A DNA stretch of 64,000 bases from contig CAYNLK010000005.1 of NCBI GenBank assembly GCA_964398055.1, forward strand, positions 77,875 through 141,874, given 5' to 3'. Origin of the DNA: an uncultured Caldilineaceae bacterium (GTDB taxonomy: Bacteria > Chloroflexota > Anaerolineae > 4572-78 > J111). The notes below the pieces were generated by a model. The model made no database searches. It was not told where the DNA came from and was given only the letters and a program-made list of their open reading frames with translations. Of the stretch, positions 1 to 64,000 are shown piece after piece; the stretch's first letter is position 1, and each line of letters starts with the position of its first letter. Both the position numbers and the translations under genes were made by a program.

Positions 1-1
1 C

Positions 2-1093
2 CGCGACAACTGGCGCAAGTTGTGGAAAATCCTTTTCTACCGGCAGTATGAAGATTATCAACTGAACGAGTGGCCTTATGTCCATCGCTTTTACGTCTAC
101 GTGCGCAAAGACGTGCTCAACGACATCTGGGATTACCAGAGCGGGCCGGTGCAATTGACCCAGGCCGCCGTCCAGGACCCCTACGAAGGCAAGCGCACCG
201 AGGTCAACGCCGTGCAGGTGTGGGGCAGCAACGGCGCCGGCAACGGCCAATTTGTGACCCCGCGCAACCTGGCCGTTGGCCCGGATGGCTCCATCTACGT
301 GGCCGACAGCGGCAATCACCGCATCCAGGTTTTTGATCAGAACGGCAACTTCATCCTGACATGGGGCAGTCCCGGCGCCGAGCCGGGTCAACTCAACGAG
401 CCGTGGGGCGTAGCCGTGGCCCAAGATGGCACCGTCTACGTAGCCGATACCTGGAACCACCGTATCCAGGCTTTCAGCTCGACCGGCCAATTCTTGCGTA
501 CTTTTGGCTCTTTTGCCAACGTTCAGTACGACGCCCAGGCCGAACCGGGCAAATTCTGGGGGCCGCGGGGGATTGCCATCGACGCGGCCGGCAACCTGTA
601 CGTGACCGACACCGGCAACAAGCGGGTGCAGAAGTTCAGCCCCAACGGCCAATTTTTACAGGCCTGGGGCGGCGGCGGGATCATTCCCGGCGCTTTTGAG
701 GAACCGGTCGGCATCGATATCGATGAGCAGGGCAATATCTACGTGGCCGACACCTGGAATCGGCGGGTGCAGAAGTTCGACCCCAACTTCAACCCCATTT
801 TGCAGTGGGAGGTGGACGGCTGGGCGAGCGAGAGCGTGGTCAACAAACCGTTCCTGGCCGTGGGGCCGGACGGCCGGGTCTTCATCAGCGACCCCGAAGG
901 CTACCGCATCATCGCCTATACCCCCGCCGGGGAGGTCGATGTGACCTGGGGCCAGTACGGCCAGGATTTGGCCTCGCTGGCCCTGCCGTTGGGGCTGGAC
1001 TTCGATAGCCAAGGCCAACTGCTGGTGACCGACTCCGATAACAACCGGGTGATGAAGTTTATCCCGCCAGCGTCGGGGCAGGCCAGTCAATAG
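2..1093 (+). CDS. NHL-repeat beta-propeller protein (5' end outside window)
   Basis: The frame is open from base 2, with no stop upstream of the TTG at 20. NHL signatures repeat about every 45 aa (YVADSGNHRIQVF, YVADTWNHRIQAF, YVTDTGNKRVQKF, YVADTWNRRVQKF, LVTDSDNNRVMKF). Confidence 0.8.
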   Translation, partial: RDNWRKLWKILFYRQYEDYQLNEWPYVHRFYVYVRKDVLNDIWDYQSGPVQLTQAAVQDPYEGKRTEVNAVQVWGSNGAGNGQFVTPRNLAVGPDGSIYVADSGNHRIQVFDQNGNFILTWGSPGAEPGQLNEPWGVAVAQDGTVYVADTWNHRIQAFSSTGQFLRTFGSFANVQYDAQAEPGKFWGPRGIAIDAAGNLYVTDTGNKRVQKFSPNGQFLQAWGGGGIIPGAFEEPVGIDIDEQGNIYVADTWNRRVQKFDPNFNPILQWEVDGWASESVVNKPFLAVGPDGRVFISDPEGYRIIAYTPAGEVDVTWGQYGQDLASLALPLGLDFDSQGQLLVTDSDNNRVMKFIPPASGQASQ

Positions 1094-1271
1094 ACATTGA
1101 CTTATCATTTTGACCCCATCGACCCAACCCAAATACAGCTGCTTGGCCGTTTATCCCCCGGCCAGCGGATTCAGCGGCTGTTGGATGCCCGCGAGCTGGC
1201 CGTTGGCCTCATCCGGGGACGGTTGCAACGCCAATACTATTAATTTAATTGTACCAGTATCCACTCTCAAT

Positions 1272-1392
1272 AGCTTGGGAGCAAAGCATCCTTCGACAGG
1301 CTCAGGATGCTTTTTTAGCAGGATTAGGATGTTTTATGTTTTGCTCCAAGCGCACTGACACAAAGCGTATCGGCACACTGAGCCTGTCGAAG
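1272..1392. repeat. Nested inverted repeats in intergenic region
   Basis: TTCGACAGGCTCAG (1292..1305) is the exact reverse complement of CTGAGCCTGTCGAA (1379..1392). AGCTTGGGAGCAAA (1272..1285) pairs imperfectly with TTTGCTCCAAGC (about 1339..1351). Confidence 0.6.
1283..1316 (+). terminator. Rho-independent terminator candidate after the NHL gene
   Basis: AAAGCATCC (1283..1291) and GGATGCTTT (1305..1313) form a stem, followed by a T-run to 1316. Confidence 0.45.
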
Positions 1393-1425
1393 TGCGCCGT
1401 TCCCTGATTTTTCGAGAAGATACCT

Positions 1426-3240
1426 TCAACCTAATCGATAAACAAAAGCCAGCATCGACATCAGGGCCACGGTTTGCAGGGTGAAAATCGGCAAGGTGTT
1501 GACCACGTAATCGCGCATGGTGTACTGCCCGGCCTCGCGCACAAACAGGTTGTCGCCGTCGGTCAGGGGGGTGATATAGCCGGCCATCACGGCAAAGGCG
1601 GTGGCGATGGCAAAAGGCTCCGGCGGCGCGCCCTGGGCCGCGGCCAGGCTGATGGCAATGGGCGTGAACAAGGCCGCGCCCACCGCCCCGCCAATGACCT
1701 GAGCGACGAGGCTGGTCAGCAGGAAAAAGATGACCAGCGACCCCAACACGCCGAGATTCTGGCTCAGGCCGACAATCAATTGGGCAATCAATTCGGCGGC
1801 GCCGGTTTGTTGCAGGGCCAGGCTGAGCGATAACATCCCCCCAATCAACACCAGTAAACTGCCATTGATGTTCTGGTAGGCCCGCTCCGGGCTAACGCAG
1901 CGGGTCAGAATGAGGGCGACCACCGCCAGAACCGTGGCCGTACCCAGAGATGCCAGCCCCGACACCGCCAAAACCAACATGCCGGCCAGAATCGCCAGGG
2001 TCAAGGTGGCTTTGCCGGTGATCAGGTCGCCGGGCTGCGGGCCTAAATCGGTGACGGTCACCAAGCTCAAATCTTGCCCCACCCGGCGAATCTGGGCCAG
2101 CGGCCCCTGCACCAGTAAGGAATCGCCGGCAGTCAGAACCAATTCCGGCAGACGGTCACGGATCACCCGGCCCTGCCGGTGGACGGCCAGCACATTCAAC
2201 CCGTAGCGCTGGCGAAAGTCGATTTCAGCCAGGCTCCGGCCAACCAGGGGCGACCGAAACGGAACCATCACCTCAGCCATGCGCAGGGTTTCCTGCTCCA
2301 GCCGGTTGAACTCATCCAGATGAACCGGCCCCTTCATTTCCAGGCCGTGAACATTGGCCAGTTGCAAAATCCGGCCGGGGTCGCCTTCGACCACCAACAG
2401 ATCGTCAAGTTCCAACACATAATCGGGTTTGGCCGGTTGCAATGCCCCGCCCTGGGGCTGCACGGCAATAACATTGAGCCTGGCCGCCAGCCGCAAGTCA
2501 CGGCTTCCTTCCAACGATTTACCGATCAAATCAGAGCTGGAACGTACCCGCAGCCGGTAGAGCACATTATCCAGTTGGTAACTCTGCTGCACATCAGCCA
2601 GGGAGGGGCGGCGGTGTTCAGGCGGCAACTCGGCCCGCAACAGGCGGCAACCGGCCAGCCAATACCACAGAATCACTAACCCAACCGAGACCAGAGCGTA
2701 AGGGCTTAAACTGAATAGACTAAGGCGCGGCTGACCAGCCACGGCCAAGACATCGCTGACCACCAGGTTAGAAGCTGTGCCGATGAGGGTCAATTGATTG
2801 CCCACTGTGGCCGTGGTTGCCAGGGGCAGGAGCAGCCGGGCCGAGGCCAATTTAGCCTGGCGAGCCACGCGCAGCACGGCCGGCATCAATAAGGCCACTA
2901 CCAACAGCCCATCCAGGAAGGCGGTCATGATGGCAGCAGTGAGCATAATCACCAACAGCAGGGCGATTTCACCCCGGCCGCCAAAGCGTAGAATCTGATT
3001 GGCGATGATCGTGGCGACGCCGGTGTCAAACAGGGCTGCACCCAGCACAAAGATACCGGCCACAATCAGGATGACCGGCTGACCAAATGGGCTGAAGGCT
3101 TCTGTTGGGCTGAGGACACCGGTGACGATGAGGGCTAACATCACCAACAAAGCGGTTACATCGGCCCGCAACCACTGATTGGCCAACACCACCAGGGTTA
3201 TAACCAGCAAAAAGATGGTAAAAGCGGCTTCATATGGCAT
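1426..3240 (-). CDS. SLC13/DASS-like (CitT/ArsB superfamily) permease with two TrkA-C (RCK_C) domains
   Basis: Many TM helices at both ends flank two soluble RCK_C-like modules (LRVRSSSDLIGKSLEG..., MVPFRSPLVGRSLAEI...). I prefer the ATG at 3240 (MPYEAAF) over the ORF-track start at 3282. Confidence 0.75.
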   Translation of the reverse strand: MPYEAAFTIFLLVITLVVLANQWLRADVTALLVMLALIVTGVLSPTEAFSPFGQPVILIVAGIFVLGAALFDTGVATIIANQILRFGGRGEIALLLVIMLTAAIMTAFLDGLLVVALLMPAVLRVARQAKLASARLLLPLATTATVGNQLTLIGTASNLVVSDVLAVAGQPRLSLFSLSPYALVSVGLVILWYWLAGCRLLRAELPPEHRRPSLADVQQSYQLDNVLYRLRVRSSSDLIGKSLEGSRDLRLAARLNVIAVQPQGGALQPAKPDYVLELDDLLVVEGDPGRILQLANVHGLEMKGPVHLDEFNRLEQETLRMAEVMVPFRSPLVGRSLAEIDFRQRYGLNVLAVHRQGRVIRDRLPELVLTAGDSLLVQGPLAQIRRVGQDLSLVTVTDLGPQPGDLITGKATLTLAILAGMLVLAVSGLASLGTATVLAVVALILTRCVSPERAYQNINGSLLVLIGGMLSLSLALQQTGAAELIAQLIVGLSQNLGVLGSLVIFFLLTSLVAQVIGGAVGAALFTPIAISLAAAQGAPPEPFAIATAFAVMAGYITPLTDGDNLFVREAGQYTMRDYVVNTLPIFTLQTVALMSMLAFVYRLG

Positions 3241-3340
3241 AGGGGCAAGTATAATCCCAAATCGACGCCGGAGACAACCCATAGGGGTAATTTAGGTAGC
3301 GAATTTTATTGAGCGATCAAGGGGAATAATCGGAGCAGGT

Positions 3341-4213
3341 TCAATTCTCCGGCGCGCCAGCATCGATCCAGGCACTGATGGCGCGAATCTCGGCCGGCAG
3401 CAGGCGCGGTTCATTCTTGGGCATCTCGCCTGTGGTGATAAGTTCTACCAGATAACTTTCGGCGGCATTGCCCGGTTCGATCACTGAGCCGTTCCACGAG
3501 CCGGTCAGCAGACCGGCGTAACTCCGCATATCCAGCCCCTCTTCAATCCGCAGGGTACCATCAGCCTTGGGGCCACCATGACACTTGATACAACGCCGTT
3601 CGAGAATAGGGAAGATATCATTGGTATAGCTGACCGCAACCGGTCCGGCAGGAGCAGGGGTGGGCGGTGGAAGTGGGGTAGCGGTAGGCAACGGCGTAGC
3701 CGTAGGCGTGACTGTTGGCGGTAGGCTGGGCGTGGCCGTGGGCAGCGGCGTCGGTGTATTGGTGGGCGCTGGACTGGGTGTGAAGGTGGGGGTGGGTGAA
3801 GGTTCGGGAGCGGTCGAGGTAGTTGCCACCGTCGCAGTCTCTGGCAGAGCCGGCTGGCTGGTCGGCGAGGGGGTAGTGGTGCTGGTGGAAGTCTGGGTGG
3901 GTGGAGGCGTCGAAGTAGCCGTAGGAGTGTTGGTCGGCGCTGGGGGGGAGGTAACGGTTGGCAGGGGCGTCGATGTCGCTGTCGCCGTCGGGGTGGTTTG
4001 CACGGCTACAGCCTGCCCCTCTTCATCGGCAAGTGAAGCTTCAGTGGGGTTACCGGCCCCGGTCAGGTGAAGATAGCCAAACAGCAGCCCTCCCCAGAGC
4101 AGACCAATGATAGCGGCCAGGGCAACTTGACGGAGCAGTTGCCCCAATGAGGGCCATTGAATCGAACGTCTTTTATCCGGCCCCGAACCGGTTTTCCAGT
4201 AACTATTGGTCAT
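3341..4213 (-). CDS. Membrane-anchored c-type heme protein with PSCyt1-like (planctomycete cytochrome c) domain
   Basis: An N-terminal TM helix is followed by a Pro/Thr-rich linker of about 150 aa. The C-terminal domain has a CIKCHG heme-binding motif and ends ...AEIRAISAWIDAGAP. Confidence 0.7.
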   Translation of the reverse strand: MTNSYWKTGSGPDKRRSIQWPSLGQLLRQVALAAIIGLLWGGLLFGYLHLTGAGNPTEASLADEEGQAVAVQTTPTATATSTPLPTVTSPPAPTNTPTATSTPPPTQTSTSTTTPSPTSQPALPETATVATTSTAPEPSPTPTFTPSPAPTNTPTPLPTATPSLPPTVTPTATPLPTATPLPPPTPAPAGPVAVSYTNDIFPILERRCIKCHGGPKADGTLRIEEGLDMRSYAGLLTGSWNGSVIEPGNAAESYLVELITTGEMPKNEPRLLPAEIRAISAWIDAGAPEN

Positions 4214-4223
4214 AGTTCTATGC

Positions 4224-4673
4224 CTAGAAACCGTACAGGATCACCCCGCCCAAAAAACCCAGCGTCGCCGCCAGGGCAAAGCTGCCGGCAAAACCTAGCA
4301 GATAGAGCACCATCGTGCCTGGCTTCCACAACACCTCGGCCTGCCGCCAGCGGCTGATCACCACCACCAGACTGAGCACGATGAGCGAAATCGCCAGGAA
4401 GAATTTGACGTTGGCCAAAGGCGCCTCCCCTTCAAAACGGACAATATTGTCTCGCATACCGGTGAGGCCGGCAACGATCGAAGCGATGGCAGCCAGGGTA
4501 AGGTTATAGAAGGCCGCCCGTTCCAGGGCTTCACTGCGCCGCCACAAAGCCAGCACCAAAAACAGGAGAGCCACGCCACTCAAAGCGATGGGAAAATGAA
4601 CGGTCATGCTGTGCAGCGGATGCAGCTCGGTGAGAGCAGTAAAAAGGCGACTGATAAATTCTGTTGGTGTCAT
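4224..4673 (-). CDS. DUF2231-like integral membrane protein
   Basis: Four predicted TM helices and an HFPIAL motif near the N-terminus. It sits adjacent to cytochrome c genes. Confidence 0.6.
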   Translation of the reverse strand: MTPTEFISRLFTALTELHPLHSMTVHFPIALSGVALLFLVLALWRRSEALERAAFYNLTLAAIASIVAGLTGMRDNIVRFEGEAPLANVKFFLAISLIVLSLVVVISRWRQAEVLWKPGTMVLYLLGFAGSFALAATLGFLGGVILYGF

Positions 4674-4722
4674 TGGTTTGGTTAGTTAGTTAGTTAGTTG
4701 GTTGGTTAGTTGTTGGTTGGTC
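4674..4722. repeat. (TTAG/TTGG)n short tandem repeat abutting the start codon of the DUF2231 gene
   Basis: The plus strand reads tggtttggttagttagttagttagttggttggttagttgttggttggtc. On the coding strand this gives a C/A-only leader, ...CTAACTAACTAACTAACCAAACCA-ATG. Confidence 0.8.
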
Positions 4723-4785
4723 ATTGGGAAAGGGAGGGGGAAGAGCTGTACCGGGCGCTCATTCCCCCTCTTAAGAATTAAAAGG

Positions 4786-5511
4786 TTACGAGCGCAGGAC
4801 CAGGCGGCGCAACGCCACCCCGATGAGGGTCATGCCACCCCCGATCAGCAGCCAGATGAGCGACCACGAGACGGTTGGAGCGCCACCGGACTGGGGTAGG
4901 GCTGGCGGCGGCGATGACGCTGCCTGTTGGGCGGCGACTTCCTGGGCCAGAAAATCGGCAATTAGAGTGGCTTCAGCATCACTGACCTGGTCAGGGCTAT
5001 ACATTGGCATATTGTTGCGGGGTGTACGCAATTGCGCCAGCACGACTTCAGCAGTAGGCATTTCACCTCGCTGAATAAAGCCGTTAATCGGGCCGGTGGT
5101 GGTATGGCAGGCAACACACCGTTTCTCCACAATGAGTAATTGGCCCTGGGGTGCATCGGCCGGTAAACCGGCATCATTGGGCGTAAAACCACTTACCGGG
5201 GCCAGCGAACTGACATAGGCGTGCAGATCGATGACCATCTGATCAGAAACTTGCTCGGCCGAAAAACTGGGCATATTGCGACGAGGAGTCCGTACCTGCT
5301 CAATCCATTCCTGGGCCGTTTTGGTGCTGCCGGCCAGCGGGCCAGCCCAGAGTCCTTGAGCCTCGGGACCGTGGCAACGCTGACAACCGGTCTGCTCTTC
5401 CCAAAGCAACTTACCATTAGTCGGGTCCTGGGCTGAAACTGTGGCAGTGGTTACTACAATCAATAAACCTATTACTAATACCGATGTGAAGATTCTATAG
5501 ATAGCGGACAT
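4786..5511 (-). CDS. Dihaem c-type cytochrome with C-terminal TM anchor
   Basis: Signal peptide and two CxxCH motifs (CQRCH, CVACH). These lie in two duplicated modules, each ending RTPRxNMPxxSxxQVSD, and the C-terminus is a hydrophobic helix. Confidence 0.8.
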   Translation of the reverse strand: MSAIYRIFTSVLVIGLLIVVTTATVSAQDPTNGKLLWEEQTGCQRCHGPEAQGLWAGPLAGSTKTAQEWIEQVRTPRRNMPSFSAEQVSDQMVIDLHAYVSSLAPVSGFTPNDAGLPADAPQGQLLIVEKRCVACHTTTGPINGFIQRGEMPTAEVVLAQLRTPRNNMPMYSPDQVSDAEATLIADFLAQEVAAQQAASSPPPALPQSGGAPTVSWSLIWLLIGGGMTLIGVALRRLVLRS

Positions 5512-5661
5512 GTGTTCCTCCTCAAATTAGGTAGAGTAGCTCAACAATTTCCAAATAAATGCAGTTACTCCCCCCTCACCCCCCTTCTGATGTTAGAGTG
5601 AGGCTGGCTACGAATAATGTTAGCCAACCCAACCAAGTTGCCGGTCAAAATTGAAGGCATG

Positions 5662-5690
5662 ATTTTACCGGCCTGCAAGCCGATTGTCAA
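5662..5690 (-). promoter_or_regulatory. Sigma-70-type promoter candidate for the cytochrome c operon
   Basis: The minus strand reads TTGACA-N17-TAAAAT (-35 at 5685..5690, -10 at 5662..5667). It is followed by a leader of about 140 nt before the ATG at 5511. Confidence 0.5.
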
Positions 5691-5819
5691 AAGATTTTTT
5701 GGAAATAACCACACATAGAAGATACGTAACAGTTCAACAATTGGATGTATCGAAGGGCAAATCAAATAGAAAAGTCCATCCCACGACCGAAGACAGACTT
5801 TAACCGATCACCGAATCAG

Positions 5820-6554
5820 TCAGAGGGAACCACCCAGAACTTTGGGTCCGGTCGGGCCAGGGCTGCCGCCGGAGGGTTCGATAGTGATGCCAAAGCCGGT
5901 ATAGCTGGATAGCGGGGCAACCGAATCGATCCAGAGCGCCCCATACCCTTCTTCACTCACCGAGAAAACCCCGCCGCTGTCGCGCTGGTCATCCTCGATC
6001 AACCAGAGTTGGTACTGCTGGCTTTCAGTGAGTGGCGGCAACCGGTCAACCACCAGGGTGCCGTGGTGACCATCGAGACTGATGACGATCAGGCCGCTGG
6101 CCGCCGGTACGGCTTCGGTGCCGCTCAAGACAACGGTCCGCATCACGCCGCCAGGCTGTTGGGCGGCGGCCAATTGGTTGAGCCGCTGCCACAACCAGAG
6201 ATTACTGAGGCCCAATAACACGACCAAAATCAGGGCCGCGGCGACCCAGAGCAGGCTGGTTCGGCGCATGGAGACTAGCCACGAGGCCCACCAGGTTGAC
6301 CGGGGTTGAGCCATGACCCTGGTTCGCGGCGGTTGAATCCGCTCCAACAACCTGGCTCTCAACTCCGGGCGAGGCGCAACTTTGGGCGCAGCCAAGGCCA
6401 ACCGGCCAACCGTCGCCTCATAGGCGCGCAATTGGACCCGGCAATCGGCGCAGACAGCCAGATGTTCCGCAACAGTAATCAGCTCGTCCTCATCCAGGCA
6501 ATCCAAGGCATAGGCCGGTAATAGGTCCGCAACATGCGCTTCAGCAGACATCAA
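5820..6554 (-). CDS. Anti-sigma factor (zf-HC2 N-terminus, TM, RskA-like extracytoplasmic domain)
   Basis: HLAVCADCRV zinc-finger-like motif, a central TM helix, and a position directly downstream of an ECF sigma gene. Confidence 0.75.
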   Translation of the reverse strand: MMSAEAHVADLLPAYALDCLDEDELITVAEHLAVCADCRVQLRAYEATVGRLALAAPKVAPRPELRARLLERIQPPRTRVMAQPRSTWWASWLVSMRRTSLLWVAAALILVVLLGLSNLWLWQRLNQLAAAQQPGGVMRTVVLSGTEAVPAASGLIVISLDGHHGTLVVDRLPPLTESQQYQLWLIEDDQRDSGGVFSVSEEGYGALWIDSVAPLSSYTGFGITIEPSGGSPGPTGPKVLGGSL

Positions 6555-6622
6555 AATTCCTCTTCACTTCACACTTCCTCTACCCTACTATACGTAACCA
6601 AATCGTTCTTGGATTTAGCAGG

Positions 6623-7207
6623 TTACTCAAACTGATCATCCGGTAATAGCTGGCGCAACTTTTGCACCGCCAGGCGAATACGGGTTTTGATGGTACCCAG
6701 CGGCTGCCCCAGCTCCTCGGCAATCTGGCGATGGCTGTACCCTTTGAAATAAGCGAGGGCCAGGGCTTGTTGCTGGTCGGCCGGCAATTGGGCTACCGCC
6801 GCCCGAATCTGGGCCTGCTGGAGAGCAAGCTCGGTCGCCGTTTCGGGATTATGACCATTGAGAAGCGCAGTGGCCGGTAGTTCAAACCAACTCAGGCTAT
6901 CCTTTTCCGGACGACTGCGCCGGCGCCGCACCAGGTCAATCGAGCGGTGGCGAGCAATGCTGGTCAGCCAAGTCGTAACCTTGGCCTGGTTAGCCTGGTA
7001 GGTGTCGGCTTTTTCCCAAACCCGACTGAACACGTCGAGGGTGATCTCTTCGGCCGTAGCCTGATCACCGACAATATTGAAGGCCAGGCTAAAGACCAGC
7101 CGGTTGTACCGGTCATACAGGGCCGTCAGGGCGTCCGGTTGGGCTCGAGCAATAAGCCGGATCAGGCTTTCATCGGCCAGGGTTGAGTATTCCACAAAAT
7201 GATGCAT
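6623..7207 (-). CDS. ECF (group IV) sigma-70 family factor
   Basis: Region 2 (FSLAFNIVGDQATAEEITLDVF) and a region 4 HTH (YFKGYSHRQIAEELGQPLGTIKTRI). Confidence 0.85.
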   Translation of the reverse strand: MHHFVEYSTLADESLIRLIARAQPDALTALYDRYNRLVFSLAFNIVGDQATAEEITLDVFSRVWEKADTYQANQAKVTTWLTSIARHRSIDLVRRRRSRPEKDSLSWFELPATALLNGHNPETATELALQQAQIRAAVAQLPADQQQALALAYFKGYSHRQIAEELGQPLGTIKTRIRLAVQKLRQLLPDDQFE

Positions 7208-7326
7208 CCTCTTTGGAAGTCGATAGAGCTTATTTTACCACAAATTGGCCCATCGTTAGAACAATTTGCCTCCCCAATCAAAATAGCCTCGCTTATGAGG
7301 ATTTAAGCTGAGTCCTCCCGCCAGAT

Positions 7327-7761
7327 TCAACGACAATTGGGCATTAAATTGAGCTGGTTGGTTATCTCGGCTGGATTGAGCAGGCCCAATTGGCGGCTAC
7401 GCTCTTGAGCGCGTTCATCGAACAAGATTAAGGCCGGAATCAACCACACCCCATATCGGCGGGCCGCGATTCGACCGACAGGACTCAAAAAATCTAACCG
7501 AATTACGGTCAATCTCCCGTCGAATTTTCGCTCTAACCCATCCACGATAGGTTTGTAAGTGACACAAACCGTTCAAAAATTGGAGTAGAAATAGAGCAGC
7601 GTCGGTTGGCCCTGACCAATTTGGGCGGTTAAGGCCTCAAAGGACTCAACCGGCGTTGGTTTGGCGTGCCAAAAGAGATGAACCAATAGCCACGCCGCCA
7701 GGGCCAGGCCGCCGACTGTAATCAAGGTTATTTTGAGTAAAGAAATCCCATTGATGAGCAT
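7327..7761 (-). CDS. Membrane-anchored thioredoxin-fold protein with in-frame TGA at the first active-site Cys position (candidate selenoprotein U-x-x-C; alternatively a nonsense pseudogene)
   Basis: ORFs 7573..7761 and 7327..7545 share one frame. Reading through the TGA at 7573..7575 gives ...LLYFYSNF-U-TVCVTYKPIVDGLERKFDGRLTVIRLDF...YGVWLIPALILFDE, which is colinear with the thioredoxin WCGPC...cis-Pro region. Confidence 0.6.
7550..7570 (-). promoter_or_regulatory. Hairpin immediately 3' of the in-frame UGA (SECIS candidate)
   Basis: The mRNA reads UGA-AC-GGUUUGU-GUCACUU-ACAAACC. This is a perfect 7-bp stem with a 7-nt loop containing G and U, starting 2 nt after the UGA. Confidence 0.4.
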
Positions 7762-7792
7762 GCTGGCACCTCGTTGTCATTGGCAATTTTTT

Positions 7793-7826
7793 CCAAAAAA
7801 CAAGGCCCTATCTGAAGATAGGGCCC
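7793..7826 (-). terminator. Rho-independent terminator after the DUF2892 gene
   Basis: GGCCCTATCT/AGATAGGGCC stem (7804..7825), followed on the minus strand by TTGTTTTTTGG. Confidence 0.6.
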
Positions 7827-7850
7827 TGGACCAGTTCTAAAATAAATGAT

Positions 7851-8051
7851 TTAGCTTTTGCGCGTGCTGAATTTGAAGGGCAAGTAAAGCGGACACCAAC
7901 CGACCACACCGGTCAACAGCGGGATGAAGCCGATGATCCCGACGATAGTCCCCACCGTACCGGTCAGAACGAAAAAGCCGACCACGATGAGCACCAGTCC
8001 AACCACAATTCTTAGAACCCGATCGATACCGCCGACATTTAGTGTAAACAT
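7851..8051 (-). CDS. DUF2892 (YgaP-like) small membrane protein
   Basis: 66 aa with two TM helices. The N-terminus GGIDRVLRIVVGLVLIV and the C-terminal GWCPLY motif are typical of DUF2892. Confidence 0.7.
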   Translation of the reverse strand: MFTLNVGGIDRVLRIVVGLVLIVVGFFVLTGTVGTIVGIIGFIPLLTGVVGWCPLYLPFKFSTRKS

Positions 8052-8122
8052 TGTTTGTCTCCTCGTTTAGATTGATTTAGCTTGGTTTTTGTAGGGCCAT
8101 TTTCGGCCCTTTCACTCCTTTA

Positions 8123-8148
8123 GACGGGAACAAAGGTCAAAGGTTACA
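8123..8148 (-). promoter_or_regulatory. ECF-type promoter candidate in front of the DUF2892 gene
   Basis: The minus strand reads TGTAACCTTTGACCTTTGTTCCCGTCTAAA (AAC-N16-CGTC). It is nearly identical to the motif at 9020..9045. Confidence 0.5.
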
Positions 8149-8151
8149 AGA

Positions 8152-8400
8152 TCAGGTTTTGGTTTCAGGGCGCTTTAAAAATGCTTCCTGCAATTGGGTA
8201 AAGAGACGCTGCCGGCGGGCCGCCGGAATGGTACGCTGGCCTTGCCGGCGATACAGGAAAATGGTCTGCTGGGTGGTATCAAGGATCACCCGGCAATTCA
8301 GGCAGGTAGCCAGATGAGCCTGGGCCTCGGCGGTTAATTCTTCGGTGAGATTCTGATCAATATAATCGGATAAATAGGTTACTAATTCTTCACAGTCCAT
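8152..8400 (-). CDS. Small zinc-binding (ZAS-type, zf-HC2) anti-sigma factor
   Basis: HLATCLNCRV (HxxxCxxC) motif. Its start abuts the stop codon of the upstream ECF sigma gene. Confidence 0.7.
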   Translation of the reverse strand: MDCEELVTYLSDYIDQNLTEELTAEAQAHLATCLNCRVILDTTQQTIFLYRRQGQRTIPAARRQRLFTQLQEAFLKRPETKT

Positions 8401-9000
8401 TTAACTATTCTCCTGGGCCAAAATTACGCGCTCGCTGAAATAGGCTGTTAACTGTTCCCGTAGCCGCAGGCGGGCGCGGTGGAGTTGCACTTTGACTGCG
8501 CCCGGTTTAAGGCCCAACACTTCAGCCGTTTCGGCCGTAGACAAACCTTCTATTTCCCGCAGCACAAAGGTGGTGCGCAGCCGCTCGGGCAGGCCGGCGA
8601 TAGCCCGTTCCAACTCGTCTTGAGCTTCGGCCGAAGCCAGGATTGTTTCCGGGGCCTGGCTCCAGTCGGTAAAAAGAGCCGGCATAATCGCTTCGGTTTC
8701 CGTCGCTTCTGGCTCCTCAACCAGAGACTGATCTGGACGCCGCCGGCGTAATTGGTCGATGCTGGCATTATAGGCCACCCGATAAAGCCAGGTGCTCAAT
8801 TTGGCCCGCCCTTCAAATTGATCAAGCTTTTCAAACAGGCGCAGAAAACTTTCCTGAACAATCGCTTCGGCTTCGGTTTCATCTCCCAACATCCCCAACG
8901 CCAGGCGAAAGAGCTTATCGGAATAGGTTTCAAAGAGGAAGGAAAAGGCCGCTGAGTCACGACGGCGTAAGGCGACGATTAAATCAGCTTCATTCTGCAT
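8401..9000 (-). CDS. ECF (group IV) sigma-70 family factor
   Basis: Region 2 (LFRLALGMLGDETEAEAIVQESFLRLF) and a region 4 HTH (EIEGLSTAETAEVLGLKPGAVKVQLHRAR). Confidence 0.85.
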   Translation of the reverse strand: MQNEADLIVALRRRDSAAFSFLFETYSDKLFRLALGMLGDETEAEAIVQESFLRLFEKLDQFEGRAKLSTWLYRVAYNASIDQLRRRRPDQSLVEEPEATETEAIMPALFTDWSQAPETILASAEAQDELERAIAGLPERLRTTFVLREIEGLSTAETAEVLGLKPGAVKVQLHRARLRLREQLTAYFSERVILAQENS

Positions 9001-9019
9001 AACGACTCCTCAGTATTTG

Positions 9020-9045
9020 GACGGGGTGGTAAGCCAAAGGTTACA
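9020..9045 (-). promoter_or_regulatory. ECF-type (probably autoregulatory) promoter candidate
   Basis: The minus strand reads TGTAACCTTTGGCTTACCACCCCGTCCAAA (AAC-N16-CGTC), then GAGGAG as the RBS and the ATG at 9000. Confidence 0.5.
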
Positions 9046-9053
9046 GCTCAACC

Positions 9054-10385
9054 CTATTGCACACTATATTGAGTCAGTCCGGGTTCGCGGCCAACCCATT
9101 CGATGGGTGGGTTGGGATGGTAAGCCTCGGTTCTGTTCCAACCGGCCATCAGCCAGCAAAACTGTTGGCTGTTATTGAGCCAACTGGACGGAAGCCAGCC
9201 ATTGATCATGTTGCCGGTCGAGGGAAAAGTCCCGATGAGCCGGCGGTTGGTCCAATCGGCGGTGACGGGGTCCCAGTCATAAAGATAGGCTTTACCGCTT
9301 TGGTGGCGATATCTGAGCCAGTATTCGGCGCCGCGGTTGCCCCGCGGTTTGCCGGTATCAGCGTTGCAGTCGCTGTCGATATAGAAGAAATATTCCAGCG
9401 GCCGGCCGGCCGGCGGCAACGGGCCAACCGTGTAAAAGGTGGTTCTAAGGAGATCGCCGTCAGTTTGAAGTGCGATACTGGTCAAATCATAGTCAGGCAA
9501 AGGCGTATCACCGTCCGCGTCGGCCACCACTACCTGGTTGACACCCGGTCGCACGATGATGTCGCCGGTTTTGGTAGCTCCCTGCGGCTCAACATTCCGC
9601 CCCTCATTGGTCCAAAAGGCCGTCGCCTGGGTAACCAACTGCGGTGTGGTGGCGCCGGCAGCCGACACCTGAACCCGCAGCGGCTCAACCCTGGTTTTCC
9701 TGGGCAGTTCCAGCGTGGAGAAGACGACCTGTTGACCGTCAAAGCCGCCCTGAAATGGCGGCGGCGCCTCCAATGATAGAAAGGTAGTGCTGGCCGGCAA
9801 CGGTAAGGCAATCGACAGATCCCACATCCGCCGGCCGCCCACGTTGACCGGGTAAATAGTGTAGGTGATTAGCCCGTCAACCACGCTGGCCCCGGCTTCC
9901 AAACGCAGCCGCGAGCGGGGTTTTTCCCAGTTCAACGGGGTGCGGGTAATGTCGAAGGTGCTATCGGCGGTCAAGAAATCGCCGGGTTGTTCACCCTGCC
10001 AGGCAATCCAGGCGCGGGTGGTGAATTCGGTTTGGGCGGGATCGGTCACTTCGACCACAAAAGAGAGGTCTTTGAGAGAGCCGGTTAGGGTTGGGGTAAA
10101 GAAGGTGACTTCAACGCCGTCAAAGTCGACCCCGGTCGAGGGTGGGGCGCTGGCTTCAAGATAGTGCGTCCCTTCCGGCAACGGGATTTTGAAAACCACA
10201 TCGGCCATCGGCCAATCGACCTGCTTGGAAAATTGAAGCCGGTAGGTTATTTTGCCATCGGCGTAGGCAGGCTCCAACTTAAAAGCAAATGGCGGCCATT
10301 GGGCGTAGACCGGCCCCGGCCCCAGCAAGAGAGCAAGCAAAATCAGGCCGAAAAGCCAGTTTAGAGCGTGTTTGAGTTTGGTCAT
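9054..10385 (-). CDS. Secreted protein with two internally duplicated beta-rich modules, function unknown
   Basis: Signal peptide (LILLALLLGPGPVYA). There is an internal repeat: ITYRLQF...FKIPLPEGTHYLEASAPP...FDGVEVTF versus ITYTIYP...IALPLPASTTFLSLEAPP...FDGQQVVF. Confidence 0.6.
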   Translation of the reverse strand: MTKLKHALNWLFGLILLALLLGPGPVYAQWPPFAFKLEPAYADGKITYRLQFSKQVDWPMADVVFKIPLPEGTHYLEASAPPSTGVDFDGVEVTFFTPTLTGSLKDLSFVVEVTDPAQTEFTTRAWIAWQGEQPGDFLTADSTFDITRTPLNWEKPRSRLRLEAGASVVDGLITYTIYPVNVGGRRMWDLSIALPLPASTTFLSLEAPPPFQGGFDGQQVVFSTLELPRKTRVEPLRVQVSAAGATTPQLVTQATAFWTNEGRNVEPQGATKTGDIIVRPGVNQVVVADADGDTPLPDYDLTSIALQTDGDLLRTTFYTVGPLPPAGRPLEYFFYIDSDCNADTGKPRGNRGAEYWLRYRHQSGKAYLYDWDPVTADWTNRRLIGTFPSTGNMINGWLPSSWLNNSQQFCWLMAGWNRTEAYHPNPPIEWVGREPGLTQYSVQ

Positions 10386-10409
10386 GTTGTTTATCCTCCG
10401 TTGATAGGG

Positions 10410-10433
10410 AGGGGCGGACGGCCGTCCGCCCCC
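10410..10433. terminator. GC-rich hairpin between the D/N-rich gene and the secreted-protein gene
   Basis: GGGGCGGAC-GGCC-GTCCGCCCC forms a perfect 9-bp stem. A T-run follows only on the plus strand. Confidence 0.4.
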
Positions 10434-10475
10434 ACCAGTTTTTGTTAACGATGATGTGCTACCGGTCTTGGCTGA

Positions 10476-11171
10476 TTAGTCATTATCGTTATCGTCATCA
10501 TCATCGTCGTCATTGCTGTTGCCGCCATGGTCGTCATTGTCGTTGTCATCGTTATCATTGTTGTTGTCATTACCATTATCGTCATCATCGCGATCGTCAT
10601 CATTGTCGTTGTTAGAATTATCGTCGTCATCATCAAATTCATCATCGCCATTGTCGTTGAAATCGCGGTCATCGAATTCGTCATCAGAGAAATCATCATT
10701 GTCGTTGAAGTTATCATCGTCAAAAGCGCCGTTATCATTTGAATTATCGTCGAAGTCATCGTTATCGTTTCCATTGAGGTCGTCATCGTCGTTGGCGTTG
10801 CTGTTGGAGTTGACGCTGTTGTCATTTGAATTATCAACATCATTGTCATTGGCATTATCGTCGACATTATCGTTGCCGTTGTCATTGACGTTTTCCAGGC
10901 TATCATTGGCGTTGCCGCCATTGTCGTTCACATTATTGTTTTCATTGGTATTGGCGTCGTTGGCATTGCTGTTATCATCGTTGACATTGGCAGTGCTATT
11001 GTCATCAGTCACATTACTGTTGGCCTCGTCCCCGGCGACCATATTGGTGTTATTGGCCTGATTGTCATTGCTTGGCAATGAACCCGGAGCCTGGCAGGCG
11101 GTTACAACTCCGGCCAAGATTATGACCAGGATAATGACTAAGTTTGTTGAAAAAAGTTTAGAGCGTTTCAT
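10476..11171 (-). CDS. Secreted or lipoprotein-like, extremely Asp/Asn-rich polyanionic protein
   Basis: I prefer the ATG at 11171 (MKRSKLFSTNLVIILVIILAGVVTAC, signal peptide with Cys). The rest is almost only N/D/S/G/F and ends in DDDDDDDNDND. Confidence 0.6.
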   Translation of the reverse strand: MKRSKLFSTNLVIILVIILAGVVTACQAPGSLPSNDNQANNTNMVAGDEANSNVTDDNSTANVNDDNSNANDANTNENNNVNDNGGNANDSLENVNDNGNDNVDDNANDNDVDNSNDNSVNSNSNANDDDDLNGNDNDDFDDNSNDNGAFDDDNFNDNDDFSDDEFDDRDFNDNGDDEFDDDDDNSNNDNDDDRDDDDNGNDNNNDNDDNDNDDHGGNSNDDDDDDDNDND

Positions 11172-11296
11172 GGGTTCTCTCCTTGTGTTGTAATTATTGC
11201 TAGATTTAATACGTTGTGAACTTACAAACAGCAGATATACTTTTGTCTCAAATGTCTCAAAGCTTACAACGTCTTGTCTCCTTCCACCTGTCGATA

Positions 11297-12883
11297 TCAA
11301 CCTCCTTTCCCCTCATCCCGGTCCGGCTGTGGGAGCACCTGGAAGATAACCGCGTCCTCGCTGCGATAGAGTTCTCTTAGCTGCGGATCGGCCTCAGCTC
11401 GACGCAAAAACTCTTTGTGGTTCAAATCAGTCAGGACGTAACTGGCCCCAAACGTCTCGGCGATGGTCCGGGCAGGCGTCTCCACCCGCCCTTTGGTAAC
11501 ATCCACCCACAAGTCATACAGCTCGGCGTCGTACAGTTGCATATAGGTGGGATCCAGCCCCAGAGTGTAAGTGTTGTGGGTGTTGTAATAAAACAGGCGA
11601 GTAAAATCGTCCCAATCCGTCTGGAATACTCGACTGCCGGCCGGTGTGTTGGCCTGCAGCCAGGCCGACGCCCCGGCATACTGCTGGTAAGGCTTGGACT
11701 TTTGCAGGCTGGCCTGGCTGGCCTGGATATTCCACCAGATCGCCGGGATGAGAATCAGCGCCAACACCACCGGCGCCTCACGGCCAACCCACTTGCGGGC
11801 CTGGCTCCAGCCACTGAACAGCGGCCCCCAGGCCAGGGCCGAAAATAGCAGCGCAAACGCGGGGAAGTACTCCACAAAACGGCGGGATTTGAACAGCATC
11901 AACCCGAACAGCAGCGCTACCACCAGCAGCGTGGCTGTGGCCACGTTCATACGGCGCTCGTGCAACCCCAGAGCAAAGACGCCGGCCGCAAAGGCGACCA
12001 GGGCCAGCCCGGAATTTTCCACCAGAGTCCAGGTTTGATAGGGATACCACTCGTTGCCCACCCGGGTGGCGGTGGCGTCGGTCAGTTTGGGGGCCAGGTG
12101 GTGGTAAATGAAGGCCAGATTCTCGGGAAAGTAGGGATTGATGACCAACCCCAGGCCCACCCCTAATCCGGCCAAGAGCAGCGGTCTAAGCTCGAGTTGG
12201 CGTTCCAGCAGCCAGCGCACGGCCACGTACAACCCGACCACTACCAAAATCAACGGGAAGGCGTTGTATAACCACACGTACAGGAAGGCCAGCGGCAGCA
12301 GCCAGCGATACCGTTGAGTCAGGCTGAAGTGCAGCGCCAAAAACAGCACCAGCAGCGACGCCGCCTGGACCCGCGGCATACTCATGCGGTAAAGAAACGC
12401 CTCCGACACGGCCAGCAGCCCCAGCGACCACAGGGCCGCGTAAGGGACTCGCTGACCCCGCAGCAAGAGCCAGCCGGTCAGAAAGGTGAGAGCGGGCAAG
12501 ATGACGCTGGCCCATTTGGCCCCCAACCGCAGGTCGCCGTAAGTGAAGGGCATCAACAGCACGTGATAAAGGAAATGGTGGTCGTAGTAGGCCTCGGTGT
12601 TCAGAATAGTCAGCGGCAGCCAGGGAAAAGGCGGCCGTAAGCCCTGCTCCCGCATCACCTGGGCCAATTTGATATGGTAGTAACCATCATTGCCGGCTAA
12701 ATCAGGGGTCGCAAACTGGATGGCGGCCAAGACCGCGATAAAAATCACCAACAACAGTGCGCCGGTCAGGCCGACCCGCCAATTGATGGCGACAGCTGGC
12801 CAGATGAAACGGCCCGTGATCGGATTTAGTCGAACTGGCAAAGACTTGATCGGTTCTGCGCTCATAGTTCCCTTAACTCCCAT
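11297..12883 (-). CDS. Polytopic membrane protein, GT-C/ArnT-PMT-like putative glycosyltransferase
   Basis: About 11 TM helices with a DGYYH-type loop after TM1, plus a soluble C-terminal domain of about 130 aa. The assignment is by architecture only. Confidence 0.45.
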   Translation of the reverse strand: MGVKGTMSAEPIKSLPVRLNPITGRFIWPAVAINWRVGLTGALLLVIFIAVLAAIQFATPDLAGNDGYYHIKLAQVMREQGLRPPFPWLPLTILNTEAYYDHHFLYHVLLMPFTYGDLRLGAKWASVILPALTFLTGWLLLRGQRVPYAALWSLGLLAVSEAFLYRMSMPRVQAASLLVLFLALHFSLTQRYRWLLPLAFLYVWLYNAFPLILVVVGLYVAVRWLLERQLELRPLLLAGLGVGLGLVINPYFPENLAFIYHHLAPKLTDATATRVGNEWYPYQTWTLVENSGLALVAFAAGVFALGLHERRMNVATATLLVVALLFGLMLFKSRRFVEYFPAFALLFSALAWGPLFSGWSQARKWVGREAPVVLALILIPAIWWNIQASQASLQKSKPYQQYAGASAWLQANTPAGSRVFQTDWDDFTRLFYYNTHNTYTLGLDPTYMQLYDAELYDLWVDVTKGRVETPARTIAETFGASYVLTDLNHKEFLRRAEADPQLRELYRSEDAVIFQVLPQPDRDEGKGG

Positions 12884-13209
12884 TTAGATTTGTTTGAGTG
12901 GATTGCAGCATCGTCTGTCGGTAATTAACGTCGAAAAAGTGGCTCAGAAGTTACGCAGTTCGCCAAAATTGGCCAGATATTTAAGATAGTTAGATCGCTG
13001 GTTGACATCCTTAACGGCTTTTATGTCGTAAAACCTGGCCAAAAGTTGCGCCGGCCTGATGAATTTGTTGTGAATTCACCACCGGGCCGGAACTATGGCA
13101 CATCCAGCCGCTTACATTTGACGTATAATTCTTTGCGATTACCATTCTTTTAAGGTTGGGCGCGCGTCTTTTTGACGCGAATTTCGACATATAATGCGAC
13201 AAAGATACG

Positions 13210-13776
13210 ATGATTAACGACGAGCAACTGCTGGCCCAGGCCAAACAACTCGATCCCGCGGCGTTGCGAGCACTGCACCAGCGCTTCTACGAGCCTGTGG
13301 CGCGCTACATCCAGTTCAAGGTAGGCGACCGGCAAACCGTGGAAGACCTGAGCGGCGAGGTCTTTGTGCGCGTGCTGGAAGGCTTGAAGCGCGGCTACGG
13401 CTGGCGAGAGACGCCTCAGGCCTGGATTATGGGCATTGCCCGCAACGTCGTGGTCGATTACTATCGCAAAAAAGAGCGACAGGCCGAGGTGAGGCTCAAC
13501 GACCAGTTAGTCGCCGCCGAGCATAGCGACCCGACCCACCAGGCGGCCGAGAGTGAGCAACAACACCAGCTCATGCAGGCCATCCGGCAGTTGACCGACG
13601 AGCAGCGAGATGTGATTTTAATGCGTTTTATGGAGGGTATTGATATCAACGGCGTCGCCCAGGCGATCAACAAATCACCTGGCGCCGTCAAAGGACTCCA
13701 ATATCGAGCCCTGCGCGCCCTGGCCGAAATCATGGGGGCTGTTTCGGCTGAAGGGGTGGTAGGAGCAAAAAGATGA
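13210..13776 (+). CDS. ECF (group IV) sigma-70 family factor
   Basis: Region 2 (VEDLSGEVFVRVLE, ARNVVVDYYRKK) and a region 4 HTH (FMEGIDINGVAQAINKSPGAVKGLQYRAL). Confidence 0.85.
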   Translation: MINDEQLLAQAKQLDPAALRALHQRFYEPVARYIQFKVGDRQTVEDLSGEVFVRVLEGLKRGYGWRETPQAWIMGIARNVVVDYYRKKERQAEVRLNDQLVAAEHSDPTHQAAESEQQHQLMQAIRQLTDEQRDVILMRFMEGIDINGVAQAINKSPGAVKGLQYRALRALAEIMGAVSAEGVVGAKR

Positions 13777-14972
13777 CCACAAACAACAACTTCAATCGGA
13801 TGGACGACAAACTCGATCAGGCCCTGGCCCGGCTGGCCGTCGGCGCCCCCGTAGAGGTTATTCTGGCTGAGGCCGGCAACGACGCCGAACAGTTGCGGCC
13901 CCTGTTGGAAATTGCTGCGGAGGTGGCCAACCTGAAGTTGGCTGTGCCGATTCCACCGCCGGAAGCCAGCTTACAAAAGCTATTGGCTCACGGCGAAAAG
14001 TTGACACATTCAACTTGGCTGCCGGCGGCTGCCCGGCCCGGCTGGCTGGTAAATCTATTGAACATTTTTAAGGGGGGCTTCCGGCTGGCCGCCGGTTTGG
14101 CCACGGCTATGCTGCTGTTCTTGGTGATGAGTGGGACGGTCTATGTGGCGGCTCAACGCAGCCTGCCCGGCGACTCCCTCTACCGCCTTAAGCAGGTTAG
14201 CGAACGGGTTCAACTCAATTTGGCCGGCGACTCGCTCCGGCGCGAGCAACTGTCGCAGATGTTCAACCAGCGCCGCCGGGCGGAAATAGAGGCGCTGCTC
14301 AACCAGGGTAAAAGCGCCGAGGTTGCCTTTGAAAGCCAGGTTCAAGCGGTTAATGCCAGCACCATCATGTTGGATGGCCTGACCGTCCAGCTCGGGCCGG
14401 AAACCCAGATTGTTGGCCAACCAACTGCCGGGGCGCGGGTTCGGGTGCAGGTCCGCACCCTGCCGCCCAACAACCTGCTGGCCCTGACGATCACCGTGAT
14501 TGAGCCGGGCCTGCCGCCGACGCCGTCGCCCACCGCCACCGCCACCCCGTCCAAAGCCCAGGCTACCGATACACTGCCGCCAACAGCCACTCTACCTAAA
14601 GCGCAAGCGACCGATACCATCGTCTTGCCGCCCACGCCCTCACCTACGCCTACGGCCAGGCCAACCCAGCCGCCGCTGCTCACCGGTGACAACCTCAACG
14701 ATAACAGCCGGGCTGACGATTTCAACCAGAATAGTGATGACGACGTCAACGATAACGCTGATGAAAATGCTGACTTTGATGACGACAACTTCAATGATAA
14801 TGACGATGAGTTTAACGATGACGACCGTGACAACAATTCAAATGACAATGGCGGGGATGACAACGACAACAATGACGATCACTCAGGCTCTGGCGGTGGC
14901 AGCAACGATAATTCCGACGACAATGACGACGATAGCAACAACAACAATGATGATGATGACGACGATGACTAA
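13773..14972 (+). CDS. Membrane-spanning anti-sigma-like protein (DUF5667-like) with Pro/Thr linker and Asp/Asn-rich polyanionic tail
   Basis: ATGA start/stop overlap with the sigma gene and one TM helix (LAAGLATAMLLFLVMSG). A PT-rich linker leads to the tail ...ADFDDDNFNDNDDEFNDDD...NNNNDDDDDDD. Confidence 0.65.
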   Translation: MTTNNNFNRMDDKLDQALARLAVGAPVEVILAEAGNDAEQLRPLLEIAAEVANLKLAVPIPPPEASLQKLLAHGEKLTHSTWLPAAARPGWLVNLLNIFKGGFRLAAGLATAMLLFLVMSGTVYVAAQRSLPGDSLYRLKQVSERVQLNLAGDSLRREQLSQMFNQRRRAEIEALLNQGKSAEVAFESQVQAVNASTIMLDGLTVQLGPETQIVGQPTAGARVRVQVRTLPPNNLLALTITVIEPGLPPTPSPTATATPSKAQATDTLPPTATLPKAQATDTIVLPPTPSPTPTARPTQPPLLTGDNLNDNSRADDFNQNSDDDVNDNADENADFDDDNFNDNDDEFNDDDRDNNSNDNGGDDNDNNDDHSGSGGGSNDNSDDNDDDSNNNNDDDDDDD

Positions 14973-15021
14973 ATTAATATAACCCGATGCTGTCCGGACG
15001 TATGTCGCTGCATCTGAAAGC

Positions 15022-15055
15022 AAAAGAAGCCCCGAGGGTAGTTGGGGCTTCTTTT
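15022..15055. terminator. Bidirectional terminator between convergent genes
   Basis: AAAAGAAGCCCC (15022..15033) pairs with GGGGCTTCTTTT (15044..15055). The A-run and T-run on either side suit both strands. Confidence 0.6.
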
Positions 15056-15091
15056 GGATTCAGTTCCCTGATGACATTTAAAAAACGTATT

Positions 15092-17785
15092 CTAACCCAG
15101 CTCCTTCAACCGATCCCAGGTTTTGGCGGCCTGGAGTTCCAGGTCCGCCAGTTTCTCCCGCTCTCGCTCAACCACTTCGGCCGGGGCCTTGTTGACAAAG
15201 CCCGGATTGGCCAGCTTGGTCTTGCTGGCTGCTATCAGCTTTTCAAGTTGAGCGATTTCCTTCTGGCAACGCTCGCGCTCGGCCGCCAAGTCGATCATAC
15301 CGGCCAGCGGCAGGAAAATCTCGATGCCGCCGGCAATCACCTGCCCGGCGGCCTGAGCCGGCTTCTCCGCCAGGCTCACCGACAGTTCCAGCCGCTCCCC
15401 ATCCAACCGGGCCAGAGCGGTGATGATCTCCTGGTGTTTGACCAGCAAATCATAATGCTCGCCGCCGGCCAGGTAAGCGGCAATCCGTTTGGCCGGTTCC
15501 ACGTCATATTCGGAACGAATGTTGCGAATCGCACGAATCACCTCGATCAAGACAGACATCTGGGCTTCGGCCTCGTCGTCGAGCAGGGCCGGACTCTGGC
15601 TGGGCCACGCGGCGATCATCAAGCTCTCACCCTCGTGAGGCAGATGCTGCCAGGCCGCCTCGGTGATAAAGGGAATGAAGGGATGGAGCATCCGCAGGGT
15701 CCGGTCCAACACATGGACCAGCACCCGGCGGGCGGTGGCCTGCGCCCGCGCATCCGTACCGTACAGCCGGATTTTGGCAACCTCGATATACCAGTCAGCA
15801 AACTCACTCCACAGAAAATCGTAAAGTTGGCGGCCGGCCTCGCCAAATTGATAACTATCAATGAGGCGGGTCACGTTGGCCACCAGCCGGTTGAGCCGGC
15901 TCAGAATCCAGCGATCCGGCAGGGTCAAACCGGAGAGGTTCCAGGTACTGCCGGCGCCGGATTGAAAGGCGGTGCCCAAATTGCTGACCACAAAGCGAGT
16001 GGCGTTCCAAATTTTATTGCTGAAGTTTCTATTGGCGGCAATCCGCTCGATTGACAGGTTCATATCATTGCCGGGCGTCGAGCCGGTCAGGAGGGTGAAG
16101 CGGAGGGCGTCGGTGCCGTATTGATCCATGATCTCCAGCGGATCGAGCACATTGCCGGCCGTTTTGCTCATCTTCCGGCCATGCTCGTCCCGAATCAGGC
16201 CGTGCAGGTAGACAGTGTGGAACGGGACCGTGCCGGTGAACTCCAAACCGCTCATAATCATCCGGGCCACCCAGAAGAAGAGAATATCGTACCCGGTCTC
16301 CATCACGCTGGTGGGGTAGTAACGGCGCAGGTCGGGGGTGTCATCCGGCCAGCCCAGCGTCGAGAACGGCCACAGGCCGGAGCTAAACCAGGTGTCTAAC
16401 ACATCCGGGTCCTGCTCAAGCCGTTGGCTGTGGCAGTGGACGCACTCGGTCGGGTCCTGGCGGGTCACGGTCATGCCCTGGCAATCGGCGCAATACCACA
16501 CCGGGATACGATGGCCCCACCACAACTGGCGGCTGATGCACCAGTCGCGAATGTTTTCAAGCCAGTTATTGTAAACCTTGGTAAACCGATCCGGGATGAT
16601 GGTAATCCGGCCGTCGGCCACGGCGGCCAGCCCTTTCTCGGCCAGGGGTTTGGTTTTGACAAACCACTGGGTCGACACCATCGGCTCGACAACCTCGCCG
16701 CCCCGCTGCGAGCGGGGCACCTGCATCCGGTACGGCTTGACCTCGATGGTCAAACCGGCGGCCTCCATATCGGCCCACAACTTCTGGCGGCACTCAAAGC
16801 GGTCCATCCCGGCGTATGGCCCGGCGTGCTCATTCATGGTGGCGTCTTTGTTCATCACGTTGATGATCATCAGGCCGTGGCGCTGGCCAATCTCAAAGTC
16901 ATTGGGGTCGTGACCCGGGGTGATTTTGAGCGCGCCGGTGCCAAAAGCCATATCCACATAGGTATCGTGGATGACCGGGATGGTCCGCTTGAGCATGGGC
17001 ACCAGGCAGGTTTTGCCGATCAGGTGGCGATAACGCTCGTCGTCGGGATGGACGGCCACGGCAGTATCGCCCAAAATAGTTTCGGGCCGGGTGGTCGCCA
17101 CCGGCAGGAACTCGTCGCTGCCGGCGATGGGATATTTGAAAAAGTAGAGCCGGCCCTCTTCCTCGCTGTACTCCACCTCAAGATCGCTGACCGCAGTTTG
17201 CAAGCCGGGCGACCAGTTGATCAGGTATTCACCCCGGTAGATCAGTCCCTTTTCGTACAGGCTAACAAAGGCTTCGCGCACCGCCCGCGACAGCCCCTCG
17301 TCCATGGTAAAGCGTTCCCGCTGCCAGTCACACGAAGCCCCCAGCCGGCGATGCTGCCGGGTGATGATCCCACCATACTTCTCTTTCCAGGCCCAGGTAC
17401 GTTCCAGAAATTTGTCGCGGCCAATGGCCTCACGGCTGGTACCTTCCTCTCGCAGCGCCCGTTCCAACTGCAGTTGGGTGGCGATGCCGGCGTGGTCGGA
17501 GCCGGGCACCCACAGAGCCGCCCGGCCATTCATGCGGTGGTAGCGGATCATCAGGTCCTCCACCGACGCGGTTATGGCGTGGCCCAAATGGAGGGCGCCG
17601 GTTACGTTGGGCGGCGGCATCGAAATGACAAAGGGTTCAGCCGTCTCAGGGGCGATTTCCGGCTTGAAGTAACCCTGACTCTCCCACCAGTCATAGAGCG
17701 GCTCTTCAAACAGGGCTGGCTCATAGGCCTTGGCCATATTTTCCGGGTCGATGGGTAAGTTCTGCTTCGTTAACTCGTTTGCCAT
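15092..17785 (-). CDS. valS: Valine--tRNA ligase
   Basis: Class I HIGH (PNVTGALHLGH) and KMSKS (GRKMSKTAGN) motifs, an editing domain and a C-terminal coiled coil. I prefer the ATG at 17785 (MANELTK). Confidence 0.95.
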   Translation of the reverse strand: MANELTKQNLPIDPENMAKAYEPALFEEPLYDWWESQGYFKPEIAPETAEPFVISMPPPNVTGALHLGHAITASVEDLMIRYHRMNGRAALWVPGSDHAGIATQLQLERALREEGTSREAIGRDKFLERTWAWKEKYGGIITRQHRRLGASCDWQRERFTMDEGLSRAVREAFVSLYEKGLIYRGEYLINWSPGLQTAVSDLEVEYSEEEGRLYFFKYPIAGSDEFLPVATTRPETILGDTAVAVHPDDERYRHLIGKTCLVPMLKRTIPVIHDTYVDMAFGTGALKITPGHDPNDFEIGQRHGLMIINVMNKDATMNEHAGPYAGMDRFECRQKLWADMEAAGLTIEVKPYRMQVPRSQRGGEVVEPMVSTQWFVKTKPLAEKGLAAVADGRITIIPDRFTKVYNNWLENIRDWCISRQLWWGHRIPVWYCADCQGMTVTRQDPTECVHCHSQRLEQDPDVLDTWFSSGLWPFSTLGWPDDTPDLRRYYPTSVMETGYDILFFWVARMIMSGLEFTGTVPFHTVYLHGLIRDEHGRKMSKTAGNVLDPLEIMDQYGTDALRFTLLTGSTPGNDMNLSIERIAANRNFSNKIWNATRFVVSNLGTAFQSGAGSTWNLSGLTLPDRWILSRLNRLVANVTRLIDSYQFGEAGRQLYDFLWSEFADWYIEVAKIRLYGTDARAQATARRVLVHVLDRTLRMLHPFIPFITEAAWQHLPHEGESLMIAAWPSQSPALLDDEAEAQMSVLIEVIRAIRNIRSEYDVEPAKRIAAYLAGGEHYDLLVKHQEIITALARLDGERLELSVSLAEKPAQAAGQVIAGGIEIFLPLAGMIDLAAERERCQKEIAQLEKLIAASKTKLANPGFVNKAPAEVVEREREKLADLELQAAKTWDRLKELG

Positions 17786-18081
17786 ATGCTCTACTCCTAA
17801 ATTAAAAACCCCTTTCATCCTCAAGGACGAAAGGGATTCCCTCTCCGCGGTACCACCTTGATTGCCGGCGTTAATTACCTTGCCGACCTCTCTGCTCGCG
17901 CTAACGGGCGAACCCGAAGCAACCTACTGGGCTGGGCCGTTCAGTTGCTCAACTCCCAGGCGACCTTCGGCGGTGATGACTGAGCGAGGCTTCCAGCCAA
18001 TAACCCCACCTCTCTGGCAGTCTCGGACCACCTACTCCTCCTGCTCAACGTTTTTGATTAAATTGATTAACTCTGAAAGCA
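17786..18081 (-). promoter_or_regulatory. T-box leader (tRNA-sensing riboswitch) of valS, candidate GUC specifier
   Basis: On the minus strand there is an AGAGA box (CCAGAGAGG) and a candidate specifier GAAG-GUC-G (17962..17964). The T-box sequence AAGGTGGTACCGCGG lies at 17845..17857. A terminator, CCCTTTC...GAAAGGG + GTTTTT, lies at 17804..17835. Confidence 0.8.
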
Positions 18082-18087
18082 GGCCAT

Positions 18088-18116
18088 AGTATAAACAACT
18101 ACGAATATACTGTCAA
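18088..18116 (-). promoter_or_regulatory. Sigma-70-type promoter of the valS T-box leader
   Basis: The minus strand reads TTGACA-N17-TATACT (-35 at 18111..18116, -10 at 18088..18093). Confidence 0.6.
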
Positions 18117-18146
18117 GTGCCCTTCCGGAGAAATTTAGGCCGGCTA

Positions 18147-18752
18147 TTAACCCAGAAACCGTATCACCCAGATCATGGATTGGGCGCCAGCCCAGGCAAA
18201 GATGAGAGTTTTGATGGTTTTGCCTAACCAGCAGGCCAGTAAAAATTTAAAGTAGCCGTATCTCAACATACCGGCTGCAATTCCGGCCAGGTCTATGATC
18301 GGATTGGGCACCACCGATAACACAAAGATGGTCAACATGCCGTGATTTTCCACCCAGCGCCGCATCCGTTTGTAAAGCTGTTTGTTTTCGACCATGGCTG
18401 AACCGGTATAGCCGGCCAAGTAGCCGGTCGACTCGCCCAGGGCCTCGCCAATGCCGGCCACCAAACCGACCAAGGGCCAACTGAGGATGGCGCCCATACT
18501 GAAAGTAACCGCCAGGCTGGGAATCGGTAGGGCGATGGAGGCATTGGCAATCAGGCTAATCAAAAAGACACCAGGATAACCATACTGTTGAAATTGCCTG
18601 ATGTAGGGAGCAAAGATAAAGATCAGCAGAGTAACGCCGCCGGAGATCAATAAAAAAAGCAGCCCGCTGACGACCTGGCGGGTGCTAAAGCGACGTTTTT
18701 GGGGGGCAGTATCGGCCGTAAGCGGCTCGGCCGCGCGGGTTGACTCGGTCAA
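18147..18752 (-). CDS. DedA/VTT-domain (SNARE-associated, YqaA-like) membrane protein
   Basis: Polytopic, with the pattern PGVFLISLIANASIALPIPS and GYFKFLLACWLGKTIK. The start is TTG. Confidence 0.6.
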   Translation of the reverse strand: MTESTRAAEPLTADTAPQKRRFSTRQVVSGLLFLLISGGVTLLIFIFAPYIRQFQQYGYPGVFLISLIANASIALPIPSLAVTFSMGAILSWPLVGLVAGIGEALGESTGYLAGYTGSAMVENKQLYKRMRRWVENHGMLTIFVLSVVPNPIIDLAGIAAGMLRYGYFKFLLACWLGKTIKTLIFAWAGAQSMIWVIRFLG

Positions 18753-18843
18753 GTTCCGCAGTTCCTTGCATAAAATTGATCATCATTTCTGGGTGGTTAG
18801 TGTACCATGAACCGCGGCGGAGTCAACTCATTTGGCCGGTAAC

Positions 18844-19776
18844 TTAGGAGCGCTTCAAGATCAAAGCCCAATTTGACGCTGGCTCATTTTTCAGGTAAGT
18901 TCGCCAATTTTTGGCCGGCACGGTTAGATTAGGGTTGCGAGTCCAGGAACGGAGAAAATCTTCCAGCGGCACCTCATCCATGCCCAGGGTTGATCCGGCC
19001 AACTTGACCTTTCTGGACTTAAAGCCAATGCTTTCGACGAGCAGAAAATGACCGAACGAGCCATTATAATCCCCGGTTAATTGAAACTGCCCGCCGACGT
19101 ACCTGGCCCGGACTAACACCAGCACCACCCCGCCCTGCCGCAAATGTTTGAGGATGTCCGAGGTACGATACTCTTCGCTGGATTCAATTTTGAGCGGATT
19201 ACCCACCTGATTATTGAGCGTAACCGCAGTATTGATCAACCCCCACTTGGTAATCCCCTCGGCATTGAAGCCGTTGTTGACGGCAATATTGCGCAGGTGG
19301 CCGTAGCTGACATCAACGCCCATCCCCTGCCAGGCCGCAAACAGCGACACCGGCCCACAGGCGTTGTTTGTACCTGGCGGGAAAAACGGTTCCGGGTAGT
19401 AGATTTGGTTGACGGTCGGCGCATTGACCCGGTTATTGTTCCTGAGCAAGATTTTGGGGAGAGTAATCATTACCGGCGCCTGGGTGGGTCGCGGGGTAGG
19501 CGTAAAGCCCGGGGGAAAACCACCCGGCGCCAGAATGGGTGTAGGCACCGGAGTCGCCGGCCAGGTAGGGGTAGGCGAAGGCCGGGCGCCGGGTCCGGGC
19601 CAGGGGGTAGGCGTCACGATAGCCGCAGTTGGCGGCGCGCCCAGGCCAGCCAGCTCCGCTTTGGCCAAAGAGTCGGTGGCCGTGATAACATAAAAGAGAC
19701 CGCCAACGATCAGTAAGTCAGCGATGACAATGGCGACCAGGAGATATCGCCACTGCTGTGAGGTCAGGTTTGGCAA
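18844..19776 (-). CDS. Membrane-anchored peptidase C39-like (papain-fold Cys/His) domain protein
   Basis: TM anchor and a Pro/Thr/Gly-rich linker. The domain carries NNACGPVSLFAAW (Cys) and SFGHFLLV (His). The TTG start is uncertain. Confidence 0.55.
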   Translation of the reverse strand: MPNLTSQQWRYLLVAIVIADLLIVGGLFYVITATDSLAKAELAGLGAPPTAAIVTPTPWPGPGARPSPTPTWPATPVPTPILAPGGFPPGFTPTPRPTQAPVMITLPKILLRNNNRVNAPTVNQIYYPEPFFPPGTNNACGPVSLFAAWQGMGVDVSYGHLRNIAVNNGFNAEGITKWGLINTAVTLNNQVGNPLKIESSEEYRTSDILKHLRQGGVVLVLVRARYVGGQFQLTGDYNGSFGHFLLVESIGFKSRKVKLAGSTLGMDEVPLEDFLRSWTRNPNLTVPAKNWRTYLKNEPASNWALILKRS

Positions 19777-19871
19777 TTTATCCGCTCGCTCAAGGACGAC
19801 ATAATCTTCTCAACTTTACCATAAGCTGGAAAGAGAGTCAATCTCTATCTTGGTAAGTTTTTCACCAATGG

Positions 19872-19900
19872 TTGTCAAAGAAAAACGGATATGATATACT
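19872..19900 (+). promoter_or_regulatory. Sigma-70-type promoter candidate for the carbonic anhydrase gene
   Basis: TTGTCA-N17-TATACT. Confidence 0.5.
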
Positions 19901-19982
19901 CGCTTGATCCGAATTTCCGAATTTAGAACAGGATAATTCGCTTATCGGTCGCCCGCTCGGCGACGTCGAAAGAGCAGCCAAC

Positions 19983-20582
19983 ATGTCTGATCAGGTAGCA
20001 AATTCAGTAACCCCGGCTGACGCTCTGGCCCAATTGCTGGCCGGCAATAAGCGTTACGTCACCGGACAGGCTCGGCATCCCCGCCAAGACGCCGCCCGCC
20101 GCGCTGAAGTAAGCGATGGTCAAAATCCCTTTGCCATCATTCTGGGCTGTTCCGACTCCCGCGTCCCCCCGGAACTGATTTTTGATCAAGGGCTTGGCGA
20201 TCTGTTTGTCGTTCGCGTGGCCGGCAACATTGCCAATGACGCGGTGTTGGGCAGCATCGAATATGCCGCCGAACACCTGCACGTCCCGCTGTTGGTCGTA
20301 TTGGGCCACTCCAAATGTGGCGCCATCACTGCGACTGCGGCCGGCGGTAAGTTTGAAGGCCATTTAGTCAGCCTGGCCAAAGCCATCCAGCCGGCCGTGG
20401 AGCAAGCCAAAAGCCAAAGGGGTGACCTGGTTAAGAATGCTATCCGCGAAAATACGCTCAGGGTAACCAACCAGCTTAGATCAGCCCAACCTATCCTGGC
20501 AAATTTGGTTCAAGCCGGAAAATTAAGAGTTGTCGCGGCTCATTATGAGCTGGACAGTGGTCAGGTGGAACTGCTAGAGTAA
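19983..20582 (+). CDS. Beta-class carbonic anhydrase
   Basis: Zinc ligand motifs CSDSRVPPE and GHSKCGA. Confidence 0.9.
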   Translation: MSDQVANSVTPADALAQLLAGNKRYVTGQARHPRQDAARRAEVSDGQNPFAIILGCSDSRVPPELIFDQGLGDLFVVRVAGNIANDAVLGSIEYAAEHLHVPLLVVLGHSKCGAITATAAGGKFEGHLVSLAKAIQPAVEQAKSQRGDLVKNAIRENTLRVTNQLRSAQPILANLVQAGKLRVVAAHYELDSGQVELLE

Positions 20583-20627
20583 CCCCATCGCCACTGATGA
20601 TGTTTGAAAGATTGGGAGAAATGGGCG

Positions 20628-21608
20628 TTAATTTTGCCCTGCAGCGGCGCGGTTGAGGAGTTGGGCCAACAGCCCGGCATCCATGTTGCCCCCGGAGATA
20701 ATCACCCCAACTTTGACCCCGGGCGGGCCGACCCGTCGCTGCAGCACGGCCGCGGGCGCGACTGCGCCGGTCGGTTCGGCCAGAATTTTCAGGCGAAACA
20801 ATAGAAAGGTGAGGGCGTCGATGACCTCGGCCTCACTCACCAGCACAATATCTTCGACGTGCGCTCGAATGACCGGCCAGGTCAATTCGCCGGGCTGTTG
20901 GGTGCGCATGCCATCAGCGATGGTGTCGGGTGGCGGAATCTTGACTCGTTCATTGCGCTGAAACGACTGCCACCAATCATTGGAACGTTCCGTTTCAACC
21001 CCAAAAATGCGGATGTTGGGGCGCAACGCCCTGGCCGCCGTGGCGCAGCCACTCAACAAGCCACCCCCACCGATCGGCGCCACCAACACATCCAAGTCCG
21101 GCGCCTCTTCCAAAAGCTCCAGCGCAGCCGTGCCCTGGCCGGCCATAATGTGGGGGTGATCGTACGGGTGGACAAAGATCAATCCCCGTTCCCGGGCCAG
21201 TTGGGCCGACACGTCGGCCCGTTCCATCACCTGGCGATCGTACAGCACCACCTCAGCCCCGTAGCCGCGGGTAGCCGCCAATTTGCTGGCCGGCGCATCG
21301 GTGGGCATCACAATGGTGGCCGCAATCCCCAGCAACCTGGCCGCCAGGGCAATCCCCTGGGCGTGGTTGCCAGAGGAGTGGGTCACCACCCCGCGGGCTT
21401 TCTCCGCCTTGGTTAGACGCGCCAGGGCGTTGTAAGCCCCACGGAATTTAAAGGCGCCGATGCGTTGGAAATTCTCGCTCTTGAAGTAGACCTGGTAGCC
21501 GGTCAGCGCATCAACCGTGCGGGAGGTGATCACCGGGGTGCGATTAGCCACGCCTCTGATGCGCTCGGCGGCGGATTTGACATCGTCAAAGGAAATGGCT
21601 AACGGCAT
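20628..21608 (-). CDS. PLP-dependent threonine/serine ammonia-lyase family enzyme (fold type II)
   Basis: PLP lysine motif FKFRGA, SSGNHAQG, and the glycine loop GGGGLLSG. Confidence 0.85.
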   Translation of the reverse strand: MPLAISFDDVKSAAERIRGVANRTPVITSRTVDALTGYQVYFKSENFQRIGAFKFRGAYNALARLTKAEKARGVVTHSSGNHAQGIALAARLLGIAATIVMPTDAPASKLAATRGYGAEVVLYDRQVMERADVSAQLARERGLIFVHPYDHPHIMAGQGTAALELLEEAPDLDVLVAPIGGGGLLSGCATAARALRPNIRIFGVETERSNDWWQSFQRNERVKIPPPDTIADGMRTQQPGELTWPVIRAHVEDIVLVSEAEVIDALTFLLFRLKILAEPTGAVAPAAVLQRRVGPPGVKVGVIISGGNMDAGLLAQLLNRAAAGQN

Positions 21609-21611
21609 GGT

Positions 21612-22295
21612 CTACCCTTTGCCGTTCTCGGAGAAAACATAGGCCGGGGTATAAGGCTGCCCCAACGGCAGTTTGGCTCCTTCCAAATTCTCGGCAATCG
21701 GGACTTTGTAGAACAGCATCGTCCGGCCGTAAACTTCAAATTCGTGGGCAACGTGCAAGCCTTTGAGTTCACTCACCATCCAGCGCATCGGACGATTGCG
21801 TTTCTCGATCATCAGATTGGCCGACTTCAACCCAATCAAATTAGCCCAGCCGAACATATGGCGGACCATTTCCGGGCCTAAGCCCTGGCGCAGATATTCC
21901 TTTTTCACGCCCAAAAAAATAGCGTCGCCTTCTCGCTCCGGGCTGCGGGTCAGGTCGGCATAGCGCCAGCCCTGCCTCACGTACGAGATGATGATCGGGT
22001 GGCGGACAATGGCCAGCGCCGCGGGCAGCGCCACTCGCCACAAATAGCGCCGCTTGAACTCGGTGAAGAAGCGATCGCTGGAGACCGCCATAACCGTTTG
22101 GGCCACCAGGCGGCCATCGTCAAACGCGCCGATGCCTTCACTCCACTGCGAGCGGGGCACGGCCCGGTACATCTCGATCAAAAAACGACGCCCCAGGAGC
22201 GTCAGCATGGTGCCGGGTTGTCCCTCAATGTGAATATCGGCTGCGGCTGCGGCGTCATCGGGTTGTAAATAACGAAATTCGATCATCTCAAGCAA
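21612..22295 (-). CDS. Putative GNAT-like acetyltransferase
   Basis: Weak GNAT-like core (IFLGVKKEYLRQGLGPEMVRHMF). It is separated by 3 nt from the downstream dehydratase gene. Confidence 0.4.
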   Translation of the reverse strand: MLEMIEFRYLQPDDAAAAADIHIEGQPGTMLTLLGRRFLIEMYRAVPRSQWSEGIGAFDDGRLVAQTVMAVSSDRFFTEFKRRYLWRVALPAALAIVRHPIIISYVRQGWRYADLTRSPEREGDAIFLGVKKEYLRQGLGPEMVRHMFGWANLIGLKSANLMIEKRNRPMRWMVSELKGLHVAHEFEVYGRTMLFYKVPIAENLEGAKLPLGQPYTPAYVFSENGKG

Positions 22296-22319
22296 ACTCC
22301 AAGATTGGACACTTGCCGG

Positions 22320-22349
22320 AGTATACTCTTACCCTGACTGAATGCGCAA
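22320..22349 (-). promoter_or_regulatory. Sigma-70-type promoter candidate for the GNAT/dehydratase operon
   Basis: The minus strand reads TTGCGC-N18-TATACT. Confidence 0.4.
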
Positions 22350-22469
22350 GTGTGGCCGCAGAGATGCCGGAGACTCAAACGGGGCTAAGAGCTGAAGGAT
22401 GTATGGCGAGCGTAGCCTGGTCGTAGAGCGGGCGTTGTGCGGATCGACCAAAAAAAGTTATACTAGAAG

Positions 22470-22558
22470 CCAAGAAAAGGGTTCGTGAGTAACCCAAAAG
22501 CAACCTCTTCTCCTCCTTTGCAAGGGACCCGCTGACGGCACAGCGGGTCTTTTGTTTT
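22470..22558 (+). ncRNA. Candidate small RNA (orphan promoter plus intrinsic terminator)
   Basis: Promoter TTGTGC-N18-TATACT (22435..22464). Internal hairpin GGGTT-CGTGAGT-AACCC and a CU-rich stretch CCUCUUCUCCUCCUUUG. The terminator is GACCCGCTG-ACGGCA-CAGCGGGTC + TTTTGTTTT (22526..22558). No plus-strand ORF precedes it. Confidence 0.35.
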
Positions 22559-22578
22559 GGGCCAAATCGGCGACTTGA

Positions 22579-23616
22579 TTACTCAACTCCCAAATCGGTA
22601 ACAGAAACATTGTCGATAACCGTTTTACCGCCCTGCTCGGCCATAGGGTGAAAACCTTTGATGAAGATGGTCATACTTTCTCCGGTGGCCGTAACCGTCT
22701 CTTCCGTCGCCGTCCAGACGTCCTCGCCGCCCTCATCCCAGGCAAACCACTGTACCGTCTCGGCGTTCCAGACCGTACCGCCGGTCAGATCAACCCCAAG
22801 CGCCATCTGCACCGGCGACAAACTGCGGTCGTGCTTGGCAAAAGCGGTGATACTGTAGCGATGGCCCGGTCTGGTCGAGATGGTCCGCCAGACGCCGGAA
22901 GTGGCCTGGATGAAGTCAAAAGTGATCTCCTGAGATTTGCGACCGGAGAAGACATTGGGTTGATAAAGGTTTTCATTCATGCAGGAGGAGCCATACGGCC
23001 CATCTTCCACAAAGGCTGTCCAGCCGGAAGCAACCGCAGCCCCCGGACAGGGTTCACCATAAGGATTGGGCCAGGGAATGAATTCGGTTTCAAAATCCCA
23101 GTCGCCGCCTTGCAGCGGCGGGTCCGGCGTAACCACCCGGCGGGTGGGGGCGGCCGTCGCGACGGCGGCGGTTAAGGCCAGGGTAGCCGTCACTTCGACC
23201 GCCGGTTCTATCAACGGCAGCGTGGCGAACGGAGTCGGCGACGGGCGCGGCGTCGGCGCGTTGGGGTTGGGAGTGTGAGTCGGGGCATCGAGCATCGGCA
23301 AAACCGCGGCCGGTTCGGCTTCGAGCAGCTCAGTCTCCGGGGTAACCCGGTTGGGGTCGAGCGTGGGCGTGGCGGTTTGAATCTCATACGCGGCCGGTCG
23401 TTGGGGCGGAATAGCTGTTGCCCCTCCTCCCAACGAACAAGCCAGGGACAACAGAGCTACAACCACCAGCCAAAGCCAGGGACGACGGGTGGCAAGTCGC
23501 AGGGTGCGGGTCGCAGGTTGCAGGGTACAGGGTGCAGAAGGTGGTTCGTAGGATGTCGGCAGAAGATTTACCGCCTGACCGGCGGCCAATTTGTAACCGA
23601 TAGTTTTAAGTTTCAT
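22579..23616 (-). CDS. Membrane-anchored surface protein with Pro/Thr linker and C-terminal beta-sandwich (CBM-like) domain, paralogue 1
   Basis: TM anchor and PT-rich linker. The C-terminal domain begins LQGGDWDFETEFIPWPNPYGEPCPG and ends TVIDNVSVTDLG. It is a paralogue of the next gene. Confidence 0.6.
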   Translation of the reverse strand: MKLKTIGYKLAAGQAVNLLPTSYEPPSAPCTLQPATRTLRLATRRPWLWLVVVALLSLACSLGGGATAIPPQRPAAYEIQTATPTLDPNRVTPETELLEAEPAAVLPMLDAPTHTPNPNAPTPRPSPTPFATLPLIEPAVEVTATLALTAAVATAAPTRRVVTPDPPLQGGDWDFETEFIPWPNPYGEPCPGAAVASGWTAFVEDGPYGSSCMNENLYQPNVFSGRKSQEITFDFIQATSGVWRTISTRPGHRYSITAFAKHDRSLSPVQMALGVDLTGGTVWNAETVQWFAWDEGGEDVWTATEETVTATGESMTIFIKGFHPMAEQGGKTVIDNVSVTDLGVE

Positions 23617-23621
23617 CTATC

Positions 23622-24512
23622 TTACTCCGGCCCAAGATCGACAATCCGGATCGAGTCAAGGCGCAAGGCCCCACCGGGTTCCGGGTAGGGATGAGATCCT
23701 TTGATAAAAATGGTCATCGTTTCGGCTGCAGCCGTAGCTGTGGCTTCGGTGCGGCTCCAGGCATCGTCCAGGTCTTCCAACCAGGGAAACCACTGAACCG
23801 TATCGGCCTGCCAGTCGACGCCGCCGGTCGGATCTAGCCCCAGAGACACCTCCACCTTGGCCGGGCTGAACTCGCGGCGCATAAAGGCCTCAACGCTGTA
23901 ACGATGGCCCGGAACAGTTGGCGCCGCTCTAAAAATACCAGCCTCGATGCCGACATAGGCAAAGGTAATCTCCTGGGCGCTTACACCAGAGTGGACGTTA
24001 GCCTGCCAGACCGTTTCATTGAAGCAAGCCGAGCCAAACTGGTCGCGGGTGGTGAAGGAGTTCCAGCCGTTGGCCAAACCCGAGCCTGGACAGACATCCC
24101 CATAGGGATTCTGCCAGACGGAAAAGCCCTCCTCAAAATCCCAAACGCCGCCTTGCAGCGGCTCGGCCGGGGGTGAGGTTGGGGTGGGGGTCGGCGGCGC
24201 CGTGGGGATCGGTGGGCTAACCGCTTCCGGGGCCGGCATCGGTGTTTCCGCCAATTGCGTCGCCAGAGTGGAGGTAATGGTGGAAGTGATGGTTGAAGTC
24301 AGCGCCGGGGTAGGGGTAACGTTCGGGTCAGGGGTGTAGGTTGGGGCGTCGGCCAGGAACATCACCGGCGTAACGGTGGGGGTAGACGTTTGAATTTCAA
24401 AAACCAGTTGGTCCAATGTTGGCGCCGGTTGCGGCGTTTGCCGCGCCAGGGCGCAGGCCAGGCTGGGCAGCAACAAAATAGCTACCCACCAGGGCAGGTC
24501 GATCTTAACCAT
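23622..24512 (-). CDS. Membrane-anchored surface protein, paralogue 2
   Basis: I prefer the ATG at 24512 (MVKIDLPWWVAILLLPSLACA). The C-terminal domain LQGGVWDFEEGFSVWQNPYGDVCPG...LRLDSIRIVDLG is homologous to 22579..23616. Confidence 0.6.
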   Translation of the reverse strand: MVKIDLPWWVAILLLPSLACALARQTPQPAPTLDQLVFEIQTSTPTVTPVMFLADAPTYTPDPNVTPTPALTSTITSTITSTLATQLAETPMPAPEAVSPPIPTAPPTPTPTSPPAEPLQGGVWDFEEGFSVWQNPYGDVCPGSGLANGWNSFTTRDQFGSACFNETVWQANVHSGVSAQEITFAYVGIEAGIFRAAPTVPGHRYSVEAFMRREFSPAKVEVSLGLDPTGGVDWQADTVQWFPWLEDLDDAWSRTEATATAAAETMTIFIKGSHPYPEPGGALRLDSIRIVDLGPE

Positions 24513-24589
24513 TCGCGCTCTCCTAAAAAGTTCCCGCCCCAGATTATACCCAGGAGCAGCTAAATTGGCGAGAATTGCACTAAGATAAG

Positions 24590-24679
24590 GTGACCGGCGC
24601 TTCCAACTAATCCTGAATTGGATTTGTCGCCCAAGCACCCTAATTTTGGCTCGAAAATAGTGATGAAAGCGCCGGTCAC
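24590..24679. repeat. 13-nt inverted repeat in divergent intergenic region, related to the GTGACCGGC palindrome family
   Basis: GTGACCGGCGCTT (24590..24602) and AAGCGCCGGTCAC (24667..24679). Confidence 0.6.
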
Positions 24680-24723
24680 GTAAAAAATTGGACGGCCTCA
24701 CGCAGAATGAGTCTGCCCGAATC

Positions 24724-24752
24724 TGGACACGAGCAATGGTTCAGCGTAAAAT
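24724..24752 (+). promoter_or_regulatory. Sigma-70-type promoter candidate
   Basis: TGGACA-N17-TAAAAT, followed by an AGGAGG RBS before the ATG at 24779. Confidence 0.45.
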
Positions 24753-24778
24753 GTGGCTGACCGCAGGAGGTACTGAAA

Positions 24779-26233
24779 ATGGAAAATCTGCTTGAATTCG
24801 AGGCCAGTCTGGCTGAAATGGCTGCGGAGTTGGCCGCATTTCGGCAAAGCTATCCTGCCTATACCCAAACCGGCCAGTTGGACGACTTGCGCGCCAGCGA
24901 CTATGCCCGCCTGGATGCCCAGAGGCACATCTATCTGGATTATACCGGCGGCGGGCTGTATGGCGACTCGCAACTGCGCCGGCATATGGAACTGCTGAGT
25001 AACGGCGTGTTCGGCAACCCGCACTCTAACAACCCGACTTCGCTGGCTATGACCCACCTGGTCGAGCAGGCTCGGGCCTACGTTTTGGACTTTTTTAATG
25101 CCTCGCCCACGGAGTATGTTGCTATTTTCACCCTCAACGCCAGCGGCGCGCTCAAGCTGGTCGGCGAGTCTTACCCCTTTGGGCCGGGAGGCCAATATTT
25201 ACTGACCTTTGACAATCACAACTCGGTCAACGGTATCCGGGAGTTCGCTCGCGCCGCCGGCGCTATGGTCAACTACGCCCCGGTCGTCCCGCCCGATTTG
25301 CGGGTGGATGAGGCCAAACTGGCCGGCTACCTGGAGCAGGCCGAACCCACCGGCCACAACCTGTTTGCCTTTCCGGCCCAATCGAACTTCTCCGGCGTCC
25401 AGCACCCCCTGGAATGGATTGCCCAGGCCCAGGCCAAAGGCTGGGATGTTCTGCTCGACGCGGCCGCCTTTGCCCCCACCAATCGGCTGGATTTGAGCCG
25501 CTGGCAGCCCGACTTTGTGCCCCTTTCATTCTACAAAATCTTCGGCTACCCCACCGGCGTCGGTTGTCTGCTGGCGCGAAAAAAGGCTCTGGCCAAGTTG
25601 CACCGGCCCTGGTTTGCCGGCGGCACCATTACCATCGCCTCGGTCCAGGCCCAGAATCACCATCTGGCTGAAGGCGCGGCCGCCTTTGAGGACGGTACGG
25701 TCAGTTATCTCAATCTGCCGGCGGTGGAGATTGGCTTGCGGCACATCGCCGCTATCGGGCTGGAGACCATCCACCAGCGGGTGATCAGCCTGACCGGTTG
25801 GCTGCTCGACCAGCTGCTGGCCCTGCGCCATCGCAACGGCGCGCCCCTGGTGCGGGTGTATGGCCCCACCGGCACGAATCATCGCGGCGGCACCATTGCC
25901 CTCAACTTTTATGATCCCCAGGGCCACCTGATGGAGTACCGGCGGATCGAGGCGCTGGCCAACCGGCGCAACATCTCGCTGCGCACCGGCTGCTTCTGTA
26001 ATCCCGGCGCCGGGGAGGTAGCCCACGGTTTGACCAAAGAAGAAATGACCACTTGTTTCACCAACGACCACCGCATGTCGTTTAGCCAATTTCTAACCTG
26101 CCTGCACGATGTTGATGGCAAAAGCGCCGGGGCCATTCGCATCTCGGTCGGCCTGGTCTCAAATTTTGCGGATGTGTACCGCTTTGTAGAATTTGCCCGA
26201 ACTTTTTTGGACAGGCCGGCCGACACGATTTGA
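24779..26233 (+). CDS. Class V aminotransferase-fold PLP enzyme, Moco-sulfurase (NifS-like N-domain) type
   Basis: YLDYTGGGLY, HSNNPTS, and the PLP-Lys region SFYKIFGYPTGVGCLL, typical of MOCOS/ABA3-like N-domains. Confidence 0.7.
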   Translation: MENLLEFEASLAEMAAELAAFRQSYPAYTQTGQLDDLRASDYARLDAQRHIYLDYTGGGLYGDSQLRRHMELLSNGVFGNPHSNNPTSLAMTHLVEQARAYVLDFFNASPTEYVAIFTLNASGALKLVGESYPFGPGGQYLLTFDNHNSVNGIREFARAAGAMVNYAPVVPPDLRVDEAKLAGYLEQAEPTGHNLFAFPAQSNFSGVQHPLEWIAQAQAKGWDVLLDAAAFAPTNRLDLSRWQPDFVPLSFYKIFGYPTGVGCLLARKKALAKLHRPWFAGGTITIASVQAQNHHLAEGAAAFEDGTVSYLNLPAVEIGLRHIAAIGLETIHQRVISLTGWLLDQLLALRHRNGAPLVRVYGPTGTNHRGGTIALNFYDPQGHLMEYRRIEALANRRNISLRTGCFCNPGAGEVAHGLTKEEMTTCFTNDHRMSFSQFLTCLHDVDGKSAGAIRISVGLVSNFADVYRFVEFARTFLDRPADTI

Positions 26234-26239
26234 GGAACA

Positions 26240-27043
26240 ATGAGCCTGCAACCCATCCGTTTGGCCACTTTTCTGGCCCCAAATATGCTCCCGGTCTACC
26301 AGTTCATCGCTACATATGTGGCCGAGAAACTCAACCACCCGACTGAACTGAGCGTGGGGTCATCGTTTGATCAATTTGCTGCCGGCCAGGTCGACGTGGG
26401 CTTTATTTGTGGCCTGCCCTATGTGCTCCTGGCTCGGCAGTCGCCGCCGCCGGTGGAACTGCTGGCCGCGCCGGTGCTGGCAGGAGAACGCTACCAGGAT
26501 CGCCCCATTTATTTTTCCGATGTGATTGTCCACCGCGACAGTCCGTATCAATCATTCGCCGACCTGCGCGGCTGCACCTGGGCCTACAACGATCCCGACT
26601 CCCATTCCGGGTACAACATTACCCGTTACCGCCTGATCCAAATGGGTCAGACCCGGGGTTTTTTTGGCCGGGTCGTGGCCGCGGGCTGGCATCAACGGGC
26701 CATCCAGATGGTTTGTGCCGGCGAAATCGACGCCGCCGCCATCGACTCCCAGGTGTTGGCCATTGAACTGCGCGACCAGCCCGAACTGGCGGCTCAACTA
26801 CGGGTAATCGACACGCTTGGCCCGGCCGCCATTCAGCCGGTGGTGGCGGCCAGTCGCCTGCCGGACAGCCTAAAAACCGAGCTGCAAGCCATCTTACTGA
26901 CGATGTCCGACGATCCGGTCACGCGGGAGCGATTGGCCCACGGGTTTATCAGGCGGTTTGCGCTGGTCACTGACGCCACCTATGACGATATCCGGGAGAT
27001 GCTGGCCGCGGCTGAAGCAATCGGCTTTATGACGATCAAATAG
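26240..27043 (+). CDS. PhnD-like (phosphonate-type) periplasmic-binding-fold protein lacking a signal peptide
   Basis: Pattern LATFLAPNMLPVYQFIATYV...DVGFICGLPY...SHSGYN, with no N-terminal hydrophobic leader. Confidence 0.55.
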   Translation: MSLQPIRLATFLAPNMLPVYQFIATYVAEKLNHPTELSVGSSFDQFAAGQVDVGFICGLPYVLLARQSPPPVELLAAPVLAGERYQDRPIYFSDVIVHRDSPYQSFADLRGCTWAYNDPDSHSGYNITRYRLIQMGQTRGFFGRVVAAGWHQRAIQMVCAGEIDAAAIDSQVLAIELRDQPELAAQLRVIDTLGPAAIQPVVAASRLPDSLKTELQAILLTMSDDPVTRERLAHGFIRRFALVTDATYDDIREMLAAAEAIGFMTIK

Positions 27044-27089
27044 GCGTTCCTCCAATAGTAAGTAAAATCCAGTAGAGCAGGAGGCAACT

Positions 27090-27380
27090 ATGATACTGGT
27101 GCGTGATGTTTTTCAGGCCAAATACGGCCGGGGAGATGAGTTAGTGGCGTTATTCAAAGAGGTTAGAGAGGAATGGTTCGGCAACTATCCCTTCCGCATT
27201 CTGACCGACGCCAGCGGCCCATTCTTTACCGTGATTACCGAAATCGAGGTGACCAGTCTGGCGGCCTGGGAGCAGCTTACCGCCGAAGAGTTAGGCCGGC
27301 CAGAATTCGGGGAGTGGTTCGCCCGGATGACGCCGCTGGTTGAAAGCGGTCGGCGTGAGTTCTACCACATCCAAACGTGA
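27090..27380 (+). CDS. Small NIPSNAP/Dabb-like (ferredoxin-like alpha+beta) protein, function unknown
   Basis: AGGAGG RBS, 96 aa. The fold assignment is a tentative guess from the sequence pattern. Confidence 0.45.
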   Translation: MILVRDVFQAKYGRGDELVALFKEVREEWFGNYPFRILTDASGPFFTVITEIEVTSLAAWEQLTAEELGRPEFGEWFARMTPLVESGRREFYHIQT

Positions 27381-27384
27381 AAGT

Positions 27385-27415
27385 CGGGTTAATGCGGCTC
27401 GATGACCACATCTTT
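27385..27415. repeat. Left copy of the 31-bp direct repeat bracketing the PTS cassette
   Basis: CGGGTTAATGCGGCTCGATGACCACATCTTT matches 34167..34197 at 30 of 31 positions. Its reverse strand would encode ...KDVVIEPH-stop, as at the 3' end of gene 34171..38241. Confidence 0.85.
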
Positions 27416-27492
27416 GCCCTACCCCCAAAAATTCCCAAAGGCCGACAAAATATGATCACCTGATATCTTCCGGTCAAGAAACAGTTTCCAAA

Positions 27493-27521
27493 TTGACAGC
27501 CTCCCGAAACTGGTATATACT
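27493..27521 (+). promoter_or_regulatory. Near-consensus sigma-70 promoter of the PTS regulator/operon
   Basis: TTGACA-N17-TATACT. Confidence 0.6.
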
Positions 27522-27536
27522 GAACTATCGAGAATA

Positions 27537-27601
27537 TGTGCACTTATTGCAACTTTACTCTCTTCCTCAAAAAACGCTCAATCTAAAAGAAAAAGTGCAC
27601 A
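27537..27601. promoter_or_regulatory. Paired operator-like boxes
   Basis: TGTGCACTT (27537..27545) and its reverse complement AAGTGCACA (27593..27601). Both lie just downstream of the promoter and upstream of the SorC-family regulator gene. Confidence 0.35.
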
Positions 27602-27689
27602 GCTCAGCCGTTCAAGCTAACCCAGGTTCAACATCTTCCACATCCCCCGTTATTTTGTGAGCAGAGAGGCTCAATTTTCAGGATAGCCT

Positions 27690-28652
27690 ATGGCCTCTAA
27701 ACAAGAGCAGCTGATCCTGTTAGCCGAAGTGGCGATGCTCTATTACGAGAAAAAGATGACCCAGAGCGATATTGCCGCCATCCTCGATGTATCCCGCTCA
27801 ACCGTGTCGCGCCTGCTGGAAGAGGCGCTGCGCGAAAAAGTGGTCGAAATCACCATCAATTACCCCTGGCAATCCTCAGCTGAGTTGGAAGCCCGTCTAG
27901 AAGAACGATTCAAGCTAGAAACCGCCCGCGTCTTAATCGCCGATTATAAAGATGACCAGCAGCTACGTGAGGGGTTAGGCTCGCTGGCGGCTCGCTATTT
28001 GACCAGCATTCTGCGGGATGATACCGTCATCGGCGTCTCCTTTGGCCGGGCCATCTACCACACCATCAAAGCCTTGCGGGTAGCGCCCAGCTTCCAGCGC
28101 CGAATTGTCCAGATAGGCGGCGCCGGGAATTTTGACGACTTTGCCGTCGACGCGGTTGGGCTGGTTCAGTTGTTGGCCGAGACCATTGGCGGCAAATGTC
28201 ACTACCTGCATGTGCCCATGATTGTTGAAACTGAGGCTGTCCGCGACGCCTTAATGAACGAACCGGCGGTGCGGTACACCCTGGCACTGGCTCGACGGGC
28301 CGATATAATCTTAATCGGTATTGGGGCGGTTGGCCCGGAACTGGGCGTGGTCAATCCGGCTTACCAGGCCGTGGCAGTCCCTGTAGATAAGATAGAGCCG
28401 GGTCAGGCCATTGGCGCCATTGGCGGCCAGCTTTTCGATATCGAGGGGACGGTGCTGGCTACAGACATTAACCGGCGTGTCATTGGCCTTGAACTGGCCA
28501 GTTTCAAGCAGAGCAAACGGGTGGTGGCTGTCGCCGGTGGAAAGAATAAGGCCCTGGCTATTCTGGGGGCGCTGCGCGGTGGTTTTTTGAAGACCCTCAT
28601 TACGGATGAAACCGCAGCCAAAATTATTCTGGAAGCGGACCGGCAATTTTGA
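27690..28652 (+). CDS. SorC/DeoR-type sugar-binding transcriptional regulator
   Basis: N-terminal HTH (MTQSDIAAILDVSRSTVSRLL) and a C-terminal SorC sugar-binding domain (GVSFGRAIY..., VVAVAGGKNKALAILGALRGG). Confidence 0.85.
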   Translation: MASKQEQLILLAEVAMLYYEKKMTQSDIAAILDVSRSTVSRLLEEALREKVVEITINYPWQSSAELEARLEERFKLETARVLIADYKDDQQLREGLGSLAARYLTSILRDDTVIGVSFGRAIYHTIKALRVAPSFQRRIVQIGGAGNFDDFAVDAVGLVQLLAETIGGKCHYLHVPMIVETEAVRDALMNEPAVRYTLALARRADIILIGIGAVGPELGVVNPAYQAVAVPVDKIEPGQAIGAIGGQLFDIEGTVLATDINRRVIGLELASFKQSKRVVAVAGGKNKALAILGALRGGFLKTLITDETAAKIILEADRQF

Positions 28653-28741
28653 ATTGCGTTCCCAAGCTGTTGGGAGCAAGCAGTCAAAGCATCGACTGAC
28701 CTGACCCCCTAGCCAGCCACCCGCACGAAAGGAGTGGTATT

Positions 28742-29032
28742 TTGAGTTTAGAAAAGCCAAAGACCATTTTGGTTGCCTGCGGCCGGGCTGTTGCCACCTC
28801 AACCCTGGTCGCCCAGACCATCAAAGATATCCTGGCCGAACGGGGCTTTGAGGTGACCACAATTCCATGTACCGTCTCTGAAGTACCCGGGCGCGCCGCC
28901 GGGGCCGACCTGGTTGTCAGTACTACCCAGATTCCGGCCAACTTGGACATCCCGGTCATCGTAACCCTAGGCTTCTTAACCGGTATGGGTCGAGAGCGGG
29001 TCGTCGAACAGATCATTAGCTACCTCCACTAA
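28742..29032 (+). CDS. PTS EIIB component (PTS_IIB, galactitol/ascorbate type), copy 1
   Basis: KTILVACGRAVATSTLV with an active-site Cys. TTG start 7 nt after GGAG. Confidence 0.8.
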   Translation: MSLEKPKTILVACGRAVATSTLVAQTIKDILAERGFEVTTIPCTVSEVPGRAAGADLVVSTTQIPANLDIPVIVTLGFLTGMGRERVVEQIISYLH

Positions 29033-29068
29033 CCATTCACCAAAAACCAACCAAGAAAGGAAACGGTT

Positions 29069-29350
29069 ATGCAAAAAGTAGAAGTTACGATACGCCATCA
29101 AGTAGGCTTACATGCCCGCCCCGCCGCCCTCTTTGTGCAAACCGCTAATAAGTTCAAGTCGGAGATTCAGGTTATCAATAATGAACGTGAAGCCGATGCC
29201 AAGAGTATTCTCTCGATTTTAACGCTGGGCGCGGGGCAAGGGGCGGTCGTCAAACTGATTGCCGCAGGCGAAGATGAGGAGCAAGCCGTGGCGACCTTAT
29301 GCCAATTGATCGAAAGGAATTTTGGCGAATCCGAGGGGAACGGTCAATGA
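29069..29350 (+). CDS. ptsH: Phosphocarrier protein HPr
   Basis: VGLHARPAALFV (His-15 region) and the Ser-46 region ADAKSILSIL. Confidence 0.9.
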   Translation: MQKVEVTIRHQVGLHARPAALFVQTANKFKSEIQVINNEREADAKSILSILTLGAGQGAVVKLIAAGEDEEQAVATLCQLIERNFGESEGNGQ

Positions 29351-29817
29351 CCAGTCTAAATATCCTAAATTTATTGGAACCAACCGCAACTTTCTTTGGG
29401 CTTACCGCGGCCAATGCCGCCGAAATTATCACCCACCTGGGCAATCGATTGTATGAGGCCGGGTACGTGCGCGACTCCTTTGTGGCGGCCGCCCTGGCCC
29501 GTGAACAAGAGCTGCCAACCGGTCTGCCACTGGCTGGCCAAGTGAATGCCGCCATCCCTCACACCGACATTGAACACGTACTCAAAGCCGGCCTGGCCCT
29601 GGCCACTCTAGCTGAGCCGGTTACTTTTCAAAATATGGCCATACCGGCAGAAGCAGTGCCGGTGCAACTGGTCTTTTTGCTGGCGTTGGATCAACCCAAA
29701 GCCCAGATCGAGATGCTGCAAGAAATTGCCAGTTTACTACAACAGCCAGCAGTGGTGGCCCGGTTGATGGAAGCTCATGATTTTGAAGATGTCAAAACCA
29801 TTTTGTCGGCTACCTAA
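29347..29817 (+). CDS. PTS EIIA component (PTS_EIIA_2, mannitol/fructose/galactitol type)
   Basis: ATGA overlap with the HPr stop and the phospho-His motif AIPHTD. Confidence 0.8.
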   Translation: MTSLNILNLLEPTATFFGLTAANAAEIITHLGNRLYEAGYVRDSFVAAALAREQELPTGLPLAGQVNAAIPHTDIEHVLKAGLALATLAEPVTFQNMAIPAEAVPVQLVFLLALDQPKAQIEMLQEIASLLQQPAVVARLMEAHDFEDVKTILSAT

Positions 29818-29884
29818 AAGAAAACCAAACTCGCAACCGTTGGCAGTTAACAGGGTTAAGTCAAGCAAATGAAAGGAGATTTTG

Positions 29885-30172
29885 ATGGCCGCACCTAAAA
29901 CAATCTTGGTTGCTTGTGGTACTGCTATTGCTACCTCAACGATGGTCGCCAAAGCCATTGAGGAGGCAATGAAAGCCCGGGGGATATCGGTCCGAACCCG
30001 ACAATGCAAAGCGATGGAAGTGCGCAGCTTGGTCAAAGATGCCGACCTGGTGGTGACGACTACGCCGGTGCCCAGCGATTTGGGCGTGCCGGTTATCCAA
30101 ACCCTGGCTTTTTTGACCGGCCTGGGAAAGGAGGAGGCTATCGAACAGATTGCCAAAGCCTTACAGGGATAG
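29885..30172 (+). CDS. PTS EIIB component, copy 2
   Basis: KTILVACGTAIATSTMV. It is a paralogue of 28742..29032, with RBS AAAGGAGA. Confidence 0.8.
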   Translation: MAAPKTILVACGTAIATSTMVAKAIEEAMKARGISVRTRQCKAMEVRSLVKDADLVVTTTPVPSDLGVPVIQTLAFLTGLGKEEAIEQIAKALQG

Positions 30173-30250
30173 GCGTATTGGTGTGCAGTGATCTAACAAA
30201 CCAGATCAATACAAACTATGTTAGTTTATGCTCAATGATGGAGGGGATCC

Positions 30251-31672
30251 ATGGACGTTTTCTTAACCACTTTTAAAGCAGTCATTGATGGTCTTGGAGC
30301 AACGGTAGTCTTGCCGATCATCATCTTCTTCCTGGCCTGGATTCTGGGAGCCAAACCAGGGCGGGCTTTCCGAGCAGGTGTCATGGTCGGCATTGCTTTT
30401 ATTGGCATCAACCTGGTAATTGGCCTGATGTGGGGCACGCTGTCTGACGTGGCCCAGGCTATGGTAACCAATCTGGGCATCCAGCGCGACGTGGTCGATG
30501 TGGGCTGGCCTTCAGCTGCAGCCATCGCTTTTGGTTCAAAAGTCGGGCTGTGGGTCATTCCCGTCGCGCTGCTGATCAACGTAATATTGCTGGTGGCCCG
30601 CGTCACCAAAACCTTGAACGTAGACGTGTGGAACTTCTGGCACTTCGCCTTCATCGGCTCACTGGTAACAGCCACCACCGGCAGCTTGACCTACGGCATT
30701 GTCGGGGCAGCTATTGCCGCTATTTTGGCCCTGTTTCTGGCCGACTGGACGGCCAGGGGTGTGCAGCGCTTCTACAGCATTCCCGGCATTTCGATCCCTC
30801 ACCTGACCACGGCCCCCGGTGTGCCGATTGCCATTGCCATTAACTGGGTCATCGATAGAATCCCCGGTTTGCGGGACCTGGACGCCGATCCCGAAACAAT
30901 TCAACAGAAATTTGGTATTGTGGGTGAACCGGTCATTCAGGGGTTGGTGATCGGTTTGGTGCTGGGGATTTTGGGCTACTTCAACGCCGGCGACGCCCAG
31001 ACTGTCATCATCAAAATTCTGCAAACCGGCATGAACTTGGCTGCGGTGATGGTCTTACTGCCCCGGATGGTCCAACTTTTGATGGAAGGGATGATCCCGG
31101 TCTCGGAAGCGGCCCGCGATTTTATGCACAAGCGAGCCAGTGGGCGGGATATCTACATCGGCCTCGACTCGGCCATCCTGATTGGTCATCCGGCCGCCAT
31201 CTCCAGCTCACTCATTCTGGTACCCATTGCCATTCTGCTGAGTATCATCCTACCCGGCAACCGGGTCATCCTCTTTGCCGACCTGGCTGTTATCCCCTTT
31301 GTGGTGGCTATGTTCGCCCCGATCATGCGCGGCAATATCTTGCGGATGATCATTGGCGGAACGATAATACTGGGCATCGGCTTTTACATCGCCACCGGCA
31401 TGGCTTCCTTCTTCACCAGTGTTGCGGTTGAGTCCGGCTTTGCTATGCCACCGGAGGCTGCTTTCATCACCAGTATCGCCGACGGCTTTCTCTGGCCACC
31501 CTTTGTCTTCTTGACCGCGGCCCAGTGGGGCGGGATCATTGGCCTGATCGTCCTGCTGGTGATCCTGGCCGTGGTTATGTATCTGTACATGCTTGATCCC
31601 GAACCGTGGGAAATAGCCGCCGGCGCGCCGGCGGCTGAGGGAGCTACCGAGGCTCAGCCAGGCATAGCTTGA
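30251..31672 (+). CDS. PTS EIIC permease, galactitol (GatC) family
   Basis: Polytopic, 473 aa. The GatC-like N-terminus is FKAVIDGLGATVVLPIIIF, and the RBS is GGAGGGG. Confidence 0.8.
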   Translation: MDVFLTTFKAVIDGLGATVVLPIIIFFLAWILGAKPGRAFRAGVMVGIAFIGINLVIGLMWGTLSDVAQAMVTNLGIQRDVVDVGWPSAAAIAFGSKVGLWVIPVALLINVILLVARVTKTLNVDVWNFWHFAFIGSLVTATTGSLTYGIVGAAIAAILALFLADWTARGVQRFYSIPGISIPHLTTAPGVPIAIAINWVIDRIPGLRDLDADPETIQQKFGIVGEPVIQGLVIGLVLGILGYFNAGDAQTVIIKILQTGMNLAAVMVLLPRMVQLLMEGMIPVSEAARDFMHKRASGRDIYIGLDSAILIGHPAAISSSLILVPIAILLSIILPGNRVILFADLAVIPFVVAMFAPIMRGNILRMIIGGTIILGIGFYIATGMASFFTSVAVESGFAMPPEAAFITSIADGFLWPPFVFLTAAQWGGIIGLIVLLVILAVVMYLYMLDPEPWEIAAGAPAAEGATEAQPGIA

Positions 31673-31756
31673 TCCTTTCCCACACCCGAGAGTTGCCAGT
31701 ATCGAACTGCCGGGCGCTTAACCACCATATTTGGCTCACCCTGTTTGTTATGTTCA

Positions 31757-31835
31757 GAAACCCGGTTTTTGACGCCGCAAAACCGACAGCTTTTCGTCAA
31801 ACTGAGCTTATGTGAGGCTAAAAAACCGGGTTTCT
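31757..31835. repeat. Perfect 14-nt inverted repeat inside the PTS operon
   Basis: GAAACCCGGTTTTT (31757..31770) and AAAAACCGGGTTTC (31822..31835), separated by 51 nt. Confidence 0.7.
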
Positions 31836-31867
31836 ACGGCCGGCAGCAGAATGACAGCCTGATCGAT

Positions 31868-31954
31868 ATGACCATCAAAGCCATCACCTTTGATTTTTGG
31901 TTCACCCTGATAGCCTTACTACTGAAATGGGGTGAGCAGTCAACAAGTCGGTGA
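31868..31954 (+). pseudogene. 5' remnant of a HAD-superfamily hydrolase gene
   Basis: MTIKAITFDFWFTLI resembles HAD motif I (DxDxT region). The frame then runs into unrelated sequence and stops after 28 codons. Confidence 0.3.
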
Positions 31955-31958
31955 AACG

Positions 31959-32396
31959 ATGATATTGGAATTTACCAAAGGTGTGCTGGGTCCCTTTGCC
32001 TACGTTCTTGATTTTCTCTTGGAGAACCCGGTTATTACAACCACACTTCTACTGGTCTGGCTGACTATTTACCTGGCTGGTCGAGTGCAACTGCGCCAGA
32101 TCGAACAGAAATCCAGGGCCCTGGTGCTGCAATTGAGCCGGGAATATCTGGCCCAACAACCCCACCTCTCGGCCACAGGACTTTACCAGCACATCTATCC
32201 CCACTGGAGCAAAGCCGTGCCCGGCTGGGGCCGCTTTGTGCCGCATCGCCTCGATTTGTGGCCGGTGCCGGCGACGCCGGAAAACGTGGCTCAGAAAATT
32301 GCTTTTTCACCCCGCTGGATTGCTGAGCTGCTTGACGCCCAAAATATTAACCTGCCACCGGATCAGCCCCACCCTGCTGACAGACTGCAATTGTAA
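31959..32396 (+). CDS. Hypothetical single-TM protein
   Basis: ORF with one TM helix (ITTTLLLVWLTIYLAG), located between EIIC and EI. No recognisable motif. Confidence 0.4.
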   Translation: MILEFTKGVLGPFAYVLDFLLENPVITTTLLLVWLTIYLAGRVQLRQIEQKSRALVLQLSREYLAQQPHLSATGLYQHIYPHWSKAVPGWGRFVPHRLDLWPVPATPENVAQKIAFSPRWIAELLDAQNINLPPDQPHPADRLQL

Positions 32397-32464
32397 CTCT
32401 CACGTTAGTCCAGATGTAAGTTAAGATGAGGCTATTTCCAATATAACCTTAAGGACAAACAGTG

Positions 32465-34174
32465 ATGCACGTTATCAAGGGTATTCCAGCCTCAGCTGGG
32501 ATAGCTATCGGCCCGGCTTACATTTACCGCCCCCAGAAGTTCACCATCCCCCGCTACAGCGCCGCCGATCCAACCGCAGAATGGCGGCGGCTGGAAAGGG
32601 CGCTGGCCCAGGCCGAACTCGAGTTGCGCGCCTTACGGGACAAGGTGGCCCGGGAGACTGATGAAGCCGAGGCCCAAATCTTTGACGCTCACATCATGAT
32701 GCTGAATGATCCCACCCTGAAACGAGAAACGCAGGCGCTGCTCAATAGCCGGCAGCTCAACGCCGAAGCCGCCCTGAACGAAGTGATGAACGTCCAGATT
32801 GCTCTACTGGAGTCGCTGGCTGATCCCTACCTGGCGGCTCGCGCCGCCGACCTGCGCGACATCAGCCAACGAGTCACCCGCCTTCTGTTGGGATTAGACA
32901 CCCAATCGCTGGCCGACCTGACCACGCCGGCTATCCTCATCGCTCACGACCTGACCCCTTCCGACACCGCCGCCCTCGATACCCGCTATATCTTGGGCTT
33001 TTGCACGGCCGTCGGCGGGCCGACCGCGCATACGGCCATTTTGGCCCGTAGTCTAGGTCTGCCTGCGATCGTCGGCGCCGGCGAGGCGGTGTTGGACATT
33101 CCGGCCGGTGACCTGCTGATTTTGAACGGCAGCGCCGGCCAACTGCTTCTATCGCCCGATCAGCCGACTCAGGCCAGCTACCGGCAGCGCCAGACTGAAT
33201 GGCTGGCCCAACAGACCACCGTCCGGCAGGCCGCGCAAACGCCGGCCGTCACTCGCGACGGGCAGCAAGTCGAAGTGGTGGCCAATATCGGCAGTGTCGA
33301 AGAGGTCGATATGGTCCTGGCTTGCGGTGGCGAGGGCGTGGGGCTGCTGCGGACTGAGTTCATCTACCTGGAGCGGGCCACCGCCCCTACCGAAGAAGAG
33401 CAGTATCGTCTTTACCGCCGTATTGCCGAACGACTGGGCCAGCGACCCCTGATCATCCGCACCCTTGACATCGGCGGTGACAAAATGCTACCCTACCTGG
33501 CGCTGCCCCTGGAAGAAAATCCCTTTTTGGGTCAGCGCGGTCTGCGGCTGTGCCTGGCGGAGCCGGATATGTTCAAAACCCAATTACGGGCCATTTTACG
33601 TGCGGCTGAAGGCTACAACCTCAAAATTATGTTCCCCATGGTGGCCACAGTGGCGGAAATCCGGCAGGCCAAAGCTATGCTGGTAGAAGCCCGGGCCGAG
33701 TTAGAAGCCAAGCAAGTTAGTTACGGCCAGCCGGAAGTGGGCATTATGATTGAGGTGCCAACCGCGGCTCTGACCGCCGACCTGCTGGCCCGAGAAGTTG
33801 ACTTCTTTAGCATTGGCACCAACGATCTGACCCAGTACACTATGGCGGCCGACCGTACCAATGCTCGAGTCCAATCCCTGGCCGACGCGCTCCATCCGGG
33901 TGTCCTGCGACTGATCGCCCAGACCATTCAGCAAGCGCACGCGGCCGGCATCTGGGTGGGTCTGTGCGGCGAATTGGCCGGCGATCCGGCGGCAACGCCT
34001 ATCCTGCTGGGCCTGGAACTGGACGAATTCAGTATGGCCGCCACTGCCATCCCGGCGGTGAAAGTTGCCATCCGGAGTTGGTCGGCGGCGGAGGCTAAGA
34101 CTCTGGCCGCAGCAGCCCTGGCCCAGGAAGATGCGGCCGGGGTGAGAAAGCTGCTCCAGCAACCGCCGGGTTAA
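32465..34174 (+). CDS. ptsI: Phosphoenolpyruvate--protein phosphotransferase (PTS enzyme I)
   Basis: Phospho-His region GGPTAHTAILARSLGLPA and a PEP-utilising C-domain (LRTEFIY, GTNDLTQY, CGELAGD). Confidence 0.95.
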   Translation: MHVIKGIPASAGIAIGPAYIYRPQKFTIPRYSAADPTAEWRRLERALAQAELELRALRDKVARETDEAEAQIFDAHIMMLNDPTLKRETQALLNSRQLNAEAALNEVMNVQIALLESLADPYLAARAADLRDISQRVTRLLLGLDTQSLADLTTPAILIAHDLTPSDTAALDTRYILGFCTAVGGPTAHTAILARSLGLPAIVGAGEAVLDIPAGDLLILNGSAGQLLLSPDQPTQASYRQRQTEWLAQQTTVRQAAQTPAVTRDGQQVEVVANIGSVEEVDMVLACGGEGVGLLRTEFIYLERATAPTEEEQYRLYRRIAERLGQRPLIIRTLDIGGDKMLPYLALPLEENPFLGQRGLRLCLAEPDMFKTQLRAILRAAEGYNLKIMFPMVATVAEIRQAKAMLVEARAELEAKQVSYGQPEVGIMIEVPTAALTADLLAREVDFFSIGTNDLTQYTMAADRTNARVQSLADALHPGVLRLIAQTIQQAHAAGIWVGLCGELAGDPAATPILLGLELDEFSMAATAIPAVKVAIRSWSAAEAKTLAAAALAQEDAAGVRKLLQQPPG

Positions 34175-34197
34175 TGCGGCTCGATGACCACGTCTTT
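34167..34197. repeat. Right copy of the 31-bp direct repeat bracketing the PTS cassette
   Basis: CGGGTTAATGCGGCTCGATGACCACGTCTTT. It overlaps the ptsI stop codon and the last 9 codons of the convergent gene 34171..38241. Confidence 0.85.
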
Positions 34198-37100
34198 CCA
34201 AAACGAGGCTTTGAGGGGCGAGGTTGGGTATCGACTGACCCACGGCTTGATCAACTGATGCCGCTGCAGATAGAGATAGGGAATAATCACTGCCTCTTCA
34301 ACCAGAATCCGGTCGGCTTGCCGGTATAGCGCCATCCGCTCGGCCTGGTTGGTCAGCCGCCGGGCCTGCTCCACCAACCGGTCATACGTTTCGTTAGACC
34401 AGCGAGTTTCCTGCCGAAAAGTGCTGGCCCGCAAAAAATTGTCGGGATCGGGATAGTCAGCCTTCCAACCGATCCGAAATAGTTGAGCCGGCGCCTGGCG
34501 CAATTTGTCAAAGAATAATTTCTCCGGTACGGCCCGGCTGGTGAGCTTGACCCCCAGGTTTTCAGCCCACTGAGCTTGCAAGTACTCCATCACCCGATCC
34601 GTGCCCGGAATTGACAGCCATTCCAGCGCCGGAAATTGGCGCCCGCCCGGATAGCCGGCTTCCGCCAGCAGCAGCCGGGCCTGGTCGGGGTCGTAGGGCA
34701 GGCCGATGCCGGGTGAGTGGCCAGGCATCCCTACCGGCACAAAGCCGCCGCTGGCCGGAAAAGCATAGCCGCCCAGCACCATGTGGGCCAGCGTTTCTTT
34801 GTCGATGGCCATAGCAAAAGCTCGCCGGACGCGCCGGTCGTTGAAGGGCGGCCGGCTCAGGTTGAAGCCGATGTAATGGGTATTCAACATCGGCCCGGCC
34901 AGGTAATCATCGGCGTGACGCTGCCGCACCCGCTCGATCTCCGGCCCGGTCAGAAACCACAACGCCGAGATATCGATCTCATCCGCATCATACTTGGTAA
35001 TTTCAGCAGATCGCTCGGCCAGAAAACGCAGTTCCACCCGGGCCACATTGCCCGTGGCCGCTCCCCGGTAATCAAAATTGCGGGCCAGGGTAATCACTTG
35101 GCCGGGCTGCCAGCTTTCTAGTTTGAACGGCCCATTGGTCACCAGATGGGCCGGGTCAGTCCAGGCGTGACCATACATCTCCACCACGTGACGGGGTAAG
35201 GGATAGGTGGCGTTGTGAGTCAACAACTGCAAAAAGTAACTGGTCGGCCCTTCCAATTCCACAACCAGCGTGACCGGGTCCAGCGCCTGGACTCCCACCT
35301 GGCCGGGGTCGGTCAATTCACCCCGGTGAAAGGCTCGAGCGTTTTTGATATCATACAGGGCAGTGGCTACAGGCGAACCAATGGCCGGCTGCAACGCTCG
35401 TTTCCAGCTATACTCAAAGTCGAACGCCGTCACCGGGACACCGTCACTCCAATACATGTCGTCGCGCAGGTGGAAAATATATTGGCGGCCGGCCGCCAGC
35501 ACTTCCCAACGGTGAGCGATGTTGGGTATAACCTCCATTTCGGGACTTTGCTCTAACAGCCCGCTGAAAAGCTGGTCGATGATTCGAGCTGAGATGCCGT
35601 CGCTGGCCATAATGGGGTCCAAGGTAGCCGGTTCTCCTCCCACCAACCGGAGGGCGTGCAGCGCCGGGGACAGATCGGCCGGCCGGCTGGCCCCGGCCCG
35701 CTGCCACAGGGCAAAACCTTCGGCGTAAGCCTGGCGAGCCTGTTCAAAATCAAAGCCCAGATGATAGGTCAAGCCCAGTTTCATCAACGTCCGGGCGGCC
35801 CGGTCGTAAGCTCCCTGCTGCTTTAAAAAAGCCAGCGCCTGCTGGTAAAAATCAGCCGCTTCCTGGTGAGCGTACAGGCTACGGGCCTGATCGCCGGCTT
35901 GCAGCAAATAATCAATCGCCTTGTCCACCTGGCCGGCCTGGGCGTAGTGCCGGGCCAACTGCACGGTCACAGCCTCCACTTGCGGCGCGTACAGCTCCTC
36001 CAGGGCCACGGCTACCTGGCGATGCAATAAGCGCCGCTCGCCGGCGCTGAGATTATGGTAGAGATACTGCTGAAACAGGGTGTGTGAAAAGGCGAAGCGG
36101 GCCAGAAAATGGCCGTTGACCTGCACCTCGCCCTCTTCGCGGACCAATTGGTGACGCCGGACCAGCGTTTGGGAAAGGGCGCGCAGCAGTTGGCGTTCGC
36201 TCACGGCCTGCACCTGAGCGACCACCTGGGCGGTAAACTGCTCCCCTTCCACGCTGGCAACGGTTAGCAGCTCCCGCAGTTCTTCGTCCAGCCGGCCCAA
36301 GCGCTCCTCGATGACCGCCTCGACCCGCGCCGGCAGGGCCGCCCAATTCAGCGCCGGTCCGGCCAACCAGTCGCCCTGCTCATTTTGAATGATGTCCCCC
36401 CGTTCGCGCATGGCTCGCAGCAACTCGACCGTAAAGAGCGGATGGCCCTGGGTCTGTTTAAAGAGGGCGGCCCGGAACTCTGGCCCCAGTTGGTTAGGCT
36501 GGGTATCCAGCAAAGCCTCCACAAAATCACGGTCCGGCGTCTGGCTTAAATCGATCTGAACGTTGCCATAGGTGCGCTTTAACTCATTGACGACCGGCTC
36601 AAGAGGATGGCGCTCGCGCTGGCCCGGTTCGCCGGCCGGCCGGCCCAGGGCGACCTCGTCCGGCCGGTACGTCACCAGCAACAAAATTCGACTGGCCTGA
36701 AGTTGGCGACCAAAGTGAAACAACAGGTTAATCGAGGCCAGGTCGGCCCATTGGGCGTCATCAATGACCAGCAGCAGCGGCGCGGTTTGGGTTACGGCCT
36801 GCAACACTTTGCTGAACTGCTCAAACAAATCGCTTTGGGCAACCTTGGTTACCTCATCGACCTCTGGCCGGTCGAGCCGGTTCAACCAATACCTCTGGTC
36901 CGGCGGCAACTTGGTGGCCTGAACTTGCAGCGGTGCAGTTGGCACAAAAGTGCCAATGAGGTCGGGACCAAACTCAACCAGGGCCTGGGCTACCTGCGGG
37001 AAGAGCGCCCACAGCCGGGCCGCATTGACCTGGGTCAGCAGACCCCGCCGCCAGCGAGTTTCAAGCTCGCCGGCCAGCAAATTCAGGATCTCCCGAAAAG

Positions 37101-38241
37101 GTAAATAGGGGTCGCCGCTGCCGGTATGGGCGCTGCAATTACCGACCGCGACCACCAGTTCGGCGAAACCAGCCTGGGCCTGCCGGGCAAACTCGTGGAC
37201 CAGGGCGGTTTTGCCGCAGCCGGCTTCGCCGGTCACCAGCACGACCTGGCCCTGCCCGGACACGACTGACTCCAGAAAACGGGTCAACCGGGCCAGTTCG
37301 GTCGCACGTCCCACAAAAGGAATATCGTGATCAGCCGGTGGGACTGCCGACGATATAAGAAAAGGAGGCAGAGAGGCAGGGGCGCCGGGAAGCAAGGGAG
37401 CAGGGGGGATAAGGTTGGTTACACCCCTCTGCCCCCCAGCCCCCCTGCTCCTCTGCTCCTCCACCCCTCTGCTCCCCCCGCCAGTGCGAATCCGTTCATA
37501 CAGCGCCGCCGTCTCGGCCGAGGGCGCGACTCCCAACTCCTCGGCCAGAATCCGTTCACACTCCTGGTATTGGCGCAGCGCGGCCGCCCGTTGGCCGGTG
37601 GAGGCGTAGAGTTGCATCAGCCAACGGTGGGCCGGCTCGTGCAGGGGATCGAGCTGCTGCCAGCGGCGGGCATAAGCAAGGGCAGCATGGTAGTCGGCCC
37701 GCGCTGCCAGGCCGGTCACCAGGCGCTCCAGGGCGCCGGCCAGGTCGCGGCGCAGTTTCTCAGCCTCAAAAAAGTGCCACTCATCAAACTCGGGGCTATC
37801 CGGCAAGGTGAAGCCGGCCAGCAAATCAGCCCGGTATAGCGCCGCCGCCTCGGTGAGGGCGGTCAAACAGTCGGCGCAAAGTTCATTGGCCGGGTGGTCG
37901 TGAGCCTGGCCCGCCGCCCGCAGAGTTTGAAATTGTTCAACATCAAGCCACAGGTCGGGGCCGCGTTTAAGCTCGACCGTCTCCCGGTCGGCGGCCAGCC
38001 AATCGCCGGCCAGGGCAATATTGAGGACCGAGAGAGTCCGGCGCAGCGCCGCCCGGGCCCGGGACTGGTCAAGTTCCGGCCAGAACAAGGTCGCCAGGGC
38101 ATCCCGATGGTGGGGTCGAGCGGTTACAGCCAGATAAGCCAGCAAGGCGACGGCTTTGCGGCGATCTAACTCAACCGCCCCGCCCTCCAGCTCAAGCTGG
38201 GGTGTCCCCAGCAAGAATAAACGCAAGCGAGACATCAGCAA
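34171..38241 (-). CDS. Giant cytoplasmic regulator: SARP-type wHTH + BTAD, P-loop STAND ATPase (AAA_16), TPR, C-terminal family-5 solute-binding (OppA/DppA-like) domain
   Basis: The N-terminus LFLLGTPQLELEGGAVELDRRKAVALLAYL plus BTAD (LDPLHEPAHRWLMQLYASTGQRAAALRQYQ). Walker A is VTGEAGCGKTAL, followed by TPR helices. The SBP_bac_5 region is LDPIMASDGISARIIDQLFSGLL...YWSDGVPVTAFDF. There is no signal peptide. Confidence 0.8.
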   Translation of the reverse strand: MLMSRLRLFLLGTPQLELEGGAVELDRRKAVALLAYLAVTARPHHRDALATLFWPELDQSRARAALRRTLSVLNIALAGDWLAADRETVELKRGPDLWLDVEQFQTLRAAGQAHDHPANELCADCLTALTEAAALYRADLLAGFTLPDSPEFDEWHFFEAEKLRRDLAGALERLVTGLAARADYHAALAYARRWQQLDPLHEPAHRWLMQLYASTGQRAAALRQYQECERILAEELGVAPSAETAALYERIRTGGGSRGVEEQRSRGAGGQRGVTNLIPPAPLLPGAPASLPPFLISSAVPPADHDIPFVGRATELARLTRFLESVVSGQGQVVLVTGEAGCGKTALVHEFARQAQAGFAELVVAVGNCSAHTGSGDPYLPFREILNLLAGELETRWRRGLLTQVNAARLWALFPQVAQALVEFGPDLIGTFVPTAPLQVQATKLPPDQRYWLNRLDRPEVDEVTKVAQSDLFEQFSKVLQAVTQTAPLLLVIDDAQWADLASINLLFHFGRQLQASRILLLVTYRPDEVALGRPAGEPGQRERHPLEPVVNELKRTYGNVQIDLSQTPDRDFVEALLDTQPNQLGPEFRAALFKQTQGHPLFTVELLRAMRERGDIIQNEQGDWLAGPALNWAALPARVEAVIEERLGRLDEELRELLTVASVEGEQFTAQVVAQVQAVSERQLLRALSQTLVRRHQLVREEGEVQVNGHFLARFAFSHTLFQQYLYHNLSAGERRLLHRQVAVALEELYAPQVEAVTVQLARHYAQAGQVDKAIDYLLQAGDQARSLYAHQEAADFYQQALAFLKQQGAYDRAARTLMKLGLTYHLGFDFEQARQAYAEGFALWQRAGASRPADLSPALHALRLVGGEPATLDPIMASDGISARIIDQLFSGLLEQSPEMEVIPNIAHRWEVLAAGRQYIFHLRDDMYWSDGVPVTAFDFEYSWKRALQPAIGSPVATALYDIKNARAFHRGELTDPGQVGVQALDPVTLVVELEGPTSYFLQLLTHNATYPLPRHVVEMYGHAWTDPAHLVTNGPFKLESWQPGQVITLARNFDYRGAATGNVARVELRFLAERSAEITKYDADEIDISALWFLTGPEIERVRQRHADDYLAGPMLNTHYIGFNLSRPPFNDRRVRRAFAMAIDKETLAHMVLGGYAFPASGGFVPVGMPGHSPGIGLPYDPDQARLLLAEAGYPGGRQFPALEWLSIPGTDRVMEYLQAQWAENLGVKLTSRAVPEKLFFDKLRQAPAQLFRIGWKADYPDPDNFLRASTFRQETRWSNETYDRLVEQARRLTNQAERMALYRQADRILVEEAVIIPYLYLQRHQLIKPWVSRYPTSPLKASFWKDVVIEPH
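37363..37475. repeat. Imperfect GC-rich palindromic insert inside the regulator's inter-domain linker
   Basis: G-rich arm GGAGGCAGAGAGGCAGGGG...GGGAGCAGGGGGG and C-rich arm CACCCCTCTGCCCCCCAGCCCCCTGCTCCTCTGCTCCTCC around AAGGTTGGTTA. It translates as GGGSRGVEEQRSRGAGGQRGVTNLIPPAPLLPGAPASLPP. Confidence 0.55.
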
Positions 38242-38409
38242 TCACCCTTTCATAACCCATGATTTTACCGGAAATGGCGGCATTTAGCAATCAATTTTGG
38301 CCGAGACGCTGGCGGGGACGCTTTTGGGGTCGTTTGTGGGACGGCAAACGGTTATACTGAAGCTAACAAAATTCAAACAGATGACGTGACCGAATTGAAG
38401 GAGGTAACT

Positions 38410-38628
38410 ATGATTGGTTGGGGAGATGTCGCCGTGACAATGGAACAGCACCGGGACCGGCTGCGCCGGGCGGAGAAGAGCCGCCTGATCGAGCAGGTCA
38501 GCCAAAATCAGGCCCACCCCGGCTGGTGGCAGAATGTTCGAAACAGGTTTTCGACCTCGACCGAGCCGGCTGTGAGCGGAGATCAGACCAGGCTCAACCA
38601 CGGTCAACTGGCCGACAAATCGGCCTGA
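38410..38628 (+). CDS. Hypothetical small protein
   Basis: Strong RBS GAAGGAGG 7 nt before the ATG at 38410, and a terminator hairpin follows. No recognisable domain. Confidence 0.4.
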   Translation: MIGWGDVAVTMEQHRDRLRRAEKSRLIEQVSQNQAHPGWWQNVRNRFSTSTEPAVSGDQTRLNHGQLADKSA

Positions 38629-38668
38629 GCAAAGTTTTGTCCCGATTTTAAGAACTGCAAACAACCAG

Positions 38669-38692
38669 AGCCTCGCTGTAGCGGGGCTTTTT
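38669..38692 (+). terminator. Intrinsic terminator candidate
   Basis: AGCCTCGC-TGTA-GCGGGGCT followed by TTTTT. Confidence 0.5.
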
Positions 38693-38713
38693 GGTTGGCT
38701 TAAACAGGCGCCT

Positions 38714-38752
38714 AAGTGACCGGCACTTTTCAGTGCCGGTCACTTATTTTTT
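38714..38752 (+). repeat. REP-like perfect palindrome (AAGTGACCGGCACT family), also a terminator-like hairpin
   Basis: AAGTGACCGGCACT-TTTC-AGTGCCGGTCACTT + ATTTTTT. The same 15-nt arm recurs at 55073..55109. Confidence 0.75.
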
Positions 38753-38770
38753 ACTGGTTATTTACTCCTG

Positions 38771-38799
38771 TTGCCAGCACCAAACAGGCGTGTTACAAT
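38771..38799 (+). promoter_or_regulatory. Sigma-70-type promoter candidate
   Basis: TTGCCA-N17-TACAAT. Confidence 0.5.
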
Positions 38800-38857
38800 A
38801 AAATCGCAGCTTCAATAGAATGACTTTGCGTTTTTCAACTTCAACCAGGAGAGCGAG

Positions 38858-39064
38858 ATGAAATCCTGTTTGTTCCGGCTGGTTACATTACCGTTTCGAC
38901 TTATCGCTTTCTTACTGAGTCTGGCCGGTCGATTGGCCTTGCTGCTGGTGGGTCTGGCTTTGATCGCCGTGGGGGTCATCGTCACTTTTACGGTGATTGG
39001 GGCATGCGTGGGCATTCCCCTTATGGTGCTGGGAGTCTTCCTGGTGATCCGCGGCCTGTTCTGA
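38858..39064 (+). CDS. Small two-TM membrane protein
   Basis: AGGAGA RBS. The 68 aa are almost entirely hydrophobic (LALLLVGLALIAVGVIV..., GIPLMVLGVFLVI). Confidence 0.5.
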   Translation: MKSCLFRLVTLPFRLIAFLLSLAGRLALLLVGLALIAVGVIVTFTVIGACVGIPLMVLGVFLVIRGLF

Positions 39065-39105
39065 GTTGGTCCGGATAGCGCCAATTGGCGTGAGCGAGGT
39101 AACAG

Positions 39106-39843
39106 ATGGATTTGATCGGGAAGGCGGCGCTGGTGACCGGCGGGGCTAAACGGGTTGGCCGGGCCGTGGCACTGGCGTTGGCCCAACAGGGTTGTCACGT
39201 GGTCATCCACTACGGTCATTCGGCGGCGGAGGCCAGCCAAACGGCCGCCCAAATTACGGCGCAAGGTGGGCAGGCCTGGGCGATTGCCGCCGACCTGGGG
39301 GATGAAGCCGCGGTGATTAAACTGGTGCCGCTGGCCCTGGAGCAGGCCGGCCGGCTCGACATTCTGGTCAACAACGCCGCCATCTTCCTGGCGGAGGATT
39401 TTCTTAGCGCCAACTCGACCAGTTGGGACCGGGCAATGATGGTCAATCTCAAAGCGCCTTTTCTGCTGAGCCAGGCGTTCGCCCTGACCCTACCTGCGGG
39501 TCGGCCCGGCAAAATCATCAATCTGCTGGACACGTTGGCGCTGCGGCCCCAAAACCACCATTTCTCATACACCATCAGCAAATTTGGGCTGGCCGGCTTA
39601 ACCCAGGCCATGGCCGTGGCGCTGGCCGAGCGGAATATTCAGGTCAACGGCCTGGCTTTGGGACCAATCCTGCCGGCGGTCGATGATGATCCGGCCCTGT
39701 TTGACCGCTTGGCCCGGCGCATTCCCGCCCGCCGCCACGGCTCGTTGGCCGATGTGGTCGAGGCGGTGCTGTTCTTGCTGCAAGGGGGCGATTACATCAC
39801 CGGCGAAATTCTGCGCCTGGATGGCGGCCGGCATCTGGCCTGA
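39106..39843 (+). CDS. Short-chain dehydrogenase/reductase (SDR), pteridine-reductase-like
   Basis: TGGAKRVG cofactor motif, NNAA, and the catalytic YxxxK (YTISKFG). Confidence 0.85.
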   Translation: MDLIGKAALVTGGAKRVGRAVALALAQQGCHVVIHYGHSAAEASQTAAQITAQGGQAWAIAADLGDEAAVIKLVPLALEQAGRLDILVNNAAIFLAEDFLSANSTSWDRAMMVNLKAPFLLSQAFALTLPAGRPGKIINLLDTLALRPQNHHFSYTISKFGLAGLTQAMAVALAERNIQVNGLALGPILPAVDDDPALFDRLARRIPARRHGSLADVVEAVLFLLQGGDYITGEILRLDGGRHLA

Positions 39844-39871
39844 GCCAAATTGGCCCCGGAGAGAAGATTAA

Positions 39872-40291
39872 ATGATCCCGGATGACACAGAACTTGTGCC
39901 GGAGGAATCAACCGGCTATCGCCCCGGCCCCTTAGCGGTGCTGATCACTTTATTGGTGGTGTTGGCGATGCTGATCACCCTGCTCTGGCCGCTCTTCTAT
40001 ACCGGCTCGGGCCGCCGCCCCACGCCAACGCCGATACCCACCTTTTTGCTGGAGGCGCACGCCCTCCAGGTAATACCTCCGCTCAAAGTGAGCGTAAAAT
40101 CAAAAGAGCCTCTCATCGTAATGAAAGGCTCAATCGGATGCAAGGGGTCTCTTTTGTTAAATTTTGTGGGCGGCGGGTTCTCTCTGGAACCCTCAGCACA
40201 ACCCAATTCCATCTTTTATGTTGTTGGCCCCGCTCCGTCTATGAATATTATACCACAATTCGCGCTGGAAATAAAGGTCGCCTGTGCCTGA
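39872..40291 (+). CDS. Hypothetical single-TM protein
   Basis: RBS GGAGAGAAG and a TM helix LAVLITLLVVLAMLITLLW. The 3' half has lower GC. It overlaps the next gene by 8 nt. Confidence 0.45.
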   Translation: MIPDDTELVPEESTGYRPGPLAVLITLLVVLAMLITLLWPLFYTGSGRRPTPTPIPTFLLEAHALQVIPPLKVSVKSKEPLIVMKGSIGCKGSLLLNFVGGGFSLEPSAQPNSIFYVVGPAPSMNIIPQFALEIKVACA

Positions 40292-43200
40292 TCTAATCGA
40301 AACGCTCGCCAGCTACACCCCCGCCTTAATAACCCGGCGTTTGGCTGTTGACCCGACGCCTATTACGGCCCCCGCGTCGGAACGTTTTCCGGCGGCGGTG
40401 CTGTTTGCCGATATTTCCGGCTTTACCGCCCTGACGGAACGGCTGGCCCAGCGCGGCCCGGCCGGCGCGGAGGAGTTGACCCAGCTCCTGAACACCTATT
40501 TTGACCAACTGATTCAGCTCATCACCGGCTACGGCGGCGATATCGTCAAGTTTGCCGGCGACGCCTTGATTGCCCTTTGGCCGGCGACGAGACAAACTGA
40601 ACTGCCGGCTAAGGCGCAGTTAGCCCTGGCCGTCCACCGGGCCGCCCGCTGTAGCCTGCTAACCCAGCAACGGCTCAACGGTTACGAAGTTGCGCCCGGC
40701 ATTCAACTCTCTCTCAAATTGGCCCTGGGCGCCGGCGAGATTTTAACCATGCACCTGGGCGGCGAGTACGGCCGGTGGGAGTTTCTGGTGACCGGCGATC
40801 CGCTCATTCAGGTTGGCCGGGCCGGGCAACGGATCGGCCCGGGGGAAGTCATTCTCTCTTCGGAAGCCTGGGCGCTGGTCGAAAAGGTTGCCGTCGGCGC
40901 GCCGCTCCTGGCGCCCCGGTCGACCCACGCCACCGCCGCAAACCCTACTTCTGAAGAACGAGCTGATATTTTGCTGAAAGACATTCCCGAGACGCTGCCG
41001 GTTGCCCCCGCCGATGGCCCGCCACTCGATAAACCCAGGCTACCCCCGCAGGCCGAAGCCGGCCTGAAGGCTTACATTCCCGGGGCCATTCTGGCTCGCC
41101 TGGCAGCCCGCCAAACCGGCTGGCTGGCCGAACTGCGCCGGGTAACCATTCTCTTTGTCAACCTGCCTGATCTAACCTACACCATGCCTCTGGAACAGGC
41201 CCAAACGGTGATGCGCACCTTGCAGCAGGCCCTTTACCGCTACGAAGGCAGCATCAACAAACTCAGCGTCGACGAGAAGGGGGTGATGCTGATTGCGGCC
41301 CTGGGCCTGCCCCCCCTGGCCCACGAAGACGACGCTACCCGAGGCGTGCTGGCGGCCCAGGCCATGCAGACCAAATTACTGGAGCTGGGACTGCGCAGCG
41401 CCATTGGCGTCACCACGGGGCGGGCTTTCTGCGGCACTGTTGGCAATGCGCAGCGCCGCGAATACACCATGATCGGCGATGTGGTCAACCTGGCGGCCCG
41501 GCTGATGCAGGCCGCCCCCGCCGACATCCTGTGCGATGCAGCCACCTTTCAGGCGGCCCGGAACACGATGGAGTTTGAACCGCTCCCGGCGATCACAGTC
41601 AAAGGTAAGAGTGAGCCGGTCGCGGTCTATCGACCGCTGGGGCAAAAAGAGTCGGCCCACCGCCACCAAACGATCATGGTCGATCGCCAGGCGGAGCGAA
41701 CCACGCTGGTAGATCGTCTGCAAACCTTGCTCCGAGGTCGCGGCAGCGTGGTCATCATCGAGGGCGAAACCGGCATCGGCAAATCCAGTCTGGTGGCCGA
41801 TTTGCTGGCCCAGGCCGACGTTTTGGACGTTACCAGCCTGATCGGCGGCGGCGACGCCATCGACAAATCAACCCCCTACCACGCCTGGCGACCCGTCTTT
41901 AAACAGTTGTTCAAGCTGGATTCTTTGCCCGACGACCCAGCCCGGCAGCGGGCCTACGTTCTGGCTCAACTGGCCCCGGCCTGGCGCACGCTGGCCCCGC
42001 TCCTCCAGCCGGTTCTACCGCTGGATTGGCCCGACAACGACATCACCAAACAAATGACCGGCAAGATCAGGGCTGATAACACTCACCAATTGTTGGTCAA
42101 CTTGCTGCAACAAGCGGTGCAAGGCGATGGTTCGGCTGCCCGCCCCTATCTCCTGGTGCTGGAAGATACCCACTGGCTTGACTCGGCCTCGTGGACTTTA
42201 ACCCTGCTGGTAGCCCAACAGGTTGCACCCTTGTTGCTGGTCGTTGTCACCAGGCCGCTGGCCGAACCCCGCCCGGCTGAATACAAAGAATTGCAGCAAA
42301 GCCCAACATGCACCTTACTTTCCTTGAACAATCTGTCCCTGCCCGATACAACCGCTCTGGTCAGCCACCGGCTGCAGGTCGACACGCTGCCGGAGTCGCT
42401 GGCCGAACTGATTTACGCCAAAGCCGGGGGGAATCCCTTCTTTTGCGAAGAGTTGGCCCTGGCCCTGCGAGATACCGGTTTTATCACTGTCGCCGATGGT
42501 CAATGCCGGCTCACGGTTAAATCCAGCAGCCTGCAAGATTTGCACCTGCCCGATACCGTGGAAGGAGTCATCACCAGCCGGATCGACCGCCTGACCCCGG
42601 CCCAACAGTTGACCCTGAAGGTAGCCAGCGTGATCGGACGAGCCTTTGAGTACGCCCTGCTGCACGATGTTCACCCCATCGAGGCCGACCGTACCTTTTT
42701 GGCCGATTATCTCGATACGCTCGACCGGCTGGATATTACCGAGCTAGAGTCGCCCGAACCGGACCTGGCTTACATTTTCAAGCAACTGACCACCCAGGAA
42801 GTGGCCTACAATATGCTGCTGTTCGCTCAGCGGCGGGCGCTCCATCAGGCCGTGGCTGAATGGTACGAACGCACGTACGCTGACGATCTATCACCTTTTT
42901 ACTCCATACTGGCTTATCACTGGCAGGCAGCCAACGCCATTCCCAAAGCTATTGACTACCTAGAAAAAGCCGGCCAGCAGGCTTTGCACAACTACGCCAA
43001 TGCCGAAGCGGTGGAGTTTTTCAGCCGGGCGCTGGCCCTGACCGAACCAGGCCCGGCCGAGGTAGACGGGGAGCAGGCTGCGGTTGAGGCGGCCTCGCTG
43101 CGTTTGCGACGGGCCGGTTGGGAAACAAACCTGGGCCAGGCTTACGTTAACTGGGCCAAGCTCAGCGAAGGCCGCGCCCACCTGGAACGGGGCCTGGCGC

Positions 43201-44489
43201 TGCTGGGTTACCCCTTGCCTCAAAGCCGAGCCGGCCTGCTGAGCGGCCTGGCCGGCCAGGTCTGGCGGCAAACCGTGAACCGCTTCTGGCCCGCCCGTGC
43301 CCTGGGGCGGGGCGCGGCCAGCCGGCCTGTTTTGCTGCAAGCCGCCCGGGCTTACGAAGGTCTGACCGCGGTCTACTACTTTGCCAATGAGTCGCTGCTG
43401 ACCCTGTACGCGGCCTTTCGCTCCCTGTCTCTGGCCGAAGCAGCCGGGCCGTCGCCCGAACTGGCTCGAGGCTATGCCTCCGTTGGGGTAATCATCAGCT
43501 TTGTGCCGCTGCATCGCCTGGCCAATCTGTACTGCCGGCGGGCTTTGGAGATGGCCGGCCAGATCGATGATTTGCCGGCGCGGGCCTGGGTCTTCCTGCT
43601 GGCGGGAGTCTATTATGCCGGCGTGGGCCGCTGGGCCGAGGCGGAGACCCTCCTCACCCAAGTCAAGGAAATTTCTGAACGGTTGGGCGACCATAGCCGC
43701 TGGAGCGACGCCGTAGGTAACCTGGGCATGGTCCATTATTTTGAAGGTCACTTTCAACAGAGCGCCGAACTGTATGACCAACTGCTGGTTTCGTCAGAGC
43801 GGCGGAGCGATGCGCACAATCGGGCCTGGGCGCTGCGGGGGCAGGCTTACTGTTTGTTGCCGTGCGGTGAATTTGCCGGAGCGCTAGATCGTCTCCAAAC
43901 CATTCAAACCATCCTCAGCCAGAATCCCGACATTGTGGACGAAGCCTTGCACATCGACGTGTACGGCCTGCTGGCGCTGACCCGCGCCCGCCGCCACGAA
44001 CCGGACCAGGCGCTGGCTGCGGCCAACCAGGCGGTCAGCCTGATCGCCAAAACATCGCCGACCTCGTACCTGTCGCTGCCTGGCTATGGCGGCGTGGTAG
44101 AAACTTATCTGGGTCTCTGGGAACATCACCTGGCGACCGGTGCGCCTCTTCCTCAAAATCTGAAAGCCAATATTCGACAGGCCTGCCGGGCTTTGGGCAG
44201 TTATGCCAGGGTATTCCCGATTGGCCGGCCGCGGGCCTATCTCTGTCGCGGCTCATTCGAATGGCTGTCCGGGCGACCCTATCTGGCCCGCCAACTTTGG
44301 TCCCGGAGCCTGAGCGCGGCCCAGCGGCTGGGGATGCCCTATTCGCAAGGCCGGGCGCTTTACGAACTGGGCCGCCATCTGCCGCCCACCGACCCGGCCC
44401 GCCTGGCCCACTTGAACCGCGCCGGCGAAATTTTCAACCAACTTCAGGCTACTTACGAATTACAGCGAGTGCAGGAAATCTTGAGCTGA
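40284..44489 (+). CDS. Tandem class III nucleotidyl cyclase (CHD x2) - P-loop STAND ATPase (AAA_16) - TPR protein
   Basis: CHD1 is AAVLFADISGFTALTERL...KFAGDALIA. CHD2 is VTILFVNLPDLTY...GTVGNAQRREYTMIGDVVNLAARL. Walker A is IEGETGIGKSSL, and the C-terminal region is helical and TPR-like. The start is GTG. Confidence 0.85.
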   Translation: MPDLIETLASYTPALITRRLAVDPTPITAPASERFPAAVLFADISGFTALTERLAQRGPAGAEELTQLLNTYFDQLIQLITGYGGDIVKFAGDALIALWPATRQTELPAKAQLALAVHRAARCSLLTQQRLNGYEVAPGIQLSLKLALGAGEILTMHLGGEYGRWEFLVTGDPLIQVGRAGQRIGPGEVILSSEAWALVEKVAVGAPLLAPRSTHATAANPTSEERADILLKDIPETLPVAPADGPPLDKPRLPPQAEAGLKAYIPGAILARLAARQTGWLAELRRVTILFVNLPDLTYTMPLEQAQTVMRTLQQALYRYEGSINKLSVDEKGVMLIAALGLPPLAHEDDATRGVLAAQAMQTKLLELGLRSAIGVTTGRAFCGTVGNAQRREYTMIGDVVNLAARLMQAAPADILCDAATFQAARNTMEFEPLPAITVKGKSEPVAVYRPLGQKESAHRHQTIMVDRQAERTTLVDRLQTLLRGRGSVVIIEGETGIGKSSLVADLLAQADVLDVTSLIGGGDAIDKSTPYHAWRPVFKQLFKLDSLPDDPARQRAYVLAQLAPAWRTLAPLLQPVLPLDWPDNDITKQMTGKIRADNTHQLLVNLLQQAVQGDGSAARPYLLVLEDTHWLDSASWTLTLLVAQQVAPLLLVVVTRPLAEPRPAEYKELQQSPTCTLLSLNNLSLPDTTALVSHRLQVDTLPESLAELIYAKAGGNPFFCEELALALRDTGFITVADGQCRLTVKSSSLQDLHLPDTVEGVITSRIDRLTPAQQLTLKVASVIGRAFEYALLHDVHPIEADRTFLADYLDTLDRLDITELESPEPDLAYIFKQLTTQEVAYNMLLFAQRRALHQAVAEWYERTYADDLSPFYSILAYHWQAANAIPKAIDYLEKAGQQALHNYANAEAVEFFSRALALTEPGPAEVDGEQAAVEAASLRLRRAGWETNLGQAYVNWAKLSEGRAHLERGLALLGYPLPQSRAGLLSGLAGQVWRQTVNRFWPARALGRGAASRPVLLQAARAYEGLTAVYYFANESLLTLYAAFRSLSLAEAAGPSPELARGYASVGVIISFVPLHRLANLYCRRALEMAGQIDDLPARAWVFLLAGVYYAGVGRWAEAETLLTQVKEISERLGDHSRWSDAVGNLGMVHYFEGHFQQSAELYDQLLVSSERRSDAHNRAWALRGQAYCLLPCGEFAGALDRLQTIQTILSQNPDIVDEALHIDVYGLLALTRARRHEPDQALAAANQAVSLIAKTSPTSYLSLPGYGGVVETYLGLWEHHLATGAPLPQNLKANIRQACRALGSYARVFPIGRPRAYLCRGSFEWLSGRPYLARQLWSRSLSAAQRLGMPYSQGRALYELGRHLPPTDPARLAHLNRAGEIFNQLQATYELQRVQEILS

Positions 44490-44490
44490 G

Positions 44491-45432
44491 ATGGATGAGC
44501 CGCAACTGAGCCAGATTATTACCGCTGCCGTGACCCGTCTCCGGGCCGAGTTGAGCCAGGCCGCGCCCTATCTGGCCGGGCATGTGGAGCCGTGGCTGCT
44601 CCAACTGGCCGGCAGCAACCAGCCTGCCGCCTATTTCAAACATCCCCTGGCTTTTCCTGCACTCTTATTGCCCTGGTGGCTGGAGCAAACCATCCACCCC
44701 CAACCCAACCCAAATTTTCAGGCCGACCTGGCTTACTCCACCATTAACGGCTACTACTACATCCGCCTGATCGACAACCTGATGGACGGTCACGCCACGG
44801 TCGAGCTGGCTCTGCTGCCGGCGCTGGGCTTCTTTCACAGCCAATTCCAGCTTATTTACCAGCGCTATTTTGCGGCGGACCAGCCCTTTTGGGATTTCTT
44901 CATCACCACCTGGCTCCAGTCGGCCGAGGTTACACTGCAAGACGCCGGGCTGACCGACATCGACGAGGCGACCTTCAAGCAGGTGACGGCCAAGAAAGTA
45001 GGCGCGGCCAAGATTCCGCTGGCGGCGGTCTGTTACCGGTTTGACCGGCCTGCACTCATTTCACCTTGGTCCGAACTCGTCGATCAACTGGGCGGCTGGC
45101 ATCAATTCTTGAATGATCTCTTGAGCTGGCATCGCGACCACGCCCGCCAGACCTGCACCTACTTCCTGTCTGAGGCGGAGCGACAGCGGGTCAGCGATGA
45201 GCCGATGGTGTGTTGGGTCGCTCGCGAGGGCTTTGACTGGGCTATGGGCCGGCTGCAAGAATGGTTAGCAGAGCTGCAAGCCCTGGCGATGGAACTGCAC
45301 AGCCCTCCCTTGAACGCCTACCTGGTTGAGCGTGGCCGGATGCTGCAACAGCAGCAAGCGGAAGTGGCGGAGGGATTGGCTCAACTGACCAGGGTGCTCA
45401 ATTTGAATTGGGACTTACCGGGCCGGTCATAG
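44491..45432 (+). CDS. All-helical protein resembling trans-polyprenyl diphosphate synthase / class I isoprenoid synthase fold, with degenerate Asp-rich motifs
   Basis: YYYIRLIDNLMDGH resembles the FARM region (LIHDDxxD), AKKVGAAKIPLAAV resembles the KTAxL region, and HQFLNDLLSWHRD resembles SARM (FQxxDDxxD) or an NSE-like motif. The start lies 1 nt after the cyclase stop. It is paralogous to the N-half of 48373..50355. Confidence 0.45.
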   Translation: MDEPQLSQIITAAVTRLRAELSQAAPYLAGHVEPWLLQLAGSNQPAAYFKHPLAFPALLLPWWLEQTIHPQPNPNFQADLAYSTINGYYYIRLIDNLMDGHATVELALLPALGFFHSQFQLIYQRYFAADQPFWDFFITTWLQSAEVTLQDAGLTDIDEATFKQVTAKKVGAAKIPLAAVCYRFDRPALISPWSELVDQLGGWHQFLNDLLSWHRDHARQTCTYFLSEAERQRVSDEPMVCWVAREGFDWAMGRLQEWLAELQALAMELHSPPLNAYLVERGRMLQQQQAEVAEGLAQLTRVLNLNWDLPGRS

Positions 45433-45536
45433 AACATCACATAGGCAAATCATTCATCCTTTTGCTACCTTTGAGGTATAATGAATGTGGTAGGATGTGA
45501 TAGGATGTGATAGTACTTAAGAATTGAGAAACGGTG

Positions 45537-46295
45537 ATGGAAAGCTTACAGTTGACTGACAAAACCTTTCCAAAAGACATTTTGGCGGATATTCGGGCGA
45601 TTGAACAAATCCTGCTTCAGTATGGAGCAGAAAAAGTCATCTTATATGGATCAATGGCCAGAGGAGATTATCATGCCAATTCAGATATTGATATCTGTGT
45701 AGAGGGATTACCCCATCAAAATTATTTTCGAGCTTTCGCTGCATGTATGATGCAGGCTCAACGCCCGATGAGCGTTCTTGATTTTTCCGATACTTATGGT
45801 TACCTCAGAGAGAGAATCTTGGAAGAGGGGAAAATAATTGCTATGAGTATAAATAGATTGAGAGAAGAAATTGAGTTTGGTTTAGAAAACCTGGAAAAAA
45901 TCTATCTGAATATCTCAAAGTTTTCTCAACAAGATACCTCAAAAGATATTGTGATAGCTGCATTAACTTATGAATGCTTTGGATACTATAATGCCATTGA
46001 ACATCTGATTATCAGATTGCTGAAATATCTTTCAATTGAGATACCAACTGGACCATTCTCTCATAGAGACATCTTGCGAACTTTCTATGCCGTAGCAGAT
46101 GACAGAGGATTCAAAGTTGATGAGGAAAGTTCTACCGTTATAGAAAATTTAATGGCCTTCCGTCATATTGCTACCAAAATCTACAGTTTTTTGGTAGACT
46201 GGGAAAAACTTGAAGTGATTATTGATGACATAAAGGGGAGTCACAATAATATCAAACAACTTTTCACTGCTATTCTAAATATGGTAAACAATTGA
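45537..46295 (+). CDS. Fused minimal nucleotidyltransferase (MNT) - HEPN-like protein on a low-GC islet
   Basis: NTase motif ILYGSMARGDYHANSDIDI. The C-terminal helical domain has FRHIATKIY where HEPN/DUF86 proteins carry RNxxxHxY. Local GC is about 40% against about 60% in the flanks. Confidence 0.65.
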   Translation: MESLQLTDKTFPKDILADIRAIEQILLQYGAEKVILYGSMARGDYHANSDIDICVEGLPHQNYFRAFAACMMQAQRPMSVLDFSDTYGYLRERILEEGKIIAMSINRLREEIEFGLENLEKIYLNISKFSQQDTSKDIVIAALTYECFGYYNAIEHLIIRLLKYLSIEIPTGPFSHRDILRTFYAVADDRGFKVDEESSTVIENLMAFRHIATKIYSFLVDWEKLEVIIDDIKGSHNNIKQLFTAILNMVNN

Positions 46296-46298
46296 AGG

Positions 46299-47969
46299 AT
46301 GATCAACCCAAATAGTGAGGTGAATCTGTTCGAACTGGGCCAACACCATTTTAACCGGTTCAAGCATGAGTTCGCTGCCTACGGCATCGAGACCGACCCG
46401 GCCCTGGAGCTGCGCCGGGGCAGCGGCATGTTGTGTTATTACAGCCTGGAGGATGGCCACATCTACCTGGCGGTGCCGGACCTGACCAGCCCGGTCGGCA
46501 AACTCCAGGCGCTGTTTCTGCGCTCTTTGCTCGGTTGCGCCAGCAATGAGGAGCTGCTGCGCTTCTTTGAGTTGTTCATTCCGCACGTAATTGCCCACGA
46601 GTTGGCTCACCACTACCGCCATCGCTATGGCCAGTTTGGACAAAGCATGTATGAGGAAGAGCAAATTGCCAATAAGTTAGCCGTGGCCGTGGTCAAGCAT
46701 CGCCTTTCGCCGGCAGCCAAAGCGCAGGCCAGAGAGTTTCTGCGGCGAGCTATGGAGGCCCTCTCGGCCAAGATGGCCGCTCAAAGCATCGCCGTTGACT
46801 CCTACTACAGCGTGCTGCACGCCCTCAACGTCTCCGGCCAGATCGGCGTGGCCGATTTTGAAAATGTCGAACTCATTAAAACGATGTTCGGGGTGTCGGA
46901 AGATGAGTTACTCAGAGGCAGCGGCCAACTATCGGCCGATTTGATCGAACGCCTGGAGCAGCGGCCTAACCTGATCCAGGAAATTGACGAGCAATATACT
47001 TCGGACCAGATCAAATATATTTACTACCACGTCGGCTGGTTGTACCTGGATTTGACCAGCCGGGAAACGGAGTATGTGGATGAGTTTGCCCGCGACTACC
47101 TGGGCCTGGGCCAGAAATTTCTGCCGGCCCCTCAAGCCGACCCTGACCCCGGCGTTGCCGCCATTCAAGCCTGCTTCAAGGCTTATCAAGAGGCGCAGTT
47201 CCTCTCTGAGGCGGCAGCCCGCTATTTTTACAAAAGGTACCGGGCCTTATTGCTGGCCAAATTGAAATCGGTTCAACTGCCGGTGGCGGCCCATACGGCC
47301 AGCCTGCAACGCGAGGCCAGCTTAATTCTGGAGAACTGGAGCGGGCATGAGTCCGACACGTTGAACTATCTGGCCGAGTTGGCCCCGCCGGCGCTGCGCC
47401 GCTTGTTCCCTCGCAGTATCGCCGCCTACCTGGAACCTGAGCTGGACGTGCTGGCCGCCTTACCCACCGCCACCGACCGGCGGTTATGGCAGCAGGCCCG
47501 GGGCCTGGTTGAGGACGAGGCGGCTCAAAATACCCTGTACCGCCTGGCCATCCTTGACCAATCCGATATTTATCGCCCCTTGCCGGCCGGGCTGATGCTG
47601 GAATTGGCCCAGCTCTTTTGCCAGGCGCATTACGCCGCCGGCGAAACCGTCATCTGGCAGAATGAGCGGAACGACGACGTTTACTTTTTGATCGACGGCC
47701 AGTTGGAGGTCTTGGTTACCCGTAATGGCCAGGTTGAGCGGATTGACCTGATTGAGCCGGGTCAAATGTTTGGTGAAATCGCCTTCTTCACCGAGGACCC
47801 CCGCTACGCCACCGTGCGCGCTGTGGCCCCGTCGCGCTGTTTTGTGTTGACCGACGCCGATTTGCAGATCTTTGCCTTCAAACACCCGGCGATCTTGATG
47901 CAGATGGCCGGCGCGCTGGCCAAACGGTTGGCCAATCTGTATCAAACCAGCCGCAAAGAGACGGTCTAA
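46299..47969 (+). CDS. HExxH (putative zinc metallopeptidase-like) domain protein with C-terminal cyclic-nucleotide-binding (CAP_ED) domain
   Basis: HVIAHELAHHYRH with a downstream EEEQIAN. The cNMP domain is VIWQNERNDDVYFLIDGQLEV...GQMFGEIAFFTEDPRYATVRAV. Confidence 0.7.
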   Translation: MINPNSEVNLFELGQHHFNRFKHEFAAYGIETDPALELRRGSGMLCYYSLEDGHIYLAVPDLTSPVGKLQALFLRSLLGCASNEELLRFFELFIPHVIAHELAHHYRHRYGQFGQSMYEEEQIANKLAVAVVKHRLSPAAKAQAREFLRRAMEALSAKMAAQSIAVDSYYSVLHALNVSGQIGVADFENVELIKTMFGVSEDELLRGSGQLSADLIERLEQRPNLIQEIDEQYTSDQIKYIYYHVGWLYLDLTSRETEYVDEFARDYLGLGQKFLPAPQADPDPGVAAIQACFKAYQEAQFLSEAAARYFYKRYRALLLAKLKSVQLPVAAHTASLQREASLILENWSGHESDTLNYLAELAPPALRRLFPRSIAAYLEPELDVLAALPTATDRRLWQQARGLVEDEAAQNTLYRLAILDQSDIYRPLPAGLMLELAQLFCQAHYAAGETVIWQNERNDDVYFLIDGQLEVLVTRNGQVERIDLIEPGQMFGEIAFFTEDPRYATVRAVAPSRCFVLTDADLQIFAFKHPAILMQMAGALAKRLANLYQTSRKETV

Positions 47970-47985
47970 GGTTACTTTTGCCCCA

Positions 47986-48014
47986 TTGCGAATCATCCGG
48001 CCGCTGTGATATAT
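47986..48014 (+). promoter_or_regulatory. Sigma-70-type promoter candidate for the small peptide gene
   Basis: TTGCGA-N17-ATATAT (or N18-TATATA), upstream of the GGAGGG RBS. Confidence 0.4.
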
Positions 48015-48068
48015 ATGAGTTGTAAATCTAATTTATAACCAACTGTATCTAGCACGGAGGGAACCAAA

Positions 48069-48272
48069 ATGGGTGCCGATTTACAACTGCTGGTAGGAAA
48101 AATTTTATCTGATCAGGATTTCGCCAAAGCGCTGGCCGAAAACCCCCAGGATACGCTGGCCCGGGCCGGCATCGAGCCGACCATCGACCTGTTGGAAGCC
48201 CTGGAGGGCGTCGACGCCGAGGCGCTGCAAAAGCTGGCGGCCAATTTTGGGGATCAGCAAGCTGCCCTGTAG
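48069..48272 (+). CDS. 67-aa acidic helical peptide resembling Nif11/NHLP-type RiPP leader regions
   Basis: Strong RBS GGAGGG. The sequence LLVGKILSDQDFAKALAENPQDTLARAGIEPT is like the xLxDPxFRxxLLxDPxxxL leader pattern. It has its own terminator. Confidence 0.6.
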   Translation: MGADLQLLVGKILSDQDFAKALAENPQDTLARAGIEPTIDLLEALEGVDAEALQKLAANFGDQQAAL

Positions 48273-48307
48273 TAAGCCAGGCTCTGCCAAAATTCAGGTT
48301 AAACGCT

Positions 48308-48348
48308 ACCTGGGTTATGCTCTGCAGGTAGCGTTTTTTTTGTTGCTG
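48308..48348 (+). terminator. Strong intrinsic terminator
   Basis: AAACGCTACCTG (48308..48319) and CAGGTAGCGTTT (48332..48343) form the stem, followed by TTTTT. Confidence 0.75.
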
Positions 48349-48372
48349 GATTGAAGGGTTTTAGGGTCTGGT

Positions 48373-50355
48373 TTGACTGAAATGAGACTAACCGAGCAAT
48401 ACCAACCCTTACGAGATCAAATCTGGCCGGCAGTAGACCAATTTTTCGACAGCCTGCCGCCGCCGCTCTTCCGGCAGAGCGTTCTACTCAAAAACAATCT
48501 GGCCACGCTCTACAGCGACACCGGCCAATTCAAGGATATCCTGCGCCGGGAGCAGGACCTGCCCCTGCTGTACCTCCATCTCTGGCTATTGGATGATCTC
48601 GGCTGCCCCCACCCGGCGATGCGCGCCAACCTGGCCCAAGATCTTTTTCTGGCGATACTATTCACCTTTGGCGTGATCCATACCCAGCACAGTATCCTCG
48701 ACGACAGCACCAATTTCGATCAGACCTACCTGTATCTGGCCCAAACGCTGATCCAACAGAGCGACATCCACCTGGCCAAGCTCTTTGCCGGCGACTCGCC
48801 CTTCTGGCAGCACCGGCAGGCATATTGGGCTGAATACAGCGCGGCAACTTTGACGACCGCCGACGGCAGACTACCGACCGCCGAGTCACTGTCACGAAGG
48901 TTGGCCTTCACCAAAATACCGGTTGCGGCCGTAGCCCTCAGCACCGGGCAAGAATCGAACCTGTCTCAGCTTGTCACGATGATGGACCGGCTCAACTTTG
49001 TGTGGCAAACGCTGCACGACTTTGCCACCCTGCGGCGAGATTTGGCCCAGCGTCGCCCGAGCTATCCCATTTACCGCACCCTGCTGGCCGCCGGTATCGA
49101 CCCGCTCGAACCGGTCGCGCCGGAGCGAGTGCTGGGCGCGCTGGTGTTGAGCGGCGCCGTGACCGAGATTTGCGACGACTGCGTTGCCAACCTGGCCGAG
49201 GGTCGGGCCATCGCCGAGGCGCTCCAGCTACCCAACCTCCTCGAATATTTTGGCGTCGTTGAACGGTTGGTCCAGCAGGTCAGTGTCTTATTCAATGTTG
49301 ATCAAAAGCAGCCAGGTTCTTCGACCAGTCCCTCCCGGCGACCGTTGTTCGCGCCTTACGCCGAGCCGCTGGCCAGCGTCATTCACATGGCCAAGGGTTA
49401 CTTGCTGGCCGACCCCACTTTCCGGGAAAGTTGGGAAGTGCAGCGCCGCGGCGCCTTTGGCCGGCCGGAGCTGACGGCCAAAGCCTTCCCGGCCGGCCTG
49501 ATCGTCGAGATTTTGGCCCGGCACGGCCACAACGTCTCGGCCATGGTGGCGTGGATTTTTGAGACACTGCGGGACACCAATTACCGCTATTACGACTTCC
49601 CGGACATGCCACCCGACGCCGACGACCTGGGGCTGCTGCTGCGGCTCTTCCCGTACGCCGAACAGCCGGCCAGCCATCGCTCCAACCTGGAAATTCCGCT
49701 GGGCTGGCTGGCCGAGAACATCACCGAATCTGGCGAGATGCCAGTCTGGTTCACCCGCCAGCGAGATTTCGATCAAACCAAAATGCACTTTGTGGCGTTA
49801 TGGGGAGAAAGCTGTGTAACGGTGGAAACCAACCTGCTGCTGGGGCTACTTGCCTACGACCCGGTCCATTACCGTAGCATGATCGAACAATCGGCCCGGA
49901 GCATCCTGGCCCGCTGGCTCAACCGGGGGCTGAGCGCCGCCAGTCACTACACGCCGCTCTATTCGCTCTGGCTGGGGTTGGAATTGATCGCCAAACTGGT
50001 CGCAAGCCCGCTTCAGACCGAGCTGCAACCTCAGCTTGACCGGGTCGCCCGGCGACTGGCCGGCCGGCTGGCCGCTGAAACCAAACGGGGTTTCATCTCG
50101 CCCCAAGAGGCCGCTTTCTTGACCCTGGCCTGCCTCTCGCCCGATCTACCGGCCACGGCCAAAAATCTGTTCGATCCTGATTGGATAACCATCCTCTTGA
50201 AAGCCCAACGCTACGACGGCAGTTGGGCAGCCGAGCCGCTCTACGGCACCCCCACTCGCGGCGAGTTGGCTGCCTGGTACAGCAGTCGTCCGGTGACGAC
50301 CGCGTTTTGTTACCACGCGCTTAAAACCTATTCGAATACCCAACTATCAACTTGA
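48373..50355 (+). CDS. Two-domain protein: polyprenyl-synthase-like (class I isoprenoid fold) N-half fused to an alpha/alpha-toroid prenyltransferase/terpene-cyclase-like C-half with DxDD and QW motifs
   Basis: The N-half has FGVIHTQHSILDDSTNFD (compare IEFIHTATLLHDDVVD of polyprenyl synthases) and WQTLHDFATLRRD. The linker is QKQPGSSTSPSRRP. The C-half has PPDADDLGLLL (DxDD, about 49615..49626) and LLKAQRYDGSW (QW motif). The start (TTG 48373 or ATG 48382) is uncertain. Confidence 0.5.
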   Translation: MTEMRLTEQYQPLRDQIWPAVDQFFDSLPPPLFRQSVLLKNNLATLYSDTGQFKDILRREQDLPLLYLHLWLLDDLGCPHPAMRANLAQDLFLAILFTFGVIHTQHSILDDSTNFDQTYLYLAQTLIQQSDIHLAKLFAGDSPFWQHRQAYWAEYSAATLTTADGRLPTAESLSRRLAFTKIPVAAVALSTGQESNLSQLVTMMDRLNFVWQTLHDFATLRRDLAQRRPSYPIYRTLLAAGIDPLEPVAPERVLGALVLSGAVTEICDDCVANLAEGRAIAEALQLPNLLEYFGVVERLVQQVSVLFNVDQKQPGSSTSPSRRPLFAPYAEPLASVIHMAKGYLLADPTFRESWEVQRRGAFGRPELTAKAFPAGLIVEILARHGHNVSAMVAWIFETLRDTNYRYYDFPDMPPDADDLGLLLRLFPYAEQPASHRSNLEIPLGWLAENITESGEMPVWFTRQRDFDQTKMHFVALWGESCVTVETNLLLGLLAYDPVHYRSMIEQSARSILARWLNRGLSAASHYTPLYSLWLGLELIAKLVASPLQTELQPQLDRVARRLAGRLAAETKRGFISPQEAAFLTLACLSPDLPATAKNLFDPDWITILLKAQRYDGSWAAEPLYGTPTRGELAAWYSSRPVTTAFCYHALKTYSNTQLST

Positions 50356-51138
50356 GGCAGCCTGATCCAGCAGGTCGGCCAGGGTCGCGGCCGTCTGCTT
50401 GGCATAGAACCAAACCACCCCCGGCTTGGTTTCAAACAGCACGGCCAGCAAAAACTGCTTGTTCACTTCACAGGCGTAGAGATGCTGATCGGTCCCTTCG
50501 TGGTAGCTGGATTTAAAGATGGAACGGCTGCCGAGCATGTTGGCTAATTCCGTTGCCGCGGCAAAGTTTTTGGCCACAAACAAGCCAATACTGGCCACTT
50601 CCACATCGCTGCCCTGGCCAACGACCTGAACCGGCTCACCCTCGGCGCTGAGCAAGAGCACCAACCGGGCGTTAGTATTGATCCGTAAAATCTCCAATTG
50701 CTCTCGCATGGCCTGGCCGGAAGGCTTAACCCCAGGTGAGCCAGTCGAGTCCTTGTCTTGGCGGGCCAGGCGAATCGTCTTTTGAATAACCCGGTGGATT
50801 TCGTCGATGGTAAATGGTTTATCCAGGTAGCCATCGATGCCAACTATTTTGGAGGTATCACGCAGCCGGCTGGTGCCATAAGCCGTCATCAAAACCACCT
50901 GAGTATCAGGCGAAATCTTATGAATGGCCGTCGCCAGGTCGACGCCGGTGATTTTGGGCATCATGTAATCGGCCACCACCAGGTCAAAGGGTTGTTCTTC
51001 CAACTGCTGCAAAGCCTCGGTGCTATCCATAGCTGTGTGAATCTCATAATCTGCCCCCAATCGACTGAGGCTATTCTCCAACATGTAAAGAACCGTTTGA
51101 TCATCGTCCACAATCAAGACACGTTTACGGCCTAGCAT
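50347..51138 (-). CDS. Response regulator: REC domain + Roadblock/LC7 (MglB-like) domain
   Basis: REC motifs are VLIVDDD, DLVVADYMMP and YLDKPF. The C-terminal LVLLLSAEGEPVQVVG...FLLAVLFETKPGVVWFYAKQ matches the Roadblock pattern. I prefer the ATG at 51138. The 3' end overlaps the convergent gene by 9 nt. Confidence 0.7.
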   Translation of the reverse strand: MLGRKRVLIVDDDQTVLYMLENSLSRLGADYEIHTAMDSTEALQQLEEQPFDLVVADYMMPKITGVDLATAIHKISPDTQVVLMTAYGTSRLRDTSKIVGIDGYLDKPFTIDEIHRVIQKTIRLARQDKDSTGSPGVKPSGQAMREQLEILRINTNARLVLLLSAEGEPVQVVGQGSDVEVASIGLFVAKNFAAATELANMLGSRSIFKSSYHEGTDQHLYACEVNKQFLLAVLFETKPGVVWFYAKQTAATLADLLDQAASS

Positions 51139-51191
51139 TTCATTACCCAAACTTTCCGGCTGACAATCACCTGCGCCAATACCCGATAACC

Positions 51192-52064
51192 TTAGCCCTG
51201 GCCGTTGGTTTTGTCACCCAACAAGTCATCGAACTCCTCAGCCATGGTCATAGCTTTGTCGTCTACAGCCTCAGTTTCGGCTCGCTGTCCGAGCAGGCGG
51301 GCCAGGTTGGTCGCGGTCTGTTTGGTATAAAACCAAACCGTACCGGGTTTACCGGTTGAGCCAAACAGCACCGCTAACAAAAATTCGCCGTTGACGTCAT
51401 AGGCATAGATATTATACTTGCTGCCTTCGTGATAAATCGATCTGAAGACAGAAGCATTGTCATCGAAGAGGGTGGTCAATTTAGAAACGGTCAAGAAATT
51501 GGCCGCCACGAACATAGCCAACCGGCTAACTCTGGTATGGTCAACTTGTCCCACCTCTTGCAGGAGCTGTCCGGCTGAGTTCAATAGAAGGACACAATGG
51601 CTGCCGGTTTGGTTGTGCAACAACTTGAGCTGTTCATACACCGCCTGGCTCTGGGCAGGGGATTCACCTGGTTCCTGGTTGGCCGCCGGACGGGTTTGCG
51701 CCATAATGCGCTGCACCACCTCCAAAATTTCGGGCACCGAAAACGGCTTGCCCAGGTAACCACCTAACTGCATCGTCTCAACTCTATCCCGCAGACCGAT
51801 GGTATCGTAGGCGCTCATCAGCACCACCTGGGTGTCCGGTGAGCGTTCTCGGATTTCCTGGGCCAATTCCAGGCCGGTCATGCCGGGCATCATGTAGTCG
51901 GTGATGACCAAATCATACTTGCGCTGTTGGATCAGAGCCAACGCCTCAACCCCATCCACTGCCGTACTGACCTTGAAGTTGGGGCCCAGGCGCTTGATGC
52001 TGTGGGTCAAAAGGAAGACGATATCTCGGGCGTCATCGACGATCAGGACATGTTTATCATTCAT
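51192..52064 (-). CDS. Response regulator: REC domain + Roadblock/LC7 (MglB-like) domain (paralogue)
   Basis: REC motifs are VLIVDDA, DLVITDYMMPG and YLGKPF. The C-terminal VLLLNSAGQLLQEVG...FLLAVLFGSTGKPGTVWFYTKQ matches the Roadblock pattern. Confidence 0.7.
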   Translation of the reverse strand: MNDKHVLIVDDARDIVFLLTHSIKRLGPNFKVSTAVDGVEALALIQQRKYDLVITDYMMPGMTGLELAQEIRERSPDTQVVLMSAYDTIGLRDRVETMQLGGYLGKPFSVPEILEVVQRIMAQTRPAANQEPGESPAQSQAVYEQLKLLHNQTGSHCVLLLNSAGQLLQEVGQVDHTRVSRLAMFVAANFLTVSKLTTLFDDNASVFRSIYHEGSKYNIYAYDVNGEFLLAVLFGSTGKPGTVWFYTKQTATNLARLLGQRAETEAVDDKAMTMAEEFDDLLGDKTNGQG

Positions 52065-52254
52065 CGAAAGATCGATCCTCTGCCAGCCAAATTGTTAAGC
52101 TGCCAAATGGGGCTTATCGGTCTTAACAGGCTTAAACTGCCTATTCCTCAGAACAAATTATACCATAAAGCCAGAGTTAATATAATTGCTGGGCCTCCAG
52201 GTAAATGGTACAATTTGGCTTGAGATGTGAGGTGGGGAATCCAGGCGTAATGGG

Positions 52255-52310
52255 TTTGAGATTTGCAATTTGCAATTTGCAGGTTGAAATTTGAGATTTG
52301 AGATTTGCAA
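52255..52310. repeat. Eight tandem AT-rich heptamers
   Basis: TTTGAGA TTTGCAA TTTGCAA TTTGCAG GTTGAAA TTTGAGA TTTGAGA TTTGCAA, located in the divergent intergenic region. Confidence 0.85.
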
Positions 52311-52355
52311 CTCTTGACCGGCAACAACTATCCAGCCAAACCAAAACAGTGGTCG

Positions 52356-55058
52356 ATGAGGCACGCTTATTTGTGGCTGGTCTACCTGGTTTTGGCCGTC
52401 ATTTTGACCTGGCCAACCATCGCCCGGTTCACCACCCACGTGCCGGGCGACGGCAGCGATGATCCGGCCATCGCCTGGAATCTGTGGTGGATCAAGTACA
52501 CCCTGCTAAACCGGGGGCAGAATCCCCTGGTCACCGATTACATGGCCTACCCCATCGGCCTTAACCTGGCCTTCTACACCCTCACCGTCCTCAACGGGCT
52601 GACCACCTTACCCCTGCTGCTCAATTTTGGCGTCATCACGGCCAGCAATCTGCACCTGCTGTTCACCTTTGCCGCCGGCGCTTACGGGGTCTTTCTGCTG
52701 GTGAGATATTTGTTGACCACAATGGATGGCGACGCCACGTCCAAACGCCGGTTGGTTTGGTTGAGCGCCGCCATTGCCGGCGGCTGTTACGCTTTTGCCA
52801 GTAGTAAATTGTCCTACGTCGCCCTGGGCCAATTCAACATTGCCAGCACTCATTGGCTTCCGCTTGCCGTACTGTATGTCATCCGGGCCAGGCGCCCGCC
52901 GGAGCGACTCAAGAACGCGGTTCTGGCCGGCCTCTTTCTCGCTATGCAGGCCTGGACCGAAATGACGTATGCCTCTTTTCTGCTGATATTCATCGGTTTA
53001 TATTGGCTCTACTGGCTCCTGGTCGGCTTGGCAACCCGGCCAGGCGAGTCCAGCCGGTGGCGATTACTCCGCCCCCATCTACGGGCCGCCGCAGTCCTGG
53101 GCTTAACCTTTGCCCTGGGCATCAGCCCCCTGCTGGCCCAATTGCTGCCGGAGATGCAGGTCGAGGGTGACTTTTGGGTACAGGGCAGCGGCTTTGCCGA
53201 GGCTTTTAGCGCCGACCTGCTCGGTTTTATCATCCCCACGGTCCACCATCCCCTCGTGGGCCATTGGGTCGCCCAAACCAACATTGCCTTCCAGATGGGC
53301 CAGCATATCTACATCGGTTTTGTCTTGCTGGGCTTGCTGGTCATCGCCGGGATCACCGGTTACCGCAGCCCGGAAATTCGTTTCTGGTTGATCGCTGCCG
53401 GCCTCTTTGGCCTGCTCTGCCTCGGTCCGGTCATCACCATCAACGGCCACAGTACCGGCCTGCCCGGCCCCTTCGTCCTGCTGCAGAACCTCCCTTTTTT
53501 CAAAGGTAATCGCTATCCCAGCCGCTACAGTGTCATGCTCATCCTTTGCTTGAGCATTCTGGCCGGTTATGCCCTGGTTCAATTGGGCCGCTGGCTCTCC
53601 ATTCCCCGCTCCTCGCTCTCCGCTCCTCGCTCTCCGCTCTCCGCCCTGTTCCTGGCCCTCCCCCTCCTGTTCATCTTCGAACACCTGTCCACACCCCTGC
53701 CCCAATCCGACCTGCGTGTCCCGGCGGCCTATCAACTCATCGCCGCCGATGCGGGCGACTTCACCATTTTGGATATTCCCCTGGCCTGGCGCAACGGCTT
53801 TCGGGTTACCGGCCCGCTGACGACCCAATTTATGTTCGGCCAGTTCTACCAGACCAGCCACCACAAGCGGCTGCTGCAAGCCAATACCAGCCGCAATCCC
53901 GAATTCAAGTTCCAATATTTTACCCAGGCCCCCATCCTCAACTCGCTGCTGGCCTTGACCACCGGCCACGCCTTGCCGGCAGAGCGTTGGGCCGCCGACC
54001 GGGCCATTGCCGCCGATGTGCTCAACTTCTTTGAGGTCAACTATGTTGTGGTGCGCCCTTTTCACTACGACAAATTTGACGGCGCGGCCACGATTACGGT
54101 GACGGAGCAGAACGCCATCCCCTACCTTGAGTCTGTCCTGCCGCTCGAACCGATTTATGCCGGACCTGAGTTAAAGCTCTACCGGGTAAACTATGAGCCT
54201 GGGGCGACAACCACTCCCTTCCGGGTTGATACCAACTCGCCCCTGGCCCCGCTTTACTTTGGCGAAGGCTGGGGTCACTTAACGCCCGGCCGGCCGGTGG
54301 CAGCCCAGCGTCGCGCAGCCCGTCTGCTGCTGCCCATGAACGCCGGCCAACAGCGGCTCAGCCTGCGCCTCCGCCTGCCGGATGAATTTCAGAGCCAGAC
54401 GCAAGCTCTCCGCATCGAACTGAACGGCTGGCAATCGCCGCCTCAGGCCGTAACGCCGGAGTGGCACGAACTCAGCTTCGAGCTGCCGGCGGAGGCGATC
54501 CGGCCGGGTCTCAACAACGTGCGCCTCCACTTTGAGCGAGTTGTCCCTTTGGACCGGACAACCGGGCCGCCAGTGACGCCCAATATCACGGTTGTCAGCG
54601 CCGGCGAAGAGGTGGGCGATTTTGGGCATATCTACGTCAACGGTTTCGAATTTTCACCCAATCAGCGCGGCTACAATGTGGCTGTGATTCAACCCAATGG
54701 CGCGGTTATTGCCGCGGCCAATTTTGACACCCATCTCGACCCGGCCGCCTCGACCGCCCTGGCCGACTTCATCACCGCGGCCCCGGCCAATGCCTTCATC
54801 GCCGTGGCCGCGGCCGACGAAGCCAGCTTGAATCTGGGCGAAGCAGCCGTACAAAGCCTGCAAGCTATTGGCGCTCGCGGCGATTTGTGGGGCTGCTTTC
54901 GCTGTAGCCACGCTTTGCTGTACAACCCGCTCAGTGGGACCACCCTTGAGGCCCTTGACCCGTTGGGACCGGCCGGGGTGACGGCCGGTTGGGGGCTAAC
55001 CGAACCGGGTCTGGCCGCGCTGGTTGATTGGATTCGGGTTGAATCCGTGGCAGAATAG
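52356..55058 (+). CDS. Large polytopic GT-C-like membrane protein with C-terminal ILEI/FAM3-like domain
   Basis: About 14 TM helices. The N-terminus is TWPTIARFTTHVPGDGSDDPAIAWNLWW. The C-terminal GHIYVNGFEFSPNQRGYNVAVIQPNG...AFIAVAAADEAS resembles interleukin-like EMT inducer domains. I prefer the ATG at 52356. Confidence 0.6.
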   Translation: MRHAYLWLVYLVLAVILTWPTIARFTTHVPGDGSDDPAIAWNLWWIKYTLLNRGQNPLVTDYMAYPIGLNLAFYTLTVLNGLTTLPLLLNFGVITASNLHLLFTFAAGAYGVFLLVRYLLTTMDGDATSKRRLVWLSAAIAGGCYAFASSKLSYVALGQFNIASTHWLPLAVLYVIRARRPPERLKNAVLAGLFLAMQAWTEMTYASFLLIFIGLYWLYWLLVGLATRPGESSRWRLLRPHLRAAAVLGLTFALGISPLLAQLLPEMQVEGDFWVQGSGFAEAFSADLLGFIIPTVHHPLVGHWVAQTNIAFQMGQHIYIGFVLLGLLVIAGITGYRSPEIRFWLIAAGLFGLLCLGPVITINGHSTGLPGPFVLLQNLPFFKGNRYPSRYSVMLILCLSILAGYALVQLGRWLSIPRSSLSAPRSPLSALFLALPLLFIFEHLSTPLPQSDLRVPAAYQLIAADAGDFTILDIPLAWRNGFRVTGPLTTQFMFGQFYQTSHHKRLLQANTSRNPEFKFQYFTQAPILNSLLALTTGHALPAERWAADRAIAADVLNFFEVNYVVVRPFHYDKFDGAATITVTEQNAIPYLESVLPLEPIYAGPELKLYRVNYEPGATTTPFRVDTNSPLAPLYFGEGWGHLTPGRPVAAQRRAARLLLPMNAGQQRLSLRLRLPDEFQSQTQALRIELNGWQSPPQAVTPEWHELSFELPAEAIRPGLNNVRLHFERVVPLDRTTGPPVTPNITVVSAGEEVGDFGHIYVNGFEFSPNQRGYNVAVIQPNGAVIAAANFDTHLDPAASTALADFITAAPANAFIAVAAADEASLNLGEAAVQSLQAIGARGDLWGCFRCSHALLYNPLSGTTLEALDPLGPAGVTAGWGLTEPGLAALVDWIRVESVAE

Positions 55059-55072
55059 GCTCACAAAAAGGG

Positions 55073-55109
55073 CCAAGTGACCGGCACTTAAAAAGTGCCG
55101 GTCACTTGG
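55073..55109. repeat. REP-like perfect palindrome, second copy of the AAGTGACCGGCACTT family
   Basis: CCAAGTGACCGGCACTT-AAA-AAGTGCCGGTCACTTGG. Confidence 0.75.
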
Positions 55110-55119
55110 ATGGGAGAAC

Positions 55120-55995
55120 ATGATTATGGGCAACAAATTGACCGAACTTTTGCAGAAATTATTTGGCAGCCAGAGTGAATCAGGCCAAACGGCGCCGCTA
55201 ACAACGGACGAGGCCAAACTGGTCAACTCGCTCCGCAAGTTGTCGCTGCTGCAAGATATCCCGGAGCGCATTCTGGTCAAAATTGCCCGGCAGGCCAGCT
55301 TACGCGAGCTAACCAAAGGGCAGCTCCTGGTCCACCAGGGCGATCCCAGCGACTCGCTCTTTATCATCCGCACCGGCTGGATCAAGATTGTAGCCGAAGG
55401 CAGCGGCGGTGAAGAGGTGGTGCTCAACCAGTGCGGGCCTGGCCAGGTCATCGGCGAGATGTCCCTGCTGGACCAAAAACCCCGCTCCAACACAATGGTG
55501 GCGCTCAGCCCGGCCAACCTGTTGGAAATCAAATATGAAACCGTGGTTGAGGCGCTCACTGAATATCCCCAACTGGCCCTGGCCTTTCTACGCGATATGT
55601 CGGACCGGCTGCGCTTTGCCAATACCTACATCGAAGAGACCATCATCTGGTCCCAACATATCGCCACGGGTGACTATGATTTTGTCCAGAATCAGGTGGC
55701 CGAAACCCAATCGACGATCGTCGATATCAACCTGTCCGACCAGGCCCGGGCCGGCGCTTTCCTGTCGGCCTTCTTCAAGATGGTCGAGGGGGTCAAAAAG
55801 CGGGAAGAAGAGTTGAAACGGCAGCTTCACCAACTGACCATTGAAATCGATGAGGTCAAACGCCAACAGGCCGTAGCCGAGCTGACCGAAACGGAATTTT
55901 TTGAGCAGTTGCAAGAGTCGGCCCGCAAGCTGCGCGAGGCGCGTAGCTTGAAAAAGCATCCACCATCTGAGACCGGCGATACCACGGACAGTTGA
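55120..55995 (+). CDS. Cyclic-nucleotide-binding (CAP_ED) domain protein with C-terminal coiled coil
   Basis: LFIIRTGWIKIV...GQVIGEMSLLDQKPRSNTMVAL, then the coiled coil EELKRQLHQLTIEIDEVKRQQ. Confidence 0.75.
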   Translation: MIMGNKLTELLQKLFGSQSESGQTAPLTTDEAKLVNSLRKLSLLQDIPERILVKIARQASLRELTKGQLLVHQGDPSDSLFIIRTGWIKIVAEGSGGEEVVLNQCGPGQVIGEMSLLDQKPRSNTMVALSPANLLEIKYETVVEALTEYPQLALAFLRDMSDRLRFANTYIEETIIWSQHIATGDYDFVQNQVAETQSTIVDINLSDQARAGAFLSAFFKMVEGVKKREEELKRQLHQLTIEIDEVKRQQAVAELTETEFFEQLQESARKLREARSLKKHPPSETGDTTDS

Positions 55996-56043
55996 AGGTT
56001 TGCGACCGGGCACTTTTTGAAAGAAGCCATAAAGTCAACCTAA

Positions 56044-58686
56044 ATGCCAAAAGCACGCAACAATTCACTATTCACAACACCTGCCCTGCGGGTTCACCAT
56101 TCACTATTCACCATTCACAATTCATCATTTTCCATCCCGTCCCTTCTCCTCGCTCTCCTCATCCTCACCTACGCCGGCTACTTCTCCTGGTACACCATCA
56201 ACCGCCACAACACCCTCAACTCCTACGCCGCCGACCTGTCGCTGATCGACCAGCCCATGTGGAATACCGTGCTCGGCCCCGGCTACTTTATGGAACAAAC
56301 CTGGGGCGACCGCCAGCAGCCCCGCCTGGCCGAGCATTTTGAGCCGATCCTCGTCCCCCTGGCCCTGCTCTTTTTTCTATGGGACGACGTCCGCATTCTG
56401 CTGATCGCTCAATCCATCGCCCTGGCCCTGGGTGCCCTGCCCGTCTACTGGATCGCCCGGCATCAATTATCAATTATCAATTATCAATTATCAAAGGCAG
56501 ATCAACAATTCACAATTCATAATTCACAATTCATAATTCACAATTCACAACACCTGCACTGCGTTCCGGCGCAAGTGTTCACAATTCACAACTGGTCCGC
56601 CCTCGTCTTTGCCGCCGTCTACCTGCTCTCCCCCCATCTACAAGCGGCCAACATCGCCGATTTCCACGCCGACCCGTTTGTGGTCACGCCGCTGTTGTTT
56701 GCTTTTTGGTACGCCAGCCAGCGGCGCTGGCTCTGGCTGTGGTTCTGGGCTATCGTGGCGATGGCTGCCAAAGAAACTTTGCCCACCCTGACGGCTATGC
56801 TGGGTTTATGGTTGCTGGGGACAGCTTTATATCGAAAACTGACCGCCGACCGCCGACGGCCGACCGCTCGCTTCGATCCGGCGGTCCGCGGCTTCGTCCT
56901 GAGGCTCAGCCCGAAGGGTCCGCGGTCCGCGGTCGTCAAACCGGAACTGTGGCACGGTGCCGCGCTCGCCCTCACCGGCATGGCCTGGTTTCTGATAGCC
57001 ACTTTCCTCATCGTCGCCCCGCTGGCCCGGCAATATTTCGGCAGCGACGGCCCCATCTACCTGGCCAATCGCTACAGCGGCGGGCTGGCCGGCCTGCCGG
57101 CGCTGCTGCAAGAGCCGGCCCGTTGGCGCTACGTTTTTGGCCTGCTGGCTTCGGTCGGTTTTTTGCCCCTGCTGGCCCCGGAGCTGCTGCTGCTGGGTCT
57201 GCCGGTGTTGGCCGCCAACCTGCTCAGCAACTTCCCCGGCCAATACTCCGGCGAGCAGCATTACTCGGCCCCGCTGGTGGCGGCGCTGCTCATTGCCGCC
57301 ATCTACGGCGCCCGGCGGCTGGTCGATTTTGCCTCGATTCGCCCACGGAATGGCCAGATCTTGAAAGTGACCACGCTGCTGGCGGTGCTGTTGTGGCTGG
57401 GCAGTTGGGCGCTGGGCTATCACGCTCTGCATGGCTGGACGCCCCTGTCGACCCGGCTGGAAACCTACCACCTCAGGCCGGCGGCGGCCCGCCTGCCGGA
57501 GTTCACCGCCCCAATTCCCCCGGCGGCGATTGTTTCGGCCAGCGCCGCCGTTCACCCCCACCTGGCCCACCGCCGGATCATCTACGTTTTTCCCACTATC
57601 GCCGAGGCCGAATTTTTCCTGGTCGATGTGACCGATATCCCCGGCGTCCACCCCAACGACGCCCACGCCAAGATCGTCGACCTGCTCAACACCACTTGGC
57701 AGCTCCGCCAGGCCAATCAGGGGCTGATTCTGGCCCAAAAATCGACCACGGCTACTGGAACAATAACCCTACCGGATTCGTTTTTCGATTTTGCCCGCGC
57801 TGCTGCGCCGCCTCCTTACCCCGTCGCTCTGAGCTTTGGCGATGGCCGGTTGCGGCTATTGGGTTATGATTTCCAGGCCGACCCCGATGATGGGGTCGCC
57901 TTGCGCTTTTATTGGCAAAGTTCGGCTCAATTGCCGGGCGATCTACGGCTGTGGCCGCTGGTTTACGACGATCTGGGCCGCTTGCTGAGCGACCCCACCC
58001 AGGTGCCGATGATTGCAGCAGTCTGGTATCCGCCGTCAGCCTGGCGGCTCGGCGAGACGGTCGTAACCGCTACCCTGCCCCAACTCCTGCCCGATACCTT
58101 CCACCTGGGCCTGGCCGTAGGGCCGGAATCCAGCTTTGCTAACCCCGACCAACGCTGGCCGGTAACCGGCCCTGCCGAGCAGACGATCCAGCTTCATCCC
58201 GGCAACTGGGTGCAACTGGCCTCGTTCAAACAGCAAGGGCCGTTCTTGACTCGGCTGCCGGCCGTCCCTACGCTACAGCCGCTCACCCCTGTCGAGGTCC
58301 AATTCGGCCCGGCCATTTGGCTGACCGGCTACTGGTTTCAGCCGGAGCCGGTCCGCCCCGGCGACGCGCTGCCGGTGCTGCTGCAATGGACGGCCGGCCA
58401 GCCGCCCGCGGCCGATTACACCGTGTTCGTCCACCTGTTAGCGCCTGACGGCCGCCTGGTCGCCCAAAGCGACGCCGCCCCCACCTGGCTCACCCCGGCG
58501 CCGACGTCACAATGGCCGCTGAACGAACCACAGCTTGACAGCCACATGCTTAACCTGCCCGGCAATTTACCAGTCGGGATTTATACCCTGCAAGTTGGAC
58601 TTTATGATCCCCACACATTGGAGCGACTGGCGCAGCCTGATGGGAGCGATGTATTTGTATTAGGCGAGGTGGAGGCAAAAAAGTGA
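56044..58686 (+). CDS. DUF2079-like polytopic membrane protein with large C-terminal extracytoplasmic region, carrying in-frame repeat insertions
   Basis: YFSWYTINRHNTLNSYAADLSLIDQPMWN and HFEPILVPLALLFF are typical of DUF2079. Three repeat-derived stretches interrupt conserved-looking sequence. Confidence 0.65.
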   Translation: MPKARNNSLFTTPALRVHHSLFTIHNSSFSIPSLLLALLILTYAGYFSWYTINRHNTLNSYAADLSLIDQPMWNTVLGPGYFMEQTWGDRQQPRLAEHFEPILVPLALLFFLWDDVRILLIAQSIALALGALPVYWIARHQLSIINYQLSKADQQFTIHNSQFIIHNSQHLHCVPAQVFTIHNWSALVFAAVYLLSPHLQAANIADFHADPFVVTPLLFAFWYASQRRWLWLWFWAIVAMAAKETLPTLTAMLGLWLLGTALYRKLTADRRRPTARFDPAVRGFVLRLSPKGPRSAVVKPELWHGAALALTGMAWFLIATFLIVAPLARQYFGSDGPIYLANRYSGGLAGLPALLQEPARWRYVFGLLASVGFLPLLAPELLLLGLPVLAANLLSNFPGQYSGEQHYSAPLVAALLIAAIYGARRLVDFASIRPRNGQILKVTTLLAVLLWLGSWALGYHALHGWTPLSTRLETYHLRPAAARLPEFTAPIPPAAIVSASAAVHPHLAHRRIIYVFPTIAEAEFFLVDVTDIPGVHPNDAHAKIVDLLNTTWQLRQANQGLILAQKSTTATGTITLPDSFFDFARAAAPPPYPVALSFGDGRLRLLGYDFQADPDDGVALRFYWQSSAQLPGDLRLWPLVYDDLGRLLSDPTQVPMIAAVWYPPSAWRLGETVVTATLPQLLPDTFHLGLAVGPESSFANPDQRWPVTGPAEQTIQLHPGNWVQLASFKQQGPFLTRLPAVPTLQPLTPVEVQFGPAIWLTGYWFQPEPVRPGDALPVLLQWTAGQPPAADYTVFVHLLAPDGRLVAQSDAAPTWLTPAPTSQWPLNEPQLDSHMLNLPGNLPVGIYTLQVGLYDPHTLERLAQPDGSDVFVLGEVEAKK
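56061..56134. repeat. AT-rich heptamer array element, copy 1 (within codons 7-30 of the DUF2079 gene)
   Basis: AATTCAC TATTCAC + core AACACCTGCCCTGCGGG + TTCACCA TTCACTA TTCACCA TTCACAA TTCATCA TTTTCCA. Confidence 0.8.
56462..56587. repeat. AT-rich heptamer array element, copy 2 (in-frame inside the DUF2079 gene)
   Basis: (ATCAATT)x3, then CACAATT/CATAATT x6. The core CACAACACCTGCACTGCGTTCCGGCGCAAGTGTT follows, then CACAATT CACAAC. It translates as INYQLSKADQQFTIHNSQFIIHNSQ...FTIHN. Confidence 0.8.
56841..56935. repeat. GC-rich heptamer/palindromic element in-frame inside the DUF2079 gene
   Basis: GACCGCC GACCGCC GACGGCC GACCGCT, then CCGCGGCTTCG-TCCTGAGGCTCAGCC-CGAAGGGTCCGCGG and GTCCGCG GTCCGCG. 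It translates as TADRRRPTARFDPAVRGFVLRLSPKGPRSAVV. Confidence 0.7.
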
Positions 58687-58723
58687 CCCTGACGAATTAG
58701 CCTGTCGAACCAGGCGCCAGGAA

Positions 58724-58749
58724 ATAAAAAAAGTCCGCCAAAGCGGACT
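58724..58749 (-). terminator. Intrinsic terminator after the HNH gene
   Basis: The minus strand reads AGTCCGC-TTTG-GCGGACT followed by TTTTTTT. Confidence 0.6.
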
Positions 58750-58762
58750 GTTAACCTCATAT

Positions 58763-59179
58763 TTAACTCGGATATCTGCCCAGCTTAATGAGGCCCTCTC
58801 TCCGGCGCAGGCGATGTTCCTCATTTAGACGAAGCAAACGCACCGTAACTCTGCCTACAGCCGTTAAAGGCACAATCATCGACCCTTCAAGGCTGAAATG
58901 CTCGGCCCAACTTTGTTGGCGAGGATTAAAAAGTGGGGTAACTTCACCGGTAAGCGGGTCGATTGAAGCGAAATCACTTCCCTTATAGCGATTACATTCA
59001 AAGCAAGCCAGGGCCAGATTACTCTCCACAGTCTGACCCTGATGTTTCTCTGGAATGATGTGATCAACTTCGTGATTGAAAAGTGCGACGTCACGCTGGT
59101 GAAGCAGACAATACTCGCATCGCTCCCCTGCCCGTTCGATTACCAGTTGGCGCAAATTGGCCGAAAGATAACTGGTCAC
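58763..59179 (-). CDS. HNH endonuclease
   Basis: CEYCLL...HEVDHIIPEKHQG...NLALACFECNRYKG. Confidence 0.85.
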   Translation of the reverse strand: MTSYLSANLRQLVIERAGERCEYCLLHQRDVALFNHEVDHIIPEKHQGQTVESNLALACFECNRYKGSDFASIDPLTGEVTPLFNPRQQSWAEHFSLEGSMIVPLTAVGRVTVRLLRLNEEHRLRRREGLIKLGRYPS

Positions 59180-59562
59180 GAGTTACGCCGTAACTGCTGA
59201 TGCGCTCGAATCTTAATCAGAGCCATCAGATTTTCCAGTTCGATGTACAAATTTAACTCGGCTTCTTCAGCCGGACTCAGGGTCCCCTGCCGGTTTTTCT
59301 CCAACAACGCCTGTCCCCTGGCCTGCGCCGCGGCCGAAAGACGAAAATCAACGATTTCCTGAGTAGTGGCCCCTCGCCCCAAAAACTCAATCACCTCGTT
59401 ATAGGCCAATGGCGCACTCGAACCGGTTTCAAATTCGGACGCTTTACCGGCCAGCAAGAGCAGCAACTCATCTTCAAGCGAACGACGAAACTGTTGACTC
59501 CGCTGCCTGAGCTGCTGGTATAGCTTTTCGGGCAAATTTAAGGTTACGGTATGAGTTGTCAT
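59176..59562 (-). CDS. Small helical/RHH-like partner protein of the HNH nuclease
   Basis: 4-nt overlap with the HNH gene. The N-terminus TVTLNLPEKLYQQLRQRSQQFRRSLEDELL is ribbon-helix-helix-like. Confidence 0.55.
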   Translation of the reverse strand: MTTHTVTLNLPEKLYQQLRQRSQQFRRSLEDELLLLLAGKASEFETGSSAPLAYNEVIEFLGRGATTQEIVDFRLSAAAQARGQALLEKNRQGTLSPAEEAELNLYIELENLMALIKIRAHQQLRRNS

Positions 59563-59713
59563 AAGCTCTCCTTAATCCTGAAAACTTTCGGGTATTACCC
59601 ATTTTACCTGGACCGACCAACACGGTCAGCGGGCCGAGGGTTATGTCCACATCTGCTAGGCTGCGGTAATTTTTGACCCAGAAGCGGGTGACGGTGGGGA
59701 TATGTGTAGTCAT
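59474..59713 (-). pseudogene. 5' remnant of an AAA_15/RecF-like (OLD-type) ATPase gene
   Basis: The first 36 or so aa (TRFWVKNYRSLADVDITLGPLTVLVGP) match the N-terminus preceding Walker A. The expected NGSGKS is missing, and the frame runs into the next gene. Confidence 0.45.
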
Positions 59714-59759
59714 AGATTTATTCCTGATAGCCGATGGTTAAAATCTACCCACCGATTAC

Positions 59760-62267
59760 TTAGCTTAACTCTCGTATCTTGTTTTTGGCTCTCTCAAGAT
59801 AAAATGTGTTGTTCCCACAATACTTTAACACCGCTTTAAAGTCCTGGATAGCTCGTTTACGATCCCCTTTTTTCTCATAAGCTTGACCACGGATCCAATA
59901 ATCAACATAACTATTACGTCTTTTTTTGATAATCTTGCTCAAATCGTTAATTGCTTGATCATAGTTACCGACATGATAAAAGGCAAAACCGCGATAAAAC
60001 AGGAATTGATCTGCCTCATCAGGCAAAAGTCGTATAAGGATATTATAGTCACTGATGGCTTGTTCGTAGTCACCTAATTCAAATAAAATTTCGGCTCGGG
60101 CATAATAGGCGTCAACATTATAGGGATCGTATCGAATGGTTTCTGAAAGATATTCAATCTTCTGTAATGTTTGTAGTTTCTTGTCTGCCTCCTTCAATTC
60201 TAAAGAGTCACCACTCTTGATTAGAATTTGCTCGTAATCTGCGATAGCCTGTTTGTAATTACGCATTTTCTCGTAGATTTCCGCTCGACTGGCATAATTC
60301 GTAGCATTCTTAGGTTCAAGCCGTATGGCCTGGTTAAGGTCTGCTAAAGCTTGATGATAATCTCCCATTTTGGCGTGAATTTCTCCGCGTCGCCGATACG
60401 CGCCGCCATCTACGGCAACGGCAATTGCCTGATCTAGATAATTCAGCGCGCGACAATAATCTCCTTTCTGCTCGCAAACTCTGGCCTCAGCAAAATAAAG
60501 GAACTGAATTTCCAACAATAAACTCTGGCGATGGCTCGCTTTTAGAGTATCATTTGATTTGTACAATAAATGGTCGTCAAGCAATTGAAGGGCCATTAAA
60601 TAATCCGACATAGCCTGAGCGAAATCGCCTTGCTTTCTATATAGTTCACCACGAGCTTCATATGCACTCGAGCTTGGGGCAAGATGGACGGCTTGATTGT
60701 AATCTTGAAGAGCTCTGTCATATGCCGCCATATAAAAAAATAACCGCCCTCGCGCCTCATAAGCCGAGGCATAATCGGGCTTGAGTTGTATAACCCGCGT
60801 ATAGTCAGCAATGGCTTGCTTATCATTTTTTAAATCGTAATTATACAACTGGGCGCGCTTTTCGTAGGCAGCATAATGGTTAGGCCGAAGACGGATGGCC
60901 TCTGAATAATCAGCTAATGCCCGCTTATATTCTTCCTTTTTATAATTATAAACATCACCACGAGCTTCATACGCCTCAGCAAAGTCAGACTGGAGTTGAA
61001 TTGCTTGGCTGTAGTCGGCAATAGCTCGGTCAATATCGCTCTTTGCATTAAAAACCTGTCCACGTTGGTAGTAAATCTTTGGATTACTTGGATTTTTCTC
61101 AATGATTCGGTTGCACAATATTATCGCTTTATCATAATCAGACATAGCCTGGTCACGTTCGCCTCTAGCATGATACGCACGTCCCCGATGGTAGAAGTAC
61201 CTATAGTTATTCGGCAACAATTCGATTGCCTTACTGTAATATGCAACCGCTTGTTCGTGATTCTCTTTTTCGTAATCAGCCTGACCAAGTTTGAAGTAAT
61301 TTTCAGCCTGTTCAATCATGGATTGAGATGGTTTGGAAAACCTAATCCGTCCGGTAGTATTAACAGTAGGAAATTTCTGCGTCCTCTTACCATCCCCCAG
61401 AGCTTGGACTAACTCTCCCGTAGTAGGACGAGCCTCAACTTGCTTGGACAAGATGGTCATCACCAACTCCGCCAGTGTGGCTGGCACGTCCGGACGCACC
61501 CGCCCCAAAGACTCCGGCCCTCTCTCACAGATCATTTCATCCAGCAACTCAAACAGCCGAGCCTGGTAACGCATCACATTAGCCCCGGCCGATTCCCGCG
61601 CCCGCCGCTCCAAAGCCTCCATATCGACGTAGTGCCGCCCGGTCAGCATCTCGTACAGTACCGCTCCCAACTGGTAAACGTCGCTGCGGCCGTCGACCGG
61701 CTTGCCCCGGATTTGCTCCGGCGACATATAAACCATAGTGCCCGGCTGGAAACCGCTCTGGGTCAAAGCCGTGCCGCCGGCCCCGCGAGGGACGTGGGCA
61801 ATACCAAAATCGCTGACTTTGGCCCGCCCGTTTTCGGTCAGGAGAATGTTTTCCGGCTTGATGTCGCGATGAACAATGCCTTTGGCGTGGGCAATAGCCA
61901 GCCCGTCAGCCACATCGGCGGCAATGCGGCTGGCCTCCTCGATTGGCAACGGCCCTTGTCGCTCCAGCCGGTCGCGCAGGCTGCCCCCGGCCAGGTACTC
62001 CATTACCAGGTATACCTCGTTCTTGACCACCTTCAGGCTATAGACAGTGACGATGTGCGGGTGATTCAGGCTGCCGGCTGCCCGCGCTTCCTGGATGAAA
62101 CGTTTGAAAGCCAGCTCGTCGGTTTGGGTGGTGATGGTCAACTCTTTGATAGCGGCGGGTCGGTCAAGGTGGCTGTCGTGAGCCAGGTAAACCACGCCAA
62201 AGGCGCCCTGGCCCAGGCGGCGGATAATCTGGAATTCGAACAGGTTTTGATTGGGGGCGAGAGGCAT
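59760..62267 (-). CDS. Ser/Thr protein kinase (Hanks type) fused to about 15 TPR repeats
   Basis: GQGAFGVVYLAHD, AIKEL, HRDIKPENILL, DFG and SPE motifs, then repeated AxxxYxxAIxLxPxxxxAYxxRG units. Confidence 0.9.
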   Translation of the reverse strand: MPLAPNQNLFEFQIIRRLGQGAFGVVYLAHDSHLDRPAAIKELTITTQTDELAFKRFIQEARAAGSLNHPHIVTVYSLKVVKNEVYLVMEYLAGGSLRDRLERQGPLPIEEASRIAADVADGLAIAHAKGIVHRDIKPENILLTENGRAKVSDFGIAHVPRGAGGTALTQSGFQPGTMVYMSPEQIRGKPVDGRSDVYQLGAVLYEMLTGRHYVDMEALERRARESAGANVMRYQARLFELLDEMICERGPESLGRVRPDVPATLAELVMTILSKQVEARPTTGELVQALGDGKRTQKFPTVNTTGRIRFSKPSQSMIEQAENYFKLGQADYEKENHEQAVAYYSKAIELLPNNYRYFYHRGRAYHARGERDQAMSDYDKAIILCNRIIEKNPSNPKIYYQRGQVFNAKSDIDRAIADYSQAIQLQSDFAEAYEARGDVYNYKKEEYKRALADYSEAIRLRPNHYAAYEKRAQLYNYDLKNDKQAIADYTRVIQLKPDYASAYEARGRLFFYMAAYDRALQDYNQAVHLAPSSSAYEARGELYRKQGDFAQAMSDYLMALQLLDDHLLYKSNDTLKASHRQSLLLEIQFLYFAEARVCEQKGDYCRALNYLDQAIAVAVDGGAYRRRGEIHAKMGDYHQALADLNQAIRLEPKNATNYASRAEIYEKMRNYKQAIADYEQILIKSGDSLELKEADKKLQTLQKIEYLSETIRYDPYNVDAYYARAEILFELGDYEQAISDYNILIRLLPDEADQFLFYRGFAFYHVGNYDQAINDLSKIIKKRRNSYVDYWIRGQAYEKKGDRKRAIQDFKAVLKYCGNNTFYLERAKNKIRELS

Positions 62268-62311
62268 TGGCGGCTCCTTTACCCGCAGATCAAATTTCGC
62301 AGGCGATTGCG

Positions 62312-62707
62312 TTACAATTCACTTTCAAGGAGGTTTAGCAACTCGATCAGGCTGAGAACCTGACCGGGTATTACGGTTTTATCGCTACCTTCGTGAATGT
62401 GATGGGGAAAATTCGCCAACTCGGGGTGATCCGGGGTGTTGTCCCAACGCCGCCGGAGTACCTGCTTTTGCTCATCCAACCATTGATAGCGATAGTCAAT
62501 GGTTACAAGTTGGCCCTCAACAAGCACAAAATACTCTGCTGCTTCTAAAAAATCTCCATTCGCAAGAGTCGCCCGCAAGCGGATATATCCGTCGTCAGTG
62601 TTAGCCCAAAAACGGACAAATTTATACTCGACAATGATGGGGCTGCTAATCAAGGCGAGTTCAACCCTGTTCAGGTAGGCAGCAATATCACTCATTCGCA
62701 TCGCCAC
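62312..62707 (-). CDS. DUF6516/TumE-like toxin-family protein
   Basis: YIRLRATLANGDFLEAAEYF...YRYQWLDEQKQVLRRRWDNTPDHPELANFPHHIHEG. Confidence 0.6.
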   Translation of the reverse strand: MAMRMSDIAAYLNRVELALISSPIIVEYKFVRFWANTDDGYIRLRATLANGDFLEAAEYFVLVEGQLVTIDYRYQWLDEQKQVLRRRWDNTPDHPELANFPHHIHEGSDKTVIPGQVLSLIELLNLLESEL

Positions 62708-63014
62708 CTTGCAAGATACGCAGCCGAGTCATAAGTCGTTCTCGCATCTTACAAAAGACGTTCCATTCCATAAAATCGGCTGTATCGTCGATCTGTCCGG
62801 CCTGGAAGCGCGACCAGAACACCGCCGAGGTCAAATTATACCGGCGCTCAAACTCGGCCAGTTCTTTATTAACTTGCTCCAGGTCCACTTCATCACGGGC
62901 AATCTGGCGATCAATAATTTTACGCAATGCCTCATCCAAGAAGGCATCTTGAAATCCGGTCGAGTAAAGTTGTTCCAATCGCTTCACATCACTCAAAACG
63001 GTTACGCCAGTCAT
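62688..63014 (-). CDS. Small upstream partner (putative antitoxin) of the TumE-like gene
   Basis: 20-nt overlap with the downstream gene, 108 aa, helical. No catalytic motif. Confidence 0.5.
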   Translation of the reverse strand: MTGVTVLSDVKRLEQLYSTGFQDAFLDEALRKIIDRQIARDEVDLEQVNKELAEFERRYNLTSAVFWSRFQAGQIDDTADFMEWNVFCKMRERLMTRLRILQGGDANE

Positions 63015-63134
63015 AATTCGATACTCCTACTACTCCAAAATCAACATAGACGCTTTTCATTTATTTTAGCGTGACCAGTCCACCGGGTCAAGGGTCGCAA
63101 ATACCACCACCCACCGACACAAAAAGTACGATGT

Positions 63135-63617
63135 CTACTCGGAAACTGCCAACAACTCTGCCTGCGTCACTCGCAGCAGCTCGTCCGGGGTCAGGCGGAG
63201 CATGGCGTTGGTATCGCCGCCGCCGCCAAAGATGACCGGCAAGGCGGTGATGGCCGGATCGATGAAGGTGGTCAGCTTTTGGCGATGGCCAAACGGGGGC
63301 ATACTGCCGACCACGTAGCCGGTGATGGCCAGGGCCTGGTCGGCCCCGGCAAATTTCACCTGCTTGCGGCCCACACCCAGCCGGTCGGCCACTTTGCGCT
63401 GGTCCACTTTAGCCGTCCCGTTATTGATCACCAAAAATGGCTGCTCTTTCACCAAAAAAACCAGGGTTTTGATGATCTGCTCCGGCTCCACCTGCAAGGC
63501 CCTGGCCGCGTCGGGCACGGTCAGGGTATGCTCGGCCAGCGGCAAAATAGTGGCCTGGATGTGATGTTCAGCGATGAAGCGCTGCAAGTCGGCGCTGGTG
63601 AGCTTTTCTATAGCCAT
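63135..63617 (-). CDS. YbaK/ProX-type aminoacyl-tRNA deacylase
   Basis: KTLVFLVKEQPFLV, GYVVGSMPPFGH, and a size of 160 aa. Confidence 0.8.
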   Translation of the reverse strand: MAIEKLTSADLQRFIAEHHIQATILPLAEHTLTVPDAARALQVEPEQIIKTLVFLVKEQPFLVINNGTAKVDQRKVADRLGVGRKQVKFAGADQALAITGYVVGSMPPFGHRQKLTTFIDPAITALPVIFGGGGDTNAMLRLTPDELLRVTQAELLAVSE

Positions 63618-63638
63618 TACTCAAGGGAGTCCTAAATT

Positions 63639-63790
63639 CAATACTTTTCAAATAAGCGATTGAAATCGTTCCTCCAGGACTAAAGCCGGTCGTCCACCTG
63701 CGTGGACGGGTCTTTTTGTCCGCGTAGGCGGACATCACGGCGTAGCCCTCCAGATGCGGTTTCAACCGCGTCCTTATTTGAAAAGTATTG
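63639..63790. mobile_element. MITE-like element: 18-bp perfect terminal inverted repeats and 10-bp target-site duplication
   Basis: The TIRs are CAATACTTTTCAAATAAG (63639..63656) and CTTATTTGAAAAGTATTG (63773..63790). They are flanked by GTCCTAAATT at 63629..63638 and 63791..63800. Internal hairpins are CGTCCAC-CTGC-GTGGACG and GTCCGC-GTAG-GCGGAC. Confidence 0.75.
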
Positions 63791-63813
63791 GTCCTAAATT
63801 GTATTTCGAGCTG

Positions 63814-64000
63814 TCAACTTGACAACACGGTCTGATACAAATCAAACGTCTCTTTAGCAATTTGCTGCCACTCAAACAGTTGCCCCAACTGCCTGGCCCC
63901 GGCTGCCAACTTTTGCCGCAGAGCTGCGTTGTTGGCCAGAAGCGCAACCGTCCGGGCCAGGCCGGCGGCGTCGCGGGGCGGGGCCAGCAACATATTTTCG
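63814..64000 (-). CDS. Glycosyltransferase family 1 (GT4-like), C-terminal end only (5' part outside window)
   Basis: My translation of the minus strand gives ...ENMLLAPPRDAAGLARTVALLANNAALRQKLAAGARQLGQLFEWQQIAKETFDLYQTVLSS-stop. This is the typical GT1 C-terminal helix pattern. Confidence 0.55.
   Translation of the reverse strand, partial: ENMLLAPPRDAAGLARTVALLANNAALRQKLAAGARQLGQLFEWQQIAKETFDLYQTVLSS

Follow-up and report, generated by a model that had tools for sequence, protein, structure and literature searches.

A bacterial fusion of an isoprenoid-synthase-like fold to a single-toroid class II terpene cyclase may act on a peptide-borne lipid chain

The window studied here, a stretch of 64,000 nucleotides from an uncultured Caldilineaceae bacterium, encodes a fusion protein whose C-terminal half is, judged by sequence profiles and a structure model, a class II terpene cyclase of the MstE type, i.e. 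a single toroid without a gamma domain. Because the cyclase gene adjoins a conserved small leader-peptide-like protein across phyla, a peptide-borne chain has to be considered as the substrate: the fusion may cyclise a lipid chain on the peptide and not simply make a free terpene. Our best reading, held tentatively, is that the surrounding cassette prenylates the peptide and that the C-domain cyclises the prenyl chain carried on it. A preliminary description of this DNA had called the domain order and size of the protein undescribed in bacteria to its author's knowledge, and our literature search gave no account of an alpha(N)-beta(C) architecture either.

The open reading frame (48373..50355, + strand) was confirmed, with 660 codons counted from a TTG. 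The likely start is the ATG at 48382, which agrees with independent gene calls and with the family consensus 'MxxxxxYQ' and gives 657 aa. Residues are numbered as in the preliminary description, so that all numbers are higher by three than in the likely protein. The AF2 model of the fusion reached a mean pLDDT of 93.6 and a pTM of 0.92, with helical regions at residues 8–306 and 332–659 and a low-confidence linker at about 311–330. These boundaries match the two modules and the flexible linker that had been proposed: an all-helical N-domain (residues 1–306; 48373..49290, +), a Ser/Pro-rich interdomain linker (residues 307–331; 49291..49365, +) and the C-domain (residues 332–660; 49366..50352, +). 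The whole-chain pTM implies that, in the model, the alpha domain is packed against the toroid in a defined way. The sequence strings cited earlier were all found, namely PPDADDLGLLL, LLKAQRYDGSW (607–618), GEMPVWF, VETNLLLGLL and the linker QKQPGSSTSPSRRP (residues 309–322). Pfam, NCBIfam and PADLOC scans, run on the complete protein and on both halves separately, gave no match, even at E≤10. All 57 family members were scanned singly against Pfam with no useful result, and no Pfam or NCBIfam model matched any family member tested. A single-sequence phmmer search of the fusion against the PDB returned a chance match only.

In the Foldseek search of the PDB with the fusion model, the 11 best chains were all class II cyclases. 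The top position was held by 8pak/8paj (E 2e-7, TM 0.68 normalised to target), followed by AsDMS (E 5e-6), SsDMS, CPS and SHC. The profile of the C-domain retrieved SHC (1e-12), 8pak (7e-12), 6ij1 (2e-11), MstE (2e-10), SsDMS (1.5e-8) and AsDMS (2.5e-7) from the PDB, and its alignments to the monodomain cyclases were near full-length. Fold matches and profiles thus bear out the earlier proposal of a terpenoid-cyclase-type alpha/alpha toroid. The window protein does not reach the curated Pfam SQHop_cyclase models; a homolog (P0194) scored 24.5 bits, just under the cutoff of 26.1. The view that a single toroid is atypical could not be upheld, as the MstE-type beta-only cyclases are a precedent (PMC12414744; PDB 6sbb, 8pak, 8paj, 6ij1).

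The tetrad D415-A-D417-D418 (49615..49626, +) had been interpreted as the class II general-acid motif. In the profile alignment, PPDADDLG falls on GDADTTG of MstE, EDADSTG of 6ij1 and ADADSTA of 8pak, which is the position of the catalytic acid. By a rough estimate, a lone DxDD arises by chance in about one of ten proteins of such size, so the motif alone would be little proof; it is raised above chance by its conservation across 57 homologs. In this alignment (mean column identity of 48%), D415, D417, Q612, D615, G616 and W618 were invariant, and D418 was conserved in at least 90%. D417 was also invariant in a wider cross-phylum set of 40 sequences, which takes in myxobacterial homologs at 26–30% identity. 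The likewise invariant C481 (49813..49815, +) aligned with an H-x-C motif common to MstE, 6ij1 and 8pak. The C-domain has a single QW repeat, Q612-R-Y-D-G-S-W618 (50206..50226, +), with Q, D, G and W invariant; as expected from the preliminary description, it aligns to the QW repeats of squalene-hopene cyclase. The aromatic residues conserved among the 57 homologs were Y406, Y407, W477, Y526, Y530, W533, W604, W618, W635 and Y636. Homology to the solved cyclases would place D417 at the toroid cavity. That neither the catalytic Asp nor the aromatic residues of the cavity vary speaks for a functional cyclase.

The N-half had been described as polyprenyl-synthase-like. This was correct with regard to the fold: for the N-half, Foldseek gave 4lob, 4jyx, 3oyr, 3aqb and FPPS (E 6e-3 to 2e-2, TM 0.55–0.66 normalised to target), and the domain is paralogous to a 313-aa protein of the same cassette (BLASTP E 4e-9, hhalign probability of 99.2%). 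The profile of this paralog matched FPPS 4f62 (E 0.0096), with the paralog NDLF..KD on the second Asp-rich motif of FPPS. It was not correct with regard to a canonical class I module. Where the first Asp-rich motif would be, the window protein reads H106-S-I-L-D110-D111 (48688..48705, +), compared to ExILD in the family and D-N-L-M-D in the paralog; of the 57 family members, 41 carry E at position 106 and 49 carry D at position 110. The second Asp-rich (NSE/DTE) position reads H215-D216-F-A-T219-L-R-R-D223 (49015..49041, +; family RDIxTLRRD). Here, the first residue is R or H in most members, D216 is D/E in 52 of 57, D223 is present in all 57 and R221/R222 are conserved. The canonical DDxxD and DDxxD/NSE/DTE motifs are absent from the N-domain of both the window protein and the family alignment. 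None of the models polyprenyl_synt, Terpene_synth_C and SQS_PSY matched the window protein at E≤10, and SQS_PSY was touched by only one of 57 and one of 27 members, both sub-threshold. With degenerate metal motifs and without a match to any curated model, the N-half is, by its sequence, not a canonical class I synthase, and the label of a 'class I + class II bifunctional synthase' was overstated.

The preliminary description missed the genomic context, which is a conserved cassette with an NHLP-clan peptide. With this context, the most likely substrate changes. All genes of the cassette named in the following are on the + strand. A 1401-aa protein (40284..44489) combines nucleotide cyclase domain(s) with an AAA_16 STAND ATPase and TPR, and 2 nt after its stop the gene for the 313-aa paralog (44491..45432) starts. 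The paralog has an invariant R92, an invariant first motif D95-N-L-M-D99 (D95xxxD99) and an NSE-like second motif in which D209...D216 are likewise invariant (NDLLSWHRD). A 556-aa protein (46299..47969) has an N-terminal helical HExxH (gluzincin-like) part and a C-terminal cyclic-nucleotide-binding (cNMP) domain. Its fold search was dominated by the cNMP-binding domain, the HExxH region was without signal, and a phmmer search of this region against the PDB was empty. The gene for the 67-aa peptide (48069..48272) precedes the target gene. Neither isoprenoid precursor genes in the flanking 20 kb nor a transporter or classic RiPP recognition element in the cassette were seen.

The peptide belongs to the Os1348 family of NHLP-clan small proteins, carries a conserved C-terminal tail (FG-DQQAAL) and is the candidate substrate or scaffold. 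It passed the curated NHLP-clan model NF038399 with 57.7 bits (cutoff of 40); the direct match to 6lk7 was weak (E 0.18). No Trp was found in 25 aligned peptides and the peptide also has no Cys, so known prenyl acceptor chemistry is not directly applicable. The peptide is conserved along its full length, with ~67% identity where the enzyme has 45–52%. The core of a typical RiPP is hypervariable, and a structural protein, a carrier or a regulator would be just as compatible with this conservation. In the gap that separates the peptide gene from the target is a 12-bp hairpin with a U-run (48301..48344, +; dG −42.3 kcal/mol, z −4.9), which resembles an attenuator or terminator. An equivalent hairpin was present in ~16 of 22 loci, with differing stem sequences. 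Precursor genes are often trailed by such attenuator-like hairpins.

The genes for the cyclase-STAND protein, the paralog, the HExxH-cNMP protein, the peptide and the target were colinear in ~25 loci of the Chloroflexota; Acidimicrobiia and Eremiobacterota have them in a rearranged order. Myxococcota also have the system. A peptide homolog adjoined the cyclase gene in 50 of the 56 loci with adequate flank; these span several phyla and include loci of Sorangium and Polyangium. In these two genera, the cyclase has no fused alpha domain, and the paralog is a neighbouring gene. A hidden divergent N-domain in the Sorangium homologs was ruled out (hhalign probability of 0.2%; the part of the Sorangium ORF ahead of the C-domain is unrelated to the alpha domain). 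Six loci with adequate flank (L010, L012, L016, L026, L059 and L065) had the cyclase gene with no detectable peptide or paralog nearby. The family comprised 248 clusters (50% identity, E≤1e-30) and 2,217 at E≤1e-3.

Folds, homology, motif conservation and gene linkage were observed; what follows on the chemistry in all its steps, on the residue that accepts the chain, on the length of the chain and on the sequence of events is what we infer. The 313-aa paralog, possibly aided by the fused N-domain, would prenylate the peptide tail with FPP or GGPP in a ComQ/PalQ-like manner, and the C-domain would next cyclise the chain carried on the peptide. In this step, the terminal C=C of the polyprenyl would be protonated by D417, and rings would then close in a cationic cascade within the aromatic-lined cavity. 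The N-domain most likely packs on the toroid and binds or presents the head group of the substrate; it would fill the place of the gamma or HAD domain in other class II enzymes. The HExxH protein would process the product under the control of a cyclic nucleotide, cAMP or another one, that the neighbouring cyclase-STAND sensor would supply. Taken together, this would be a new class of ribosomal peptide, with a polyprenyl on the tail of an NHLP-like scaffold, cyclised in situ and matured through a relay from the STAND-cyclase to the cNMP-HExxH protease. We put forward this complete scheme as a speculation that is rather doubtful in its entirety.

The main rival to the peptide-borne reading is a free (mero)terpenoid pathway, which we rate as a serious possibility while not expecting it to hold. 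The paralog and/or the N-domain would make a prenyl diphosphate or prenylated small molecule, or bind one, the C-domain would cyclise it as in MstE, the peptide would be a carrier, chaperone or regulator, and the cyclase-STAND and HExxH-cNMP proteins would have regulatory roles. It is in line with this that the characterised relatives of the C-domain (MstE, DMS, CPS and SHC) all use small molecules (PMC12414744), that the full length of the peptide is conserved and Os1348 forms a stable dimer (PMC7726476), and that the fusion occurs alone at some loci. However, no other partner is as tightly linked to the cyclase gene across phyla as the peptide, which comes from a leader-peptide clan and whose gene has the attenuator-like hairpin on the 3' side, and the cassette has no conserved UbiA/ABBA aromatic prenyltransferase or other gene for small-molecule tailoring. 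The preliminary description favoured a bifunctional class I and class II synthase, in which both domains would act sequentially on FPP or GGPP to give a hydrocarbon or alcohol that has been cyclised, as in plant and fungal CPS/KS-type enzymes. This appears improbable, although an alpha fold and a class II domain do share one chain and the N-domain keeps acidic/basic residues (D110, D116, D205, N208, Q212, D/E216, R221, R222 and D223). DDxxD and NSE/DTE are absent, H106 takes the place of the E of the family, H/R occupies the first NSE position, and no terpene-synthase or polyprenyl-synthase model matches among the 57 members. Moreover, a separate paralog with better motifs is co-encoded (undetected nearby at six loci), and the myxobacterial homologs lack the fused alpha domain.

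The cassette could also be a conflict or signalling module, in which the STAND sensor and nucleotide cyclase activate a cNMP-binding HExxH protease in a Pycsar-like manner and the peptide is a pro-toxin or signal, lipidated for membrane action; in its extreme form, the toroid would be a non-catalytic binder. At the domain level, the PADLOC match of the cyclase was PycC and those of the cNMP domain were Pycsar effectors, and the AAA_16 + TPR architecture is of the STAND type. In this window, a toxin-antitoxin-like NTase/HepT gene is inserted within the cassette. We give this reading little credence: no PADLOC system model matched the fusion, the peptide or the paralog, and a non-catalytic toroid is at odds with the invariant catalytic Asp and aromatic cavity residues. 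Cyclase-STAND and cNMP proteins are, moreover, classic companions of bacteriocin clusters, and TIGR03903 and TIGR03896 both gave sub-threshold matches. A last idea, in which the C-half folds as an alpha/alpha barrel of a non-terpenoid kind (glycoside hydrolase, LanC-like or protein-prenyltransferase-beta-like) and has its DxDD by accident, is disfavoured, and we consider it very improbable. GH105/UGL, cellobiose 2-epimerase and complement TED do occur lower in the Foldseek list (E 1e-3 to 2e-2), but all eleven chains of class II cyclases rank higher, and nothing at the sequence level supports these barrels. LanC and prenyltransferase-beta were not among the 50 best fold matches, the PDB profile searches returned terpene cyclases only, and the DxDD, with its invariant catalytic Asp, aligns on the catalytic motif. 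The check by Foldseek that had been suggested beforehand, with a glycosidase or LanC-like fold as the refuting outcome, therefore came out for a terpene cyclase, and glycosidase, LanC and prenyltransferase-beta barrels were rejected.

All substrates of class II terpene cyclases known to us are free prenyl diphosphates, chains of the squalene type or small meroterpenoids, and we know of RiPP prenylation only as simple alkylation. The gene linkage suggests that the two fields meet in this family, where a terpene cyclase would work as part of a peptide cassette. If true, this would be the first terpene cyclase with a peptide-borne substrate. Even with a free terpenoid product, the alpha(N)-beta(C) architecture would add a case to the debate on active-site shielding in beta-only cyclases and bear on how alpha, beta and gamma domains were combined in evolution. 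For genome mining, the family can be used as a marker of a biosynthetic cassette that is still unexplored and occurs in poorly cultured phyla; the cNMP-binding HExxH protein is a candidate for second-messenger-gated peptide processing.

The C-domain is most similar to MstE (merosterolic acid synthase of Scytonema; PDB 6sbb) and to the uncharacterised monodomain cyclases 8pak, 8paj and 6ij1, all of which are single beta-type toroids of ~330–365 aa. The likeness to MstE, 8pak and 6ij1 extends to the acid motif (DADD of the family on DADT/DADS), the H-x-C motif with C481 and the terminal QW repeat. Identity to the MstE-type monodomain cyclases is only ~16–17%, and these enzymes stand alone, whereas the fusion has an N-terminal alpha domain of ~306 aa. 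The fusion also has a full DxDD compared to the DxD of MstE, and its context of an NHLP-clan peptide, an alpha-fold paralog, a HExxH-cNMP protein and a cyclase-STAND protein is unlike that of the MstE type. In the substrate of MstE itself, the prenyl chain to be cyclised sits on a head group other than a diphosphate (PMC12414744). A survey of cyclases from 2025 filtered the MstE clade to lengths of 300–400 aa (PMC12414744), so alpha-beta fusions would have been left out. Our literature search found no description of 8pak/8paj or of any system of an NHLP and a terpene cyclase.

The fungal PvCPS (prenyltransferase + beta-gamma cyclase) and the plant alpha-beta-gamma CPS/KS also combine an alpha fold with a class II domain that carries DxDD in a single chain (PMC12393454). 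They have a beta-gamma didomain, an active alpha domain with canonical DDxxD and an N-terminal class II part. The fusion, in contrast, has the order alpha(N)-beta(C), no gamma domain, degenerate alpha motifs and a bacterial host. The drimenol synthase AsDMS (HAD phosphatase + class II cyclase; PDB 9m7d, 9mhs) is a further bacterial example of a class II beta-type domain with a non-gamma partner. It differs in that the partner is HAD-like and not an alpha fold, the substrate is free FPP and no peptide is associated.

On the peptide side, the pairs PalQ/PalX and ComQ/ComX are alike by description, as the gene of an isoprenoid-synthase-fold enzyme lies beside that of an NHLP-type or pheromone precursor. 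PalQ and ComQ are alpha-fold prenyltransferases acting on these precursors; ComQ has kept the first Asp-rich motif and uses a pseudo second motif in acceptor binding, and the C-terminus of the PalX peptide is critical (PMC10853753). A leader-type precursor beside such an enzyme was also found here. Those systems have no class II cyclase, and they use a Trp acceptor, which is absent from the 67-aa peptide. The Os1348 cluster of Pseudomonas sp. Os17 (PDB 6lk7) has a SagB-like dehydrogenase and no terpenoid enzymes, and Os1348 is 85 aa long compared to 67 aa. It shares with the cassette a small protein of the same curated family (NF038399). In that cluster, a HExxH/gluzincin protein affects the level of the peptide, and loss of the peptide lowers antibiotic activity (PMC7726476).

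The fusion gene (48373..50355, + strand) of the preliminary description is real, with 660 codons counted from TTG, and all strings quoted there were found in its sequence. Public gene calls on identical contigs start at the ATG at 48382 and give 657 aa, in line with the consensus 'MxxxxxYQ' of the homolog family. The residue numbers used here are +3 with respect to the protein starting at this ATG. The AF2 model built with the family alignment (mean pLDDT 93.6, pTM 0.92) comprised two helical domains, residues 8–306 and 332–659, and a low-confidence Ser/Pro linker (~311–330). The whole-chain pTM implies a defined packing of the two modelled domains. The C-half had been proposed to be a class II terpene cyclase, and the top 11 PDB chains in Foldseek all belonged to this class. 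The best were 8pak/8paj (single-domain, roughly 345 aa; E 2e-7, TM 0.68 normalised to the target); AsDMS (drimenol synthase), SsDMS (drimenyl-PP synthase), two copalyl-PP synthases and squalene-hopene cyclase (SHC) were also among them.

With a profile of the full-length target, SHC (1.4e-4) and AsDMS (1e-3) were matched in the PDB. A C-domain-only profile, built on 40 diverse loci, matched SHC at 1e-12 via its QW repeats. Near full-length alignments were obtained with 8pak (7e-12), 6ij1 'Prenylcyclase' (2e-11), MstE (2e-10) and 8paj (3e-9), followed by weaker matches to SsDMS, AsDMS, lanosterol synthase and CPSs. PPDADDLG of the target family aligned to GDADTTG in MstE, EDADSTG in 6ij1 and ADADSTA in 8pak, also when the profile was trimmed before the QW repeat. 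The invariant C481 aligned to an H-x-C common to these three proteins. Conserved aromatic residues of the C-domain were Y406, Y407, W477, Y526, Y530, W533, W604, W618, W635 and Y636.

D415, D417 and D418 lie at nt 49615–49626, where they had been placed before. Since DxDD by itself is not rare, conservation was taken as the test. D415, D417, Q612, D615, G616 and W618 were invariant in 57 homologs (mean column identity 48%), and D418 was conserved in at least 90% of them. D417 was also invariant in a wider set of 40 C-domain sequences, including myxobacterial homologs with 26–30% identity. It is the 'middle' Asp of the motif, the residue that class II cyclases use as general acid. The single toroid is atypical, as previously remarked, but it has a precedent: MstE is a characterised beta-only class II cyclase, and its DxD protonates a dihydroxybenzoate-borne geranylgeranyl chain (PMC12414744). 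The same cyclase survey kept the MstE clade at 300–400 aa only; therefore, fusions of 660 aa would have escaped notice.

The target family is large although it is absent from curated models. Neither the whole target nor either half matched Pfam or NCBIfam up to E<=10, PADLOC gave no match at the 0.01 threshold and none of 57 family members had a meaningful Pfam match. A word-indexed search returned 131 clusters at 90% identity, mostly from Anaerolineae/Chloroflexota MAGs and all labelled 'hypothetical'. At 50% identity, a full HMM scan gave 2,217 representatives with E<=1e-3; 248 of these reached E<=1e-30. One homolog (P0194, 952 aa) had a class I SAM methyltransferase domain added at its N-terminus, ahead of the fusion, and its C-domain nearly reached the Pfam SQHop_cyclase_C cutoff (24.5 vs 26.1 bits).

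Foldseek matched the N-domain to polyprenyl-PP synthases and FPPS (E 6e-3 to 2e-2, TM 0.55–0.66 normalised to the target). A 313-aa paralog is encoded upstream (44491–45432, +), with a BLASTP E-value of 4e-9 across 257 residues and an hhalign probability of 99.2% (E 2.6e-19). Invariant in the paralog family were R92, D95xxxD99 (IDNLMD) and D209...D216 (NDLLSWHRD, NSE-like), and the second motif aligned to FQxxDDxxD of the FPP synthase 4f62 (E 0.0096). The target family shows E-x-I-L-D (HSILDD in the window protein) at the first of the two corresponding positions and R-D-I-x-T-L-R-R-D (HDFATLRRD) at the second. Among the N-domain motif residues, only D110 (49/57), D/E216 (52/57) and D223 (57/57), plus R221/R222, were well kept. 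Isolated sub-threshold matches (SQS_PSY and an NCBIfam 'terpene biosynthesis-related' model) indicate the same superfamily, short of membership. The N-half had been called class I-like; its alpha fold is upheld by Foldseek and paralogy, but with degenerate metal motifs it is not a canonical class I module. We conclude that its ancestor was trans-prenyl synthase-like. A role as a substrate-binding or capping domain, or as a non-canonical transferase resembling ComQ (whose second motif is a pseudo motif; PMC10853753), is more likely than one as a diphosphate-ionising cyclase.

On long contigs carrying distant homologs, one gene order recurred: a nucleotide cyclase + AAA_16 + TPR protein of roughly 1,400 aa, the paralog (310 aa), a cNMP-binding protein (555 aa), an ORF of 67–70 aa flagged PF14407, and the fusion. 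All members are present in the window (40284–50355). Of 61 genome loci compared, about 25 from Chloroflexota have the cassette in this order; rearranged versions occur in Acidimicrobiia (L032, L035) and in Eremiobacterota (L062). In the two Acidimicrobiia loci, the first two genes and the small ORF are on the other strand, convergent with the fusion. In Polyangium (L041/L042) and Sorangium (L044–L058, L066), a class II cyclase without the fused alpha domain adjoins a paralog homolog and a cyclase domain. Of 56 loci with enough flanking sequence, 50 had the small protein next to the class II cyclase gene (small-protein profile), every myxobacterial locus among them. The conserved core therefore consists of the class II beta domain, the alpha-fold paralog and the small peptide.

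The small protein (67 aa; 48069–48272, +; GGAGG upstream) passed NCBIfam NF038399, 'Os1348 family NHLP clan protein' (57.7 bits, cutoff 40). It was conserved over its full length, with about 67% identity vs 45–52% for the enzyme, and contains no Trp or Cys. The C-terminal tail after LAxAFG reads [D/E][N/Q/K][Q/K]AA[V/L/I]; related tails (NRKAAS, DRKAAS/T, NREAAC) occurred in Polyangium and deltaproteobacterial MAG loci, and Sorangium peptides end in REGGVGM. Behind the gene lies a 12-bp hairpin with a U-run (dG -42.3 kcal/mol, z -4.9), and an equivalent hairpin with differing stem sequences was found in about 16 of 22 loci. A hairpin after a precursor gene often serves an excess of precursor over its enzymes.

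The cNMP-binding protein (556 aa, mean column identity 69%) has an extremely conserved N-terminal region of roughly 420 residues (46299–47570, +). This contains the invariant zinc-site signature H100-E-x-x-H104-H105 and E120-E121-Q-x-A-N, upstream of the cNMP-binding domain. The region had no Pfam family and no solved structural relative among the top fold matches; the model (pLDDT 82.8) matched solely through the cNMP domain. The nucleotide cyclase + AAA_16 + TPR protein (40284–44489, +), of STAND type, seems to have two nucleotide-cyclase homology regions (PycC-like at about residues 26–201, Pfam Guanylate_cyc at 286–444), both preceding AAA_16 and TPR. Below threshold, it also matched TIGR03903, 'TOMM system kinase/cyclase fusion protein'.

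A 253-aa gene (45534–46295, +) between the paralog and HExxH genes had no counterpart in the 61 loci and hence looks like an insertion. It encodes a fused nucleotidyltransferase + HepT-like protein resembling the MntA/HepT type VII toxin-antitoxin, with PADLOC PDC-S09 matches and several promoter-like sites on its flanks. Convergent with the target are two tandem response-regulator receiver + Roadblock/LC7 genes (50347–51150 and 51192–52064, –), the first overlapping its 3' end by 9 nt. As the closest relative (L013) was the only one to conserve them, they are probably outside the cassette. Further downstream are a protein of 917 aa (52305–55058, +) whose C-terminal domain is of the ILEI (interleukin-like EMT inducer) type, a second, stand-alone cNMP-binding protein (55120–55995, +) and an 880-aa DUF2079 membrane protein (56044–58686, +); with the cassette, they form a local cluster of cyclic-nucleotide signalling genes. 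A 1,355-aa BTAD + AAA_16 + family-5 extracellular solute-binding protein (34171–38241, –) is an uncommon regulator architecture unrelated to the fusion.

What is observed are the folds, the homologies, the conservation of motifs and the linkage of genes; every chemical step below is an inference. Peptide prenylation followed by cyclisation fits the linkage best and is tentatively preferred. Prenylation of the peptide tail would fall to the paralog, with the fused N-domain perhaps taking part; D417 would protonate the distal double bond, and the aromatic-lined cavity would guide ring closure. The product may then be processed by the cNMP-gated HExxH protein under control of the cyclase + AAA_16 + TPR sensor. 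In the main rival, possible if rather doubtful, the pathway would yield a free (mero)terpenoid, and the small protein would act as carrier or regulator. The full-length conservation of this protein speaks for it, as do six loci in which the class II cyclase gene stands alone (L010, L012, L016, L026, L059, L065). The strict class I + class II bifunctional synthase of the preliminary description is unlikely, and a Pycsar-like conflict module still more so. A non-terpenoid barrel is highly improbable: glycosidase-type barrels and complement TED domains ranked later in Foldseek (E>1e-3), and LanC and prenyltransferase-beta were not among the top 50 PDB matches.

Each constituent domain belongs to a known kind. 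The novelty lies in the alpha(N)-beta(C) fusion, in its seemingly obligate pairing with an alpha-fold paralog and, most of all, in the association across phyla with an NHLP-clan peptide and a cyclic-nucleotide relay; a literature search found no description of any of these. That the cassette represents a new class of peptide-terpenoid natural products is conceivable, though on the unlikely side. Os1348 itself, a dimeric protein of 85 aa, comes from a putative bacteriocin cluster; antibiotic activity falls when it is lost, and the amount of Os1348 depends on an adjoining HExxH/gluzincin protein (PMC7726476). The 556-aa protein here likewise has an HExxH motif. In function, the nearest precedents are PalQ/PalX and ComQ/ComX, each pairing an alpha-fold prenyltransferase with the precursor on which it acts, of NHLP type or a pheromone precursor (PMC10853753). 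The other is MstE, whose substrate bears the prenyl chain to be cyclised on a head group other than a diphosphate. The four-step proposal arises from combining these precedents.
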